Source: Azolla caroliniana (taxonomy: Eukaryota > Plantae > Polypodiophyta). Taken from it: 64,000 nucleotides of DNA. The notes below the pieces were generated by a model, which did not search any database, was not told the DNA's origin, and saw only the letters and a program-made list of their open reading frames with translations. Shown here piece by piece: positions 1-64,000 of the stretch (positions within the stretch are counted from its first letter, which is position 1; the number at the start of each line of letters is the position of its first letter). The translations under genes were made by a program, and so were the position numbers. Location: the NCBI GenBank assembly GCA_043228905.1, contig JBHGNT010000006.1:16430001-16494000 (forward strand), in the 5' to 3' direction.

Positions 1-1645
1 GGAGGCCAGTGAGGAACCTTCGCAAGAAGGGGGAGTTTCTAATCCGGCCCGAGCCGTCAAAACGCAACCAAATGCGGATATTGCGGAAAGCTCGGCCACC
101 ACGAAGAAGAGTGCCGAAAGAAGATGCGTGAATCGGCTTCCACAAGCCGACAACTCACGAGTTACGCACACAACTCCGACTACAAAGATCGTGGCGGAAT
201 GTATGCACACAACTCCGACCATGGCGAAATGTACGGGCACAACTCCGACTACGAAGATCGTGGCGGAATGTATGCGCACAACTCCGACCATGGCGGAATG
301 TTCATGATGAAACATAGAGCAAACTCTATGTCGGCCGCTACGTCAACTAGTGCCTCCGGTCCGGAAGACGTATGGTTCGTCGATTCCGGTGCCTCGAACC
401 ATATGACATCGCATCAACAATGGTTCCGAGAACTTCGAGAGCCGGACCGACCCGACTATGTCGAAACCGAAGATGACACTACACACCCGATTCGTCACAT
501 TGGCAATGTTCCATTCGGAAAAGAAGGTAAGCAAAATTACATTAAAAATGTCTTGCATGTACCGACCATTATGAAGAATTTGGTCTCCGTCGGCCAAATT
601 GTAGAGCAAGGGATGCAAGTTCGATTTAATCAAGGCGGTTGCTTCATCGAAAAAGAGGGCCGACTCATCGCATGTGGAAGAAGAGAGGGCCGGATGTTCA
701 TTCTCGATTCACGCGAGATGAAATCCGCCATGTTCGCGAAAAACACGAAAGCCGACTCCGACATAGAGCTATGGCACAAGCGAATCAGCCACATCAATCT
801 CAACAAACTCAAAGCAATGAAATCGAAAGGAGTCGTCATCGGACTCCTGACATTCAAAGAGAAGGAGATTGAAGGTGTATGCGAAGCGTGCCAATTCGGC
901 AAGCAACACCGACACCCATTCCCGAAAGAGCGGAACGTGAGCAAAGGTCTACTCGACGTAGTCCATTCCGACGTATGGGGACCGACGCAGACGGCTACAT
1001 TCGGCGGATGCCAATATTACGTGCTCTTCATCGACGACTTCTCTAGGCACACTTGGATCTACCCGATGAGGCAAAAGAGCGAAGTGTTCGGACACTTCCA
1101 AAATTTCAAGAATGAAGTCGAGAAAGCCACGGGCCGACATGTACGATGCCTTCGATCGGATGGCGGCAAGGAGTACTTCTCGAACAATTTCATGGCGTAT
1201 CTCCGAAAGGAAGGAATTCGGTGAGAATTCACTTGCCGACACACTTCGCAACAAAATGGAGTAGCCGAGCGCAAAAATCGGCACATCCTCGAAGTAGCGC
1301 GGGCCATGATGAACGAGAAGCATATGCCCAAGTCATATTGGGCCGAAGCTGCAAATACGACCGTCTACCTAATGAACCGGTGCACAACATCCGGCGTGCA
1401 CGAGGTCACTCCGCACGAAAAATACTTCGGAAAGAAGCCGGACTTATCGCACATCCGGATATTCGGCGCGATAGCGTACGTGCACATCCCCGACGAGAAG
1501 CGTTAAAAGCTTGATCCGAAGTCGGAGAAATGTATCCTCGTAGGATACTCATTGGAGCAAAAGGGGTACAAGTGCTACAACCCCTCAACTTGAAAATCTC
1601 GAGTAAGTCGAGATGTCGTTTTTGACGAGTCCGCATCCTGGTACG
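1..1645 (+). mobile_element. Truncated Ty1/copia internal region (gag zinc knuckle, protease, GAG-pre-integrase, integrase)
   Basis: CGYCGKLGHHEEEC knuckle at ~73-115; ORF 124..1224 has WFVDSGASNHMT, LWHKRISH, CEACQFGKQ, VHSDVWGP, CLRSDGGKEY; continues in 1306..1506 with stops; breaks off at ~1645. Confidence 0.93.
163..300 (+). repeat. Imperfect in-frame tandem repeats (GGMYAHNSDH/Y) in the gag-protease linker
   Basis: Four cacaactccgac cores, several preceded by ggcggaatg. Confidence 0.85.
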
Positions 1646-1659
1646 TCGTTTTTGACGTC

Positions 1660-2300
1660 TTTACAAAATGCAATAATGCAAATAGTGGACAATGGGATGG
1701 GATCTAGTATGCATGGGTGAGTAAGGTTTCCTTGTTCGGATAAGCATATAGTTGTGTAGTTTGGTACAACATATGCAATATAATATGTGAAATGTGATCT
1801 TCCACGTATCTCCCTAGGTATGGTATATTGACATAGCAAACAAATGATGTTGATGTATCATACATTCCATCTTATTGTAATGCATTCCATCTTTCAAACC
1901 ATATCTTCATATATTGCATCACGTATGATTCTATGAAGTCGAAATGAGGGGATTCTTTCAAACATAAAGCAAGTATCCAACACTCCTTTCTATGGCCCAT
2001 GATTTTAATGAGAAATGGTCTAGTCTCAAGAGGTAAGAGGAGCATATATGGCACTTTGTACCTTGACTTTGAAGAAACTTCATAAAAACATGTTAAATGG
2101 ACATTTTCAAAATCTTTCAAATTGGAGTTTGGATACTAATGCCCTTTACCTGAACCCCATGGAGGAGTAGCATTGTCACACAAAACATTAAAGAGGCATT
2201 TCTTGAGAAGCTAACATTTGATTTGGGTTTTTTGAAAAATACGAAAAGAAGTATGGGGATTTTATGAAACAAATGATAACTGAGCTTACTTGTACATATA
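1660..2300 (-). mobile_element. Older degenerate LINE 3' fragment, related to the LINE at 2780-4766
   Basis: Minus-strand LLLHGVQV..KDFENV..LETRP and GRSHFTYYIAYVVPNY align by eye with LLYGVEI..KEFENV..LETRS and GSRFTYYTTHFAPNY of the neighbouring LINE. Confidence 0.7.
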
Positions 2301-2779
2301 ACCATACCTTTGAAGAGAGAAGAAGAAGAAGACGAAGAAGAATGTTAATATCTCTAAAGAGGCCAATGTGGCAAATGAGACCAAAACAACATAACATTAT
2401 ATAACTTCTTCGGTTGTTCGAGAAATGAAAACTTAACCAAAAAGAAAAAAGAAAACTACATATGGACATAAAGAAACTATGAAAAGGGTGATGCAAACCC
2501 ATTCAAAAGCCACATTTTAGAGACACCTTGTCTTGGTGGTATTGTTGTGCATGAGGAGCATGAGGAGCTAGGTCTTGAAAGCCCCTATGATATTATTATA
2601 GCTCTTATTCAATGCGAGCAATAGTGAGTTAGTGGTGTTTAATTAAGGTCATAGCGAAAGTGTGCACGAATGACGCTTGCTCCTCCTGTCCCATGCATCA
2701 ATAGCATTAGAAACACTTCAGGAGAGAAGGGGGGGGGAGAGAGATTATATTATTTTCTTCGGAGGTCAAATATGACCTA

Positions 2780-4766
2780 TTAGACCACAAATATTACACT
2801 TCATGTGATACCTGTGAAAGTGAGTAGCAACTCTCGATGTTCAAGAACTTTACTAATGAATGTTGCAATCGAGAGTGCACATTGTGATTGTGAGAGAAAT
2901 TCGTGCAAGGATTGGGCATGGTCGAAGATGTGTGGAAAGCATGGTCGAATATGATCAAAGGCAGAGCATTTTACCAAAGTGTGATACTTAGACTCTCAAA
3001 CTTGATTAGGGAAAAGTGTGCATAGTCGACCACTCTCATCACTTGTGCCCCAACGCCCCACCTCACATCACAATGGATGTGAGCTAAGTCGCATGGAAGC
3101 AATGGTTCGAATGGTACACAACGAGATGGGCTCTAACATGCGATGTGTACAGTTTCCCCATTCCATGAAGAATATTGTTTAAATGTAGTTAGGTGCAAAA
3201 TGTGTAGTATAATATGTGAAGCGTGAGCCTCTACATTTTTTCCATGTCATGATACATTGGCGTTGCAAAAAGGCCTCATTTACAGAGGAATCTAGTGATG
3301 CATCATGAAGCAAATGTGTTGCATCCCATCTACGAAACCATCTTTTCATATCTTGCATCCAACCAGAAAACAAAATTTGCTTTTTTGCATCTTTTGACTC
3401 TTTTTGCTTGCTTCCCATGTAATTCTAGGAAGTCAATGTGAGGGACTTTTTTGAACCTTAAACATGTATTCAACAACCATAAACCCTTTCCATGGTCATG
3501 ATCTCAATATGAAGTGATCTCGTCTCGAGGAGGATGTGTGGTGTTTGTTTCTTAACTTGTAGAAATTTTGTAAGAAAATGTTTTTGGACATTTTCAAACT
3601 CTTTCCAACTACATTTAGGGACGCTACCACCTGATATTTCCACCCCATAGAGAAGAACCAGTGTCACCAAAGTGTCGAAAAGGTATTTCTTGAGGACCCA
3701 ACACTTAATATCTTCATGATTGCATGTGTTCTTAAATGCATAATATGATAGCTTTCCTGCCTCTAAATGGTGTGTAGCACATTCATTCCATCTATGGTTT
3801 GAAAGAACCTCAAGGCCAAGATATTTGAAGCTTTTCACACATTCAAGTGGCTCATTATTGTACATAATGCATGGCTTATCTTTCTTTTGGCTCTTCACAA
3901 GCATAATCTTTGTTTTAGAGCTATTGACACTTAATTTAGTAGGCATGCAAATTTTTTCCAATGCCTTCATGAGCTTTTGCGCATCTCCTAAAGTATTTGT
4001 GAAAATCATTACATCATCTACATATAGCAAAAGCATATTGACAACATTCCCAATTGCAACTTCTTCAACACTATCTTCCTTTACAAACTTGGCAACCATT
4101 TCTTCCAATTCATCAATGCATAATAGACCAAATAAAGTTGGTGAGAGTGGGCATCCTTTCTTAACACCAATAGTGCTACAGAAAAAATCTGAAAGTTTAT
4201 CACTTATACTCACACAACATATAACCTTCTCATATATTCGGGAGATTGCAAGAATATATTCACTTGGTACCTTGAGTTCTTCCATTCGCCTCCAAAGATG
4301 CTCATGAGGTACCATATCAAAAGCTTTCTTGAAGTCTACGAAGCAACAATATAAACCTTTACCTCCAAGGCAACTTTCCTCCATTAATGCTCAAAGGGTG
4401 ACAAGGTGATCAATGGTGCTATGGTGTTTTCAAAAGCCAACTTGTCCATAAGTTGTCTTACCATTTTTTTCAGCCTTTGCACTTATCTTTGATTCCATTG
4501 TACATCCAAATAGTTTTATCATTAGTGAGCCAACCATGATGGTTCAATAGTTGTTTACGTTATATACATCTCCACCTTTAGGTAAAGGTTTGATCCAATT
4601 TGTTGTCCAATCATATGGCATAGTTGATTCCATTGTACATCCAAATATTTTTATCATTAGCGAGCCAACCATGATGGTTCAATAGTTGTTTACATTATAT
4701 ACATCTCCACCTTTAGGAAAAGGTTTGATCCAATTTGTAGTCCAATCATATGGCATAGTTGATTCC
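2780..4766 (-). mobile_element. 5'-truncated non-LTR retrotransposon (RTE/RTEX-like): RT plus C-terminal region
   Basis: ORF 3470..4384: CFVDFKKAFD, GVKKGCPLSPTLF, LLYVDD, FKYLG; degenerate Cys/His motif at ~2950-3030; left boundary approximate. Confidence 0.88.
4491..4766. repeat. 135-bp tandem duplication inside the LINE
   Basis: gattcc starts units at 4491, 4626 and 4761; the first two units are near-identical. Confidence 0.9.
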
Positions 4767-5255
4767 TGTTGGGAAATCGGTCCCTCCGGATGGGATCCGG
4801 TTATGAATGAAGAGGACCAAGTGAGAACCGGAAGAGAAGACATATTTGTAAATATGTTTTGAGTAAGCCTATTGAGGCTATATTTGTAAATAGCCCTAAG
4901 TTCATGTAAGTATAAATATGACTTAGGGCAATCACTCTATAGATGTGTAGAGAGGGTTGTCATATTGTTGGAGAGATAACTGTTGTATATATATATAAAG
5001 AGAGAGAGAGCAAGATAGTAGCTACAAGCACGTTTTGTTGTAACTGTCGTCTGGCGAAGATCCCGAGCATGAGGTCATTGACTCTGTGTCTCCACTTTGT
5101 ATTTTCTCTCATATAGTGATAGTTGGAGTCTGTGGGCTCCCGTGGTTTTTCCCTATTAGGGTTTTCCACGTAAATATTCTATGTACTCTCTACTTCCCAT
5201 TTCTGTGATTCAAGACTCGGTTGTGGCCGAGCAATATTCTGTGCTATTCTTCACA
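4767..5255 (+). repeat. 5' LTR of a Tork/Tnt1-like copia element
   Basis: TGTTGG...CA, followed by Met PBS tggtataagagc (5259-5270); reverse complement of the LTRs at 6125-6641 and 10699-11260. Confidence 0.88.
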
Positions 5256-5284
5256 ATCTGGTATAAGAGCGAACAACGCAAGAA

Positions 5285-5964
5285 ATGGATGAATCATTCG
5301 GCAGCATGTTCAAGCTCACCGGCTACAACTACTCAATGTGGAAGTTGAAGATGAGGGATATGCTGGTGGTTAAAGATCTTTGGTTGCCGATATAGTTCGG
5401 GGACAAGAAACCCGATAAGATTGACGCCACAATATGGGAGGTGATGCACATGAAGACGACAACATACATCCGGTGCTTCATCGACATGAGCCTGTACAAC
5501 AACTTCAATGAAGAGAGCAAGGCTCATGAACTATGGGAGAAGATCGGTATCATGTTCCAAAACAAGAACACAGTTAATCAGGTTTTGGTATTCCGGAAGC
5601 TAGGGAGACTCTGATACCAGGATGGCTCCAATATGGTGGAGCACATGAATGCCTTCCAGGGACTGATCCACCAGGCAACCTCGTTGGAAGTATCTCTTGT
5701 CGATGAGGTACTCGCATTCCTCCGGGATAGTTGGGAGACGCTAGTTGTCATGTTGGGCAATGCTAGGCCGGAAGGAAAACAGTTGTCCCTAGCAAGAGTC
5801 AAGTCAAGCTTGCTAGATGAAGAAGCTCGTCGGAAGGACTGGGAGTCCGGAACCGATCCGAAGGCCTTGGTCACGGAAGATGACCAGAAACGGGGAAGAG
5901 GCCGGTATCGGAGTCCCCAAAACTGGGACAAATCAAGGACGAGGTCGAAGTCAAGGGGGAGGCT
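5285..5964 (+). pseudogene. Copia gag, first part (interrupted; resumes at 11261-11319)
   Basis: MDESFGSMFKLTGYNYSMW...; ORF 5633.. matches the gag of the minus-strand copy. Confidence 0.88.
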
Positions 5965-6124
5965 TCCGGTCTCTTGTCCCCGAACTGTACCGGCAACCAA
6001 AGATCTTTAACCACCAGCATATCCCTCATCTTCGACTTCCACACGGAGTAGTTGGAGCCGGTGAGCTTGAACATGACGCCGAACGATTCTTCCATTCCTT
6101 GTGTTGTTCGCTCTGATACCAGTT
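5965..6124 (-). mobile_element. PBS and gag start of a second tandem copia unit, truncated
   Basis: gctctgatacca (reverse-complement Met PBS) at 6110-6121, then MEESFGVMFKLTGSNYSVWKSK. Confidence 0.88.
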
Positions 6125-9100
6125 TGACAAGAATAACGCGGAATATTGCTCGGCCACAATCGAGTCTTGAATCACTTCAATGGGAGTGGAACACAGAAAT
6201 CGGAAGTAGAGAGTACACAAAGGAAATACACAAGATGTTTACGTGGAAAACCACGGGAGCCCACGGACTCCAAGCTATCACCATATGAGAAGGGTACAAT
6301 CAGAGACTCGGAGGCAACGACCTCGAGTTCTGCATCTTCGCCAACCGATGGTTAAAACAGAGTATAGCTTTGTATCTCTCTCTCTATATATAGCTCCCTA
6401 TACAGTAGTTATGCACATACAACAATATAACAACAACAACCCACACATCTAAAGTGATTGCCCTAGGTCATATTTATACTTATATGAACCTAGGGCTATT
6501 TACAAATATAACCTCAATAGGCTTGCTCAAGACATATTTACAGATATTCTCTCTTCCGGTTCTCACCGGTTCTCCTCTGGTTCTCACTGGGTCCTCTTCA
6601 TTCATCACCGGGTCCCATCCGGAGGGACCGATTTTCCAACAATCTCCCTCTTCACTCTAGTATGGGGTGTCTTGTCAGCCCGATCCGCTTTCCGCACGCG
6701 TCCAGTTTGTCGGTCGTTAACACCGTTCTCCTCCGTGTGGATCTTCGTCAGCACAAACTCTTGATCTTCTACTCTCTCCCTGATCTAGTGGTACCTCCAC
6801 TGGGTATGTTTCATTAGGGAATGGTAGGCCATGTTCTTTGCAAGGTGGGTGGCACTTTGACTATTGCAGTAGAGCCGATACTCCTCCTATTGGATCCCTA
6901 ACTCTCCGATGAAGTCCTTCATGCAGATTATCTCCTTGCTGGCTTCCACAGTTGCCATGTACTTTGCCTCCGTGGTTGACAACGCAACCGTCTTCTGTAG
7001 TCTCGATTGCCACGAGACAGCTCCCCCTGCATAAGTCATGACATATCCGGATGTCGACCGGCTGGTATCCGCATCGGCTGACATATCCGAGTCCGTTAAT
7101 ACGTCAACTTGGGGATTATCGGAGCCAAACCGGAGGGACATACTCAGGGTGCCTTTCAGATACCGGAGTATCCACTTCACCACGTTCCAATGCTCTCTTC
7201 CGGGATTGCTTATGAACCGGCTCACCACTCTGACTGCATATCCGATATCTGGTCGGGTACATACAATTGCGTACATCAGGTTCCCGACGGTAGAGGCATA
7301 TGATATCTTCATCATATTTGTCTTCTCTGCCTTTGTCCTCAAGCTTTGTTTTCCGGACAGCTTGCAATTTGCTGATAGTGTCGATCCGACCGGTTTAGCC
7401 TCCGACATGTTGAACTGTTGAAGCACCTTTTTCACGTACTTCTCCTGTGACAACCACACCAGCTTCTTCGACTGGTCCCGAATGATGTGCATTCCCAATA
7501 TCTGTCTTGCCGAACCCAAGTCTTTCATTGAGAAGTTCCAGTTCGGAGCCTTCTTCAACATCCAAATCTTGCCTTGGTCTAGTCCGACGATCAACATAAC
7601 ATCCACATATAGGAGTATCAGGAAATCTCCTCCGTCAATTTTTTTCACAAACACACAGTGATCAGCTTGCGTTTTGTGGTACCCTTGGTTGGTCATGAAG
7701 GAGTCAAACTTCCGGTACCATTGTTGGGGGGCTTGCTTCAGTCCGTATAGGCTCTTCTTCAACCGGCACACCAGGTGCTCCTTCCCTTCCTTCTCAAAAC
7801 CTTTCGGTTGATGCATGTAGATTTCTTCTTCGAGGTTCCCATGTAGGAATGCCGTCTTGACGTCCAGTTGCTCTACGTCGAGGTCCATGCTTTCCGCTAT
7901 GCCCAATACTGTCTGGATGGATGTCATCTTTACTACCGGGGCAAAGATCTCATCAAAATCCACTCCTTTCTTCTGCTGGAAGCCCTTCACCACGATTCGG
8001 GCCTTATACCTTGGTGGATTTCCAACATCTCCTAGTTTGAATTTGTACACCCACTTGTTTTGGAGTGCTACCTTCCCTTTCGGCAACTCCGTTAGTTCAT
8101 ATGTGGGGTTCTCATGCAGGGAATCCATCTCATCCTGCATGTCACTCAACTACTTGCGGTTGTGGGTGTCTCTTTTTGCTTCTTCGAAGCTTTCTGGTTC
8201 CCCCTCATCGGTTAGCAACACATGCTCTATATCCGGAAATCTCCGGGGGGCTCTTCTATCTCGGATAGGATATTTCCGTCCTTGGTTTCTGACTACTGGT
8301 TCCTCCGTTTGTTCCTCATCCTCATCCGATTCGGGATCTTGTCTGGTTCCGGTGTCTTCTTCTTCTTCTTCTTCTTCTTCTTCGGTCGGTTCGGTTTCTT
8401 GTCCGAATCCAGCCGGTTCGTCGAGTGTCATCCGGTTACCGGCTAACATCCAGTTTTCATTGGATGATCTGGAGTTCATCACCTTCTTCTCCGACTCCCA
8501 GTCAGCAATGGTCCTGTCTTCCATGAAGATTATGTCTCGACTCCGGAACACCTTCTTGTCGACCAGATCCCACACCCGGTAACCGAACTCATCATCGCCA
8601 TATCCAAGGAATATGCATGGCCGGGACTTTGGATCCAGCTTTGCTCTCTTGTCCTTTGCAACATGCACATATGCAAGACACCCGAACACCTTGAGATGTC
8701 GGTAAGACACGTCCTTACCGGTCCATCCTCTTTGTGGTGTGTCTCCGTCCAAGGGTAATGAGGGTGATTTGTTTATCACATAGGTTGGTGTCGTCAACGC
8801 CTTAGCCCAAAACGTCTTGGGTAACTATGTATGTGCCAGCATGCTCCGGACTCTCTCCATTATGGTCCGGTTCATCCTTTCGGCCTGCCCGTTTAGTTCC
8901 AGTGTCTTCGGCACAGTAAACTCGAGCCGGATTCCCTTTGACAGGTAGTACTCCTCAAACTACCCCCGGTATTCTCCTCCGTTATTTGCCTGAACCACCT
9001 TCAGCTTCCAGCCGGTTTCTCTTTCCACTCTCGCATGGAGCTCCTTGAAGACAGATAACACTTGATCCTTCGTCTTCAGTGGTGAGGCCCACAATTTCCG

Positions 9101-11260
9101 GTTGTGGTCATCTATGAACGTCACGAAGTACTACGATCCGGCATGTGAGTTCGTGTCCACTTGACACACATCAGTATGCACCAGCTCCAGTGGTGCATTC
9201 CGTCTCATCGTTGGTCTTGACCGGAAGGAGGTTCAGTTTTGCTTGCCGGCCAAGCAATCGGTGCACCTCTCAAGTTGCACGTCCTTCACCGGAATGAGGT
9301 TGTCTTTGGCAAGCCTCTTCATCCCCTTCTCACTCATGTGACACGGTCTTTTGTGCCACAACTCATCGGCAATGTCGGATGCTACGTTCACTTCTTCCCG
9401 GCATATCCGGGCTTGCATCAAGTATAGTGTGTTGACCTTCTAGGCTCGAGCCACTATTAGGCTCCCTTTGCTGCACTTCATGACTCCGTTCCAGATGCTA
9501 CCCGTGTAGGCTTCATCATCTAGCCGACCGGCTGATATCAGGTTCAGTCGAACCTCTAAAACGTGTCGAACATCCTTCAATAGCAACTTGCATCTGGTTG
9601 ATGTCGTCAACAACACATCTCCTATGCCGACAATTCGGCATGTACCTTCATTCCCCATCCGGACACAACCATGATCACCGGTTGTGTAGGATGAGAAGTA
9701 TTTTCGGTCCATTGTCAGGTGGAACGACGCTCAGGAATCGACAACCCACATTGTCTCATTGCCGACAAGGTTTAACTCATTCTCTTCGGTAATGAGCATC
9801 AGTTCTTCTTCACTTGTCGTGATTGTCGAGTCTCCCTTCTGATTCGGGCCTCTCCGGTCCGAATTGTTTCGGTTCGAACTCTTCTTCGAATCGTTAGTGC
9901 CAGTTTCTTTCTCCTTCCGGAAATGCCCGTAGTTCTTCTGGAAGTGCCCTGTCTTCCCACAATAGAAGCAAGTAGGCCTCTCCTTTGACTTCGATCTCGT
10001 GCCCGATTTGTCCCGGTTTTGGGGACTCTGATATCGGCCTCTTCCCCGGTTGTGGTCATCTTCTGTGACCAAGGCCTTCGGATCGATTCTGGACTCCCGG
10101 TCCATCTGGCGAGCTTCTTCATCTAGCAAGCTTGATGTTACCCTTGCTAAGGACAACTGTTTTCCTTCCGGCCCGGCGTTGCCCAACGTGACAACTAGCG
10201 TCTCTCAGCTATCCGGGAGGGAATCGAGCAGGAGTAATGTGAGTACCTCATCGGCGAGAGGTACTTCCAAAGAGGTTGCTTGATGTATCAGCCCCTGGAA
10301 GGCATTCATGCGCTCCACCATACTGGAGCCATCCTGGTACCGGAGCCTCACTAGCTTTCGGAATACCGAAACCCGACTAACGACATTCTTGTTCTGGAAC
10401 ATGATGTCGATCTTCTCCCAGAGTTCATGAGCCTTTCTCTCTTCATTGAAGTTGTTGTACAGACTCATGTCGAAGAAGCACCGGATGTATGCCGTTGTCT
10501 TCATGTGCATCACCTCCCACAGTATGGCGTCGATCTTATCCGGTCTCTTGTCCCTGAACTATACCGGCAACCAGAGATATTTAACTACCAGCATATCCCT
10601 CATCTTCGACTTCCACACTGAGTAGTTGGAGCCGGTGAGCTTGAACATGCCGTCGAACAATTCTTCCATTTCTTGTGTTGTTTGCTCTAATACTAGTTTG
10701 ACAGGAATAGCGCGGAATATTGCTCGGCCACAACCGAGTCTTGAATCACTTCAATGGGAATGGAACACAGAAATGGGAAGTAGATAGTACACAAAGGAAA
10801 TACATAGGATGTTTACGTGCAAAACCCAAATAGGCAAAAACCACGGGATCCCACAAACTCCAAGCTATCACTATATGGGAAGGGTACAGTCAGAGACTCA
10901 AAGGCAATGACCTTGAGTTTTGCATCTTCGCCAACAGGCGGTTACAACAGAGTATCGATCTGTATCTCTCTCTCTCTCTCTCTCTCTCTGTGGCTCTCTA
11001 TACATTAGTTATGCACATACAACAATATAACAACAACAACCCACACATCTAAAGTGATTGCCCTAGGTCATATTTATACTTATATGAACTTAGGGTTATT
11101 TACAAATATAGCCTCAATAGGCTTGCTCAAGACATATTTACAGATATGTCTCTCTTCTGGTTCTCATCGGGTCTCCTCCGGTTTCCGGATCTCTTCCGGG
11201 TCTCATCGGGTCCTCTTCATTCATCATTGGGTCCCATCCGGAGGGACCTATTTCCCAACA
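6125..11260 (-). mobile_element. Full-length degenerate Tork/Tnt1-like copia LTR retrotransposon
   Basis: LTRs 10699-11260 and 6125-6641; degenerate PBS 10684-10695; PPT 6642-6656; gag from 10669, CFYCGKTGHFQKN, protease WVVDS, integrase, RT (QLDVKTAFLHG, LKKSLYGLKQ, LLYVD), RNase H (TDSDM..STTEAKY). Confidence 0.95.
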
Positions 11261-11319
11261 CAACTTGCTTCTAATGTGGGAAGTTGGGGCACTTCTAGAA
11301 GAATTGTTGGCATTTCCGG
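11261..11319 (+). pseudogene. Continuation of the + strand copia gag (zinc knuckle)
   Basis: Translates TCF*CGKLGHF*KNCWHFR, matching PTCFYCGKTGHFQKNYGHFR of the family. Confidence 0.85.
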
Positions 11320-14300
11320 TGCTGGTCGACGAATGCCTTCCTTCGTCGTTGCTCCAGTTCCAACTGCGTGATACTCGCTATCCGATGCTCTTCCAACTCA
11401 CATAGTGCCACGCATCGGATTTTCTCTGATTCCTTTTCACTTAGTCGCTCCTGGATCGGTATGCGTAAGCTCAGTACTTGAAATCCAATCGGCATCACCG
11501 CTTCTAGTCCAAATGCTAACCGGAATAGTGTCGTCCTGATGCTTGTTTTATATGTCGTCCGGTAAACCCATAATGCACTGTGCAACTTCGTGTCCCAATC
11601 GGTCTGGTTCTCATTGACAATCTTCCGGAGGATATTCTGTAGTGTCTTGTTGGTGGACTCGTCCAGTCCATTGGCCTGGGGGTAGTATGGAGTGTTGCGC
11701 TTGTGTACTACCGCGTAAAACGTTGTTAGGCTCTCCACTACTTATCCGAGGAAGTGTCCACCCTGGTCGCTAATTAATTCGATTGAACATCTGTAACGGC
11801 ACCAAATGTACTTGTAGAGAAACTTTGTCGTTGATGCCACGGTATTGTCTAGCAAAGCCTTGGCCTCTACCCACTTGGTGCAATAGTTTGTAGCGACAAT
11901 GACGTATCTGTTGCTGGTTCGCATGGCTGGCAGCTTGAATGGTCTGACGAAGTCCAACCCCCATTTTTGAAATGGTTCCAAGGGTAGTACCGGCTGGTTA
12001 GGCATCCACATGTGTTCTGTAGGTTGGCCCATTCGTTGGCACAAATCACATTCCTTCGTATATTGGACCAAATCTTTCAGTGTCGTTGGCCACCATAGCC
12101 CACTACGCCATATTTTTCTTGTTGTAGCTTCACCGACATAGTGTCCTCCGGCGACTCCGCAATGTGCTTCCCGTAATACGGTGTCCTTTTCATCGCTCCG
12201 CACCGCTCTCCGCCATATTCCATCGGCTCCCTTGTGGTATAGGGTGTCTTGTAAGAAACAGAAATGCCGGCTTTGGACCGTCAATTGTTTCCGCTCATCT
12301 TTGTTCATCTCTTCCGGGGGTACTCCCGTGCTTAAGAACTGATGCATGTTCGTTAACCATTTGTCCTCGTCCGGAAATGTACTATCCGCCGTGGTTTCTG
12401 TTGTAATTTTAAATAGTTTGGCATCCAGAAACTCATCCGGTACGCCGTCACCGGCCTCGTCGGTTTCTAACCCACTCAAATAGTAGGCCACCGCATGTTG
12501 TATACCCGGTTGGTGATAAATTTCGAACTCGAATTCCTGTAGTAGCAATGCCCACCGGGCCAGCTTACCTATGAGAGATGCCTTAGAGACCAAGTATAAA
12601 AGTGCAGAATGGTCTACGTGAAATGAAAATTTCCGGCCTAACAAATAGTGTTGAAACTTCATGACACTATAAATCATCCCCAAGGCTTCTCTCTCTGTTG
12701 TGGAATAATTTCATTCTGGTTGTGAAAGTTTTCGGCTCGCATAGTATACTGGCCGATACTACTTGGGTTCGGTCAACTGCATAATTGTGTTGCCGATTGC
12801 TATGTCTGACGCGTCTGGGGGTTGTACTACCGATGCTTGCGATAGTAGTACTTTTAGCGCGCGGTAAGCGTCATCCTCTGTAGCCGTCCATTGAAACGGT
12901 GTCCGGTGAACCGCAGCATGCAAGGGTGTTGCAAGATTTGCCAAATACTAGAGCATCCGGCTATGCCACCAGATTTGTCCTAAAAATCTGCTCAATGCTT
13001 TGGCCGTCGTTGGTGCCAGTGCCTCCAAAATTGCCCTGACTTTGTCCCGGTCTACTGCTATCCCGTCCTTGCTAACAATATGGCCTAGTAGCGTACCACT
13101 AGCCACCCCGAACACACACTTTTCCGGGTTCAAGCTTAGCCGGTATCCCCTGCATTTTTCTAGGCATAACCGGAGATGGTCCAGGTGATCCCCTTGCCGA
13201 CTATACACCGCGAAGTCATTTAGGAACACCTGTAGAAACGCCAGGATGAACTCTCCAAATATTTCCATGATTATCCGCTAAAAGGTAGCCGACGCCGTCT
13301 TGAGTCCAAACATCATGACTACGGCAACAAAAACTCCCCACTTGGTAACGAACGTTATCTTTTCTTGGTCATCCAGGTGCATCCGTATTTGATTGTAACC
13401 TCTGAATCCGTCTAGGAAGCTATATACCTCATGACCAGCTACCGCGTCCAGAACTCCATCTGTGAATGGAAGTGGAAAGCCATTGGTCACCTTCGCGGCA
13501 TTTAGTTTCCGATAATCGACAGTAACTTGTCGATTTCTTCTTTTACCCTTACCGCATAATTAGGGTTCATTCGGTAGCACCTTTGTGCTACCGGTTTGGC
13601 GTCTTTGCTGAGATGTATCTGGTGTTGATATAGCTGCGGATCCAGCCCTCGCATATCCTCATAGGACCAGGCAAATACGTCCCGGAATTCTTTCAATAGT
13701 GTAATGATTGTCGTTTTGTTTTCCGGTGACATTTCTTTGGCAATATGTACCGGTCATGCTTCCTCTCCAGTTCCTAAGTTTACTTCTTCTAGCTAGGATG
13801 CCTTGACCCTTTGAGATACCGCCATTTCCTGTTTCAGGGCCTCCTGTGCTTGATGTAGTTCTCTGATGGCATCTTTATCCGGTTCCTCTCCGACATCTCC
13901 CGGTTGTGTAATATACGAAGAGACTGCTTCTGCCACATCTATTTCAAACAAGGGTGCGATTTTTGGATTTTCCTTGAGATACTGATCGACTTCCTCATCG
14001 GCGAGCCCTTCCAGCATATTAACGCTTTCAGCGTATAACGGTGTTAGCTCTTTGTCGGTTCCGGTTTGTGGATGTGTCGGTACCCCTACTTTGGTTTTGC
14101 CTCGTCGGAACGTAATCACGTTCTTCCGCCAGTTCTGCTTAATGTGCATCATCCACAACCATGGTCGTCCGAGCAATAGTGGGTAAACCCCTTGGGTATT
14201 TAACTGGAGAACCACCGCAGAAATGCGGAGTGCATGTCCTCCAATTGTTACCTCCAAATCTCGTATTAAACAGGTGGGTCTTCCCGAACTCGTATGTGCC

Positions 14301-17121
14301 ATCCGGAGCCAAAACGGGCAAGGCTCCCACTCCTGGATTCCAAGGGTGTCACAAGTGCAAAGGCTTATTACATTGATGCTCGATCCCTGGTAGCTCGCGT
14401 CCTTTGACAAGGGCAGTGATTGCCGAACTGCTTGTGTCAACCACCGTCGGCCCTTCCTTTGGGTTGGAAAAGAAAGTTGGAGCCGGCGACAAGTCTGGTG
14501 TTGTTATTGCCGATTTCAGCCCATCCGTGAACCGGGGTACTAATTGTAGTAGCTAGCCCAATGGCAATGTAATTTGACATTCCTGTAACGCCTGCCATGT
14601 TGGGTTTTCTGCCTGGATTGTGTCGGTGAACTCCGCCGGTGCAGCCTTTTGTTGTTTGACTTCAGCCGCATTCAGTTCATTCGCCTTCTCGACCCATTCG
14701 GTGGCCTGTTTCCGGATAGCCTCTTGAGCTTCCCACTCCTTCGTCTTTCCTTTTGACCTGGTAGTGACTAGTTGTATATCCGCGACCTCTGCTACCACCA
14801 TATTGACTGCCGGTCTTTTTTCATTAGTTTTCACCGAGCATTGGTTGTTGTAATGGCCTTCTTTCCGGTAATAATAACAATACGCTTTCCGGGTATTGCT
14901 GGATTCTGATTTTGGTTCAGTACTTGGTTGAAATCATGTAGTCGGCCGATTAGGCTCTTCCGTTTGTCTTTGTTCTGGCTGGGTGCCACTCAACCCTCTC
15001 TCCGGCTCTCGTGGGTATTCCTTCGCCAGTTCCCGACGCTCCTTTCAGTTGTTTCGTTTCTTATTAAAACGTTGGTGGTTCTTGTATCCCTGTCGGCGGC
15101 GATCTTTGTAATCCCCGTGTTGATCTTCTCCCCTCCGGTTGTAACTTGGAGAGTGATCGCGACCAAAACGGTGACCATTATGATCCTGGTACCTGTCGTA
15201 CTGGTCCTGGTCATAAGTGTCCCTTTTGTCGTTGTACTAGACATCTTGTACTGGCTGGTAACGCTCGTCTCGATGCCAACATTCTTCTTCCTCTTCCCGG
15301 TCGCTACGGGTATCGATTTGTCTTACCGGTGCCGCTTGCCGGTTCAGTAAGTTATATTCGCATCGGTCCATTGTCTGCGGCTTGGAATGGCATAACATGC
15401 ACGGTGACCGCATGGTACATTCTATTGTAGAGTGCCCAACATTGAGACAAGTCGTACATTGTATAGCTTGCCGAAAACGTAGGTCTTCTTTTGTCAGTAA
15501 TGTACACTGGAGTGCCCCCATTGTTAGCCACGAGCTCGTTTTCTCCATCTCCTTGACCTAGTCTATGACCTGGTAGATCATGCTAGTGCGAAAATCAATG
15601 ACTGTGCACACCGTACACAGGGGTTCCCGCAGTGCTGCTAGGAATATTGCTTTAGCCTCTGCTTCCGATGGTGCCTGACTTAGCTGGTTGTGCATCCACT
15701 AGAACCGGATTACGAATTGTTGAATGGTTTCCGTAGGTTCTTGCTGTATGGTGTACAATAGGCCGACCATCTCTCCTTGATCCTCCTCCTTGTTGAAGAA
15801 TTGTAAAAATCTGATTTTCAAGTCCTCAAACGTAGTGATGGTGTCGGGAAGGTGCGTCAAGTGCCATCGCGCGGCTGGTCCTTCCAAAGTCATGCCGAAC
15901 TCTGCAATCTTCGATCGTTCTGCTTCAGCGGTGTTTAAGCGTTGCGACACATGGTTTGCTTCCCATGTTTGTAGAAATGCATACACATGGGCTTCCGTGT
16001 CCAGATCATCCCGGTACTTGGGATATTGGAACGGCATATTGGAGTCAGAGGTTTCTCCTCCTCTGTTTTCGGAGGCGGTGTCAGAGGTCTTTCCTCCTCT
16101 TTTCCCAGTGTTGAAGGTCTTCCCTCTTCCTCCTTCGGAGGCCCGCGTGGCGGTGTCAGAGGTTGATCCACCTCGTGCCTTCCTGAAGCTTCCAGTTCTG
16201 TTATCACTAGTTCCGGTGTCGGTATATTATTTGATTCCTCGTCCTCCGGTCCGTCTGGGGTGTCGTGACTACTGGGTAATTCGAATGTGCGTTGTACTCG
16301 CCGTCCGAATCTGATTCAAACGCCGAAAATGGTTCTGAATCTCCTTCTCCTATTGCTAATGCATGCAGGATGGATTCTGCTTCTCTTAGTCTACTTAAAC
16401 TGCTTCCTTCGTCTGGATGGGAATTTTGCTGCACACGGAATGACTCTGCGGCCACTCACCGGATCACCTTTGAAAAGGATCGATCCGCGCGGATTTCTTC
16501 TGCCGCCTGGTGGTATGCTTCGCGCTTCCGCAGTCGTTCGGCGAGTCGTCGCGCTCGCTCCGTTGTTGGGTCGTTTGTTGGTCTAGTCATCCATGCCCCT
16601 CGTTGTTCACTGCGCTTGAGTAGGAATTGTGGTCGCCAAAAACTATGTTGCTCCTTGGGGTAGGACTAGCCCTAACACAGGGTGTCCCTCTAGGACACTT
16701 CGCCAAAGGGTGGTGCAAGTGGGGTAGGCGTAGACCGTGATACAACGAATTCCTAACCGGCTATTAGCCGGTGTGGTTAATGATCTCAATACACGCGTAA
16801 GATAGATTCTATTAAGCACAGAACGGTAATTAACTAAAGCTTCAAAGATTAAACAAGATATAGAACAACAACATTTTCATTAATAAACCAATAATTGATT
16901 ACATTCTAACCGGGTCCTTTTATAGGTTACCGGCTCTGGGTACAAACCAGTGTCAACCGGCAACCGGCTACGAACCGGTCCGGATCCGGATCCAGATCGG
17001 CATACCGAATCCGGGTCCGTCCGTTCGCTTCTCAAAATATAATAATTATAAATAGTTCTAAAATAAATATCCCTTTCCCATCCTAGACTTTATTCGGCTT
17101 GTAAGTCTTTGCCGGTCAACA
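11316..17121 (-). mobile_element. Element E: 3'-truncated degenerate non-chromovirus gypsy (same group as D)
   Basis: 5' LTR 16646-17121; PBS tggcgaccaca (tRNA-Arg-like) ~16628-16638; gag YPKYRDD..F..TWEAN; RT YSFLDGFRGYNQI, FLNDF; RNase H; integrase WGLDFV, YYPQANG. Confidence 0.92.
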
Positions 17122-17694
17122 CCGGTAACAACAGAAAGAGAAAGATATGGACAGAGGTATGGTGAGGTCACTTCCAACAGAGAAGCTCGACTAGAGCAAC
17201 TATGCGTCTTGGTCATATAAAATGCACCAGTACTTGTTGGGGCATGGTTATTGGAGCTACATGGAACGAACCAACGAGGTAGCACTGGAGCTAGCACACA
17301 AAGACTTCCCGGAATTGGAGCAAAGAGCGAGCCGAGTATTGTATTGTCTCGCGTCCGGTGTGCACGATGAGATGCTCAGCTACATCAAAGATGCAAAAAC
17401 ACTAAAGGAGTCCTGGGAAAATCTCCGGAAGATTTTTGCCGCTAGTACCACAGCACGGAAGTTGCAGCTCCGACAAGAGCTCAACAATATCCGACAGAGG
17501 GATATGTCTGTGACCGACTACACCACCAAGATAAAGGAGATTTGCGATGCGCTCGGGTCCATCGACGTAACCATCCTTCTTTGGTGGTCTAATACAAGGG
17601 TACAGGCCAATCCGGACAGCAATCTACACGCGGGAGAAGCCACCGTCCTTCTTCGACTTACAATCCATGTTGATGGTCGAAGAAAACCACGAGA

Positions 17695-17850
17695 GTGGGT
17701 CGAGGACCACTCAATCGCATAGTCGGATGTTGTACATGGAGGCGGATTGACCTCGTGGGCGTGGAGGATGAGGTGGGTCGAGGACCACTCAATCGGATAG
17801 TCGGATGTTGTACATGGAGGCGGATTGATCTCGTGGGCGTGGAGGATGAG
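17695..17850 (+). repeat. 78-bp tandem duplication in copia gag
   Basis: gtgggtcgaggaccactcaatcg... at 17695 and 17773. Confidence 0.9.
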
Positions 17851-18519
17851 GTGGGTCGGGACGCAATGGAGGTGGCCGGCAAGAGCAGAACCGAAGGCAC
17901 AGAGACAGTGTCGACAGTAGTGTCGACTGTAGGGGGAGTCAAGTCGGAGCCAGAAAGGCCACACAGAGAGTGAGTGCTAGAAGAAGCGTGGCGATTCAGA
18001 TAAATCCGGATCTGGCAAGGCCGGACAAGGGAATCGACAAAGCTTGCACTAAGCAAAAGGATCGGAAGGATCCGGAAACGGGAAGACCGGTAAAGGGTCA
18101 ACCTTCGTGATGAAGCACAAGGCTAACTCGATGAAGAAGACTACTTCCAAATCGGAGGAAGTATGGTATGTTGATTCCGGAGCGTCCAACCACGTGACAA
18201 GCCATGAAGAGTGGTTCTCCTTTTTGGAGAAACTAGAACAACCGGTGATTGTCGAAACCGGAGACAACACCCCTCACCCAATTGTGCATGTCGGAGAAGT
18301 CCCTTTAATCCATATGGGACAAAAAGGGAACCTGATGAATGTACTACACGTTTTGACTATCACAAAGAACCTGGTGTCGGTTGGACAAATCGTCGACCAG
18401 GGGATGCAGGTGCAGTTTACGCACCTTGAGTGGTTCATCGAGGAAGAAGGCTGGATAATTGCGCAAGGGCGCAGAGAAGGGAGGATGTTTATCCTCAACA
18501 CTAATGACGTCGGCACCGC

Positions 18520-19085
18520 TGTCGTGAAGATTTCCGGCTTTGGTGTGAAACCAGGATGGAATGGGCATGTCAGCAATGCGCAACATGTGCACATGTATAG
18601 TAGGAAAATAGTGTATAGAATAAGGAGGGGAATTTATCCCACAATCTAACGTTTGTCCCTCCTTGGGCTATAAAAGGAAGGGAGGGGTCTCTTGTGAAGG
18701 GGTTGTGTATTTTGAGTGAGAAGGGTATACCACCTAGGTCGAGGGTTTCTATTTCGGTTTTAGGGTTTTGTCTAGGATTTTACTATTCTTCTTCTTCTTC
18801 ATACCATTTCGGGTTTAGGGTTTCTCCTAGGGTTTCTTCTTCTTCATCTTCTTTACTTTACTTATCCAGTTAGGGTTTATTTTTGTAGTGGTTTTGGTGC
18901 AGCCTATGCGGCCATGGTGGTAATCGTTCGCAGAGTCTTAATATAACTTGGTGTGTATCTTGCCTCCATCTATCTTCTTGTTTCGTCCATTCTATGTTTA
19001 AGCTTCCATTCCCCCTCTACTCCCTAGTCCAAGACCCCCATAGTCCCGCCTAAGATCTTACATGTACTTGCGGAAAACTGCGACA
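18520..19085 (+). mobile_element. Solo LTR of the TGTCG...CGACA gypsy group inserted in copia pol
   Basis: Termini tgtcgtgaagatt/cgaca; 4-bp TSD ccgc/ctgc; removing it restores the host reading VGTAMFAKG; TATA-like ctataaaag ~18668. Confidence 0.88.
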
Positions 19086-21587
19086 CTGCCATGTTTGCCA
19101 AAGGACAAAAGATTGAATCGATATCGATCTCTGGCATAAGCATATCGGCCACGTCAACTGCCAGAGGCTTCAAAATCTGCAATCGGAACAATTTGTGTTC
19201 GGATTGCCGAAGTTTAGTGGCCGGAAGGCCCAAATATGTGAAGCTTGCCAACTCGGGAAGCAACACCAGCTTTCATTCCCCACCGAACGAAACCGGAGCC
19301 GTAACAAGCTTGATCTAATCCATTTGGATGTATGGGGACTGGCATAGAACGTTAGTCTTGGCGGGAGTTGGTATTTTGTCTCCTTCATCGACGACTACAG
19401 TCGGCACATGTGGATCTACCTCATCGAGAAGAAAAGCGAAGTCTTCGACTGTTTCCGGAACCTTTAAAGTTTAGTCGAAAGGGAAATGGAGAGGAAGATC
19501 CTATGCTTGCGGTCGGATGGAGGAAAAGAATACTTTTCTAGCCAATTAAACAGTTATCTGCAGCAGAACGGAATTCAGAGAGAATTTAGTTGCAGATACA
19601 CGCCGGAGCAAAACGGTGTGGCCGAAAGGAAGAACCGATTGATTGTCGACGCGACAAGGGAAATGCTGGAGGAGAAGAGCATGCCCCAATTCTACTAGGC
19701 TGAGGCGGTCCGGACGACCGTCTACATCCAAAACCGGATCGGGGACAACGTGTCAGCACATGAGCTGTATTTCGGGCTGAAGCTGAATTTGAGGCACCTT
19801 CGGATATTCAGTAGCATAGCATATATGCATGTACCGGATGAGAAGCGGAAGAAGCTAGATCCAAAGTCAGAGAAATGCATCCTAGTCAGTTACTCGCATG
19901 AGTAAAAGGGGTATAAGTGCTATAACCCCCAGATTAAACAGGTATGAGTAAGTCGAGATGTCGAGTTTGATGAGTCGGCATCATGGTACACCCTACCGAC
20001 TCCAACTCCTGACGAAGACCCGATTCCGAAAGATGAGGCTAGTGAGCCCGAGGAGGTTCAGGAAGAAGATGAAGACTTCGGCACTATAGAAGAGAGTTCG
20101 ATCTGATTTCGGCTAAGTGGACCGAATGAGCGACTGAGTCGGGATGACCAACGGATGAAGAACTGACGAGTAGTGGAGACTCTGGCGTGCTCTCCCCGCG
20201 CAAGGAACCAAGGAAACGATTCACGCCCAAAGAGAAGGGGAAGAAGAAGATGCCGGAATACAATACCGGTAGTGAAGGGTCAGATTGGAGCGAATCTGAC
20301 CCCGAAAAGGGAGAAGGCGGATCTGCAGAAATGACGCCCGAACCGGCCAAGAAGGACCTCAATCGGGTAACGAAAAGTTACACCGGTCAACTCGTCAAAA
20401 GAAAACCTTCATGAGGTACGGATATAATGAGTACATGGTGCATCACTATGCATACATGACTAAGGTGGTGGAAGTGTGTGAGCCGGGGAGCACACAGAAG
20501 CAGCGAAAAATGCAAATTGGCGTGTTGCTATGGAGGAAGAAATGCGGGCACTAGATGCCAACGACACATGGGACCTGGTTGACCCACCCCGATAGTGCAA
20601 ACCGATCGGTTGCAAGTGGGTGTACAAGGTAAAGTACAACGCTGACGGTTCGGTCAATCGGTACAAAGTCCGGTTAGTGGCAACGGGATATGCACAGACC
20701 CACGGAATCAACTACGACGTGACCTTCGCTCCGGTAGCGAAGATGACGATGGTTCGTGTTGTACTGGCTGTTGCTGCAGCAAGGGGATGGCATCTTCACC
20801 AAATGGACGTGAAGAATGCATTTCTTCAAGGTGATCTTGAAGAACGGGTCTATATGATCCAACCCCCTGGTTTGCAATCAGAGATGAAAAAGTCAGCAGT
20901 GTGCCGACTCAAGAAATTGCTTTACGGTCTGAAACAAGACCCCCGAGCTTGGAATGCGAAGATCACACACCGATTGCGTAAGATGGGATTTGTGGCCTCT
21001 AAGTTTGACTCTTCATTGTTCATCTGGAACGGTCCAGTTTGCATTTTGCTTTATGTAGATGATTTAGTCATCACCGGACCCGGACTCAATGAAATCGGTC
21101 GAGTGAAGTCCCAGTTGTCGGACACATTCGAAATGAAGGACCTAGGGAACCATCATTATTTTCTTGGGATTGAGGTGATCCGAACCCCCGATGGCATATT
21201 GCTCTCACAACGCCATTATGTGTTGAATATGTTGTACAATTTCGACATGATTGAATGCCGACCGATCTCTACACCCCTGGACCGGAACCTGAAGCTACGT
21301 CTTGACTCTGGCCTGGCCTACAATGAGAAACGGTTCCGACAAATTGTCGGAAGCCTCATATACTTAACAATCACTCGACCCGACATAAGTTACCCGGTCG
21401 GAGTGATCAGCTAGATCATGCAAAAGCCGACCATCGAGCACCTTCAGTGCGCACACCGGCTACTCCGGTATGTTTGCGGCACGAAGGACCGGAGACTGTT
21501 ATACCCACACGATATAGCTGGGAAGCTAGTCCGATATACCAATGCTGACTGGGCTGGTGATGCATCGGATCGCCGATCCACCTCCGG

Positions 21588-21947
21588 TTACATGTTTTCT
21601 CTTGGTAGCACGGTTGTTGCGTGGAGCAGCAAAAAGAAGCAAACAATGGCTCTGTCGAGCACTGAGGTTGAATACCGGGGCGCTACCATTGCCACCTGTG
21701 AAGCCATCTGGCTTCGGCGACTGATGCGTGACCTCCGGATTCAGGTGCCGACCCCGATCCGAATCTATTACATGTTTTCTCTTGGTAGCACGGTTGTTGC
21801 GTGGAGCAGCAAAAAGAAGCCAACAATGGCTCTGTCGAGCACTGAGGTTGAATACCAGGGCACTACCATTGCCACCTCTGAAGCCATCTGGCTTCGGCGA
21901 CTGATGCGTGACCTCCGGATTGAGGTGCCGACCCCGATCCGAATCTA
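21588..21947 (+). repeat. 180-bp in-frame tandem duplication in copia RNase H
   Basis: ttacatgttttctcttggtagc at 21588 and 21768; YMFSLGSTVVAWSSKK appears twice. Confidence 0.93.
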
Positions 21948-24900
21948 TTGCGACAACATGAGCAACATATAGCTCACGAAGAACCCAGTGTTCCATGCTC
22001 AGACAAAGCACATAAAAGTGCATTATCACTTTGTTCGTGAGCGGGTCCTAAGCGGTGAAGTTGAACTTCGGTATGTTTACAAGGATTGGCAGGTCGCCAA
22101 TATCTTCACCAAGCTGCTCAGATCGGACAAGTTGCAGCATTGTTCGGAGATGCTCGGCATTTAGCATCTCGATGTGCCGCACTTGAGGGGAAGAGTAGGA
22201 ATATAAATGAATAGCACCAGACAAGGAGCCGGAGAGGAAGAAATAATCAAGGGGGGAGATGAGTAGATAAAGGAAGCCGAGCCAACTGAAGGAGTCAGCA
22301 CACCCAAACAAGTCGGAGCAAACAGCAGTAGCGGCAGAGTCAAGAAGGACTGAGCCGACCGGAAGAAGAAGGCCAAGACCTGGACGTGGTTCGATGTGGT
22401 GAAGGGCTTGAAAACCGGAGATGAGTTGGAGAACACCAAATCAGACAAGAGCTGGAACGAATCGGAAGAGACCGACTCAGGCAAGAGCTAGAACGAATCG
22501 GAGACACCCGATTCGGTTCAATAGTTGGATTTGGAGGAGCCGGATCAACTAAAGGCCATGTGGACTAAGAGGCAGCGGAAGTCGATGACAACACGAAGGA
22601 ACCGACAGGTCGACAAGCGCTGGAATCACGGCAACGAAGGAGGTGACATGGGCCTGCTGAGCAGACAAGCCGACCAAGAAGCTTGAGGTGTGCGGAACCG
22701 AACAGATCGCAGGAAGTGGAACTGGAACCGGATCAGACAAGGTGCACGAGCAAGGCAAGCGAGCGAAAGGAGTCAAAGAGGAGAATTGGCTACCACTGAC
22801 ACAAACACCATGACCAGAACTCAAGTTGAGCTTGAGGGGTAGTGTTGAGCGAGCAAGCTCAACCGGATCCGGATCGGCTGAATAAGCCAGAGCCGGATCG
22901 ATATCTGGATCAGAGAACCGGATCGGTGTCTAGATGGGACATGAAAAACATAGTGGGGCTCGAGAAGGGAGACATGAAAAACATCATGAATACGGAAATG
23001 GGATGGAAGGGCCAGTTGGAAGGCGACGGGATTGATGCGCTCAACCATACGGAATGGTTCCAAATTCTTGTAATCAAGTTTCTCACATGGACGGGTAGTG
23101 GAGATGTGTTGTCATAACAACCAGACCATGTCACCAACGACAAAGGGTGGAGTTCTAGAGCGATGGCGATCAACATGCTTCTTGTATCATTCTCTAGCGA
23201 GACGAAGCTCCAAGGATAAGTCATGATGTAGCTCTTCCAAAACACAGGCTCGACCCTCTGCTGAAGGGTTCATAGAAGTGGTAGGGAGGGACATGTTGAA
23301 GCGAGGATGTAAACCACAGTTTGCAAAGAACGGAGTGATGCCAGTCGATGTATGGACAAAATTATTGTAGGCGAATTCTGCAAGTGAAAGTAAGTTGCCC
23401 AGTCATCTTGTTGGTAACTAACTGAGCACCGAAGATACTGCTTGAGGATTTGTTGGACGCGCTCCATCTGACCGTCAGTCTGAGGGTGATAAGTGGAGGA
23501 CAACTTGATGGAGATGCCTAAAGTTTGCAGTAGGCGTTGCCAGAAGTGAGAGACAAACTGGGGTCCGCAATCAGAGATGACATCGTCGGGGAGGCCATGC
23601 AAACGAACCACATGATTGAGGAGTAGATGCATCATTACTTCTCTGGAAATGGTTTTTGAGCATGGAGTGAAGTGAGCCATCTTTGTAAACCGAGCAACAA
23701 CGACTAACACCAAGTCATAGCTATTGACCAAGGGTAGATCGGTTATGAGGTCTATAGAGATAGAGGCCCAGGGATGACTAGGGCATGGAAGCGGCTAGAG
23801 GAAGCCATATGGCCGATGATGAGCAACTTTGGAGCGAGCGCAAACCTCACAAGTCTTGATGTATTCTTTGATCAACTTCCATGGTTGTGGCCACCAGTAC
23901 CCTCAAGTGATTAGTTCGAGGGTTTTTGCCACTCCGAATTGCCCTGCAAGGGGGTCATCGTGGCATTCCCACAACACTCGGGTGCGACATGGGCCCTCTG
24001 AGACGTATAAGAGATGATCGCGGAATAACAAACCATCTTGTATGGTGAAGTGGTCAAGGTCCGTCCTTCTCGGCGTCTTGGAGGGATTTTGTAGACTATC
24101 TCAAATCTCGTTGGCAAATGCATCAGTCTTGGATCCATCAGTCATCTGTTGGAGTAACGAATCATCCTGCATCATACAAGTGGAAAAAAGATGCAATTGG
24201 TCGAGTTTCAGCAAATAGCGAGATTGTTGAGCATGAGTGGCATCCCGGGGCAGATGGCAAATTCGGGTCGACGAGAAAGAGCATCGGCCTTCCCATGTTG
24301 GCCACCAGGTCGAAATATGATCTCAAAATCATAGTCGGCAAGAAATGTCGACCAACGAGCCTGCCTTCAATTCAAAGTACAAGTAGTGAAAAAATAAATT
24401 AAATTCTTATGATCAGTCACTACCTGGACACAGTGTTGTGCTCCAACCAAATATGGGGGCCATTCTTCAAAGGCGGCAATGATAGCAGCAAGTTCCTTGT
24501 CATATATTGGATAATTGATTTCAGATGTCGTGAATTTGCGGGAGTAGTAAGCCACCGGGTGCATTATGTTGGAGTTATCAGCCTGGGATAAAATGGCGCC
24601 AATGGCAAAGTCAAAGGCATCAGTTTCGACCTAGAAGGCTCGTGTGGGGTCGGCATGTGGAAGCACGGGGGCAGTGGTGAATGCGTGTTTGAGAGAGTCG
24701 AATGCATTTTGTGCTGCCGAGGTCCATAGAAAGGGAGTACCTTTGCGCGTGAGCACGATAAGAGGATGAGTTAGAGTGGAAAACCTCTGGATGAAGCGAC
24801 GTTAAATTTTGGTGAAGCCAAGGAAGGATTGTACATCTTTAAGTCGAGTTGCAATTGCCCACTCCCGAATGACGGAAACCTTCTTCATATCCATCGTGAT

Positions 24901-25291
24901 GCCATTGGGTGAGATGATGTAGCCCAGGAATTCAATCGAGGTACGGTCGAACTCACATTTCTCACTTTTGGCATAAAGGCCATGCTCCCAAAGTTTTGCA
25001 AGAACTAATTGGACTTGACAGGTGTGCTCCACCATGTTTGGCGAAAAAATGAGAATATCATCCAGGTAGATAATCACAAAATGATCCAGATATTCCCATA
25101 ATATATCGTTCATCATATGTTGAAAAATAGTTGGGGCGTTAGTAAGGCAAAAAGGCATTACCTTATATTCGAAAAAATGTCCATATTGTGTTTGGAAGGA
25201 GGTTTTCCATTCATCACCGGGCTTGATGGGGACCAGATTGTACGCACCACGCAGATCAACTTTGGAGAAGACAAGCGCAACGCGAAGCCGG

Positions 25292-25353
25292 TGTCACGTT
25301 GTTACGCACGTGCGTGTAGAAAGAGGCGGGGCCACGGGGGCCTTGAACCAAGG

Positions 25354-25387
<34 letters not shown>

Positions 25388-28300
25388 AAAGAGAAGAGGT
25401 GGTTCGCAGATACGCAGAAGGGAGAAGGAAAGAGAAAGAAACTGCACACTTAATTACAGTAATAGTCGATTACAATATCCAGAGATTGCAAACTCTGACA
25501 AATACAACCGGCAAGGCGGCAATGGACCCGACACGGGGATCCTACTCACGGACACAGACAGAACACACTCGACTCAGAGAAACAAAAAGGGGAGAGCCTC
25601 TGCTGGAAGCACACGGGCTGTCCACGAAGTAGAGGCAGCGAACTCCCGACACCCACAGAGGCCGACGATCGAAGGAGAAGAGAGAGCTCGACACTGAGAT
25701 CTGCAACAGCACTCCGTCCTTGCCAACGTGCAACACCCTTTCCTCCTTCTCTCCTTCCTTAAATAGTTCGCAAAAGGGGGGAGGGTCCCCTTTCTCCCTA
25801 GTCAAAACCGCTTTATTCCCTATCCCTTTCGAAAGAGATACGCACAAATCCCCTAATGAATGTGTACTACCTAGTATTTACATCAGCCAACCTAATTACG
25901 AATTATGTACAGAATATCAATTCTCGCGTCCACCCGTGTAAGAGCCGGTTCATGCGCCTTTTTCTCTGATTCCGCCCATGCCCGGTTTTCTTCACGACAT
26001 CCACCCCCACCAAACCGCGCATCCACCGGCATGCGCCAGAGACGGGTAGATGCGGAAGAAAACCGGCTTCACTCGTCGCTCTCCGATTCTTCGTCAGGCC
26101 CGAACCGATCGTCGTCGTCGCTCTCGCTCGCCGGTTCCGGCTCGTCTTCGAACCGCTTCTTGAACGCTTTGATCCGCTTTCCAGCCACCGGTACCGCTAA
26201 CCGTGTCCCGTCGAGTTCCGCTAGGTGGTACGTGCCATTGTTGTTCGCACTCGTCACCGTGTAGGGCCCGAACCATCTCCTAGCAAACTTTCGCACCGCC
26301 TTGTGTTGATTGTCGAGGTTGCTGTCGTATACCAAGACCCAGTCGCCTTCCTCGATCTTCTTTGGTCGCAACTGGTGCGTCCGATTGAACCGGGTCTTGT
26401 TCTGATCCCTTGCCGTCCGCAACTTTTCCTTCGCCCGTTTCACGTCCTCTGGCCTCTACTCGAGTTGCCGAATCCGCGCCGCCAGCAACTCCTCCCGGCT
26501 CATCTCGTCCTTCCAATCTACTGCCGCCCATGAAGAAACCGTCCGTTCCACCAGCATGATCGGCTTCTGTCCGTACATCAGCTCTGCCGGCATAAACACT
26601 GTCACCGAACTATGCGTAGTTCGGTCCGCCCATAGTGCGTAAGGAAGGAGCCGCGGCCAATTCCCGACCTGCCCTCCGCATGCACGCACCAACGCCTTTA
26701 CGATCGGCCCATGCCCACATTCTACCTTCCCGTTCGCCTCGGGATTGTACGACGTAGTGAGGGAGAGTTTGACCCCTAGCCGGTCGAACAACTCTTGAGC
26801 TTCCCGTGCATCCAGCTCTCCCCGGTCCACCACGATCCTCCCAACGCACCCGTACTAACACACTACCTCTTCGATCAAGAACCGGCATACCGTTGCGGTT
26901 GTCTTGTTCTGTAGTGCACGGCCTTCCACCTGGTTCATTAAGTCTTCCCGCGCAAGCACCAGGTAACGCATCTGTCCTACTCCCATGGGCATCGTCACCA
27001 AGTCCACCATCCACTTGAAATGGACCGCAGGTGGGTAAGTCGGGTGTAGCTCATCCCGATGTCGGAGTACGGAGTGCATCTGATAGCTTTCGCAAGTCGT
27101 TACGAACCGATGCACGTCCTGGTACAGCCCCGACCACCAATACTTCTCCTTTAGCTTCTCGAATGTGGCCCACGTTCCGTGGTGCCCGGCCCAGGGACTC
27201 TCGTGAAATGCCGCCAATAGTTCCTCCTGTTCTTCTTTCTTTGCCACTACTCGGAGCGGGATGTCGTTTCTCTTCTTTGGGTGCCTCCATATGCACCAGT
27301 CCCGTAGGAAGAATTGGTACGCCTTCTTCCGTACCCGGCTCGCTTCTTCTCTTGTCCACGCTGCGTCCGGCGTCATCGCCCGTAGGAACCTCCCGATTTG
27401 GAGCCACTCCCCGTCGTACCTGCTTTCGTCGAATTCATTAAGCGCCAGAGTGTCCCCTTTCCTCATCGCCACATTAGCCGACCCGAAGAAGTCCTCGCCG
27501 ACTTCTTCGTCATCCGAAACCATGCCGTCTTCGTTGTTGAACCTTGCTCTCGAAAGCATGTCGGCCATGGCGTTATCCTTTCCAGAGATGTGCCGTATCT
27601 CCAGGTTCAGGGACTTAATGTACGCTATCCACCGGAGCATTGCTAGGTCCGGCGTTGCGTATCCGGAAACCATGCCGAGTATCGGCAGCCAGTCTGTCTC
27701 GATTGTTACCTCTGTCCCAATCAGGTAGTCCCTGTCGGCCTTGACTGCCGAAACGATACCCCGTAGTTCGCGCTTAACTTGGGTGCATCCTCGCTGTCGC
27801 TCGTTCAATACCTTCGCCCCGAACCGGATCGGGAACCGTGCGCCGTCCTCGTTCTCCTTGTTGATCACCCACCCGATCCCGGTCGGGCTCGTGTCCATCG
27901 TTACGTAGATGGGGACCCCCTTACCGTAAACCGCTTTACGGAGCGTTGGCGCTACCGTAAGCGCCTCCTTTAGTCTCGGACCGAATCCGTGTCCTCCGTC
28001 CTCCACTCAAAGCTACGCCCCTTTTTCAATAGTCCGTAGAGGGGTTCTGCGACATGTATGTAGTGCGGGATCCAGATGTGGTAGAACGTGCATGCTCCCA
28101 AGAATCTGCGGACCTCCGTGACAGACCCGCAATCGTTCCTCATCGCGGAGATGGCCTCTACCTTTGCCGGAGACGGTTTCCTACAGGTGTCCGACCACGA
28201 AGATCGCCGACTGCACGAACACCGAGTTTTCTCTGGAGAAGGTGAGTCGTGCGCTTTCGAGCCTCTGTAGCACCTTCTCGCAGTCGTTGATGTGCTTCAC

Positions 28301-31300
28301 GACGAACCTCCGGCATCCGTCTGGCCCGACAGTCTCGTCCGCATCATCCACCGGACACCCCTTTATCAGGATGTCGTCCAAGAATGGGATGGTGATGTCC
28401 GGGATGCAGTCCCTCAGCACCTTGTTCATTGCGTTCACCATATGCGCCACCGAATTCGTCCCGCCTTGTGGTAGGGTACACATCCGTACTAGGCCGAGAG
28501 GGGTTCGCATCGTCATGATATCCCTGCTCTCCACGGCTAGCTAGAACTGGTCGTACCTCGAGTATAAGTCACCAACCGAATAGATCGACCTTCCAGCGAA
28601 GGCCTCTGCGAACTCGTCTATGGTCGGTCTGATTCCTGCATTACGGATGGTCACCCTGTTGACCGGTTGCAGGTCCTGAATGAAGCGCAGCGTGCCGTTC
28701 TTCTTCAACACCGTAAACCACCGATTCGAATACGGGGCACTCGACGGTTCGAGGATGCCCATCTCCACCTTTTGCTTCAGAAGCTCCATCAACTTCGGGA
28801 TGTCCGCTCTCGGCACCGGAATCGGTTTGAGATTCCACGGTACATGCGGTACCGTGAAGATCACCATCGGTTCGACGATCGTCGGGTCCACGCACCCGAT
28901 CTCCTCCGGCGAGAACGCGAAGGCTTTCCCATGCCTTCCTAGCATTCTCTGAAACCTGTCCTCCTACGCCGGCAGTAGAAAGCCACCCCCACAGACCTTG
29001 AGCTCCCGTAGCGTTATGTCGGTGAACCGGTGCCCTATGCCAGCCGGATTCCGTAAACTTGGGTCTGATGCGACCCCTTTTATCTGCTCCTCGCTGCCCT
29101 TCGACAAGGGTGCCGCGACTGGCCTCACCTTCCGGTCCACAGTCTTGTACTTTGTATCCACCCGGGCCGTCCGATCCGACCCGATCCTTTCCCCAAAGTC
29201 CATGATGACTTTGTACATTCCCATGGAACTAACCGGAACGGTCCGGTCTTCTCTAAGGCCTTCACTGATCACCTTTCATAACTCGCCCAAGGTGTTGTCA
29301 AAAGAGACCGCCTCCACGGTGCCGCTGATTTCTTCATCGGAGGAGAGGACTCTGCATCCCGTGAGCCACTCCTCCGCTCGCTTCCTCTCCCAGCCGCTGA
29401 CGCCGGCTATAGTACAACCTCCGTTTTAGGAGAACCAAAACTTCCTACCTACTGCACATGTGTGGGGTTCTTCCGATACGTCTGGACTACCACGGCCCCA
29501 CGCCTTGATAGCCCTCTCTAAAAATCCCCTCGGTTGTCGCCGCCGAGGGTCTCGCGATTCCTCTCATGATTCGGACGTACGGTCATGAATTGGACGGAAT
29601 GCTGACCGTCCTGGCTCTTGACGCGCGCATACGCCGAACCGTTGTCCAGCACCTTCGTCTCCATGCGTGCTGTCGTAATGTATGGCTCGCCGAGAATCAC
29701 CGGGTGCGAGGATGTTTCCTGCACGAAGAAATGTTGATCTATCTCGACGTCACCGACCTTTATGCGTATATTCGGGCACGCACCATGCAGCTCCTTCGTA
29801 GCACGCGTCGTCGTGCGTATCTTCCACCAATGCTTGGTGTTGATCGGCCATTTACCCCTCTTGTAGAAATCCATGGACATCAGGTTGATTTCAGATCCAT
29901 GGTCTACCAAGGTCACCACCGGTTCCGGAACGTCGCCAATCCGCACAGGGGTTTCCATAGTTGCCTTGGCCCAATGCGGCTTCGCGTAGTGGCTTCCCGC
30001 CAACTCGTCTTCTAGGGTCGTGTCTTCTAAGTGCATAGTCCGCACCTCCACCGGCTTCTCCGGTTTCGGCTCCGTCGAGAGCCTCTTCCGCTTCAACAAG
30101 TCTACGATGGAGTCGTGGAACTCCCTCTTGGCGATTCCCAGCACCTCCCACAATGACAACTCCACTTTACTGTCAAGGATCCGCTCTTCAAGGACCTTCC
30201 GTAGGTCCGTTGCTCTCTCAATTTCAGTGCTCAACCGAAACCCCGTCTGCTTCTTCCCATCCAGCGCGCCTGGGTTGCCGGCACCGGTCGGTTTCGGTCC
30301 GAATCGGGTCTCGTACCTCTGCGGGGGACCGACCCCTCCGGCCTTCCCTACCCGTTTTGTCTTCCACCAGAACCTCATAGTTCTGGCAAGCGGCTTCTAC
30401 GAAGCCCGTTTTCTCTTCAATTGGATCGTCCCATCCGGTGACCACCTGGACGCGCTATTCCGCGCGGTCCGCCTCTTCCTTCTTCAGCCGAACTCCGGAG
30501 AGGCCTTCTAGCACCAACGGCCAGAATCCCGAGTCCTTCGCCTTCCGGGTCTCATCACGCCCGACCCAAATTCCCGCCGACACTGAGTAGTTAACGACTT
30601 CTACATGCCATGCCGCGGCCTCCTCCATCAACCTCTTCATTCCGTCGTGCCCCGTATTCAGTTCTAGGGCTCTCCTGGTCTCGCTCGTGCGCACCCGCCC
30701 GTTCCAGAGGTACACCACGTTGGTCCTGAGTGCGTTGGCGAAATCCGCGCAATCCTTCCGAATGTGACCAATCGCGTCACACCACATGCACCGCTACCCA
30801 GCCGGCGGCTTCCGGTCGCGAGGTTGTTCGCCGCTGTCTCTCCGTGCCTGTGCGATCTACAAGTCGCGTACCATCTGTGTCAGCTCCTCCAGAGCCGCAC
30901 CTCTGGATGGGCCTCTGACCACGTCATTCAATGCCGACCCCAACTCCACCCAAATTCGGGTCTCTTCCTTCCTAGCACCGATACCGGCTCCTAGAGCCTC
31001 CTCGCTGACACCGGCCCTGACCCCGACGAGCTTTCGTCGCTCCAATCGCACCGCTTGTCTAAACAGCTCAAACCCGTTTTACCACGGCCTAGTCTGCCGT
31101 GAGCCCTTCGTCCGTTTCCAATAGGGGACCCACCTTTTCCCTGTCGAGCGCATCCACTGACTTGACAAATAGTAGTACTCGACTTGTTTCGAGCACGGTC
31201 CGGTCTAGCGTCGACAGCCGCACGAACCATTTTTCAAACTCCTGGAGGAGCGCCGATGTGTTCCTCCCTTTTCCGGGGCTTTTCACCCATGCCATGAAGT

Positions 31301-31752
31301 CCCGCCTCGACAACCAAAGCGAGTCGTCAAACTCGTACTTCTCGAGGAGCTGCAGCTCGAACTCCTCCCAAATCTGGCATCCGGCCAGCACCTCGAGCAC
31401 CTCCACGTGGATGCTCAGCGTCACCACCCGAGGGAATCCGGACAACCGCCTGTCCACCAGGATATCCCTCATGATCCTTTCGGCCCGGTAAGCCTCCAAA
31501 TAACTTGTGGCGTCTTTCCCTCTGAACTGGCCTATAGTGCCGACGATCGATTAAATCGCTCTGTCGAGAGTACCCGTCCCCTCACGAGCGCTTACCAGCC
31601 GGTCGACGGCTACTGCCATTGCCTCTGGTAGCTCCAATCCCGTCATCTTTCGACTCTTTTGCCACCTTTTCATGTCAGGTTCACCAATGATGTCGCGGTT
31701 TTACGTGCGTGCATGTAGAAAGAGGTGGGGCCACGGGGGCCTTGAACCGAGG

Positions 31753-31811
<59 letters not shown>

Positions 31812-32430
31812 AAGAGAAGAGAGGAGAAGGTTCGCAGATACGCAGAAGGGAGAAGGAAAGAGAAAGAAATTGCACACTTAATTACTGTAACAGTCGATTA
31901 CAATATCCAGATATTGCAAACTGTGACGAATAGAACCGGCAAGGCAGCGATAGACCCGACACGGGGATCCTACTCACGCACACAGACAGAACACACTAGA
32001 CTCAGAGAAACAAAAAGGGGAGAGCCTTTGCTGGAAGCACACGGGCTGTCCACGAAGTAGAGGCAGTGAACTCCCGACACCCACAGAGACCGACGATCGG
32101 AGGAGAAGAGAAAGCTTGGCACTCAGATCTGCAGCAACACTCCATCCTTGCCAACGCACGACACCCTTTCCTCCTTCTCTCCCTCCTTAAATAGTTCGCA
32201 AAAAGGGGGGGGGGGGTCCCCTTTCTCCCTAGTCAAAACCGCTTTATTCCCTGTCCCTTTCAACAGAGATACGCACAAATCCCCTAATGAATGTGTACTA
32301 CCTAGTATTTACATTAGCCGACCTAATTACGAATTATGTACAAAATATCAATTCTCGCGTCCACCCGTGTAAGAGCCGGTTCATGCGCCTTTTTCTCCGA
32401 TTCCGCCCATGGCCGGTTTTCTTCACGACA
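25292..32430 (-). mobile_element. Element C: full-length degenerate tRNA-Trp-primed gypsy
   Basis: LTRs 31691-32430 and 25292-25999; TSD ccgg/ccgg; PBS tggtgaacctgacatgaa 31669-31686; PPT 26000-26016; gag CMWCDAIGHIRKDC, protease LVDHGSEINL, RT PQGGTNS/FLDD, integrase YNPEANG, WFGPY. Confidence 0.96.
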
Positions 32431-34414
32431 CCGGTCGAGGATTTCAGGGATCAGAGGGAGCGGATAGCGGTTGCACAGTGTGAGTTTGTTGAGACCCCAG
32501 TAGTCTACACATAAGCGTAGAGAGTCGTCGTTCTTCACGAATAATATGGGGGCCTTGGCCGGTGACTTAGAAGGTTGAATAATCCTTTCACGAGGTTCTC
32601 ATTGAGATACACTCGAAGGGCCTTTAGCTCTGGTGTAGACAATGCATATAGAGGACCAAAGGGTGGACACATGCCTTCTTGAAGATCGATGGGATAGTCG
32701 TAGAGGCGGTGTTCAGGCAACGATCTGCATTACGTTTCTTAAATACATCAGAGAAGTCTTTATACTTGTCGGGAATAGCGTGGAGTGTGTTAGAAGTAGC
32801 TCCACAAATGGCGAGCGGGTGATGAACTAAGGGTGGAGTAGTCGATTCAGGATCAACTGTCTCTGAAGGATGTGAATTGGAATTGGCCTTCATAGTTGTG
32901 CGCGAGCATCCTGGCTCGTTAAATGTGATCGAGCGATGGCATCAATCCACTATTGGATTGTGCGGCTCTAGCCATGATAGTCCTAAGAAGATCGGATGCC
33001 GAGGGGATGCGATGAGGTAAAAGGGGAGCTCCTCCTAGTGGGAGCCCACACGAAGCCCTAATGGAATTGTAATCTTAGTAATTGCTCCTGATGAGAGGAC
33101 ACACCCATCAATGGCTTCAACATGAATGGGTTTTGAGAGGCATATGATGGGTATCTCATGTGCTTGGGTGAATGCGACATCGATGAAGCAAGAAGACACT
33201 CCAGAATCAAGTAAGGCGAGAGACTTAATGGAACCAGAATTAAAAGAAAGGCATACCTCCAATGTGAAATTGCCTGATGTTCTTGCTATGGAACCACGAG
33301 AATGTGGATGACGGGAGACGTCCAGCTGCACGGCTCCTACTGCAACCGGACAATGTTGTTTTCCGGATACTAGGGTCTATTGGCTCGATGGAATGGTGCG
33401 CGATTACTCCTAGGATAATGGCGACAGAGATGACCCGAGCCCCCACAATATAAGCGCAATTCATTAGCCCGCTGAAATTGTCGTTCGGCATCAATCAATG
33501 GCCGAAAGCGAGCTTAATCAATTTCCATTGGGACTGGAGCATCTGCCAAAGTAGGGGAGTGTGATGCCACCGGAAGGAGTGATAATTGGGGTTGTACGAC
33601 TGGGGCATGTCGTGGATGTGAATGAGTCAAACCCCAAGTCTGGCGCTCTTCCTGACGAAATTGAAAAAGACGATTGTCAGAATGGACTGCTTGTGAAATC
33701 GCTTGGGATAACGTGGGTTTAGGAAAGTTCAAGAGAAGATTCTTGACATTGCTCTGAAGGCCCTGCCGAAAGTGATCAATTAAAGCTTGATCATCCCAGT
33801 TGACATCACATGCTGGTTGTCGAAATTCCGAAGCATAGACAAAAGTTGCATGCAAACCTTGTTCGAGTGCATAAAGCTTGGTGAGTGTTGTACATCACCG
33901 GTCCGTCTCGCCAAATGTGGCCTCTAGCTCGGTGAGGAAGGCAAGAAAGTCCTCCAATAGAGGTGACAAAGTTTCCACTAAAGGTGCAAACCAAGCTTGG
34001 GTCGAACCCGGAGAGGAGGGTGCCCACAAGTCCAACTTGTCGAAGACCATCTGCATAACGTTGAGGTTGTAATGGAATGATTAGGCGAATTTGGTTGATG
34101 AACCCCAGGAAACGTGACCTCATTCCATCAAATTTTTCTGGGAGGCTAATCTTAGGCTTAAGAAAATGAGAAGAAGCTAGATCAGATGTTGGTAGAAGAT
34201 TGGGCTACGGGCAAGGTTGTGATGGGGTATTAGGCTTTATGGGTTATGAGAATAGGGAGGCACCGACTTGAAGTTCTCGTAAAGAATTCCAAAGGGCTTC
34301 ATTTTCAAGCTGGAGTTGTTGTAAGGCTGTCATTATCTGGCTTGTCACAGGCTGGGTCGGACATGGCTACAACTAATGAGAAGGAGAGCTACGAGGATGG
34401 GAAGGTGAACAAAC

Positions 34415-34748
34415 TAACATGAGTAGAAGATATACGCAAGAGAGTAGAAGATAATCAAAGGGATGAGTTGATTAATTGAAAGACTTTGTAATTGGTGTTG
34501 TTCACTTTGATTGTAATCTAGATGAACACACATATTTATACAAGTTCTGAGATTGAATATCCCTAGAATATACCTAAGAAATATCTCTGAAATATCCCTA
34601 AGAAATATCTCTAGAATATACTCATCTAGAATATACCATAGAACATTTCTAGAATATACCATAGAACTCTAGAATATACTAAACACTAGAATATTCTATA
34701 TGCTAGACTATACAATATTAACCATATAGAATTTATATATAGCTTACA
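34415..34748 (-). repeat. Probable 5' LTR of the Tcn1-like element, with ctagaatata-type short repeats
   Basis: TGTAAGC terminus on - strand, TATAAATA box at 34533-34540, position upstream of gag; no second LTR to confirm the inner boundary. Confidence 0.6.
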
Positions 34749-35398
34749 GGTGTCCAAATGGTTTATCTAATATTAAGTATTGGGTGTGTTATAGGTCAGA
34801 GGTTCGAGTCTATGACACAATCTTGTTGAGGCACTTTGTTTTGAAAGAAGCTCTTTACATTCTTGAATATCTTCTTCAAGTTCTGCAACCATTTTCTTAA
34901 GGCTTTCAATCTCAACTATTTGGAGCTTAGTGATCTCATTCATTAGTATCCTAATCGATTCACATTGTTTGTTTATGGTTTCTTGAAGAGAAATCAAGTG
35001 ACTCATAATCATTTTGTCCATTGTGGCTGAGAGAGAGAGAGAGAGAGAGAGATTTAGCGTTCATAGAGAGGTCAATACCTAAGTACAAAAGTTATCATGA
35101 TGTGTGTCTCCTTCTTAAGAAGGGATATTCATACTTTTAAGCACCAAGTCTCAATGTGCGTGTGCGAGCGAGAAAGAGACAAAGATATATTAATGTTTAC
35201 TGAGATCAAATTTGGCCCATGAGACAACTGATTACAGTAATGGGATATGTACCCCTCATCGAAAATAAAAAAATAGAAAAAATAAATAAAAGAGTTTTAG
35301 CATGATAAAAAAAATGTTATGGGGTGTGGCATGTTCTATAAAAGAAAAGGAGAGGGGGTTTTTGATGCGGGTCTGCCCCATGGTCTCCCATTCCCTTA

Positions 35399-38300
35399 TG
35401 TGAAGAATTGGATGGATTCTATGCAATGGAAGAATTGTGTGTGAGTGTGTGTAGAGAGAGAGAGAGAGACAGAGAGAGACAGAGAGAGCTCACGATTACA
35501 AAAAATCAGAAAACTGTATTACAAAGAAAGCAAGAACAACCAACATATACAACGAGAGGGAGAAGGTGCTTATGTAGTCACCTTCTCTCTAAGTTCTCTC
35601 ACTAGTACAACCTCTTGGGAAAGAGGTCGTGTCTTAACTACCTAAGGAATATGTGTCATAGGACATTAACTTCTATGACACACTAGTTACTATACAAGGA
35701 ATTTCAGTTTGATTCTCAACACGCCCCTTCAAACACAACTTCGGGCTTCAGCTTCCGGAAGGTTGGTTCGGATTGGTCTTCGGGAACAACTACGACGACT
35801 CAAACTTCGGCTTCAAACGACCACGTGTAGTCCTGACGGGTGTAGTCCTACTACTCCCCCTCAAGCTCGGTTGGTCGATGGTTGAAAGACCCATGTTGGT
35901 CGTGAACTACCACAACTTGTTGACTCTGAGGGCCTTGGTGAAGATGTCGGTCCTCTGTAGGTTTGTGTTGATGTATTGTAGGTGGACATCCCTAGCCAGA
36001 ACACACTCTCGGATGAAGTGATAGTGCACTTTGATGTGCTTAGTTCGAGCATGGAAGACTGGGTTCCGAGCAAGGTGAATACTGCTCATGTTATCGCAAT
36101 AGAGGAGAATCGGATCCTTGATGGGAACGCCCAGATCCTTCAAAATTTTCTTGATTCAAACAGCTTTGCAGGTGGCTACGGCCGCGCCCCTGTATTCGGC
36201 TTCGGTGCTTGACAATGCAACTGTCGGTTGTTTCTTACTACTCCACAATATGGCACCACTGCCGAGAGAAAAGACAAATCCAGATGTTGATCATCAGTCG
36301 GCTCTATAGTCGGCCCAGTCGGCATCAATATAACCTTCGAGTCATATTGGTGTGGCCGATTTGTAAAGGATGCCGAAATCCATGGTTCCACTCACATACC
36401 TTAGCACTCGCTTAGCACAATCAAGATGGATGTCTCGTGGAGTTTGCATAAATTGGCTAAGGAGGCCGACCGGGTAACTCAAGTCGGGTCATGTAATTGT
36501 GAGGTAGATGAGGCTTCCTACTAGTTGACGATAATGCGTTGGCTCACACTCTCTAGTGCATGAGTCGACATCTAGCTTTAGATTTCAATCAAGAGGAGTG
36601 GTGATGGGCTTACACTATGTCATCCCAAACTTGTAAAGAAGATTGAGGGTATAGTTCTTTTGAGAAAGCATGATGCCGTCTGGAATCCGAATTACTTCTA
36701 TTCCTAGAAAGTAATGGACCTCCTTCATATTAGTCATGTTGAATCGGCTGGAGAGGAGCTTATTGATGTGCTCAATATACGTTAAATGCTCTCCTCCTGT
36801 GACCAAATCATCCACATAAATGACGATAAATACTTGTCCTCTAGAGTCACTCCGGATGATCAGAGAGTTGTCGGACTTGGACATGTTGAAGCCGATTTGA
36901 TGACGATATTACATTATCTTCGAATGCCATGCTCTCGGTGCCTGCTTCAAACCATAGAGAGGCTTTTTAAGTCGGCAAACATCAGTCGGATGTGCAGTCG
37001 ACACGAATCAGGGTGGTTGCACCATGTACACCTCTTCATCTAGCTCGCCTTGCAGAAAGGCGTTCTTTACGTCCATTTGGTGGAGGTGCCACCCTTTTGC
37101 TGTTGCAAGCGCGATCGAGGTTCAAATTGTACTCAACTTTGCCATCGCGGCAAAGGTCTTTTCGTAGTCGACACCGTGCGTCTGCGCGTACCCCTTTGCC
37201 ACAAGCTGAGCCTTGTACCGATGGATAGTGTCGTCGGCGTTGTGCTTTATCTTGAAGATCCACTAGCATCCAATTGCCTTGTGGTGGTTTGAAGAAGGGA
37301 CGAGATCCCATGTCTCGTTCTTGGAGAGTGCTTGCATCTCCTCATCCATCGCTTCAACCCATCTAGGGTCCTTCACGGCGTCGGAATAGTTTTCCAGTTC
37401 TCACACTGTCGACACATTCATCATGAATGCATAATGATATGCCATGTAGTCACTGAATACATTCTTTCTTGGGTGGATCAACGGGGTTCTCTTGGTGTCC
37501 TCAGGATGGGACATCCAATCTATCAAACTCACTATCTTATAAGTGAGTCAATTCATTTCCAACTGAGTCTTCAAACTCTGGCATTTTGGCCTTTCCTTTG
37601 TCCTATTTCGGATTCGTCCGCGACGTGCTTTGCTCGCTTCGAGGCTCTTGCGATCCACTCAATTGGTTGAGATTGGACTTTCCTTTGATGTGAACCTCGG
37701 TCAATCATCCTGCTCCGCATCTGTGTCGAACTTGGTTTCGATTGTGTCGGATGGGGCTGATTCGACTATATACTAGGATGTTGACTCGTCAAATGCTACA
37801 TCCCTACTCACTCGTACCTTCTTGGTGGAAGGGTTGAAGCACTTATAGCCCTTTTGCTTGAGTGAGTACCCTATGAGTATACATTTCTCTGACTTGAGAT
37901 CGGGCTTTTGCTGCAGGTCGTCGGGGATATGTACATATGCAATTGAACCCAATATCCTAACATGAGATAGATCTGGTTTCTTCCCATAGAACTTTTCATA
38001 GGAGGTAACTTCGTGCACTCCTGATGTTGTGCAACGATCCATTAGATAAATGGTTGTATTCACCGCTTCATCCCAATATGACTTTGGTAGATGTTTCTCG
38101 TTCATCATTGCCCTTGCCACCTCGAGTATGTGTTGATTCTTGCATTCGGCTACTCTGTTCTGCTGAGGTGTGTGTCGGCAGGTAAACTCTCGCCGGATTC
38201 CTTCTTGTCGAAAATATGTTGTAAAGGCGTCAGAGAAGTACTCCTTGCCACCATCTGATCGATGGCATCAGACATGCCGACCAGTTGCCTTTTCGACTTC

Positions 38301-39450
38301 ATTTTTGAACCTTTGGAAGTGTACAAACACTTCGCTCTTCTACTGCATGGGGGTAGATCCAGGTATGTCTAGAGAAGTCGTCAATGAACGTTACATAGTA
38401 CCGCCAACCACCGAATGTTGTCGTCTGGGCTGGTCCCCATACATCTTAATGTATTACATCTAGGATCCCTTTGCTTGTGTTCCTCTCCTTTAGGAACGAT
38501 TGTCGGTATTGTTTCTCGAATTGACAAGCTTCACACACACCTGCAATTTCCTTATTGGTGAAGGTCGAGAGTCCGGTGACAACTCCTTTTGACTGCATTC
38601 CCTTGAGCTTTTGGAAATTGATGTCGCATATCCTCTTGTGCCACAGCTCGGATCTCTGGCCCTTGCCATACATTGCCGAGTTCATCTCATGAGAGTCGAG
38701 GATGAACATCCGACCCTAGCGATGGGTCGGCCTTCTTTTTCGATGAAGCATCCTCCATTGTTGAAGCAGACTTGCATGCCTTGTTCGACTATCTAGCCAA
38801 CTGAGACCAGATTCTTTGTTATTGTAGGAACATGCAAAAAATTCTTGATGTATGTTTGGTTGCCTTCTTCCCCAAATGGGACATCGCCAATATGTTGAAT
38901 GGGATGAATTGTGTTATCCCCAGTTTCCACATAGTTGGGTCGTTCGGGCTTTCATATCTCCTTGAACCAATCTTCATGGGATGTCATGTGGTTTGATGTG
39001 CCCGAGTCGACAAACCATACATCTTGTGGTTTGGCGGCGTTGGTGGGGTTTGTGGCTGTCATCGAGTGCGCTCTGTGCCTCATCACAAACTTTCTGCCAT
39101 GATTATCGTAGTCGGATTTGGAAACGTAGTTTGTGCATTGTCGGCTTGTGGAGGCCGACTCACTCTTCTTTTTCCGACACCCTACTTCACAGTGGCCGAA
39201 TTTACCACAGTATCCACACTGAGCGAGATTGTTTTGTCGACTAGGTCCGGCTTGATTGCTCCCCCTTCTTCCGGATGCTCCACCTCACGTGTTCGAGACG
39301 TCTTGTCGGTAATAGAAGTTGTGTTCTCGGGGTTGCTCTTGGTTGTGTTGGTGTTACCGATTAGGAACATGGTTCGCGGTCAGTCCTTTCACCGCCGAAT
39401 AGGACAGAGCCGGAGAACCTGCAACGTAAATGGACGGCCCCACTTGTACC
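35399..39450 (-). mobile_element. 5'-truncated degenerate Ty1/copia element (same family as 1-1645) with 3' LTR
   Basis: 3' LTR ~35399-35721; PPT ttgaaggggcg 35722-35732; RNase H LYCDNMSSIHLARNPVFH; RT IYVDD; integrase KSYWDEAVNT, TTSGVHEVT; protease WFVDSGTSNH; CGYCGKFGH knuckle. Confidence 0.92.
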
Positions 39451-39487
39451 ATAATGTAAAAATAGGTTGTAGATAACTATTACAAAA

Positions 39488-39538
39488 AGAAGAAGAAGAA
39501 GAAGAAGAAGAAGAAGGAGAAGAAGAAGAAGAAGAAGA
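39488..39538 (+). repeat. (GAA)n microsatellite
   Basis: Run of gaa units with one gga interruption. Confidence 0.95.
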
Positions 39539-39705
39539 GAAGATAGCGACTATTAAAATGACTAAATGCATGCACAAACTCCTAGTTCAAGAACACGCGG
39601 CACCACGATGGCTCACCGCCCAATGAACCCTAAGCCACAAAAGGAAGGAAATAGAAGATTTTCTGCACAAAACAGAAACCCATCTTCTAGCAATCAGCAC
39701 TCCCA

Positions 39706-40713
39706 TTGCTCCTCCCCCTCACCTTCTCCTCCATCCTACCACAGAGCTTCAGCCCACCGCAACCACTGGTCTCCTTCCCACGAACCTCCTCTGACGATGC
39801 CGATCTTCATATCTACTGCCTTACGCCGATGGCTCGTGGAGAAACGCTAGCACCCCCACACCTGAATGCCATGGACATCGCCAGGAAGCTTAACATCGAC
39901 ACGGTCACCAACTCCATCCGGAAGAAGTTGGACCTGTCATCGCTAGGAGAAAGGCATTTCGAAATCCCTCCTGTAGAGGCGTTGCAGCGATATTTCGGAC
40001 CATAGGACCATATTCCTCCTCCGCCAAGGCCTATAGAACGAACTAGATCTCGGATCCCTTCTTCCGTGAAGTTGCCAAGTTCCTACTAGATGTCGACTGC
40101 GTACATGTCAACGCATATGGGATGCCCAAGCCGAAGGCGGGCATCATTATCGATACCTTTGAAGGGTCTGCGGTCGATTGGGGGGTCATCACAGGACCGG
40201 CGTTAAGGGAAGGCATGCATGCGTATCAAGCAGGCAAAAAGCTCAGGCCGATCATACAACAGTACCTTATGGTACTATTCCCACCCCGAGGCCTGGCGGC
40301 ACCGCAGCCCAGCCGACCCACGCCCCTGCCCCGATCCGTGAAGCGCAGGTTAGCGGAGTTAGCGGCCCCAGAGTGGGTAGAGGAACCCCAACTTGCCCAG
40401 CCAGACACGAGGACAACACCTCCTGACCAGTCGGACACACGGACAATGCAGGAGGAACAGCCGGCACGTTCCATGGAAGCAGCCCCAAAGCCAGACACCG
40501 AAACACGAAAGGATAGCCCCAGACCGAAATGACGTAGATTGGACATGAAAGATGGGCAGGGGTTGGTCAAAGACGTCCCCACGACGACAGAGACACGGAC
40601 CGAAGGCGATGGGTCCGCAGCTACGGAACCCAATACCACCTTCGAAATCATCCAGGAGCCACGACTGATCATTACGACCCAGTCCCAATGAGGGAAAGCC
40701 GTATTGATGGCGG
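39706..40713 (+). pseudogene. N-terminal half of a decayed long ORF (continues at 59542); probable retroelement accessory ORF
   Basis: ORFs 39706.. and 40122..; FEGSAVDWGVITGPAL motif; frame joins 59542 across the GCGG TSD. Confidence 0.65.
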
Positions 40714-41830
40714 TGTCGTGAAGATTTTCGGCAATAGTGTGAAAATCCCATAAAACGTACAAAATCGAGTATGAATCATGTAATACAATAATTGTGAAGA
40801 TAAAATTTTTTATATCTAAGTACAAAATGATGGAGGTTTCGAATGCACTTTATTACACGAGAAATGGACAAATAAATGTCAAGATATGAGGGTATAAAGT
40901 TTGTGAAAAGAAAAGAGAAAATTGTGAGATATCCCACATAGGCACGACAAATACGGCTCTCATCATATATAAGGTGGAGCAAAAGATATTATCTTTGTGT
41001 CTATGTGTGGAGCATAGAGAGTTCAAGGTAACTTGAACTTAGAGTGGAGGTGGCTAGCTACTCGAAAAGGGTTTTGGCCAACCAAAACCGGACCGGCGAT
41101 GGAGCCGGTGATCCGACGGCATCTGACGGCAATCCGGCGGCGGCATGTGGCACTGGTATCCGGCGGCGGCATCGGTATCCGGCATCGGCGTCGGCATCCG
41201 GCGGCGGCATCGGTATCCGGCGACGGTATCCGGCGAACCGGCGAACCGGCGACTAGATAAAATAAATATATAAAAATATATACATATTTACATATACAAG
41301 GAGGGCAAGTATGGATTTGAACCTTGCACCTCCAAGTTAGGAGTCAAATGGCTTACCATTAAGCCATAGTATTTAGTTAAAATTATATTTCTATCATTGT
41401 ACTTTTACATGTAAATTCTCATTCATGAGTGCTAAAATGAGTGACATGGTTAGCATGCACCACATGTAATACTTAAGCGCCAAATGGCAAACATGCAATT
41501 TATGCATGTCTTGTACCCTCACATGCATCATATGCATGAGAGCATCTATAAAAGAGGGAAGGGGGAGGAGAAAAACATGGTTTTTTTTTTATGAAAATTA
41601 AGAAGAAGAATTTCGTTATCAAATCAATCGTGTAATCTCATCTTCTCTGTTTTCCTAATCTATCTTAAGTACTTTCTCGCCAAAGCTTGTATCGACTCTA
41701 AATCCTTCTTGTCCAAAACCCCGGCGGTTCCGCCTCACGATCCTTGCGTAGTGACGGATCTTCACGACATAATTAAGTGGTGAACCCGACGTGAAAGAGG
41801 CGGTAGGAAGGATCAAGTCGAGATTAATAC

Positions 41831-44035
41831 TTGGAGATGGCGTCCTCAAGCAACCAAGCGGGAGAGCTCGAAAGGATGATGCTAATCGTCGAGCAAATGA
41901 TGAGATCTCGGGACAACGACGTGAGCGTGGAGAAGGCTGTCGATCGTGTCGTAGAGCTCGAGGGCCAATTCGATGGAAGGAACGTTACGAAGTTCCTTGA
42001 TGCATATAAGAGGGAGATGAATCAAAGGGACGTGTCCGAGGCACGTCAAATCACAAGCTTCAAGAGAGTTGTCGCCAACAACATCCAAAGACGCGTCATC
42101 GAGCTTCAAGAAGGAAAGACAACATGGTCTGAGTTCGAGAAAACGATACTATCGGAGTTCGTGACTGAAGACTCAACAAGGATGACTCGACATGCCTTGA
42201 TGAAGTGGATAGAGAAGAAGAATAAGAAGATGAGCGTCTCGAGGGTGTACGATGAATTCGACCAGATGTTTAGTCGTCTCCCCAATACGGACCAAGTATT
42301 GCTTGAAGAGGACAAGACTTTGTACTTCTTGAAGGCCGTGGACATAAAGGATAGACGGGATTTGGGGACTCTTCTCGAAGTTGATACCCAAGCAAATGGG
42401 CTCGTAGCGGACTGGATCGCGGTGAAGCGGGCATGCAATAGGCTCGACAAGCGTCGCCAATGGGTTGATGACACCGACTTGATGGGACCGACTACCACGG
42501 AGAAAGCAAGACCGTCGAAAGTAGCTGAGCCGCCGAGACAAAGTAACATGGAAGAAAAGAAGATTGATGACGACATCATTGAAGAGCTAGCGAAGAAGTT
42601 CGAGAAGGTCACGCTAGCCAACATGAATTGTCGGGGCCCTAAAGGAAAAGAACCCTTTAGATGCGTGTGGTGCGATAACATGGACCACATGAGAAGGGAT
42701 TGTACGAGCCTTCGAGAGGCGATTCGACAAAATATCGTATACATAGAGGACAACATGATCTGCTCAAGCGAGACTAGAAGACCCCTACGGGTGAATTTCG
42801 GCAGAGGAGGAATGAAGAAATCTATGGAGGATGCCGATGCGACTCATGTGGATGCGATGCACTAAGTTGCGTCGGCCGGAATAAGAGTCGGGAAAGACAA
42901 GACTGAAGCTGCTAGAGCGGGAGCAAAGTTTTGGACTTCCGTTCTCGAATATGAGAAGAAGGGAAAAGTCACATCGAATGAGGTAGAGCTTGCGGACCGA
43001 AGCGTGCAAAACATAACCGGGTGGTCGGATCCGGTGGACGACAACACCATACTCGCGGAGGTGATGTGCGACAACCACGAGGTGTTCGTCGAAGAGAAGA
43101 GAAAGAGAATAGAAGAGCAAGGGCCATCAAAAAGACATGAAACAAGGAACGCGAAAAAGAAGGACGATGTGGAGACGAGTCGACCAATACAAACGGAGGA
43201 ACGAGAATCAAGCCGAAAAGGGGAGCTGAGCATACGAGTTGAAGAAACGGTTCGGCCCGTGAAGGTTGGTGTCGAAGACCCCACTCGGAGGACAAGGACC
43301 ATACCTACCTATAAGCTAAGGTCGGACATAGAGCAGACGACGGACCTAAAGAAGATTCTCGAAGAACGAGTTCTTGATAGCCACGTAACATTGTCCTTGA
43401 GGGAATTGCTTGGCATTACGAAGAAGGAGTTCCATGACACGATCATGGACCTTGTAAAGAGAAAGAGACAACAATCGGATGAGGAAGAAGAGAAGCCGCA
43501 GAAAGCAAAAACGAATGCCATAACGATGGCAAGAGACGAAATCGATGAAGATATGGTGGACAACCACTACACTCGACCTCATTGGGCACGAGCGACAACG
43601 GAGACGCCGGTGAAGATCGGGGAGAAGAAAGAGACTGTCGTAGCCTTGATCGACCACGGCTCGGAGATCAACCTCATGTCAACCGACTTCTACAAAAAGG
43701 GAAGATGGCCAATCAATACAAACCACGGATGGAAGATTCGCGCGGCAACAAAGTCTACGGAGGACTTATACGGAGCTTGTCCCAATGTCAAAGTCACGAT
43801 CGGGGATGTGGAGATGGATCAACACTTCTTCGTACAAGAATCGGCGTCGCATCCTGTCATCCTAGGGCAACCTTATATCACATCATCTCGGATGGAGACC
43901 AAAGTGTTTGATAATGGAGCAGCCTTCGCACGAATAAAGAGTCTTGACAACCAAAGATCGGTCCAATTCCTAACAGTGCGAGCCAATCATGAAAGGAATC
44001 GAGATAGTCTCGGAGGCGAATCCTCGGATTTTTAG
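41831..44035 (+). pseudogene. gag: Element A gag-protease ORF (in-frame stop at 42863-42865)
   Basis: FDGRNVTKFL, CVWCDNMDHMRRDC knuckle, LIDHGSEINLM protease; ORFs 41831 and 43004 share a frame. Confidence 0.92.
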
Positions 44036-44090
44036 AGCGGACTATTGAAGCATGGGGCACAAATAGTCCGAGCAATCACAAGACCCCACA
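44026..44090 (+). promoter_or_regulatory. Predicted -1 ribosomal frameshift signal (GGAUUUU + H-type pseudoknot)
   Basis: ggatttt 44026-32 before the gag TAG; stem cggactatt/aatagtccg; loop tgggg pairs with cccca 44084-88; pol is in the -1 frame; conserved in C. Confidence 0.8.
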
Positions 44091-47000
44091 AGAAAGAAGA
44101 ATGCGTGGATTGCAAGGAGAAGCAACATGTGTCACACCTAGTGGCGCATGTAAACTAGTACTACCCGACAAGAAGCACAAGCGCCGGATACAAGAATTTG
44201 AGAAGATGCTGAAAGAAGAGAACATAATAGAAGAAGGAGAGTTCGTGACTCATATTATGGAAGAAGCCTCATTTAACGACACCATCGACGAAATTGAGGA
44301 CGTCGTGGACTTGAGCTATCTTCACAACCAACGTGTGATTTCGGTTAACTCCGTCAACATGTACGCTATCATCAATGAATACCGTCGTGGCATCTCGATG
44401 AATGAAGCTGACATTAACACGAAATATAAAACAGTGGATAAGAAGATCAAGCCAGTTGCGGTTCCGCTACCGGAAGATAGCTGGCAAAAGATGAAGGAAG
44501 TCGCTAACGATCCAAGCTTAAGAGATCCGAAGAAGATAGGTCATGACTTCACCAAAGAGACGAAGGGGAAGCTATGAGTTGGAAAGGAGGATTTCCTTCT
44601 CCCTGAAGAGGAGCGAATGTTTCGCGATATGCTTGAGAGACATGGGAAGGCTTTCACATTCTTCCCACGAGAAATCGGATGCGCCGACCCAAAGATTATA
44701 GAGCCAATGGTGATCTTCACGGTGCCTCATGTGCCTTGGAACTTGAAACCGATACCGGTTCCGAGAGCACACCTTCCGAAGCTGATCGAGCTCTTAAAGG
44801 AGAAGGTGAGTATGGGAATTCTAGAACCGTCGAATGCTCCTTATTCCAATAGGTGGTTCACGGTGCTGAAGAAGAATGGATCATTGCGATTCATCCAAGA
44901 TCTTCAACCCGTCAACAAGGTGACAATTCGAAATGCCGGAATCGGTCCGAGCGTGGACGAATTTGCCGAAGCATTTGCGGGCCGGTCCATCTACTCCATT
45001 GGCGATCTCTACTCCGGATATGACCAATTCCAATTGGCGATCGACAGTCGGGACATTACAACCATGAGGACTCCGATTGGGCTTGTGCGGATGTGTACCT
45101 TACCCCAAGGCGCAACGAACTCGGTGGCTCATATGGTGAATGCCATGAATAAAGTCTTGAAGGATTGCATTCCGGACATCACGATGCCATTCTTGGATGA
45201 TATTCCGATAAAAGGATGTTCGGATGAGGAGAAAGATGAATTGAAAGATAAGGAAGGTTGTAGAAAGTTCGTTGCGGATCATATGAAAGATTGCGAGAAG
45301 GTGCTTCAAAGGCTCGAAGATGCGAATTTGACATTTTCGGGAGAAAAATCCGCATTCGGGCAACCAGAGATCTTGGTGGTAGGTCACTTGTGTGGAGCAT
45401 ACGGCCGGAAGCCCTCGCCATCCAAAGTGAACGCAATCCAAGACATGAAAGAAGAATGCGAAAACCAAACGGAGGTTCGAAGGTTCCTTGGAGCGTGCGC
45501 GTTTTATCATATATGGATTCCTCACTACGCTCATGTCACCGAACCATTATATGGACTACTAAGGAAAAGAATAAAGTTCGAATGGCGAGACGAGCACACA
45601 GAGGCGATGCGAAGATTAAAGAAACTGCTTCTTGAAGCTCCAGCACTAAGGAAGGCCGACTATGCCAAAGGGAAACCAATTTACGTGACTGTAGATACGA
45701 GCCCAACCGGAATCGGGTGGGTCATCAATCAAGAAGGTGAAGATAATGCGCGATATGCCATCCGGTTCGGAGCAAAGGTTCTCAGCGAACGGCAACAAAG
45801 ATATGCCCAAGTCAAGCGGGAACTTTGGGGTATTGTGTCGGCAGTGAAGATGGACAAAGATTACCTGATCGGGTCAGAAGTGATAATAGAGACAGATTGT
45901 CTCCCAATTCTCGGAATGGTCTCGGGATGTGTGACCCCAGATCTTGCTATGCTAAGGTGGATCGCCTACATCAAGTCTTTAAACCCAGAGATCCGTCACA
46001 TCGCAGGGAAGAAGAACGCCATGGCTGACATGCTGTCAAGGGCAAGATTTTCAAATGGAAGTAACATGGTTTCGGAAGATGAAGATGTCGCCCTCGACTT
46101 CTTCAAGATGGCTCGATTGTCGGCGGAAGACCAGGACACGCAAACCCTCCACGCCTTCAACGAGAACGAGTACGAAGGAGAGGGGTTACTCATCGTTAGA
46201 TTCCTAAGAACATTGACGACCGATGCTTCGTTGACAAAGGAGGAGGCCCTACGAATCCGGAAGAAAGCTTATCGATACTTCTTATAGGGAGGATTCCTTT
46301 GGCGACATCCAAAAAGAAGGATAGGAATACCACGTCGAGTGGTGGTAAAGAAAGAAGAGCAAGAGACGCTGATGACCGAATTCCACGAGAGTGCTTGGGC
46401 AGGTCATAGAGGAACATGGGCGACGTTCGAAAAATTGAAGGAGAAGTACTGGTGGCCAAGCATGTACAAAGATGTACTCCATTTCGTGTCCACATGTGGA
46501 ACTTGCCAAATATATTCAAATATACGTCATCGTGATGAGTTAAAGCCGACATACCCACTCACCATTCACTTCAAATGGATGGTGGATCTGGTCTCGATGC
46601 CAATGGGAGTGGGACAAATGAAGTACTTAGCGCTCGCAAGGGAAGACTTGACAAATCAAGTGGAAGGACGAGCCTTGATAAATAAGACGACTTCAGCCGT
46701 TTGTAAATTTTTACTTGAAGATGTTGTTTGCCGATATGGATGTGTAGGGAAGATAGTGGCCGACCGAGGGGAGTTGGACGCGCACGAAGCGACGGAGCTC
46801 TTCGAAAGACTAGGCGTGAAGCTCTCCCTCACGACTGCCTACAATCCGGAAGCAAATGGGAAGATCGAGCGAGGGCATGGACCTATCGTTAAAGCCATTG
46901 TACGGGCATGCAACGGTCGAGTCGGGAATTGGCCACGACTATTACCCTATGCCTTGTGGGCCGATAGAACGACACATAGCTCGGTGACAGGGTATATGCC

Positions 47001-47520
47001 GACGGAGCTTATGTATGGACAAAAGCCGATTATGCCCATCGAAAGGACGATCGCCTCATGGGTAGCGATACCGTGGGAGAACGAGATGAGCCGTGAAGAG
47101 TTATTAGCGGCGCGGATAAGGCAACTTGAAAGAAGACCTGAAGATTTAGAAAAAGCGCGAAAGATGATGAAGGCAGCCCGAGTAAAGAACAAAGTTCGGT
47201 TCGACAACACGCATCGACTTCGTCCCAAGAAGATTGAAGAAGGGGATTGGGTTTTGGTTTACGACAGCACCCTTGACAATCAACATAGTACGACAAGGAA
47301 GTTCGCAAGAAGATGGTTCGGGCCGTATGTGGTGACAAGTGCCAACGATAATGCCACATACCACCTTGTGGAACTAGACGGATCAAGGATGGCCGTACCC
47401 ATTGGGGGAAAAAGAGTAAAGCTTTTCAAGAAAAGACAAGACAAGGATCCTGACCTCGATTACCTCGACGATGGACATAATAGGCCGGATGAAAATGAAG
47501 ACATGGAGGAATCTAATTGA
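44032..47520 (+). pseudogene. pol: Element A pol: RT-RNase H-integrase (stops at ~44575 and ~46285)
   Basis: LRFIQDLQPVN, DLYSGYDQF, PQGATNS, FLDD, VDTSPTGIG, HES..AGHRG..C..C, VADRG, YNPEANGKIERGH, WFGPY; no chromodomain. Confidence 0.94.
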
Positions 47521-49335
47521 TCATCGTAGCCGAAATCTCACTTCTTCTCTTCTTGGCACGTACCGGAGGACGTGCGGTTTGGTGGGAGTGGATGTCGTGA
47601 AGATTTTCGGCAATAGTGTGAAAATCCCATAAAACGTACAAAATCGAGTATGAATCATGTAATACAATAATTGTGAAGATAACATTTTTTATATCTAAGT
47701 ACAAAATGATGGAGGTTTCGAATGCACTTTATTACACGAGAAATGGACAAATAAATGTCAAGATATGAGGGTATAAAGTTTGTGAAAAGAAAAGAGAAAA
47801 TTGTGAGATATCCCACATAGGCACGACAAATACGGCTCTCATCATATATAAGGTGGAGCAAAAGATATTATCTTTGTGTCTATGTGTGGAGCATAGAGAG
47901 TTCAAGGTAACTTGAACTTAGAGTGGAGGTGGCTAGCTACTCGAAAAGGGTTTTGGCCAACCAAAACCGAACCGGCGATGGATCCGGTGATCCGACGGCA
48001 TCCGACGGCAATCCGGCGGCGGCATGCGGCACCGGTATCCGGCGTCGGTATCCGGTGGCGGTATCCGGCAGCGGTGGCGGTACCGGTATCCGGCGTCGGC
48101 GACGGTATCCGGCGAACCGGCGACTAGATAAAATAAATATATAAAAATATATACATATACAAGGAGGGCAAGTATGGATTTGAACCTTGCACCTCCAAGT
48201 TAGGAGTCAAATGGCTTACCATTAAGCCATAGTATTTAATTGAAATTATATTTCTATCATTGTACTTTTACATGTAAATTCTCATTCATGAGTGCTAAAA
48301 TGAGTGACATGGTTAGCATGCACCATATGTAATACTTAAGCGCCAAATGGCAAACATGCAATTTATGCATGTCTTGTACCCTCACATGCATCATATGCAT
48401 GAGAGCATCTATAAAAGAGGGAAGGGGGAGGAGAAAAACATGGTTTTTTTTTTATGAAAATTAAGAAGAAGAATTTCATTATCAAATCAATCGTGTAATC
48501 TCATCTTCTCTCTTTTCCCAATCTATCTTAAGTACTTTCTCGCCAAAGCTTGTATCGACTCTAAATCCTTCTTGTCCAGAACCCCGGCGGTTCCGCCTCA
48601 CGATCCGTGCGTAGTGATGGATCTTCACGACATAATTAAGTCGATGTCGTGACGATTTTCGGCTACGGTGTGAAACCGAGTGAGACGAATAAACCAATGA
48701 TGTGCAACATTGCACATACACTTAGCAAATAAGCCTCCTAAGGCCTAGTGGCACTTGAGTTCATACAGAGGGGTGCAATCAAGGTTTGAACCTTGCACCT
48801 CTAAGATACAAGATAATTGCCTTACCACTAGGACAACTATCATATAATGTAGATTTTATGTATTTCCTTTTCATATACAAATTATAGACGAAACAACCAT
48901 AGAAAACCATGTGCACAAAACCATGGTTTTAAACCCATGGTTTGTGCATGACATAAGCAAAACCGTGTGCACAAAACCATGGTTTTAGCCCATGGTTTTG
49001 TGCATGTCACAAGCATGGAAAGACCTATAAAAGCCTCTAGTTGGGCTTGTGTAAGGGGGGCTCAATATGTGATATCACCAACACCACTATCATCAATATA
49101 ATTATATTTGTCTTTATCTTCTTCATATTTTTCTACTTCTCAAGTGTACAATTTTTCTTCTTCTCAAGTAAACCAATTTCATCTAATCTTACATTGATCG
49201 TCATCTCTTCGATAATTCCGCGAACATCCTCCCCAGTCCAAGACCCCGGTGGTCGCTCGAGTAGCACACGCACGCGCGAATCTTCGCGACATCATTTGGT
49301 GAACCCGACGTGAAGAGCAGCAGGGGAGGACGAAG

Positions 49336-52300
49336 ATGGATGGCGAATATCTCATGGAGGCAATGTCAAGAAGGATGATGGAGTTTCTGAGAGAAGGGAA
49401 AAGAAGAAATGAAGCCCAACAAGCCGTCGACAGGGTAGTCGAGCGAGTGAGCTATTTCAACGGCGCCGAAGTCCAAAGTTTCCTAAAAGTCTACAATGCG
49501 GAGATGGATTCAAGAGGTGTGGACAAAGCTATGAGGCTAGAGTACTTTTGTCGGGTGGTGTCTCAACCGATCTTCAAAGATGTAAAAGAGCTTCTAGAAG
49601 CTCATGATTCGTGGGCGACTTTCGAGAAGGCTCTATTGGAGGAATATGGCTATGAGAGACTGAAGGGACGAGATCGACGCAACTTCGACCAATGGGTGAC
49701 ATCAGCGAAGACCCACGAAGGTGCGACACAAGCATTCGTAGACTTCGAGCATCATTTTTCTCAATTGTCGGAGCGGGAACAAAGATTGGTGGGGGTCGAT
49801 AAGATCCTTATGTTCGTGAAGTCAATCGATCGAATGGAAAGGATGGCGATCGGCCTCAAACTCGAAGAAGATGATGGTGCAAATGGCCTCATCGAGGATT
49901 GGAGCAAAGTGGAAAGTGTATGCCGACTACACGATAAGGGGCAAGCGAGAATATCGGCAACAGCAAGACGGCCTATGAGGGACGATCGAAGAGGGACGAG
50001 ATGCAACAACGCGCCACCAACAAAAGAAATGAAGCTTAAAAGGGAGACAAAACCGAGGCGAATGGTGATCGAGGAAGAAGAGACCTCCCAACAAATGCGG
50101 GTTAATGAAGTGGCCGATACAAAGGCTCTGGTTCGGTATGACGGTACCGAGAGAGAATGTGTGAAACAAGTCACCTTCTTGTCTTACAAAGAAACGACGG
50201 CGAAGGAGGAGGCCGATGACTCGAGGACGGCGAACGCCACTTCGAGGGAGGATAAATGTTTCGGAACACGCATTGTTTACGAAACATCGGGTGATGAAGG
50301 CGCAAGCATTAGAAAATCTTGCATGATCGAGGGAGATAAAGTGTTTGAGTTCGACGTGATTGAGGAGGTAGCCATGACAAACGACATCGAGCCGCAGGTG
50401 GCTATGGATGAGTCGACGACGGATAGCCATGTCGACACTTTCTTCACGCTTGTTCCAGAGACTTCGGCGGTTGCACCCATGTGCCAACGTGAGACCGGAG
50501 AGACGGAAGGTGGTGACGGGAAGACAAAGGCCCAACACAAGGAGGAAGAAGATCGAGGAAGAAAGGATATCCCCACACCTAATCTAGAGACTTCGGCGGT
50601 TGTGCACGTGCGCCAACGTGAGACCGGAGAGACGGAATGTGTGGACAAAAAAGGGGACGACCGGAAGGGCGATGAAGAAGACAAGGTAAATGTGCATGAG
50701 CGAAGGGATTCCTTCACACCGGTTTCGGAGACTTCGGCAGTCGAGACTGTTGTCTGTCTGGCTGGACTAGCCTCAACACAGGTGTCTACCCGACACTTCT
50801 CCAAAGGGGTGGTAAGGATTGGATGCTAGGTTACACGCATAAGATGATTACGATTAAGCACGGACGACAAACAATACAAGATACAGATAAATACACAATA
50901 ATTACTATTGTATTACTTCCGTCAAAAAAACTTTACAAATCATCGGATCCTTTTATAGGCATCCGGCAAGGTTACAATCGGTGCGCTTAGGCAACCGACA
51001 TCCGAATCGGTTCGGATCCGGATCGGTAAAACTGTACCGAATCCGTCCCTCCGAATAATAATTCTACTATTACTTCCTATTATCCGATCCGATTCCGCCT
51101 TCCCACTTGTCCTTGCTCTTCTGACCGGCCAACACATGGCACGCCCGTGGGAAAGTGCCTTGCACTTCGAATCCACTCCCGGCCTCAGTCTTCCTCCAAA
51201 ATATCGAGCACACTTTGCTCGATAGTGTCAAGTGGTGCTTCTTCCTCCTGTTCCTGTTCCTTGCCTGCCTGGTCTCCGACCTCCTGTTGGGTAGGCTGTT
51301 CCGTAAAAATTTTCTGCTCCGGCTCTGCTTGATTCCGTGGTGCCGGTGCTTCCTCATCGCTTCGTCCGGGTTCTTCCTGTTCTCCCTCCGTTTCTGGCTC
51401 TGTTCTGTTACCGGTGTCGCTTTCTCCGGTCTCGACTGGTCGACTTGATATGCCTCCTTCCTCTGCTCTGGTGTCTTCCGGTCTCAGCTCTTCTTCTTCT
51501 CCGGCATCGGTCCGCTCCTGCTCTTCTTCAAGTTCGTCTTCAGGTATTCCTCGTCAGGGTTGTTCGGTGTCGGTTGGTTCATCTTCCGTCGGTCGCGTTC
51601 CCTCACCAATAGTGGTTGGCGTCGTTCTTCCCTTAGCTTCCTGTCGTAACCGGTCCTGCTCGTATCTCTTCAACTCCAACTGAGTTGCGAGCTGCCCGTC
51701 ATCCAACCTCTCTACCAACCCTCGGATTTCTTTGAGGTGTTCTTCTGCTAAAGTGTAGAAATCCTCTGACAATTCCTCCGCTTTGTTCGGGTCGGTTCGT
51801 GTGGATACCGGATCCTTCTGTCGGTTTTCCGGGATGGTCCTCGTTAGTATTGGTGTCGGTTCTTCCTCGGTCTGAATGTCTTCAGCAGCGTCTGTCGGTG
51901 TCGGTTCCTCATCTTGCCGGATTTCCGGGTTTCGCTTGAACGGGTTGGCTGGCATATTTCCTTTATACGGCTTTAGCCGAAATCCATTTGCCCACTTGCC
52001 GATGACATCTCCAGACAATGTGCCGAGCTGATACGGCCCATTATACTCCTTGGTGATCCAGAACGGTCCGGTCCATCCAAACCGCAACTTTCCCGGCATG
52101 TTCCCCATCCTTGTCTGGAATAGTAGCACCGGTTTCCCGACTTCGAACTCCTTTTCATTGCCACGCCGGTGTCGGTCCACGAAGGCTTTTCTCCTCCTTT
52201 GCTCCAGTTCGAGTTGTAGTAAGCTGGCTATTTGGTTTTCCTCTAATTCCAACAGCGTTGCCAGTCGGATTCGTTCGGACTCGTTCTCACTTAAGCGCTC

Positions 52301-55300
52301 CTTTACCTGAATCCGTAAGCTGGGGATCTGGAACTCTACCGGCATGACCGCTTCTAATCCAAATGCTAGTCGGAACGGGGTTGTCCGGATGCTGGTTTTG
52401 TACGTTGTTCGGTACGCCCATAGCGCGCTTTGCAATTTCGTATCCCAGTCGGTCCGGTTCTCGTTGACGATTTTTGGTAGGATGTTCTGCAGAGTTTTGT
52501 TCGTTGATTCCGCTAGTCCATTGGCTTGAGGGTAGTACGGTGTACTCTTTTTATGTACCACCGCGTACAATGACGTCAGGCTTTCTACTACCTGCCCGAG
52601 AAAATGTCCTCCTTGGTCACTTATAAGCTCGAGCGGACATCCGTACCGGCACCATATGCATTCGTACAGAAACTTTGCCGTGGAAGCGGCCGTGTTGTCC
52701 CGTAAGGCCTTTGCTTCTACCCATTTGGTGCAATAGTCGGTCGCCACTATGACATACCGATTTCCGGTTCGCATTGCCGGTGGTTTGAAGGGACCGACAA
52801 AGTCCAACCCCCACTTTTGAAACGGTTCTAAGCGCAAGACCGGGTGGTGTGGCATCCAGGCCTGCTCTGTGGGTTGGCCCAGTCGTTGACACAAATCGCA
52901 TTCTCTGCTATACTTCACCGCATCTTTTAGGGTGGTCGGCCACCACAGTCCGCTCTGCCATATTTTCCAAGCGGTTGCGTCGCCGGCAATTCCACAATGG
53001 GCTTCCCTGAGGATTAGATCCTTCTCATTGCTCCGCACTGCTCGTCTCCAGATGCCATCTGCCCCCTTGTGATAGAGGGTGTCTCCAACCAAGCAGAAAT
53101 GTCTACTTCTTACTGCTACCCTTTTCCTTTCATCGCGGTCCATGTTGTCCGGGGGAACTCCGGTGCTCAGGAACTGGTGCATCTCAGTTAGCCATGTGTC
53201 TTCGTCGGCTACCGTTGTATCCGTTGCCAGTTTCGTCGTGATCCGGAACAATTCGGCGTCGGGAAACTCATCCTGGACGTCGTCCCCTGCTTCTCCGGAT
53301 TCAAGTCTGCTTAGATAGTCCGCAACCGCATGCTGCGCCCCGGGTCGGTGGAAAATGTCGAATTCAAATTCCTGTAGTAGCAGTGTCCACCGTGCAATTT
53401 TTCCCGTCAGGGATGCCTTCGAGACTAGGTAGAGTAGTGCCGAATGGTCGACATGGAAGGAAAACTTCCTTCCGAGCAGATAGTGCCTGTACTTTGTGAC
53501 ACTATACACCATTCCTAATGCGTCGCGTTCCGTCGTAGAGTAGTTCCGTTCGGCTTTTGAGAGTTTCCGGCTTGCGTAGTACACCGGTCGGTACCATTTC
53601 GGCTCTGTGAGTTGCATCAGAACGCTGCCGATTGCTACGTCCGACGCGTCGACGAAGACGTGAAAGCTTTTACTCCAATCCGGCGGTTGCACCACCGGAG
53701 CTTGCGACAACATGACCTTCAACGCTTTGTAGGCTTCCTCCTCCGTCTCTGCCCATAGGAAGGGTACCCTATGTACGGCGGTATGTAACGGTGTAGCGAA
53801 GTCCGCGAGGTGCCGTATCATCCGGCTATGCCACCTTATTTGGCCCAGGAACCGGCTTAAAGCCTTTGCGTTACTTGGTGCTGGTGCATCGAGAATCGCC
53901 TTGACTTTATCCGGATCTACCGCGATTCCTTCCTTACTCACCACGTGCCCTAGCAAGTTGCCGCTTGCCACTCCAAAGACGCACTTGGCCGGATTCAGGC
54001 TCAATCGGTACTCGCGGCACTTCTCCAAGCACAGTCGGAGGTGATCGAGATGCTCTCCGTGCCGGCTGTAGACCGCGAAATCGTCAAGGAAGACCTGCAT
54101 AAAACCGGGGATATATTCCCCGAAAATTTCCATTATTATCCTTTGAAAGGTCGCTGGAGCCGTCTTTAGTCCGAACATCATCACGACCGCGACGAACACT
54201 CCCCATTCCGTCACGAACGCTGTCTTCTCTTGGTCGGCCGGGTTCATTCGTATTTGGTTGTAGCCGCTAAATCCATCCAGGAAGCTGTAAACTTCGTGCC
54301 CGGCTACCGCATCTAACACCCCGTCCGTAAATGGTAGTGGAAACGCATCGGTCACTGTTGCGGCATTTAGTTTTCGGTAGTCCACGCATACCCGGATTTT
54401 TCCGTTCTTTTTCGGGACCACCACTATCGGACTCAGCCAGGTTGCCTGCTTGACTGGTTGGATAAATCCGACCCGGAGGAGCTTATCAATTTCCTCCTTC
54501 ACCTTTGCCGCATAATTCGGATTCATCCGGTATCTGCGTTGAGCAATCGGTTTCGCGTCCGTACTTAGGTGAATTTGGTGCTGATAGAGCTGGGGGTCCA
54601 GTCCTCGCATGTCTTCGTACGACCACGCGAACACATCCTTGAAGTCTGTTAACAATGCTACCATTGCCTTCGTTTCTTCCTTCGGCAATTCCTTTGCAAC
54701 ATTTACCGGTCGGGGCTTGTCTGCTGTGCCGAGGTCCACCTCCTCGAGTTGGGATGCTTTTACCCTCTGGGATATCGTCATTTCCCTCTCTAGGGATTCC
54801 TGCGCTTGTCGTAGTTCCCGGATCGCCGCTTGGTCCGGTTCTTCCGGCGTCGTAATGTACGGTTCTACTGCCGCCGTGATATCCACCTCAAATAGTGGGA
54901 CGATTCGTGGGTGTTCCTCGAGGTACCGCTCGACTTCCTCGTCCGGTAAACCCTCCAACATGTTAATGCTTTCCGCATACAATGGAGTTGCTTCCTTACT
55001 GGTGATCACCCGTGGTTGCGTCGTTACTCGTACCTTTGTTTTCCCTCGCCGGAATGTGATCATGTTCTTTTGCCACTTCTGCTTGATATGCGCCGTTCGC
55101 AGCCATGGTCGTCCTAGCAGTAGGGGGTACGCGCCTTGTACATTCAGCTGCAGCACCACGGCCGATATCCGGAATATGTGGCCTCCGATCGTGATTTCCA
55201 AATCCCGGATAAGCCCGGTCGGTCGGACTGAGCTAGTATCGGCCATGCGTAACCAGAAGGGGCATGGTTCCCATTCCCGGATGCCCAGGTCGTTGCATGT

Positions 55301-58300
55301 CTGTTGGCTGATGACATTTACCCCGGAGCCTCCGTCAATAATCGTTCCAGCAATTTCCTTTCCTTTCACGATTGTCGTGATCGCCGGGCTACTTGTATCG
55401 ACCACCGCTAGTCCTTCCTCCGGGTTGGAGAAGAATGCTGGTGCTGGCGTCGGCTTCGGTTTGCTGACGGATGCCTGTAGGTCTGCCGTAAATCGTGGCA
55501 CTAACTGTAGTAGTCGTGCTAACCGCAGCACGATTTGACAGTCCTGTAGCGCTTGCCACGTCGGGTTTTCTCCTGGCTGTATGATTTCTTCGTCTTTTGG
55601 CATATTTTGGTCTCTTACTTCTGCCGCATTCTGTTCATTGGCCTCCTTGATCCATTGTGTCGCTTGTTTTCTGATTGCCTCCTGGGCTTCCCACTCGGCG
55701 GTCTTTCCCTTTGACCGGGTTGTGACCTGCTGTACTTCTGTTATTTCGGCTGTAACCATGTTGACTTCCGGCTGCTTGTCATAGCTTTTGCTTGGGCATT
55801 GGTTACTATAGTGGCCTTCCTTGCGGCAGTAATAACAGTACACCTTGTGACTGTTGCTCGTTTCTCCTTTGTCCTCGGTTTGGAGGGTGGGTATGCTCCG
55901 GCGGTCGTCTTCGGTTTTTCGGTTATCCAGTACGGATACCGGGTTGTCATTCCTTGCTGCCTCCCGACGTTCCTCTCTTCGGAAAAATCCACGCTTCTGA
56001 TTCCGTCGGAAATTTCGGTTCCCTTGTTGCCTCTCTTCTCTGTGTCGGTCGTATTCCGGGGCTCCGTCTCGGTCGTACCGGTCCCGAGGGTAGCTATCTT
56101 TGCGTCTCTCCTCTCGGTCATAGTTGTCGCGTCTTCTATCAGCGTATCCTTGTCGCCTCTCTTCTCCGCGTCTGTCGTCTTCCGGGGATTCGTCTCTGTC
56201 GTACCGGTCCCGGGGGTAGCTATCTCTGCGTCTCTCCTCTCGGTCATAGTTGTCGCGTCTTCTATCAGCGTATCTGTTACCGCGTTCGCGTTGGTTGCGG
56301 TTGTCTCTCCGGAATCGATCCTCGTCCGGGTTCTGATTGCGCGGTTCTATGTGTCGAACCGGTGCTGCCTGCCGATTTAACAGGTTGTATTCGCATCGGT
56401 CCGTTGTATGGGCTCGAGAGTTGCAGATCACACATTGTGTCCGTAGGGTGCAGTCTATTGTTGAGTGCCCCGAATTTAGGCATGTTGTACATTGTAAGGC
56501 CTGTCAGAACCTCAGGTCTTCCTCTTTTGGGAGTGCCCGGTGTAACATCCCCATCGACAAGAAGGGGCTAGTCTTGTCCATTTCTAAAACCCGATCAATA
56601 ACTTGGTCCATTGTGCTGGTTTGGAAATCAAGGACTCCGCACATTGTTCGAAGTGGCTCTTTCAGTGCGGCCAGAAAGACTGCTTTGGCTTCGTCTTCGG
56701 GTGGTGCTCTTGTCAGTTGGCTGTGCAGGGTCTGGAACCGAATGATGAATTGTGGCATAGTCTCGTTCTCTTCCTGTCGGGTGGTGTAGAACTGCCCGAC
56801 CAATTCCCTTTGCTCAAATTGTCTGTGAAAAAACCTGAGGAATCTGGCCTTCAAGGCATCGAATGTGGCAAACGTGCCTGGTAAGTGCTTTGCGTGCCAT
56901 TGGGCCGCCGGTCCTTTTAAGGTTATGCCAAATTCGGCGATTTTGGATCGTTCGGCTTCGGGCTCCGTCAGTCTTTGGGAGATATAGTTGGCTTCCCATG
57001 TTTGGAGGAATGCGTACACGTGTGCCTCCGCGTCGGCCTCATCCCGGTACTTTGGGTATGGGTACGGCATCGTGTCGTCCAACTGACTCTCCTGTTCCCT
57101 CCGTTCTCTGTCCGCTGTTGGCGTTGGTGTGAGAACCTTTGGTTCCTCCGTGGGTGTTGCCGGTGTCCGGTCCGTTGGCGTTGGTGTGAGAACCTTTGGT
57201 TCCTCCGCGGGTGTTGTAGGTATCCGCTCCTTCGGTTCCCTCGCGGTTGTTGTTGGTATCCGGTCAGCCTTCCTCGGCGGTTGCCGGTCACCGAATTCCA
57301 GGGTTATTTCTTCCTCTGGCGCCGGTGTTACTGAGTCTTCCGACCCCTCGTCCTCCCGGTCATTTGGTGTGTCGTGGCTGCTTTTATACCGGGATGCAAC
57401 GCTTCCGTCGCTTTCCGACTCCGCCTCAAGTGTTGCGAATGCTTCCGAGTCCCCGTCGCCCGCGGCGAGCGTCTGCAGTATCGTTTCCGCCTCTTGCATG
57501 CTTGTTATGCTACTGCCTTCGTCGGGGATTTGCAGAACCCGGAACTGCAGTGCTTCTTCTGCGACTCTCCGAAGAGTTTTGGAGAATGACCGATCCCGCC
57601 GGATCTCGTCGACGGCTTGCTGCAGGGCTTCCCGTCGTTGCTCGCGTTCGGTGTATCGTCTCCCTCGTTCGGTGATGTGGTCGTCGTTTGGTTTAGACAT
57701 CCATCCCCCGGTTGTCCTCTGCACTTTGCAGGAATCGTGGTCGCCAAAATAGTGTTGTCTGTCTGGTTGGACTAGCCTCAACACAGGTGTCTACCCGACA
57801 CTTCTCCAAAGGGGTGGTAAGGATTGGATGCTAGGTTACACGCATAAGCACGGACGGCAAACAATACAAGATACAGATAAATACACAATAATTACTATTG
57901 TATTACTTCCGTCAAAAAAACTTTACAAATCATCGGATCCTTTTATAGGCATCCGGCAAGGTTACAATCGGTGCGCTTAGGCAACCGACATCCGAATCGG
58001 TTCGGATCCGGATCGGTACAACTGTACCGAATCCGTCCCTCTGAATAATAATTCTACTATTACTTCCTATTATCCGATCCGATTCCGCCTTCCCACTTGT
58101 CCTTGCTCTTCTGACCGGCCAACAGAGACCGTGTGTCGGCATAAGACCGAAGACAAAGGAGGTGGCGAAGAGGAGACAATATGGCTCGAGGCGAGCATAC
58201 ACGGAGGGAAGGATATGGCCGACGAGCAGGCCAAGGATGAAGCCGCGGTTGAGTTCGATGGAGAGGTTACATGCGGGAAGGAAGGAAGAGTCGAGAACCG

Positions 58301-58814
58301 GTCGAACCGGAAGACGATCCGGCCGAGATTCCGGCTCGAACGAAGGAAGATCCACATGGGAGCCGATCGACCGCGGCTGACCTGGCTGAAACCTGATTCG
58401 GCGAAAATCGATCGAACGATTCCAATCCAAAAGGGGGTCGACCCAGCCAGAATCAATCGGTCGAGCCCGACTCGGGGAAATGCGAATGTAGACGAAGGCC
58501 AACCCAGCCAAGAAGCGATCAGCGGAGACCGATCCGGAGAAGGGCAAACCTGGCAAAATCGAAGATGGACACGAACGATCCACAATACCCGGTTGAAGAA
58601 ACCCAATCGAAGGACAAGCGCGGTGGACGAAGGAAGAGCGGTCGTATCGACGACATCGTTCGGTAGATCTACTACAACCGATTGGGGAAGAAGGTGTGAG
58701 CGCCGGATATGGTGGATCGGGTGGCTACGGTGGTTCGGTTGGAAAGATTGCGCATACTCGAAGTGGAAGACGAAGTCAGACGAGGTTGACGAGCATGCAG
58801 AGGAACTCGGTTGA
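49336..58814 (+). CDS. Element B ORF split by D (49336-50747 + 58130-58814, ~698 aa): capsid-like N-terminus plus uncharacterised tail
   Basis: YFNGAEVQSFLKVYNAEM..LEEDDGANGLIEDW aligns with A/C gag; removing D and one GAGAC gives the open reading ..SAVETVCRHK.. Confidence 0.8.
50748..58124 (-). mobile_element. Element D: young full-length non-chromovirus gypsy (Athila/Tat-like RT)
   Basis: LTRs 57753-58124 and 50748-51134, near-identical apart from a 15-bp indel and a few substitutions; 5-bp TSD gagac; PBS tggcgaccac ~57737-57746. Confidence 0.97.
51554..57700 (-). pseudogene. gag-pol: Element D single-frame gag-pol polyprotein with one TGA at 56504-56506
   Basis: ORFs 56504..57784 and 51554..56431 share a frame; E has Arg at the stop position; IIDGGSG, CVDYRKLN, FLDGFSGYNQI, FLDD, VDASD, WGLDFVGP, YYPQANG, WTGPF. 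Confidence 0.94.
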
Positions 58815-59541
58815 TCACCGTTGCCAAAGATCTCACCTCTTCACCTTTCTCAGCACATACCGGAGGATGTGCGGGTTTGGTGGGGGTGGATGTCGTGACG
58901 ATTTTCGGCTACGGTGTGAAACCGAGTGAGACGAATAAACCAATGATGTGCAACATTGCACATACACTTAGCAAATAAGCCTCCTAAGGCCTAGTGGCAC
59001 TTGAGTCCATACAGAGGGGTGCAAGCAAGGTTTGAACCTTGCACCTCTAAGATACAAGATAATTGCCTTACCACTAGGACAACTATCATATAGTGTAGAT
59101 TTTATGTATTTCCTTTTCATATACAAATTATAGACGAAACAACCATAGAAAACCATGTGCACAAAACCATGGTTTTAAACCCATGGTTTGTGCATGACAT
59201 AAGCAAAACCGTGTGCACAAAACCATGGTTTTAGCCCATGGTTTTGTGCATGTCACAAGCATGGAAAGACCTATAAAAGCCTCTAGTTGGGCTTGTGTAA
59301 GGGGGGCTCAATATGTGATATCACCAACACCACTATCATCAATATAATTATATTTTTCTTTATCTTCTTCATATTTTTCTACTTCTCAAGTGTACAATTT
59401 TTCTTCTTCTCAAGTAAACCAATTTCATCTAATCTTACATTGATCGTCATCTCTTCGATAATTCCGCGAACATCCTCCCCAGTCCAAGACCCCGGTGGTC
59501 GCTCGAGTAGCACACGCACGCGCGAATCTTCGCGACAGCGG

Positions 59542-61142
59542 AAAGCGAGGTTTTGGCATATTCGGATATCTCGGATACGGCCCATGAGTTCAACGCCCTT
59601 TTACAGTTCGGAACTTCTTTTGAGCTCATGGAATTCCTGGCAACACAACAGGTAAAAGCCTCCCAACGAATGGCCGAGGAGCACGCGGAGCGCCAGATGA
59701 TCGAGTGCGCCCTAACACAAACGACAGAGAGCGACGATGAGGACCGGTTAGCCAAGGTCGGCAGACAGAGGAACACCGGGGTACGCCGAGTGGGGATGGA
59801 GATACCCCCATTAAACACGGCCCTAGTCGAAGTCCATAGAGAACTGGCAAAGGTCAGCATGGGCGCCAAGGAGATGACCATTAAAAATAAGAATGTCTGG
59901 AAGAAGGTGAAACTGACCCACGCCGAACTGCAAAAAGCCAACGGACGCATCGCGGAGTTGGAAGCTAACGCGAATATCGCGCAATACGCAACTCCACCAC
60001 CAAACCACGCCATCGACGCTTTAAAGGAAGAAATTGAGGCTCAGACCGGCATCACCTGAAAAGCGAAAAGGGCCGTGCAACTAGCGGAATCAGAAATTGA
60101 CCCCCTTCGAGCTGAAGTACGCCAATCCTCAGACAGAGAAAAGGAGATACGGGCTAACGGCCTGAAGGCAGTAAAAAACCTTGAAGAGAAACTCGCTACG
60201 GAGGTAGCTAAGCACATCCGGACAAAAGACAAAAATGCCCAATTACGGGAGGACGCAAAGAAATCGGAGGTGGCAATCGCGGGATTCCGGGCCTTATTAG
60301 AGAAAAAGAAGGTATGGTTCGACGAGCAGCTGGTGGTCGAACAAGAAAGAAGGCATCAGCTCGAAATCTGCGTAAAGAATGAAATGGGGAAATTAGAAGA
60401 ACAACATGCAAAGGAATCCCAGCTATGGGCGGGCCTGAAGGCCACGCACGAAGAAGCAGCGGCGGTTAAACAACAAGAAATTGCAAACCTCCAGAAGTCG
60501 ATGGAGAACGCACGCAACCGTTGCCAGGCCATCACAGATAACGTGCGTATCCTTCTCCAAACAAATCGGGAGAGGTTCATAGCGCAATTGAAAACGACGC
60601 TGGACAAAGGATGGATAGCGTGGACAACCCAAGCAGCGGAATTGCACGCGTATCGTGCGGACTGGGAGAACCAGTGAAAAGACGGCCGAGGTTTCTATAA
60701 ACTAAATGAGCAGAGCATTGCGGCCATACGAGAGGACCTAGTGCAAGACTATCGTGCGCTAGCGGACCAACACTCCGAAGAACTCGCACAGCTCTTAGAT
60801 GATTTTGGTGAAAGCCAGGAGGAGCTATTTCACCAGATCACACAAGCCGGCAACACGCGAACAAATGAGGAATCCAATGCGACGCCAATTTCGGGCATGG
60901 GGGAAGAAGAGGAACCTCAGGCCAGATCACCAGAAATTACAACGACGGGGAACAATGCGGACCGACGAGCAGAGTCCCCCATAGTACCCATGCTATCATC
61001 GGACCACATGGAGAACGGTGGGGGCCAGGCGGAATCGCAGCCCCACTCCCCGGAACATACAAAGACGGTCGACACCACGACGGAAGTAACGATTGAGACA
61101 GAGCCGCGGCCAACTGCAAGCACGACGATGGCGGAGGGGTAG
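59542..61142 (+). pseudogene. C-terminal half of the decayed long ORF: coiled-coil region and acidic tail
   Basis: ORFs 59553, 60075 and 60741 all lie in one frame separated by stops; E/K/Q/A/L-rich helical sequence. Confidence 0.7.
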
Positions 61143-62275
61143 TTGCTTTTGTAACTGCATCCGATGAAACCATTCTCAGTTAATGGTTTTGACTGATATT
61201 GGTTTCAATACTCGGACAACATAGATTTTATAGTTTTAGGCAAAGGTGATGTCAATGAAACAAGTTGTTGGTTATGCCCTTGTGTTAAGCATATGGCACA
61301 CAACACGACGACCGTGAAGAAAAGTGCACCAACAAAGGACACAGTGCAACTAAGGAAGTATACAAAAATGAAGTAGAACTAGCCAAATAGGGGGAAAGCC
61401 ATGCCAATGGGCAACCTAGTGTGAAACGACTACACTTATGATGTTTGTAAAAGCTACCTTGTGGTGTCTTAATAGCTTCTTCTCATTCTTAAGAATTTCC
61501 TAGTGATTAAAGCTCAAAAACTCATTTCTACCTCCTTTGTACCAAGTGCTTAAGAGAGATTAACGATAGTGTTTAGTGAATAAATGCTAATCTCTCCGCT
61601 TTGTCGGTGCTAGACCTCTTTGTAACAAGAGTGGTGTAATAAAACATATACTTTGTCTTCTACTTTGTTCAAGAGAGTAAGCAAGAGAGTGTGTGTGAGA
61701 GAGAGATTAGTGTTAATAATATACCATTAAGTGAGTTATCGACTCAGAGGTATTTGATAACTACCTTTGTCCGGTTCGCCACCAATATGGTATATGTGGT
61801 CGGATCCCCAAACAAACGACATCGATAGGAGGCAAAAATCCGTCGATTGATAGAAGTGCTTCCATGAGGCGCACAACATCGACACATCTATTTGGCACCG
61901 TTGTTGGCGATAAGACCGACGCTTGAAGCTAACGACAAGCTTTGTGTAAGTTTGTGAGGCAAACCACTTAATTAGGAAGAGATTAAGAAAGGAAGCATTC
62001 TGTTTTCTAATTAAATTAAAAGTCTTTTTTCGTTCATTTTAATGTTATGTTTTTTGTTTTCATCTAATTATTCTTTAATCGCCAAGACATTATCATGCCA
62101 ATAGTGTGATTACCACTAATCATCTATCGAGACTTAACTATTGCAAATCTGAAAGGATTAGCGTGATCTCATTGAGAAGCATTCAAATCGGTTGATACAC
62201 GAAATTTTTTCGTTGGCATGAGATTCGGATTTGGCACCAATTTTGTTTTTCAAAAAACAGCAGCCAAGCGAAAAC

Positions 62276-62901
62276 TAACGAGAATCTGCGGAATAATCTT
62301 CGGCCACAACCAAGACTTAGATCACTTAATGATAATCAAACACAGTAAAAAATGGAGAAATGGAAGTAAGTACACAAACAGAAGTGAATACACAGGATGT
62401 TAACGTGGAAAACCCTAAACGGGAAAAACCACGGGAGCCCACAGACTCCAAACTATCACTATATGAGGAGAATACAATGAAGAACACAGAGGCAACAACC
62501 TCGTCCTCACACTCTTCGCCTGTCGGCGGTTACAACAGAGACTTACTCTGTTTCTCTCTGTCTCTCTCTCTCTTTCTCTCTCTCAATTGCGCTCTGTACA
62601 ACAGTTGCACACAATAACACTATACAACAAAATAATGACAACCCTCATCAAGAGTTTGCCTTAGGTCATATTTATACTAATATGACTTTCGGGCTATTTA
62701 CAAATATAGCCCTACTGGGCTCTCTGGAACATATTTACATATATGTCCCTTCATCCGGTGGAGGTTCTCACCGGGCCTGCAACATCCGGTTCTCACCGGG
62801 CCCTCATCATCCGGTTCTCACTGGGCCTTCATCATCCGGTTCTCACCAGGTCTTCATTGCCGGGTACTCATCTCCCATTCGAAGGGACCGAAATCCTAAC
62901 A
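62276..62901 (-). mobile_element. Solo LTR related to the Tork-like copia family at 4767-11260
   Basis: Shares cggccacaacc, aaaaccacgggagcccac, taggtcatatttatact, gggaccga..aaca with those LTRs; 5-bp TSD aaaac/aaaat. Confidence 0.85.
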
Positions 62902-63168
62902 AAAATTTGTCGAGCGTAAAAGTCAACAAGTGAAAACTCGTCCAGTGTAAAAGTCGACAAGTGAAAACTAGTCGACTGTAAAAGTTGACGAGTGAAAAGT
63001 TTTCGAGAGAAAAATCATCACTTCTAAAAGTCTTTGAGTGTAAAGTTGACAAATGAAAACTCGTCAAATGTAAGAGGCAACAAGCGAAAAGACGATGAGT
63101 GAAAACTCGTTGAGTGTAAAAGTCGACAAGTGAAAAGACAACGAGTGTAAAAGCCGATGAGTGAAAAC
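62902..63168. repeat. Degenerate ~31-bp tandem repeat (gtgaaaactcgtcgagtgtaaaagtcgacaa-like)
   Basis: Repeated gtgaaaac and gtgtaaaagtc half-units. Confidence 0.85.
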
Positions 63169-63279
63169 TGTTGGGAACAAGTGTTACCTAATGGACAAGT
63201 AAGACAAGGTGTGAAACGAGTCAAAGGGAGCCGAGCAATAAAAATCGAACAAAGGGAGCCGAGTATTAAGGAGGAACGG

Positions 63280-64000
63280 TGTCGTGAAGATCCGTCACTA
63301 CGCGCAGATCGTGAGGCGGAACCGCCGGGGTTCTGGACCGAAAGGACTCGAAGTTGGCACAAGCTTTAGCGGGAAAGGAATTAAGATAGATTGAAAGAGA
63401 GACATTGAGATAAGATAGAACGCTTGATTTTAGATTGAGAGAGAGATTAAGAACTCTTGACTTTAGATTTCAAGAACAAGGTATATCATCCAAAGGATAA
63501 CGAATTTTCTTCTTAATATTAATTTTGATTTAAAGTACAAAGCTTTTTTTTATCAAAAAATCCCCCCTCTTTTTACATTCTAATTTTTTATTATTTTCTT
63601 TTTTACCCTTCAATTTTACATTCCTTTCCTACCATCTGTCTCTTGGCTCCCACGTTGGTTCTCAACGCAACTGCCCAAGTCTCTAGATGGAGTGTCCTAC
63701 ATGGGTAACACCATCGTCCATCTCTTGGGTCTCACGTTGCCACATCGGCTTGAACTGCCCAAGTCTCTGGAACATGTGTGCTCCTCACATAGACACTCCT
63801 TCTACATTCTAATTTTTTACCTTTCAATTTTACATTCGTTTCCTACCATCATTCTCTTGGGTCCCACATTGGTTCTCAACGCAACTGCCCAAGTCTCTAG
63901 ATGGAGTGTGTCATTGGTTTGCTAAATCAACATACAATCTTCTTGTATCATGGGTTCGAATCCCATTTCCTACATGGGTATCACCACCGTCCATCTCTTG
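63280..64000 (-). mobile_element. LTR of an element-A relative, running off the window
   Basis: 63280-63400 is the reverse complement of the A LTR 3' end (ccccggcggttccgcctcacgatc...cttcacgaca); internal aactgcccaagtctct repeats; flank acgg. Confidence 0.82.

Follow-up and report, generated by a model that had tools for sequence, protein, structure and literature searches.

How two different LTR retrotransposons came to lie end to end at one target site is the question raised by the window analysed here, the whole of a 64,000-nucleotide stretch of Azolla caroliniana DNA (contig JBHGNT010000006.1, positions 16,430,001 to 16,494,000, forward strand). Element A occupies window positions 40714-48632 and element B 48645-59537, and one GCGG duplication encloses both. 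The sequence-only reading had placed GCGG at 40710-13 and 59538-41, with no target-site duplication (TSD) between the elements, and these coordinates proved correct on re-reading:

40710-40713, plus strand: left TSD copy GCGG, a single 4-mer in 17/19 host paralogues
40714-41769, plus strand: A 5' LTR, 1056 bp, with a GC-rich repeat at about 41082-41257
41770-41795, plus strand: A LTR-to-PBS spacer TAATTAAG (41770-77), then the PBS beginning TGGTGAACCC
41828-47520, plus strand: A gag, DUF4100/protease, RT, RNase H and integrase, broken by in-frame stops
47593-48632, plus strand: A 3' LTR, 1040 bp, with the PPT just before it
48633-48644, plus strand: junction TAATTAAGTCGA, 12 nt, comprising the A spacer TAATTAAG, T, a filler C and GA; GCGG absent
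48645-49291, plus strand: B 5' LTR, 647 bp; next come spacer TCATT and a PBS identical to that of A
49303-50747, plus strand: B gag-like ORF, interrupted by C; 36% identity to A Gag over 175 aa
50748-58124, minus strand: element C, an unrelated gypsy element nested here later, with LTRs of 387/371 bp and a 5-bp TSD GAGAC
58130-58890, plus strand: remaining B internal region and PPT, with no RT hit
58891-59537, plus strand: B 3' LTR, 647 bp, with 4 differences from the 5' LTR
59538-59541, plus strand: right TSD copy GCGG

A had been called autonomous, a description that holds for its family but not for this copy, whose reading frames carry in-frame stops. Pfam matches follow the order PR-RT-RH-INT across five ORF pieces that fill nearly all of the internal part (41770-47592), with no chromodomain match at E ≤ 0.01, and the named RT relatives are unannotated proteins from Riccia and Adiantum. 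The PBS of A we take to be the complement of tRNA-Trp. By domain order, NCGN target and short polyprotein-filled body, the elements look Phygy-like (non-chromovirus Ty3/gypsy). Phygy elements (Neumann et al. 2019, PMC6317226) are alike in NCGN preference, in a short body filled by the polyprotein and in the missing chromodomain; neither pol-less partners nor dimers are among the features described in the available part of that paper.

The description of B as pol-less stands, with the correction that the nested minus-strand gypsy element C (about 7.4 kb), which had been overlooked, holds the sole pol inside the span of B. The B internal region itself (2217 bp excluding C; three intact copies have 2231 bp, and LTR pairs with 0-2 differences) gave no RT match, and protease and integrase appeared only as scraps at E > 0.1. 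With LTRs, PBS and PPT intact, no pol and repeated young copies, B is a non-autonomous LTR retrotransposon. The LTRs of A and B are alike only at the termini. The two elements have the same PBS and a PPT region 84% alike over 111 nt, and the genome holds three A+B dimers; indirectly, these last features suggest that B may be mobilised by A-family enzymes.

The junction between the elements retains bases from the ends of both. It repeats the A spacer and the T that is the first PBS base, as found after the A 5' LTR, and its GA matches the end of the PPT that precedes the B 3' LTR (...GGGGGTGGA). The earlier account of the junction is upheld in these respects, but the C of 'CGA' matches neither end; microhomology at GTGG together with a G-to-C change is a possible origin of the junction. 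Any TSD in TAATTAAGTCGA would at best be a 3-base changed remnant, 'CGA' being one change away from 'CGG'. A universal TAATTAAGT ending of A-family 3' LTRs, which would have refuted the first interpretation, was rejected: A tails normally end in CA followed by host NCGN, and among 100 listed of 716 raw matches to the A tail plus non-T (double counts included) nearly all were host flanks.

Excision of both elements restores the host frame (GKAVLMA / AESEVLAYSD), as had been claimed, but instead of a gene the host is a high-copy repeat in decay, with 697 candidates, a stop 7 codons ahead of the site and no Pfam match above cut-off for its ORF pieces. In 17 of 19 fetched paralogues of this repeat the two flanks lie adjacent with a 4-base overlap, and the site is thus empty with a single 4-mer. 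These paralogues decide the single-TSD claim because NCGN targeting makes a 4-mer match weak: NCGN occurs at 68/81 distinct LTR-head flanks of the family, and given this preference the chance of a bare outer 4-mer match is ~0.15 per locus, not 1/256. Ordinary copies with both ends found had 4-bp TSDs in 6/6 cases (16 stretches examined). One host paralogue carries another family member at the identical target site, which has therefore been reused.

The LTR divergence of A and B is similar, as expected of elements inserted together, when the GC-rich repeat of the A LTR is left out (10/862 differences for A, 4/647 for B; Fisher P = 0.42). Over the whole LTR the A pair differs at 27/1037 positions vs 4/647 for B (P = 0.002); 17 of these 27 differences fall in the GC repeat, which in most other A copies also varies more than the rest, and for this reason we rejected raw whole-LTR divergence as an age test. 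The nested C pair shows 4/371 differences. Outside the repeat at C18:9.71 Mb, where complete copies of A and B meet tail to tail, A differs at 10/879 and B at 3/647 positions (P = 0.26), with A higher there and here; this and the whole-LTR figures count against a single event.

Untrimmed-end junctions recur. The pattern search found 18, mainly tail to tail, on many chromosomes and with different partners, one of them present twice in the assembly (C8 and C700); pattern-search controls gave 0 matches. Outer ends were placeable at 8 of the 18 loci, on which the TSD match rate rests, and there the outer 4-mers were identical in 7 and differed by one base in 1. Empty-site paralogues exist for C14:14.28 Mb (12) and C18:15.11 Mb (3), and at C17:15.34 Mb the empty site is the other LTR of the host, 100% identical. 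The junction at C18:9.71 Mb repeats the spacer variant TAATAAAG of the A copy there. Searching for the A spacer plus T plus non-G returned 15 distinct loci, comprising 5 mutated PBSs, 1 PBS deletion and 9 untrimmed tails, the last joined to another LTR end (7), a PPT (1) or other sequence (1). Most A ends keep 1 PBS base and most B ends 3-4, with no consistent total length across ends that would give a rule for the number kept.

Among the 46 pattern loci, 15 were judged from the matched string alone, without their 10-kb surroundings. On inspection C12:8.62 Mb was dropped as a PBS chimera and C14:14.76 Mb as an insertion nested in a PBS, and C17:15.46, C2:18.03, C7:7.14, C13:4.77, C19:10.65, C20:6.02, C11:18.49 and C13:13.93 Mb were not dimers. 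We also rejected the missing A-A dimers as evidence of heterodimer preference, since a tail-to-tail A-A dimer would be a 1-kb palindrome, open to loss or misassembly.

Two of the dimers have reciprocally exchanged 5' LTRs, with the break inside the shared PBS. At C17:15.34 Mb the crosswise LTR pairs differ at 1/733 and 0/671 positions, and sibling copies have native LTRs; at C3:11.03 Mb the crosswise pair differs at 0/622 positions, and the partner lacks a 3' LTR, stopping precisely at the PPT. Swapped 5' LTRs are the trace expected of co-packaging. The sequence-only reading took the studied locus as a possible record of a helper mobilising its dependant, for which this very A copy may have supplied the enzymes; that relation is clearer at these two loci, but a single helper per dependant is contradicted by links that are many-to-many. 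A and B in the window have native LTRs, and the locus itself thus bears no trace of co-packaging; helper and pol-less RNAs packaged in one particle were nonetheless probably the source of both cDNAs here. We lean towards a general scheme in which such co-packaging is routine, plus-strand strong-stop DNA swaps through the identical PBS, and integrase pairs ends of two cDNAs from one particle.

We conclude that A and B were very probably inserted in a single event, with integrase on the left end of A and the right end of B and the untrimmed inner ends end-joined. Integrase would engage one end from each of two cDNAs, and host end-joining would connect the unprocessed inner ends before or after integration. 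The first proposal, that two cDNAs integrated together by way of their outer ends, is supported by the empty site, the copy-specific spacers at other junctions and the recurrence; the sequence fits ligation before integration, the order it assumed, as well as the reverse. An integrase complex assembling first on the ends of two cDNAs, with the leftover ends then repaired in the chromosome, is the order we slightly favour; ligation first and integration afterwards is plausible, if somewhat doubtful. The tail-to-tail excess mildly favours integration before ligation. Right (U5) ends with 4-9 extra bases would be poor integrase substrates, which would account for that excess; for HIV-1 integrase, poor processing is reported if CA lies >2 nt from the end (PMC2615046, available part), and 2-LTR junctions are described as NHEJ products in the accessible text of PMC3148978 and PMC9324142.

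Lone untrimmed tails, the reused target site and CGA being one change from CGG make a two-step origin possible at the studied locus: B would have inserted first (GCGG-B-GCGG), followed by A with an untrimmed right end at the left TSD of B, with loss of one TSD base and CGG becoming CGA. Stacking at one TSD is real in this genome (10/46 pattern loci have a 4-nt NCGN-like spacer), the same host site was struck independently in a paralogue, and lone elements with untrimmed tails are joined to host at C22:9.91 Mb (no TSD) and C15:12.08 Mb, the latter a solo A LTR that keeps 7 spacer bases and its TSD; C21:12.13 Mb, with outer 4-mers ACGA/ACGG, illustrates such a G-to-A type change. Yet three uncommon events would be required at once, and stacked pairs retain an intact TSD between elements (ACGT-X-ACGT-Y-ACGT at C16:0.80 Mb). 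Moreover, 8/9 untrimmed A tails attach to another element and not to host, GA is an exact match to the B PPT, the A LTR pair is not younger than the B pair, and tail-to-tail loci, with both inner ends untrimmed and no TSD remnant, are left without account. We consider this sequence of events improbable.

Rearrangement after insertion, in which the central A LTR would have belonged, as 5' LTR, to an additional A copy, and deletion or recombination placed B beside it, is more improbable still. Spacer plus T follows any A 5' LTR, and PBS-spanning deletions and PBS chimeras do occur (C4:9.87, C12:8.62 and C14:7.84 Mb), but rearrangement would not give contiguous host flanks, a 4-base overlap and exact LTR termini (a criterion as in the available text of PMC1950507), A and B are each complete with their own LTR pair, and the empty-site paralogues are strongly against it. 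Misjoining of two repeats during assembly we regard as the least credible explanation. Among the matches listed in 7 of 21 listed runs (short-read contigs, perhaps not from this plant) no contig bridges the junction, loose contig ends matching PBS after 48641, PPT ahead of 48643 and diverse host sequence beyond 48632; against this, the junction lacks an overlap that could cause a misjoin, host sequence outside the pair runs on unbroken, and the class recurs with varied partners on many chromosomes, including one junction assembled twice. An integrated 2-LTR circle is excluded, as the junction joins two families, each arranged LTR-internal-LTR.

Co-insertion of two cDNAs resembles several known systems, as far as the available parts of the sources describe them. 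Three-LTR template-switch complexes (Sabot and Schulman 2007, PMC1950507) likewise hold two internal regions in one TSD and are read as single integration events from co-packaged RNAs, but those share a middle LTR, have near-identical outer LTRs and involve one family, whereas here there are four LTRs, two of them in the middle, from two dissimilar families, with untrimmed ends joined, often inverted. Plant tandem LTR-RT arrays (Morales-Diaz et al. 2025, PMC11899658) are also multi-element under one TSD and gypsy-biased, but are single-family, with shared internal LTRs and no LTR-LTR junction. Double insertions at one site (McGurk and Barbash 2018, PMC5932611), where some LTR-LTR junctions are attributed to a different mechanism from unequal exchange, put one complete element directly after another, in inverted orientation too, but keep the target site in the junction, where we find cDNA end extensions instead; this genome holds both classes, TSD-keeping stacked pairs and TSD-less untrimmed dimers. 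In retroviruses and plant retrotransposons, 2-LTR circle junctions (PMC3148978, PMC9324142) are similarly NHEJ-joined LTR ends with small indels, but are intramolecular, head to tail and extrachromosomal, in contrast to intermolecular, chromosomal and mostly tail-to-tail joins between families. Neither retained tRNA bases nor second-strand transfer between molecules is described in the accessible text of PMC5371799 and PMC6894440, and our literature search, thin in its coverage of subscription journals and of earlier studies on yeast and retroviruses, found no four-LTR heterodimer described.

For most non-autonomous LTR elements, the identity of the autonomous helper is a guess based on sequence similarity. 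Helper-dependant partnerships are called poorly understood in the available part of a 2026 preprint (10.64898/2026.03.01.708851). Partners are named outright by heterodimers enclosed in one TSD, most of all by those whose 5' LTRs are reciprocally swapped, and a simple LTR-end pattern makes such dimers minable from any good assembly. Their junctions keep the authentic ends of the cDNAs (the spacer, 1-4 bases of the PBS and often one extra base) and show that integration can use the ends of two molecules in a plant germ line, and the dimers are a route to new LTR-internal combinations across families. If the general scheme is true, the genome would be a readable many-to-many map linking dependent families to the autonomous families that mobilised them, together with in vivo fossils of two-donor integration.

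Self-comparison of the window (G000:C6:16430001-16494000, in a 523 Mb genome) bore out the sequence-only reading of two LTR elements, A (gag-pol) and B (pol-less), lying end to end within one pair of GCGG copies, including the 12-base inter-element junction, TAATTAAGTCGA.

Features of the locus (window coordinates)
40710-13 and 59538-41: copies of GCGG
40714-41769 and 47593-48632: LTRs of A (self-comparison)
48645-49291 and 58891-59537: LTRs of B (self-comparison)
50748-58124, minus strand: C, an element nested in B's span with its own 5-bp TSD

Because TAATTAAG and then a PBS starting with TGG, which we take to match tRNA-Trp, follow A's 5' LTR, and a PPT with the final bases GGA stands before B's 3' LTR, the junction parses as A's spacer plus first PBS base, a single extra C, and GA; the earlier derivation from A's spacer and B's PPT holds, and the C comes from neither. 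A carries the domains of the autonomous element it had been called (gag, DUF4100/protease, RT, RNase H and integrase), although stops now interrupt them, while B, as proposed, lacks RT and has a gag-like ORF with 36% identity to A gag over 175 aa; only C accounts for the pol found within B's span. A tRNA-like 3' end terminated by CCA is present in sense orientation two bases from C's 3' LTR (51135-51152), and no purine tract was found ahead of that LTR. The otherwise unlike LTRs of A and B have a short internal stretch in common (41300-41370 and 48785-48845) that resembles a reversed tRNA or SINE piece. The window also holds an older minus-strand relative of A (25353-32430; about 7% LTR divergence, with an altered left end) and, near its end, a reversed fragment of A's LTR tail (63280-63402).

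The family prefers NCGN targets (68/81 flanks), giving a chance 4-mer match of about 0.15, and the GCGG match by itself is therefore weak evidence of a TSD. That GCGG is the TSD of the whole pair was instead borne out by the host DNA, a high-copy repeat with 697 candidate copies, of which 40 were scored and 20, the window's own among them, fetched: 17 of 19 paralogues have the flanks side by side with 4 bases overlapping, so the pair occupies a single target site. Of the remaining two, one is occupied at this position by a different member of the family; at L055 (G000:C16:17347470; left 4-mer GCAG, right GCGG), the occupant of a paralogous repeat is a solo LTR that arrived independently. The host repeat (39900-40713 and 59538-61142) contains a long coiled-coil-like ORF in which no Pfam family scored above cut-off. 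Since 4-bp TSDs flank ordinary copies of A and B (6/6 with both ends found, among 16 stretches) and host DNA normally adjoins A tails, the spacer retained at this A 3' LTR is exceptional and not the ending of every A-family 3' LTR.

Genome-wide, the LTR-end-to-LTR-end pattern occurs at 46 loci (control, 0) and the LTR-spacer-PBS pattern has 791 matches. Two classes stand out, one with a 4-base spacer, the TSD kept between stacked insertions, versus one with a spacer built from cDNA end extensions. The stacked class comprises 10 NCGN-like loci, and the same 4-mer was readable at the partner's far end in 5 of 11 stacked-type loci fetched, one with a mismatch. The search for further junctions with outer TSDs that the sequence-only reading had advised yielded, with further patterns added, 18 dimer-class loci including the window locus. 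Placement of both outer ends succeeded at 8 of them and failed at 10; among the 8, seven have matching outer 4-mers and C21:12.13 Mb has a one-base difference.

Identical outer 4-mers of dimers
Window locus: GCGG
C3:16.77 Mb: GCGT
C18:9.71 Mb: ACGT
C14:14.28 Mb: CCGG
C18:15.11 Mb: CCGT
C17:15.34 Mb: ACGG
C3:11.03 Mb: GCGC

Empty-site paralogues verified three of these dimers besides the window locus. At C18:9.71 Mb, a full A and a full B are joined tail to tail, and that A copy's own spacer variant is repeated in the junction. A strand-symmetric search gave six tail-tail, two head-tail and one head-head orientations (P = 0.01 versus one quarter; small numbers, post hoc). The join TGGT-A-A is identical at four loci with different partners (L031/L032, L043/L044, L045/L046 and L208/L209), which suggests a fixed end structure of four tRNA-derived bases and an added A. 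At C17:9761561 (L224+L225; matching outer ACGG) and C20:1069972 (L226+L227), a tail with spacer and TGGT leads into a duplicate of the LTR's last 110-150 bp and then host; a dimer remnant or the capture of a strong-stop piece could account for this. C14:7840268 (L232+L233) is a three-LTR, two-family complex: a full A runs through spacer and TGG into a pol-less-type element represented by its 3' part with the 3' LTR, and GCGT/GCGT encloses the whole. At C1:17276397 (L151+L152), an untrimmed tail directly abuts the PPT of a partner whose 3' LTR is absent. Family members have also inserted at ACGT within relatives' PPT region or PBS (G000:C3:19795526, C11:4059987 and C4:17798443), self-targeting that follows from the NCGN preference.

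The expectation of similar LTR divergence in A and B held in part. B's pair differs at 4/647 sites, nested C's at 4/371 and A's at 27/1037 over full length (P = 0.002 versus B), but a GC-rich repeat holds 17 of the 27, and outside it A differs at 10/862 (P = 0.42). Part of A's difference may date from birth, because 5 of 15 scored sites are polymorphisms common to other copies, a count in which overlapping loci possibly enter twice. A likewise diverges somewhat more than B at C18:9.71 Mb (P = 0.26), which is mild evidence against co-insertion.

At C17:15.34 Mb (L164+L165, G000:C17:15335127-15347285), a pol-less and an autonomous element are joined tail to tail, each with its native 3' LTR but, as 5' LTR, the LTR type of its partner (crosswise differences 1/733 and 0/671); the type-2 LTR accompanies a 98% sibling of the pol-less internal region, and type 1 is at both ends of the autonomous element's 99% sibling. 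Since spacers move together with LTRs, the breakpoint lies inside the identical PBS. This dimer is very young; its host is a C-family element, one LTR of which took the insertion while the other provides a 100% identical empty site. Swapping is seen again at C3:11.03 Mb (L153+L154, G000:C3:11.024-11.032 Mb), where a B-type element and another autonomous family are the partners; the 3' LTR of the autonomous one is absent exactly from the PPT, to which the untrimmed tail is joined straight. A later inversion between two PBSs would yield the layout at C17:15.34 Mb but fails to give the clean LTR loss at C3:11.03 Mb. On the standard scheme, swapped 5' LTRs would be the expected result of plus-strand strong-stop DNA exchange between two templates in one particle; the available text of PMC6894440 describes the second transfer, not as between molecules.

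The A+B pair is most likely one integration event, in which integrase would have joined A's left and B's right ends to opposite sides of GCGG, while the inner ends (right of A, left of B), which stayed untrimmed, would have been linked to each other by end-joining, with a single base as filler. RNase H leaves tRNA bases behind, reverse transcriptase adds untemplated bases and two-donor concerted integration occurs in vitro. LTR-end joining by NHEJ is established for 2-LTR circles (PMC3148978 and PMC9324142, as far as their available text goes). We lean towards integration before end-joining, an order not itself readable from sequence, because inner joints are mostly tails, because long overhangs hinder HIV-1 integrase processing (PMC2615046, available text) and because single elements exist that have a normal end opposite an untrimmed tail joined to host (C22:9.91 Mb and C15:12.08 Mb). 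Those single elements also lend some plausibility to the main rival, a two-step insertion with CGG later altered to CGA, which we consider improbable. Among the matches listed from seven short-read contig runs, possibly of other individuals, no contig bridged the junction.

As the available text of each source describes them, the window locus departs in one defining feature from each of three-LTR complexes (PMC1950507), tandem arrays (PMC11899658), double insertions (PMC5932611) and 2-LTR junctions (PMC3148978). The NCGN target fits Phygy (PMC6317226, available text), a likeness in target preference. In the available text of the papers searched, no heterodimer of four LTRs whose inner ends are untrimmed is described; Supplemental Table S2 of PMC5932611 and the sugar-beet preprint supplements may be relevant here. 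The dimer is real and recurrent, known chemistry in an arrangement for which the literature searched gave no description. A's partners are B, at three loci, and a related family of pol-less size, and B's partners include another autonomous family besides A; partnerships between autonomous and pol-less elements are many-to-many.

What the first reader, a model, noticed from the sequence alone, without database searches (positions are those of the whole stretch)
41300..41373. Antisense tRNA-like Pol III promoter cassette inside the LTRs of A, B and the right-edge LTR
Seen, antisense to each LTR. A: TGGCTTAATGG (41366-56) and GGTTCAAATCC (41323-13), with D-stem ggctt/aagcc and a T5 run about 35 nt further on; also at 48176-48229. 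B: TGTCCTAGTGG and GGTTCAAACCT with T-stem caagg/ccttg (48782-48835; again near 59030-59080). Right-edge LTR: TGTGTCATTGG (63907) and a perfect T-arm atggg-TTCGAAT-cccat (63950-66). Box spacing of 43-46 nt is tRNA-like, while the surrounding LTR sequences are dissimilar. Established: A/B boxes bind TFIIIC, and Cassandra TRIMs carry 5S Pol III promoters in their LTRs. Inference: a tRNA-type analogue acting as an antisense small-RNA promoter or chromatin barrier. I did not see it in C or the 18520 solo LTR.
Basis: partly seen in the sequence, partly recalled or inferred. Interest (0 to 1): 0.75.

Follow-up and report, generated by a model that had tools for sequence, protein, structure and literature searches.

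The report
Backwards tRNA promoter inside retrotransposon LTRs
Several families of plant jumping genes carry, facing backwards just upstream of their own promoter, a tRNA-gene-like signal whose two key boxes are kept while the DNA between them drifts, so it likely serves as a landing pad for the cell's tRNA-gene machinery that shields the promoter, while the third case reported is an unrelated scrap of a likely organelle tRNA gene.

Summary
Two of three cases hold. Elements A and B are Phygy-type Ty3/gypsy retrotransposons. Both LTRs of each carry one homologous 54-bp A-box/B-box unit (43-nt spacing), antisense, 180-190 bp upstream of the LTR TATA; it is the only block their LTRs share. A box-independent metagenome sample found it in 13 of 65 LTRs with enough sequence, always antisense and 160-240 bp upstream of TATA where measured. 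Between distant families boxes are kept (16-17 of 21) while the spacer drifts (12-13 of 32). Carriers sit on two separate gag clades, so the unit was swapped or gained twice. It forms no cloverleaf, has no fixed terminator, and two relatives have deleted it. Best reading: a TFIIIC/TFIIIB landing pad guarding the Pol II promoter (inferred, 0.45); a neutral relic remains possible. The right-edge case is a 60-bp tRNA-Ser(GCU) fragment, likely organellar, inserted in an internal-type repeat. Closest known: Helenus/TRIMp3, from which it differs in host element and role. The scan noted antisense tRNA-like units inside other genomes' gypsy elements, none in LTRs or matching this sequence.

The parts
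41313..41366 (-). A-box/B-box unit in the 5' LTR of element A (A box 41366-41356, B box 41323-41314, spacing 43)
41300..41333 (-). Inverted repeat enclosing the B box (10-bp stem; the one structure shared by the A/B-type units)
41272..41276 (-). T5 run 37 nt past the B box (not positionally conserved in relatives)
41408..41554 (+). CATG-rich block and TATA box (41547-41554) of the LTR's predicted Pol II promoter, 180 bp from the A box
   Evidence: promoter role inferred
40714..41769 (+). 5' LTR of element A, followed by the primer-binding site at 41778-41794 (tRNA-Trp type, isotype recalled)
41828..47520 (+). gag-pol of A (RT, RNase H, integrase), broken by in-frame stops and a frame change
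47593..48632 (+). 3' LTR of A
48176..48229 (-). Unit in the 3' LTR of A
48645..49291 (+). 5' LTR of element B (gag-only; primer-binding site 49297-49313; TATA at 49026)
48782..48835 (-). Unit in the 5' LTR of B, 190 bp from the TATA
48741..48751 (+). Mirror-image A-box-like site 42 nt before the same near-palindromic B box (also at 58987-58997)
58891..59537 (+). 3' LTR of B
59028..59081 (-). Unit in the 3' LTR of B
63912..63971 (+). Not part of the unit: tRNA-Ser(GCU) fragment (anticodon arm, long variable arm, T arm; no D arm), likely organellar, inserted in one copy of an internal-type repeat

Best explanation
The unit is a tRNA-gene-derived A-box/B-box module in U3 of several Phygy LTR families, pointing away from the LTR's TATA box, and it likely works as a DNA landing pad for TFIIIC and TFIIIB that keeps the adjacent Pol II promoter open and shielded from flanking chromatin or read-in transcription. 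Shown: the module, its spacing, orientation, distance to TATA, retention of the boxes between distant families, presence on two separate gag clades, and loss in some relatives. Inferred: TFIIIC binds the boxes; TFIIIB would then sit on the AT-rich stretch between the A box and the CATG block; this gives the element a portable boundary; any short antisense transcript is a by-product. Inferred origin: one capture of a tRNA gene or SINE head, then exchange between families by LTR recombination. It is an optional helper, not an essential part.
For: Box-independent sample of LTRs: unit in 13 of 65 LTRs with enough sequence, antisense in all 13, A box 160-240 bp upstream of TATA in the 12 LTRs measured. 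In an alignment of the TATA-anchored region the A-type and L051/L054/L075 units fall in register without gaps; box identity 16-17 of 21 against spacer 12-13 of 32 for A versus these three (Fisher p 0.002-0.011), 15-17 of 21 against 13-14 of 32 for B versus two of them. Invariant columns over 18 units are tRNA A14, A21, G53, T55, A58 plus two neighbouring purines (numbering recalled). All 22 A/B pairs at spacing 42-45 in 271 kb lie in Phygy LTRs, roughly 71 kb of that DNA. Two LTRs have a tandem second unit, and L054, L075 and L106 have a sense unit further downstream, so L054 and L075 promoters are bracketed by outward-facing units. No cloverleaf or fixed terminator. Precedent for Pol III complexes and tRNA-derived SINEs acting on neighbouring Pol II transcription and chromatin: PMC4228148 and PMC8136502 (abstracts read; yeast and mouse, the latter via CTCF).
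Against: No binding, chromatin or transcript data. Within young families the boxes are not more invariant than the spacer (A-type 16/21 vs 26/32, p 0.79; B-type 16/21 vs 18/32, p 0.12), and only B-type boxes beat the rest of the LTR (p 0.0075; A-type p 0.17). A versus B: 17/21 vs 24/32, p 0.44; L022 versus L075 p 0.057. 52 of 65 LTRs lack it, including D in this window. L080 and L059 have deleted about 150 bp with both boxes, and L080's contig is recorded at 143-fold coverage. Box-breaking changes occur in L032, L049, L051, L075, L079b and L002. The distant units were spotted by their boxes, so that comparison is partly ascertained; independent SINE insertions would also share boxes. Nearly all loci come from one series of assemblies.
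Confidence: 0.45

Rival explanations
1. Neutral relic: a tRNA-derived SINE head or tRNA pseudogene landed in U3 (once or several times) and hitchhikes with the neighbouring CATG/TATA block, spread by LTR recombination.
For: No box excess within young families; absent from 52 of 65 LTRs and deleted in L080/L059; box-breaking changes in 6 of 18 units; A carries an AT-rich tail past the unit; Kojima notes that 'not a few' Repbase LTRs hold tRNA-like sequence (PMC10886601).
Against: Spacer has decayed to about 40% identity between A-type and L054-type units while both boxes and the 43-nt spacing persist at the same place; no free copy among 22 hits in 271 kb; extra units were gained by duplication and on the other side of the TATA.
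Confidence: 0.3
2. Working antisense Pol III promoter whose RNA matters: a short RNA, or read-through into the element or flank, that tunes silencing or transcription of the element.
For: Near-perfect boxes at tRNA spacing, AT-rich upstream DNA, and a T4 run within 60 nt in 14 of 19 units.
Against: Terminator distance 4-60 nt where present and none nearby in L022, L064, L106 and both B copies; sequence past the B box is not conserved between distant families (19-32% identity); no cloverleaf.
Confidence: 0.15
3. The selected feature is the hairpin around the B box, acting in the 3' end of the genomic RNA or as a DNA inverted repeat, and the boxes are by-standers.
For: Units fold better than shuffles (z -3.7 for A, -2.7 for B); 4 of 10 pairs show a change on both sides, 4 of 500 shuffles as high; either strand folds about equally well.
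Against: Covariation score 0.176 is matched by a slid control (0.178 at -2); only 10 related sequences; the arm past the B box is not conserved in the L051/L054/L075 units, which keep the boxes.
Confidence: 0.1

Closest known systems
Helenus / TRIMp3 (Kojima 2024, PMC10886601; parts 1-4 of 6 of the text and passages read, supplements not seen)
   Same: tRNA-like sequence inside LTRs, conserved around boxes A and B, not a functional tRNA, proposed to come from a SINE2 insertion into an LTR; function untested.
   Different: Helenus are non-coding TRIMs of 311-1263 bp in which the unit is proposed as the element's own Pol III promoter; the only plant case is a 120-bp LTR in Selaginella with 5-bp TSDs. 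Here the unit sits in 650-1150-bp LTRs with their own TATA, in gag-pol-coding (A), gag-only (B) and non-coding elements with 4-bp NCGN TSDs, and points away from the element. The paper expects autonomous partners not to share long LTR stretches with TRIMp3; it does not state orientation in the passages searched.
Cassandra TRIM (as described in PMC10886601)
   Same: Pol III internal promoter carried in plant LTRs.
   Different: 5S-derived (type 1), transcribes the element itself, non-autonomous TRIM; this unit is tRNA-type, antisense, upstream of a TATA.
Phygy clade of non-chromovirus Ty3/gypsy elements (Neumann et al. 2019, PMC6317226; passages and one supplement row read)
   Same: 4-bp NCGN TSD, tRNA-Trp-type primer-binding site, compact gag-pol without extra ORF or chromodomain.
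   Different: No Pol III-type module in Phygy LTRs appears in the passages read or in searches.
tDNA/ETC extra-transcriptional elements and B2 SINE boundaries (PMC4228148, PMC8136502; abstracts only)
   Same: What the unit most likely works like: Pol III factor sites or tRNA-derived repeats that block read-through and bound chromatin next to Pol II promoters.
   Different: Those are host loci or free SINEs in yeast and mouse; here the site is a built-in part of a plant LTR, and nothing is shown experimentally.

Membership tests
Helenus (TRIMp3) | tRNA-like sequence with boxes A and B in both LTRs | tested here: met
Helenus (TRIMp3) | TRIM: short (311-1263 bp), no coding capacity | tested here: not met
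   A is 7.9 kb with gag-pol, B carries a 508-codon gag-like frame, L076 unit is about 2.35 kb plus an LTR
Helenus (TRIMp3) | Pol III promoter placed to transcribe the element (proposed, as shown for Cassandra) | tested here: not met
   Unit is antisense and upstream of a TATA in 13 of 13 carriers; separate sense units exist in L054, L075, L106
Helenus (TRIMp3) | Actual Pol III transcription or factor binding | not testable with these tools
   Needs ChIP or stranded reads
Cassandra | 5S rRNA-derived sequence in the LTR | tested here: not met
   No 5S match in Rfam scans
Phygy | 4-bp NCGN target site duplication | tested here: met
   A+B flanked by one NCGN duplication, D by another; definition
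Phygy | tRNA-Trp primer-binding site | tested here: inconclusive
   17-nt site ending in TGG at 41778, 49297 and in D; the Trp assignment is recalled, not checked against a tRNA from a call
Phygy | Gypsy domain order, no chromodomain, no extra ORF, coding region fills the interior | tested here: met
Phygy | Placement in the Phygy clade on RT/RH/INT trees with REXdb references | not tested
   No reference sequences on hand; named relatives are Riccia and Adiantum proteins
tRNA gene | Cloverleaf with acceptor stem and anticodon arm | tested here: not met
   ARAGORN 0 genes; no RF00005 match at E 10 over 41250-41420; two hairpins instead
tRNA-derived SINE | Free interspersed copies with tail and own TSD | tested here: inconclusive
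   0 of 22 hits outside LTRs in 271 kb enriched for LTRs; no whole genome held
Organellar tRNA-Ser(GCU) fragment (right-edge case) | Identity to a high-depth tRNA sequence that occurs without the repeat, and absence from sister copies of the repeat | tested here: met
   63912-63971 matched with 0 differences by contigs of depth 792 (X4) and 1479-2032 (X21) against 6-25 for neighbours; repeat copies join across the insert; GCU anticodon, long variable arm. Mitochondrial rather than plastid origin is recalled, not tested.

The most novel reading that the evidence does not exclude
Protein-coding LTR retrotransposons of a non-seed plant have domesticated tRNA-gene promoters as a portable, swappable insulator: outward-facing TFIIIC/TFIIIB sites on one or both sides of their Pol II promoter that let them stay transcribable after inserting at CG sites in silent chromatin, traded between autonomous and non-autonomous families by LTR recombination.
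Probability: 0.3. Interest if true: 0.8.

Novelty: new variant of a known kind. Interest (0 to 1): 0.55.

Why it matters
Pol III promoters in LTRs are known as the promoters of tiny non-coding TRIMs. A backwards unit beside the Pol II promoter of full-size elements cannot do that job, so if it is kept by selection it points to another use of tRNA-gene machinery by a transposon: self-insulation. Two searches turned up no plant case of tDNA/TFIIIC barrier activity in an LTR. The system is directly testable because sister families with none, one, two or three units, and natural deletions, exist side by side. It also suggests how tRNA-type TRIMp3 elements could arise from LTR modules of coding elements.

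Tried and rejected
No whole genome is held for the window and the metagenome records could not be extended, so copy numbers and a genome-wide SINE search are open. Sequencing runs: 23 listed, 20 hold part of the stretch, no RNA holder listed; this says nothing on expression. Laying contigs of X1, X5, X4, X19 on 48000-49000: none of the 40 variant rows shown for the DNA runs falls in a B box, but 72 rows were not shown, so no test of conservation. Pattern scans of viral contigs (1, 0, 0 hits) and genome contigs (1 hit) gave only chance matches inside bacterial or phage coding DNA. Plasmid BLAST of the right-edge fragment gave only short matches at E 2-6. The Rfam hit RF04351 at the right edge (33.9 bits, gathering 68) is read as the antisense of a tRNA-Ser 3' half, not as a cis-element. 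The L051/L054/L075 within-family test failed through misalignment of the duplicated unit. The parent tRNA isotype of the unit was not determined. Rejected: functional tRNA gene; Cassandra-like promoter of the element; right-edge case as a third instance; single origin on the gag tree (p-AU 2e-36).

Full report
Setting. The window is a nest of LTR retrotransposons. Element A runs 40714-48632 (LTRs 1056 and 1040 bp, 21 mismatches) with a gypsy-order gag-pol broken by stops where eight relatives have Tyr at the first one. Element B runs 48645-59537 (647-bp LTRs, 4 mismatches), holds only a gag-like frame 36% identical to A's, and has element C nested in it. A, B and the sister element D (25292-32430) share a 17-nt primer-binding site (tRNA-Trp by recall) and 4-bp NCGN target duplications. 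This matches the Phygy clade: 4-bp NCGN TSD in 100%, tRNA-Trp in 81% (PMC6317226, passages and supplement file 3 row). Named relatives of A's RT-RNase H are from Riccia (up to 61% over most of the query) and Adiantum, so the host is taken as a non-seed land plant, unnamed.

Observation. The A and B motifs are at the stated coordinates with 43-nt spacing in all four LTRs. They are not chance: 16 pairs at spacing 43 in 264 kb of window plus loci (L001, L125 and duplicate L077 left out) against 0.47 in 15 shuffles. The A and B units are one homologous 69-nt block (77%), the only BLAST match between the two LTRs. It is not a tRNA gene: ARAGORN finds none, Rfam gives no tRNA match over 41250-41420 at E 10, and it folds as two hairpins, one around each box.

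The right-edge case is different. 63813-63909 is a second copy of 63599-63695, followed by an insert. Rfam aligns it as anticodon arm (GCU), long variable arm, T arm and 3' acceptor strand with no D arm (21.1 bits, below the gathering score of 29), so the 'A box' is a junction. Contigs of depth 792 in X4 and 1479-2032 in X21, a run with next to none of the LTR's words, match within 63912-63971 with 0 differences while neighbours have depth 6-25, and repeat copies in X1 and X4 join across the insert. That is an organellar-depth tRNA-Ser fragment captured by one copy; mitochondrial origin is my recall. The surrounding repeat matches internal regions of non-autonomous relatives and of B, not U3.

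Family survey. Of 35 rows with a located LTR start, one is a duplicate (L077 of L076) and one is the partial right-edge LTR; 9 of the other 33 carry an antisense unit (window A and B, L002, L032, L051, L054, L075, both LTRs of L076). Of 32 more loci with 600 nt or more upstream but no located start, 4 carry it (L022, L049, L064, L079). That is 13 of 65. The A box lies 160-240 bp upstream of a TATA in the 12 LTRs measured, with 5-11 CATG motifs between. L051 and L054 have a tandem second unit; L054, L075 and L106 have a sense unit (spacing 44), downstream of the TATA in L054 and L075. All 22 A/B pairs at spacing 42-45 in 271 kb lie in these LTRs, roughly a quarter of that DNA. L080 and L059, close to L022, have lost about 150 bp including both boxes.

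Is it selected? Mixed. Within A-type LTRs (4 sequences) boxes are 16/21 invariant against 26/32 in the spacer; within B-type (5) 16/21 against 18/32 (p 0.12), and only B-type boxes exceed the rest of the LTR (p 0.0075). At depth the signal is clear: the L051/L054/L075 LTRs share A's CATG block (71-77%), their units align with A's without gaps at the same place, and identity is 0.70 (A box), 0.42 (spacer), 0.77 (B box), 0.19 (20 nt beyond); 5 of 6 such cross-family pairs give Fisher p under 0.03, the sixth 0.057. Over 18 units the invariant columns are box positions. Caveat: those distant units were noticed by their boxes. On a gag tree of 34 rows the 4 carriers with gag sequence fall in two clades, each nested among non-carriers (one clade rejected, p-AU 2e-36), although the A and B spacers are 24/32 identical. 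The unit was therefore moved between lineages or gained twice from one source. Non-coding carriers and L051/L054/L075 have no gag to place.

RNA or DNA element? The first T4 run lies 4-60 nt past the B box in 14 of 19 units, and not within 200 nt in L022, L064, L106 or either B copy; sequence past the B box is not conserved at depth. The B-box hairpin has 4 of 10 pairs with changes on both sides (4 of 500 shuffles), but a slid control reaches the same covariation score and distant units do not keep the arm. What persists is two boxes, their spacing, their orientation and their distance from the TATA. That is the anatomy of a factor-binding site rather than of an RNA gene (inference). By established Pol III biology (recalled), TFIIIC on the boxes places TFIIIB upstream of the A box, here on the AT-rich stretch facing the CATG block. 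Pol III complexes block read-through and affect neighbouring Pol II promoters in yeast (PMC4228148, abstract), and B2 SINEs bound chromatin domains in mouse (PMC8136502, abstract). An element that inserts at CG sites could gain from such a boundary. I put this at 0.45, a hitchhiking relic at 0.30, a functional antisense RNA at 0.15, a hairpin role at 0.10. No expression or occupancy data were available.

Comparison. Helenus/TRIMp3 (PMC10886601; parts 1-4 of 6 read) is the nearest kind: tRNA-like LTR sequence conserved at the boxes. This is not a Helenus: the carriers are not TRIMs, and the unit cannot transcribe the element. That paper also says that 'not a few' Repbase LTRs contain tRNA-like sequence and analysed only TRIMs, so coding cases may sit undescribed in Repbase or in its supplement, which I did not see. 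Searches (listings) found no description of such a unit in Phygy LTRs; passages of PMC7466625 and PMC11899658 did not bear on it. Earlier scan notes describe antisense tRNA-like units in the interior of gypsy elements of other genomes; none matched this sequence.

Verdict. Real, family-level, patchily conserved module; one of three reported cases is a false friend; function plausible but unshown. New variant of a known kind, interest 0.55.

Noticed in passing
window 40710-59541, junction 48633-48644: A and B are flanked by one shared 4-bp duplication and neither has its own; the 12-nt junction starts with A's LTR-to-primer-site spacer; the two outer flanks continue one decayed reading frame in phase. 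This looks like two unprocessed cDNAs of different families joined end to end and integrated as one unit. Against: LTR divergence differs (21 of 1032 in A, 4 of 647 in B), and an NCGN match has 1 in 16 odds by chance.
   Followed up: partly
window 34343-34817, minus strand: A 475-bp LTR of another gypsy type (TGTCA...TGACA, gag follows) has a perfect antisense B box 8 nt from its start and a loose A box 50 nt away (34751-34810 on the plus strand). One instance; may be chance.
   Followed up: partly
window 48741-48835 and 58987-59081; L064, L076: In B-type LTRs a mirror-image A-box-like site lies 42 nt on the other side of the near-palindromic B box, making a degenerate inverted duplication.
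   Followed up: partly
L054:1624-1742, L075:1432-1550, L106:445-563: Sense-oriented A/B units (spacing 44) in LTRs, about 75-100 bp downstream of the TATA in L054 and L075; these would lie in the transcribed R region and are closer to the Helenus layout.
   Followed up: partly
L017 (upstream of the primer site), L076/L077, L002, L047, L079: Non-autonomous Phygy derivatives: a roughly 120-bp mini-LTR in L017 and non-coding interiors in the others, L076 in a tandem array sharing LTRs.
   Followed up: no
window 63280-63600 and 63599-64000: The right-edge element keeps only about 240-300 bp alignable to A-type LTRs (U5 to about the TATA), joined to repeats that match internal regions of non-autonomous relatives and B 50445-50515.
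   Followed up: partly
window 62887-63203: Degenerate 31-bp tandem array (8 copies in the repeat finder) left of the right-edge LTR.
   Followed up: no
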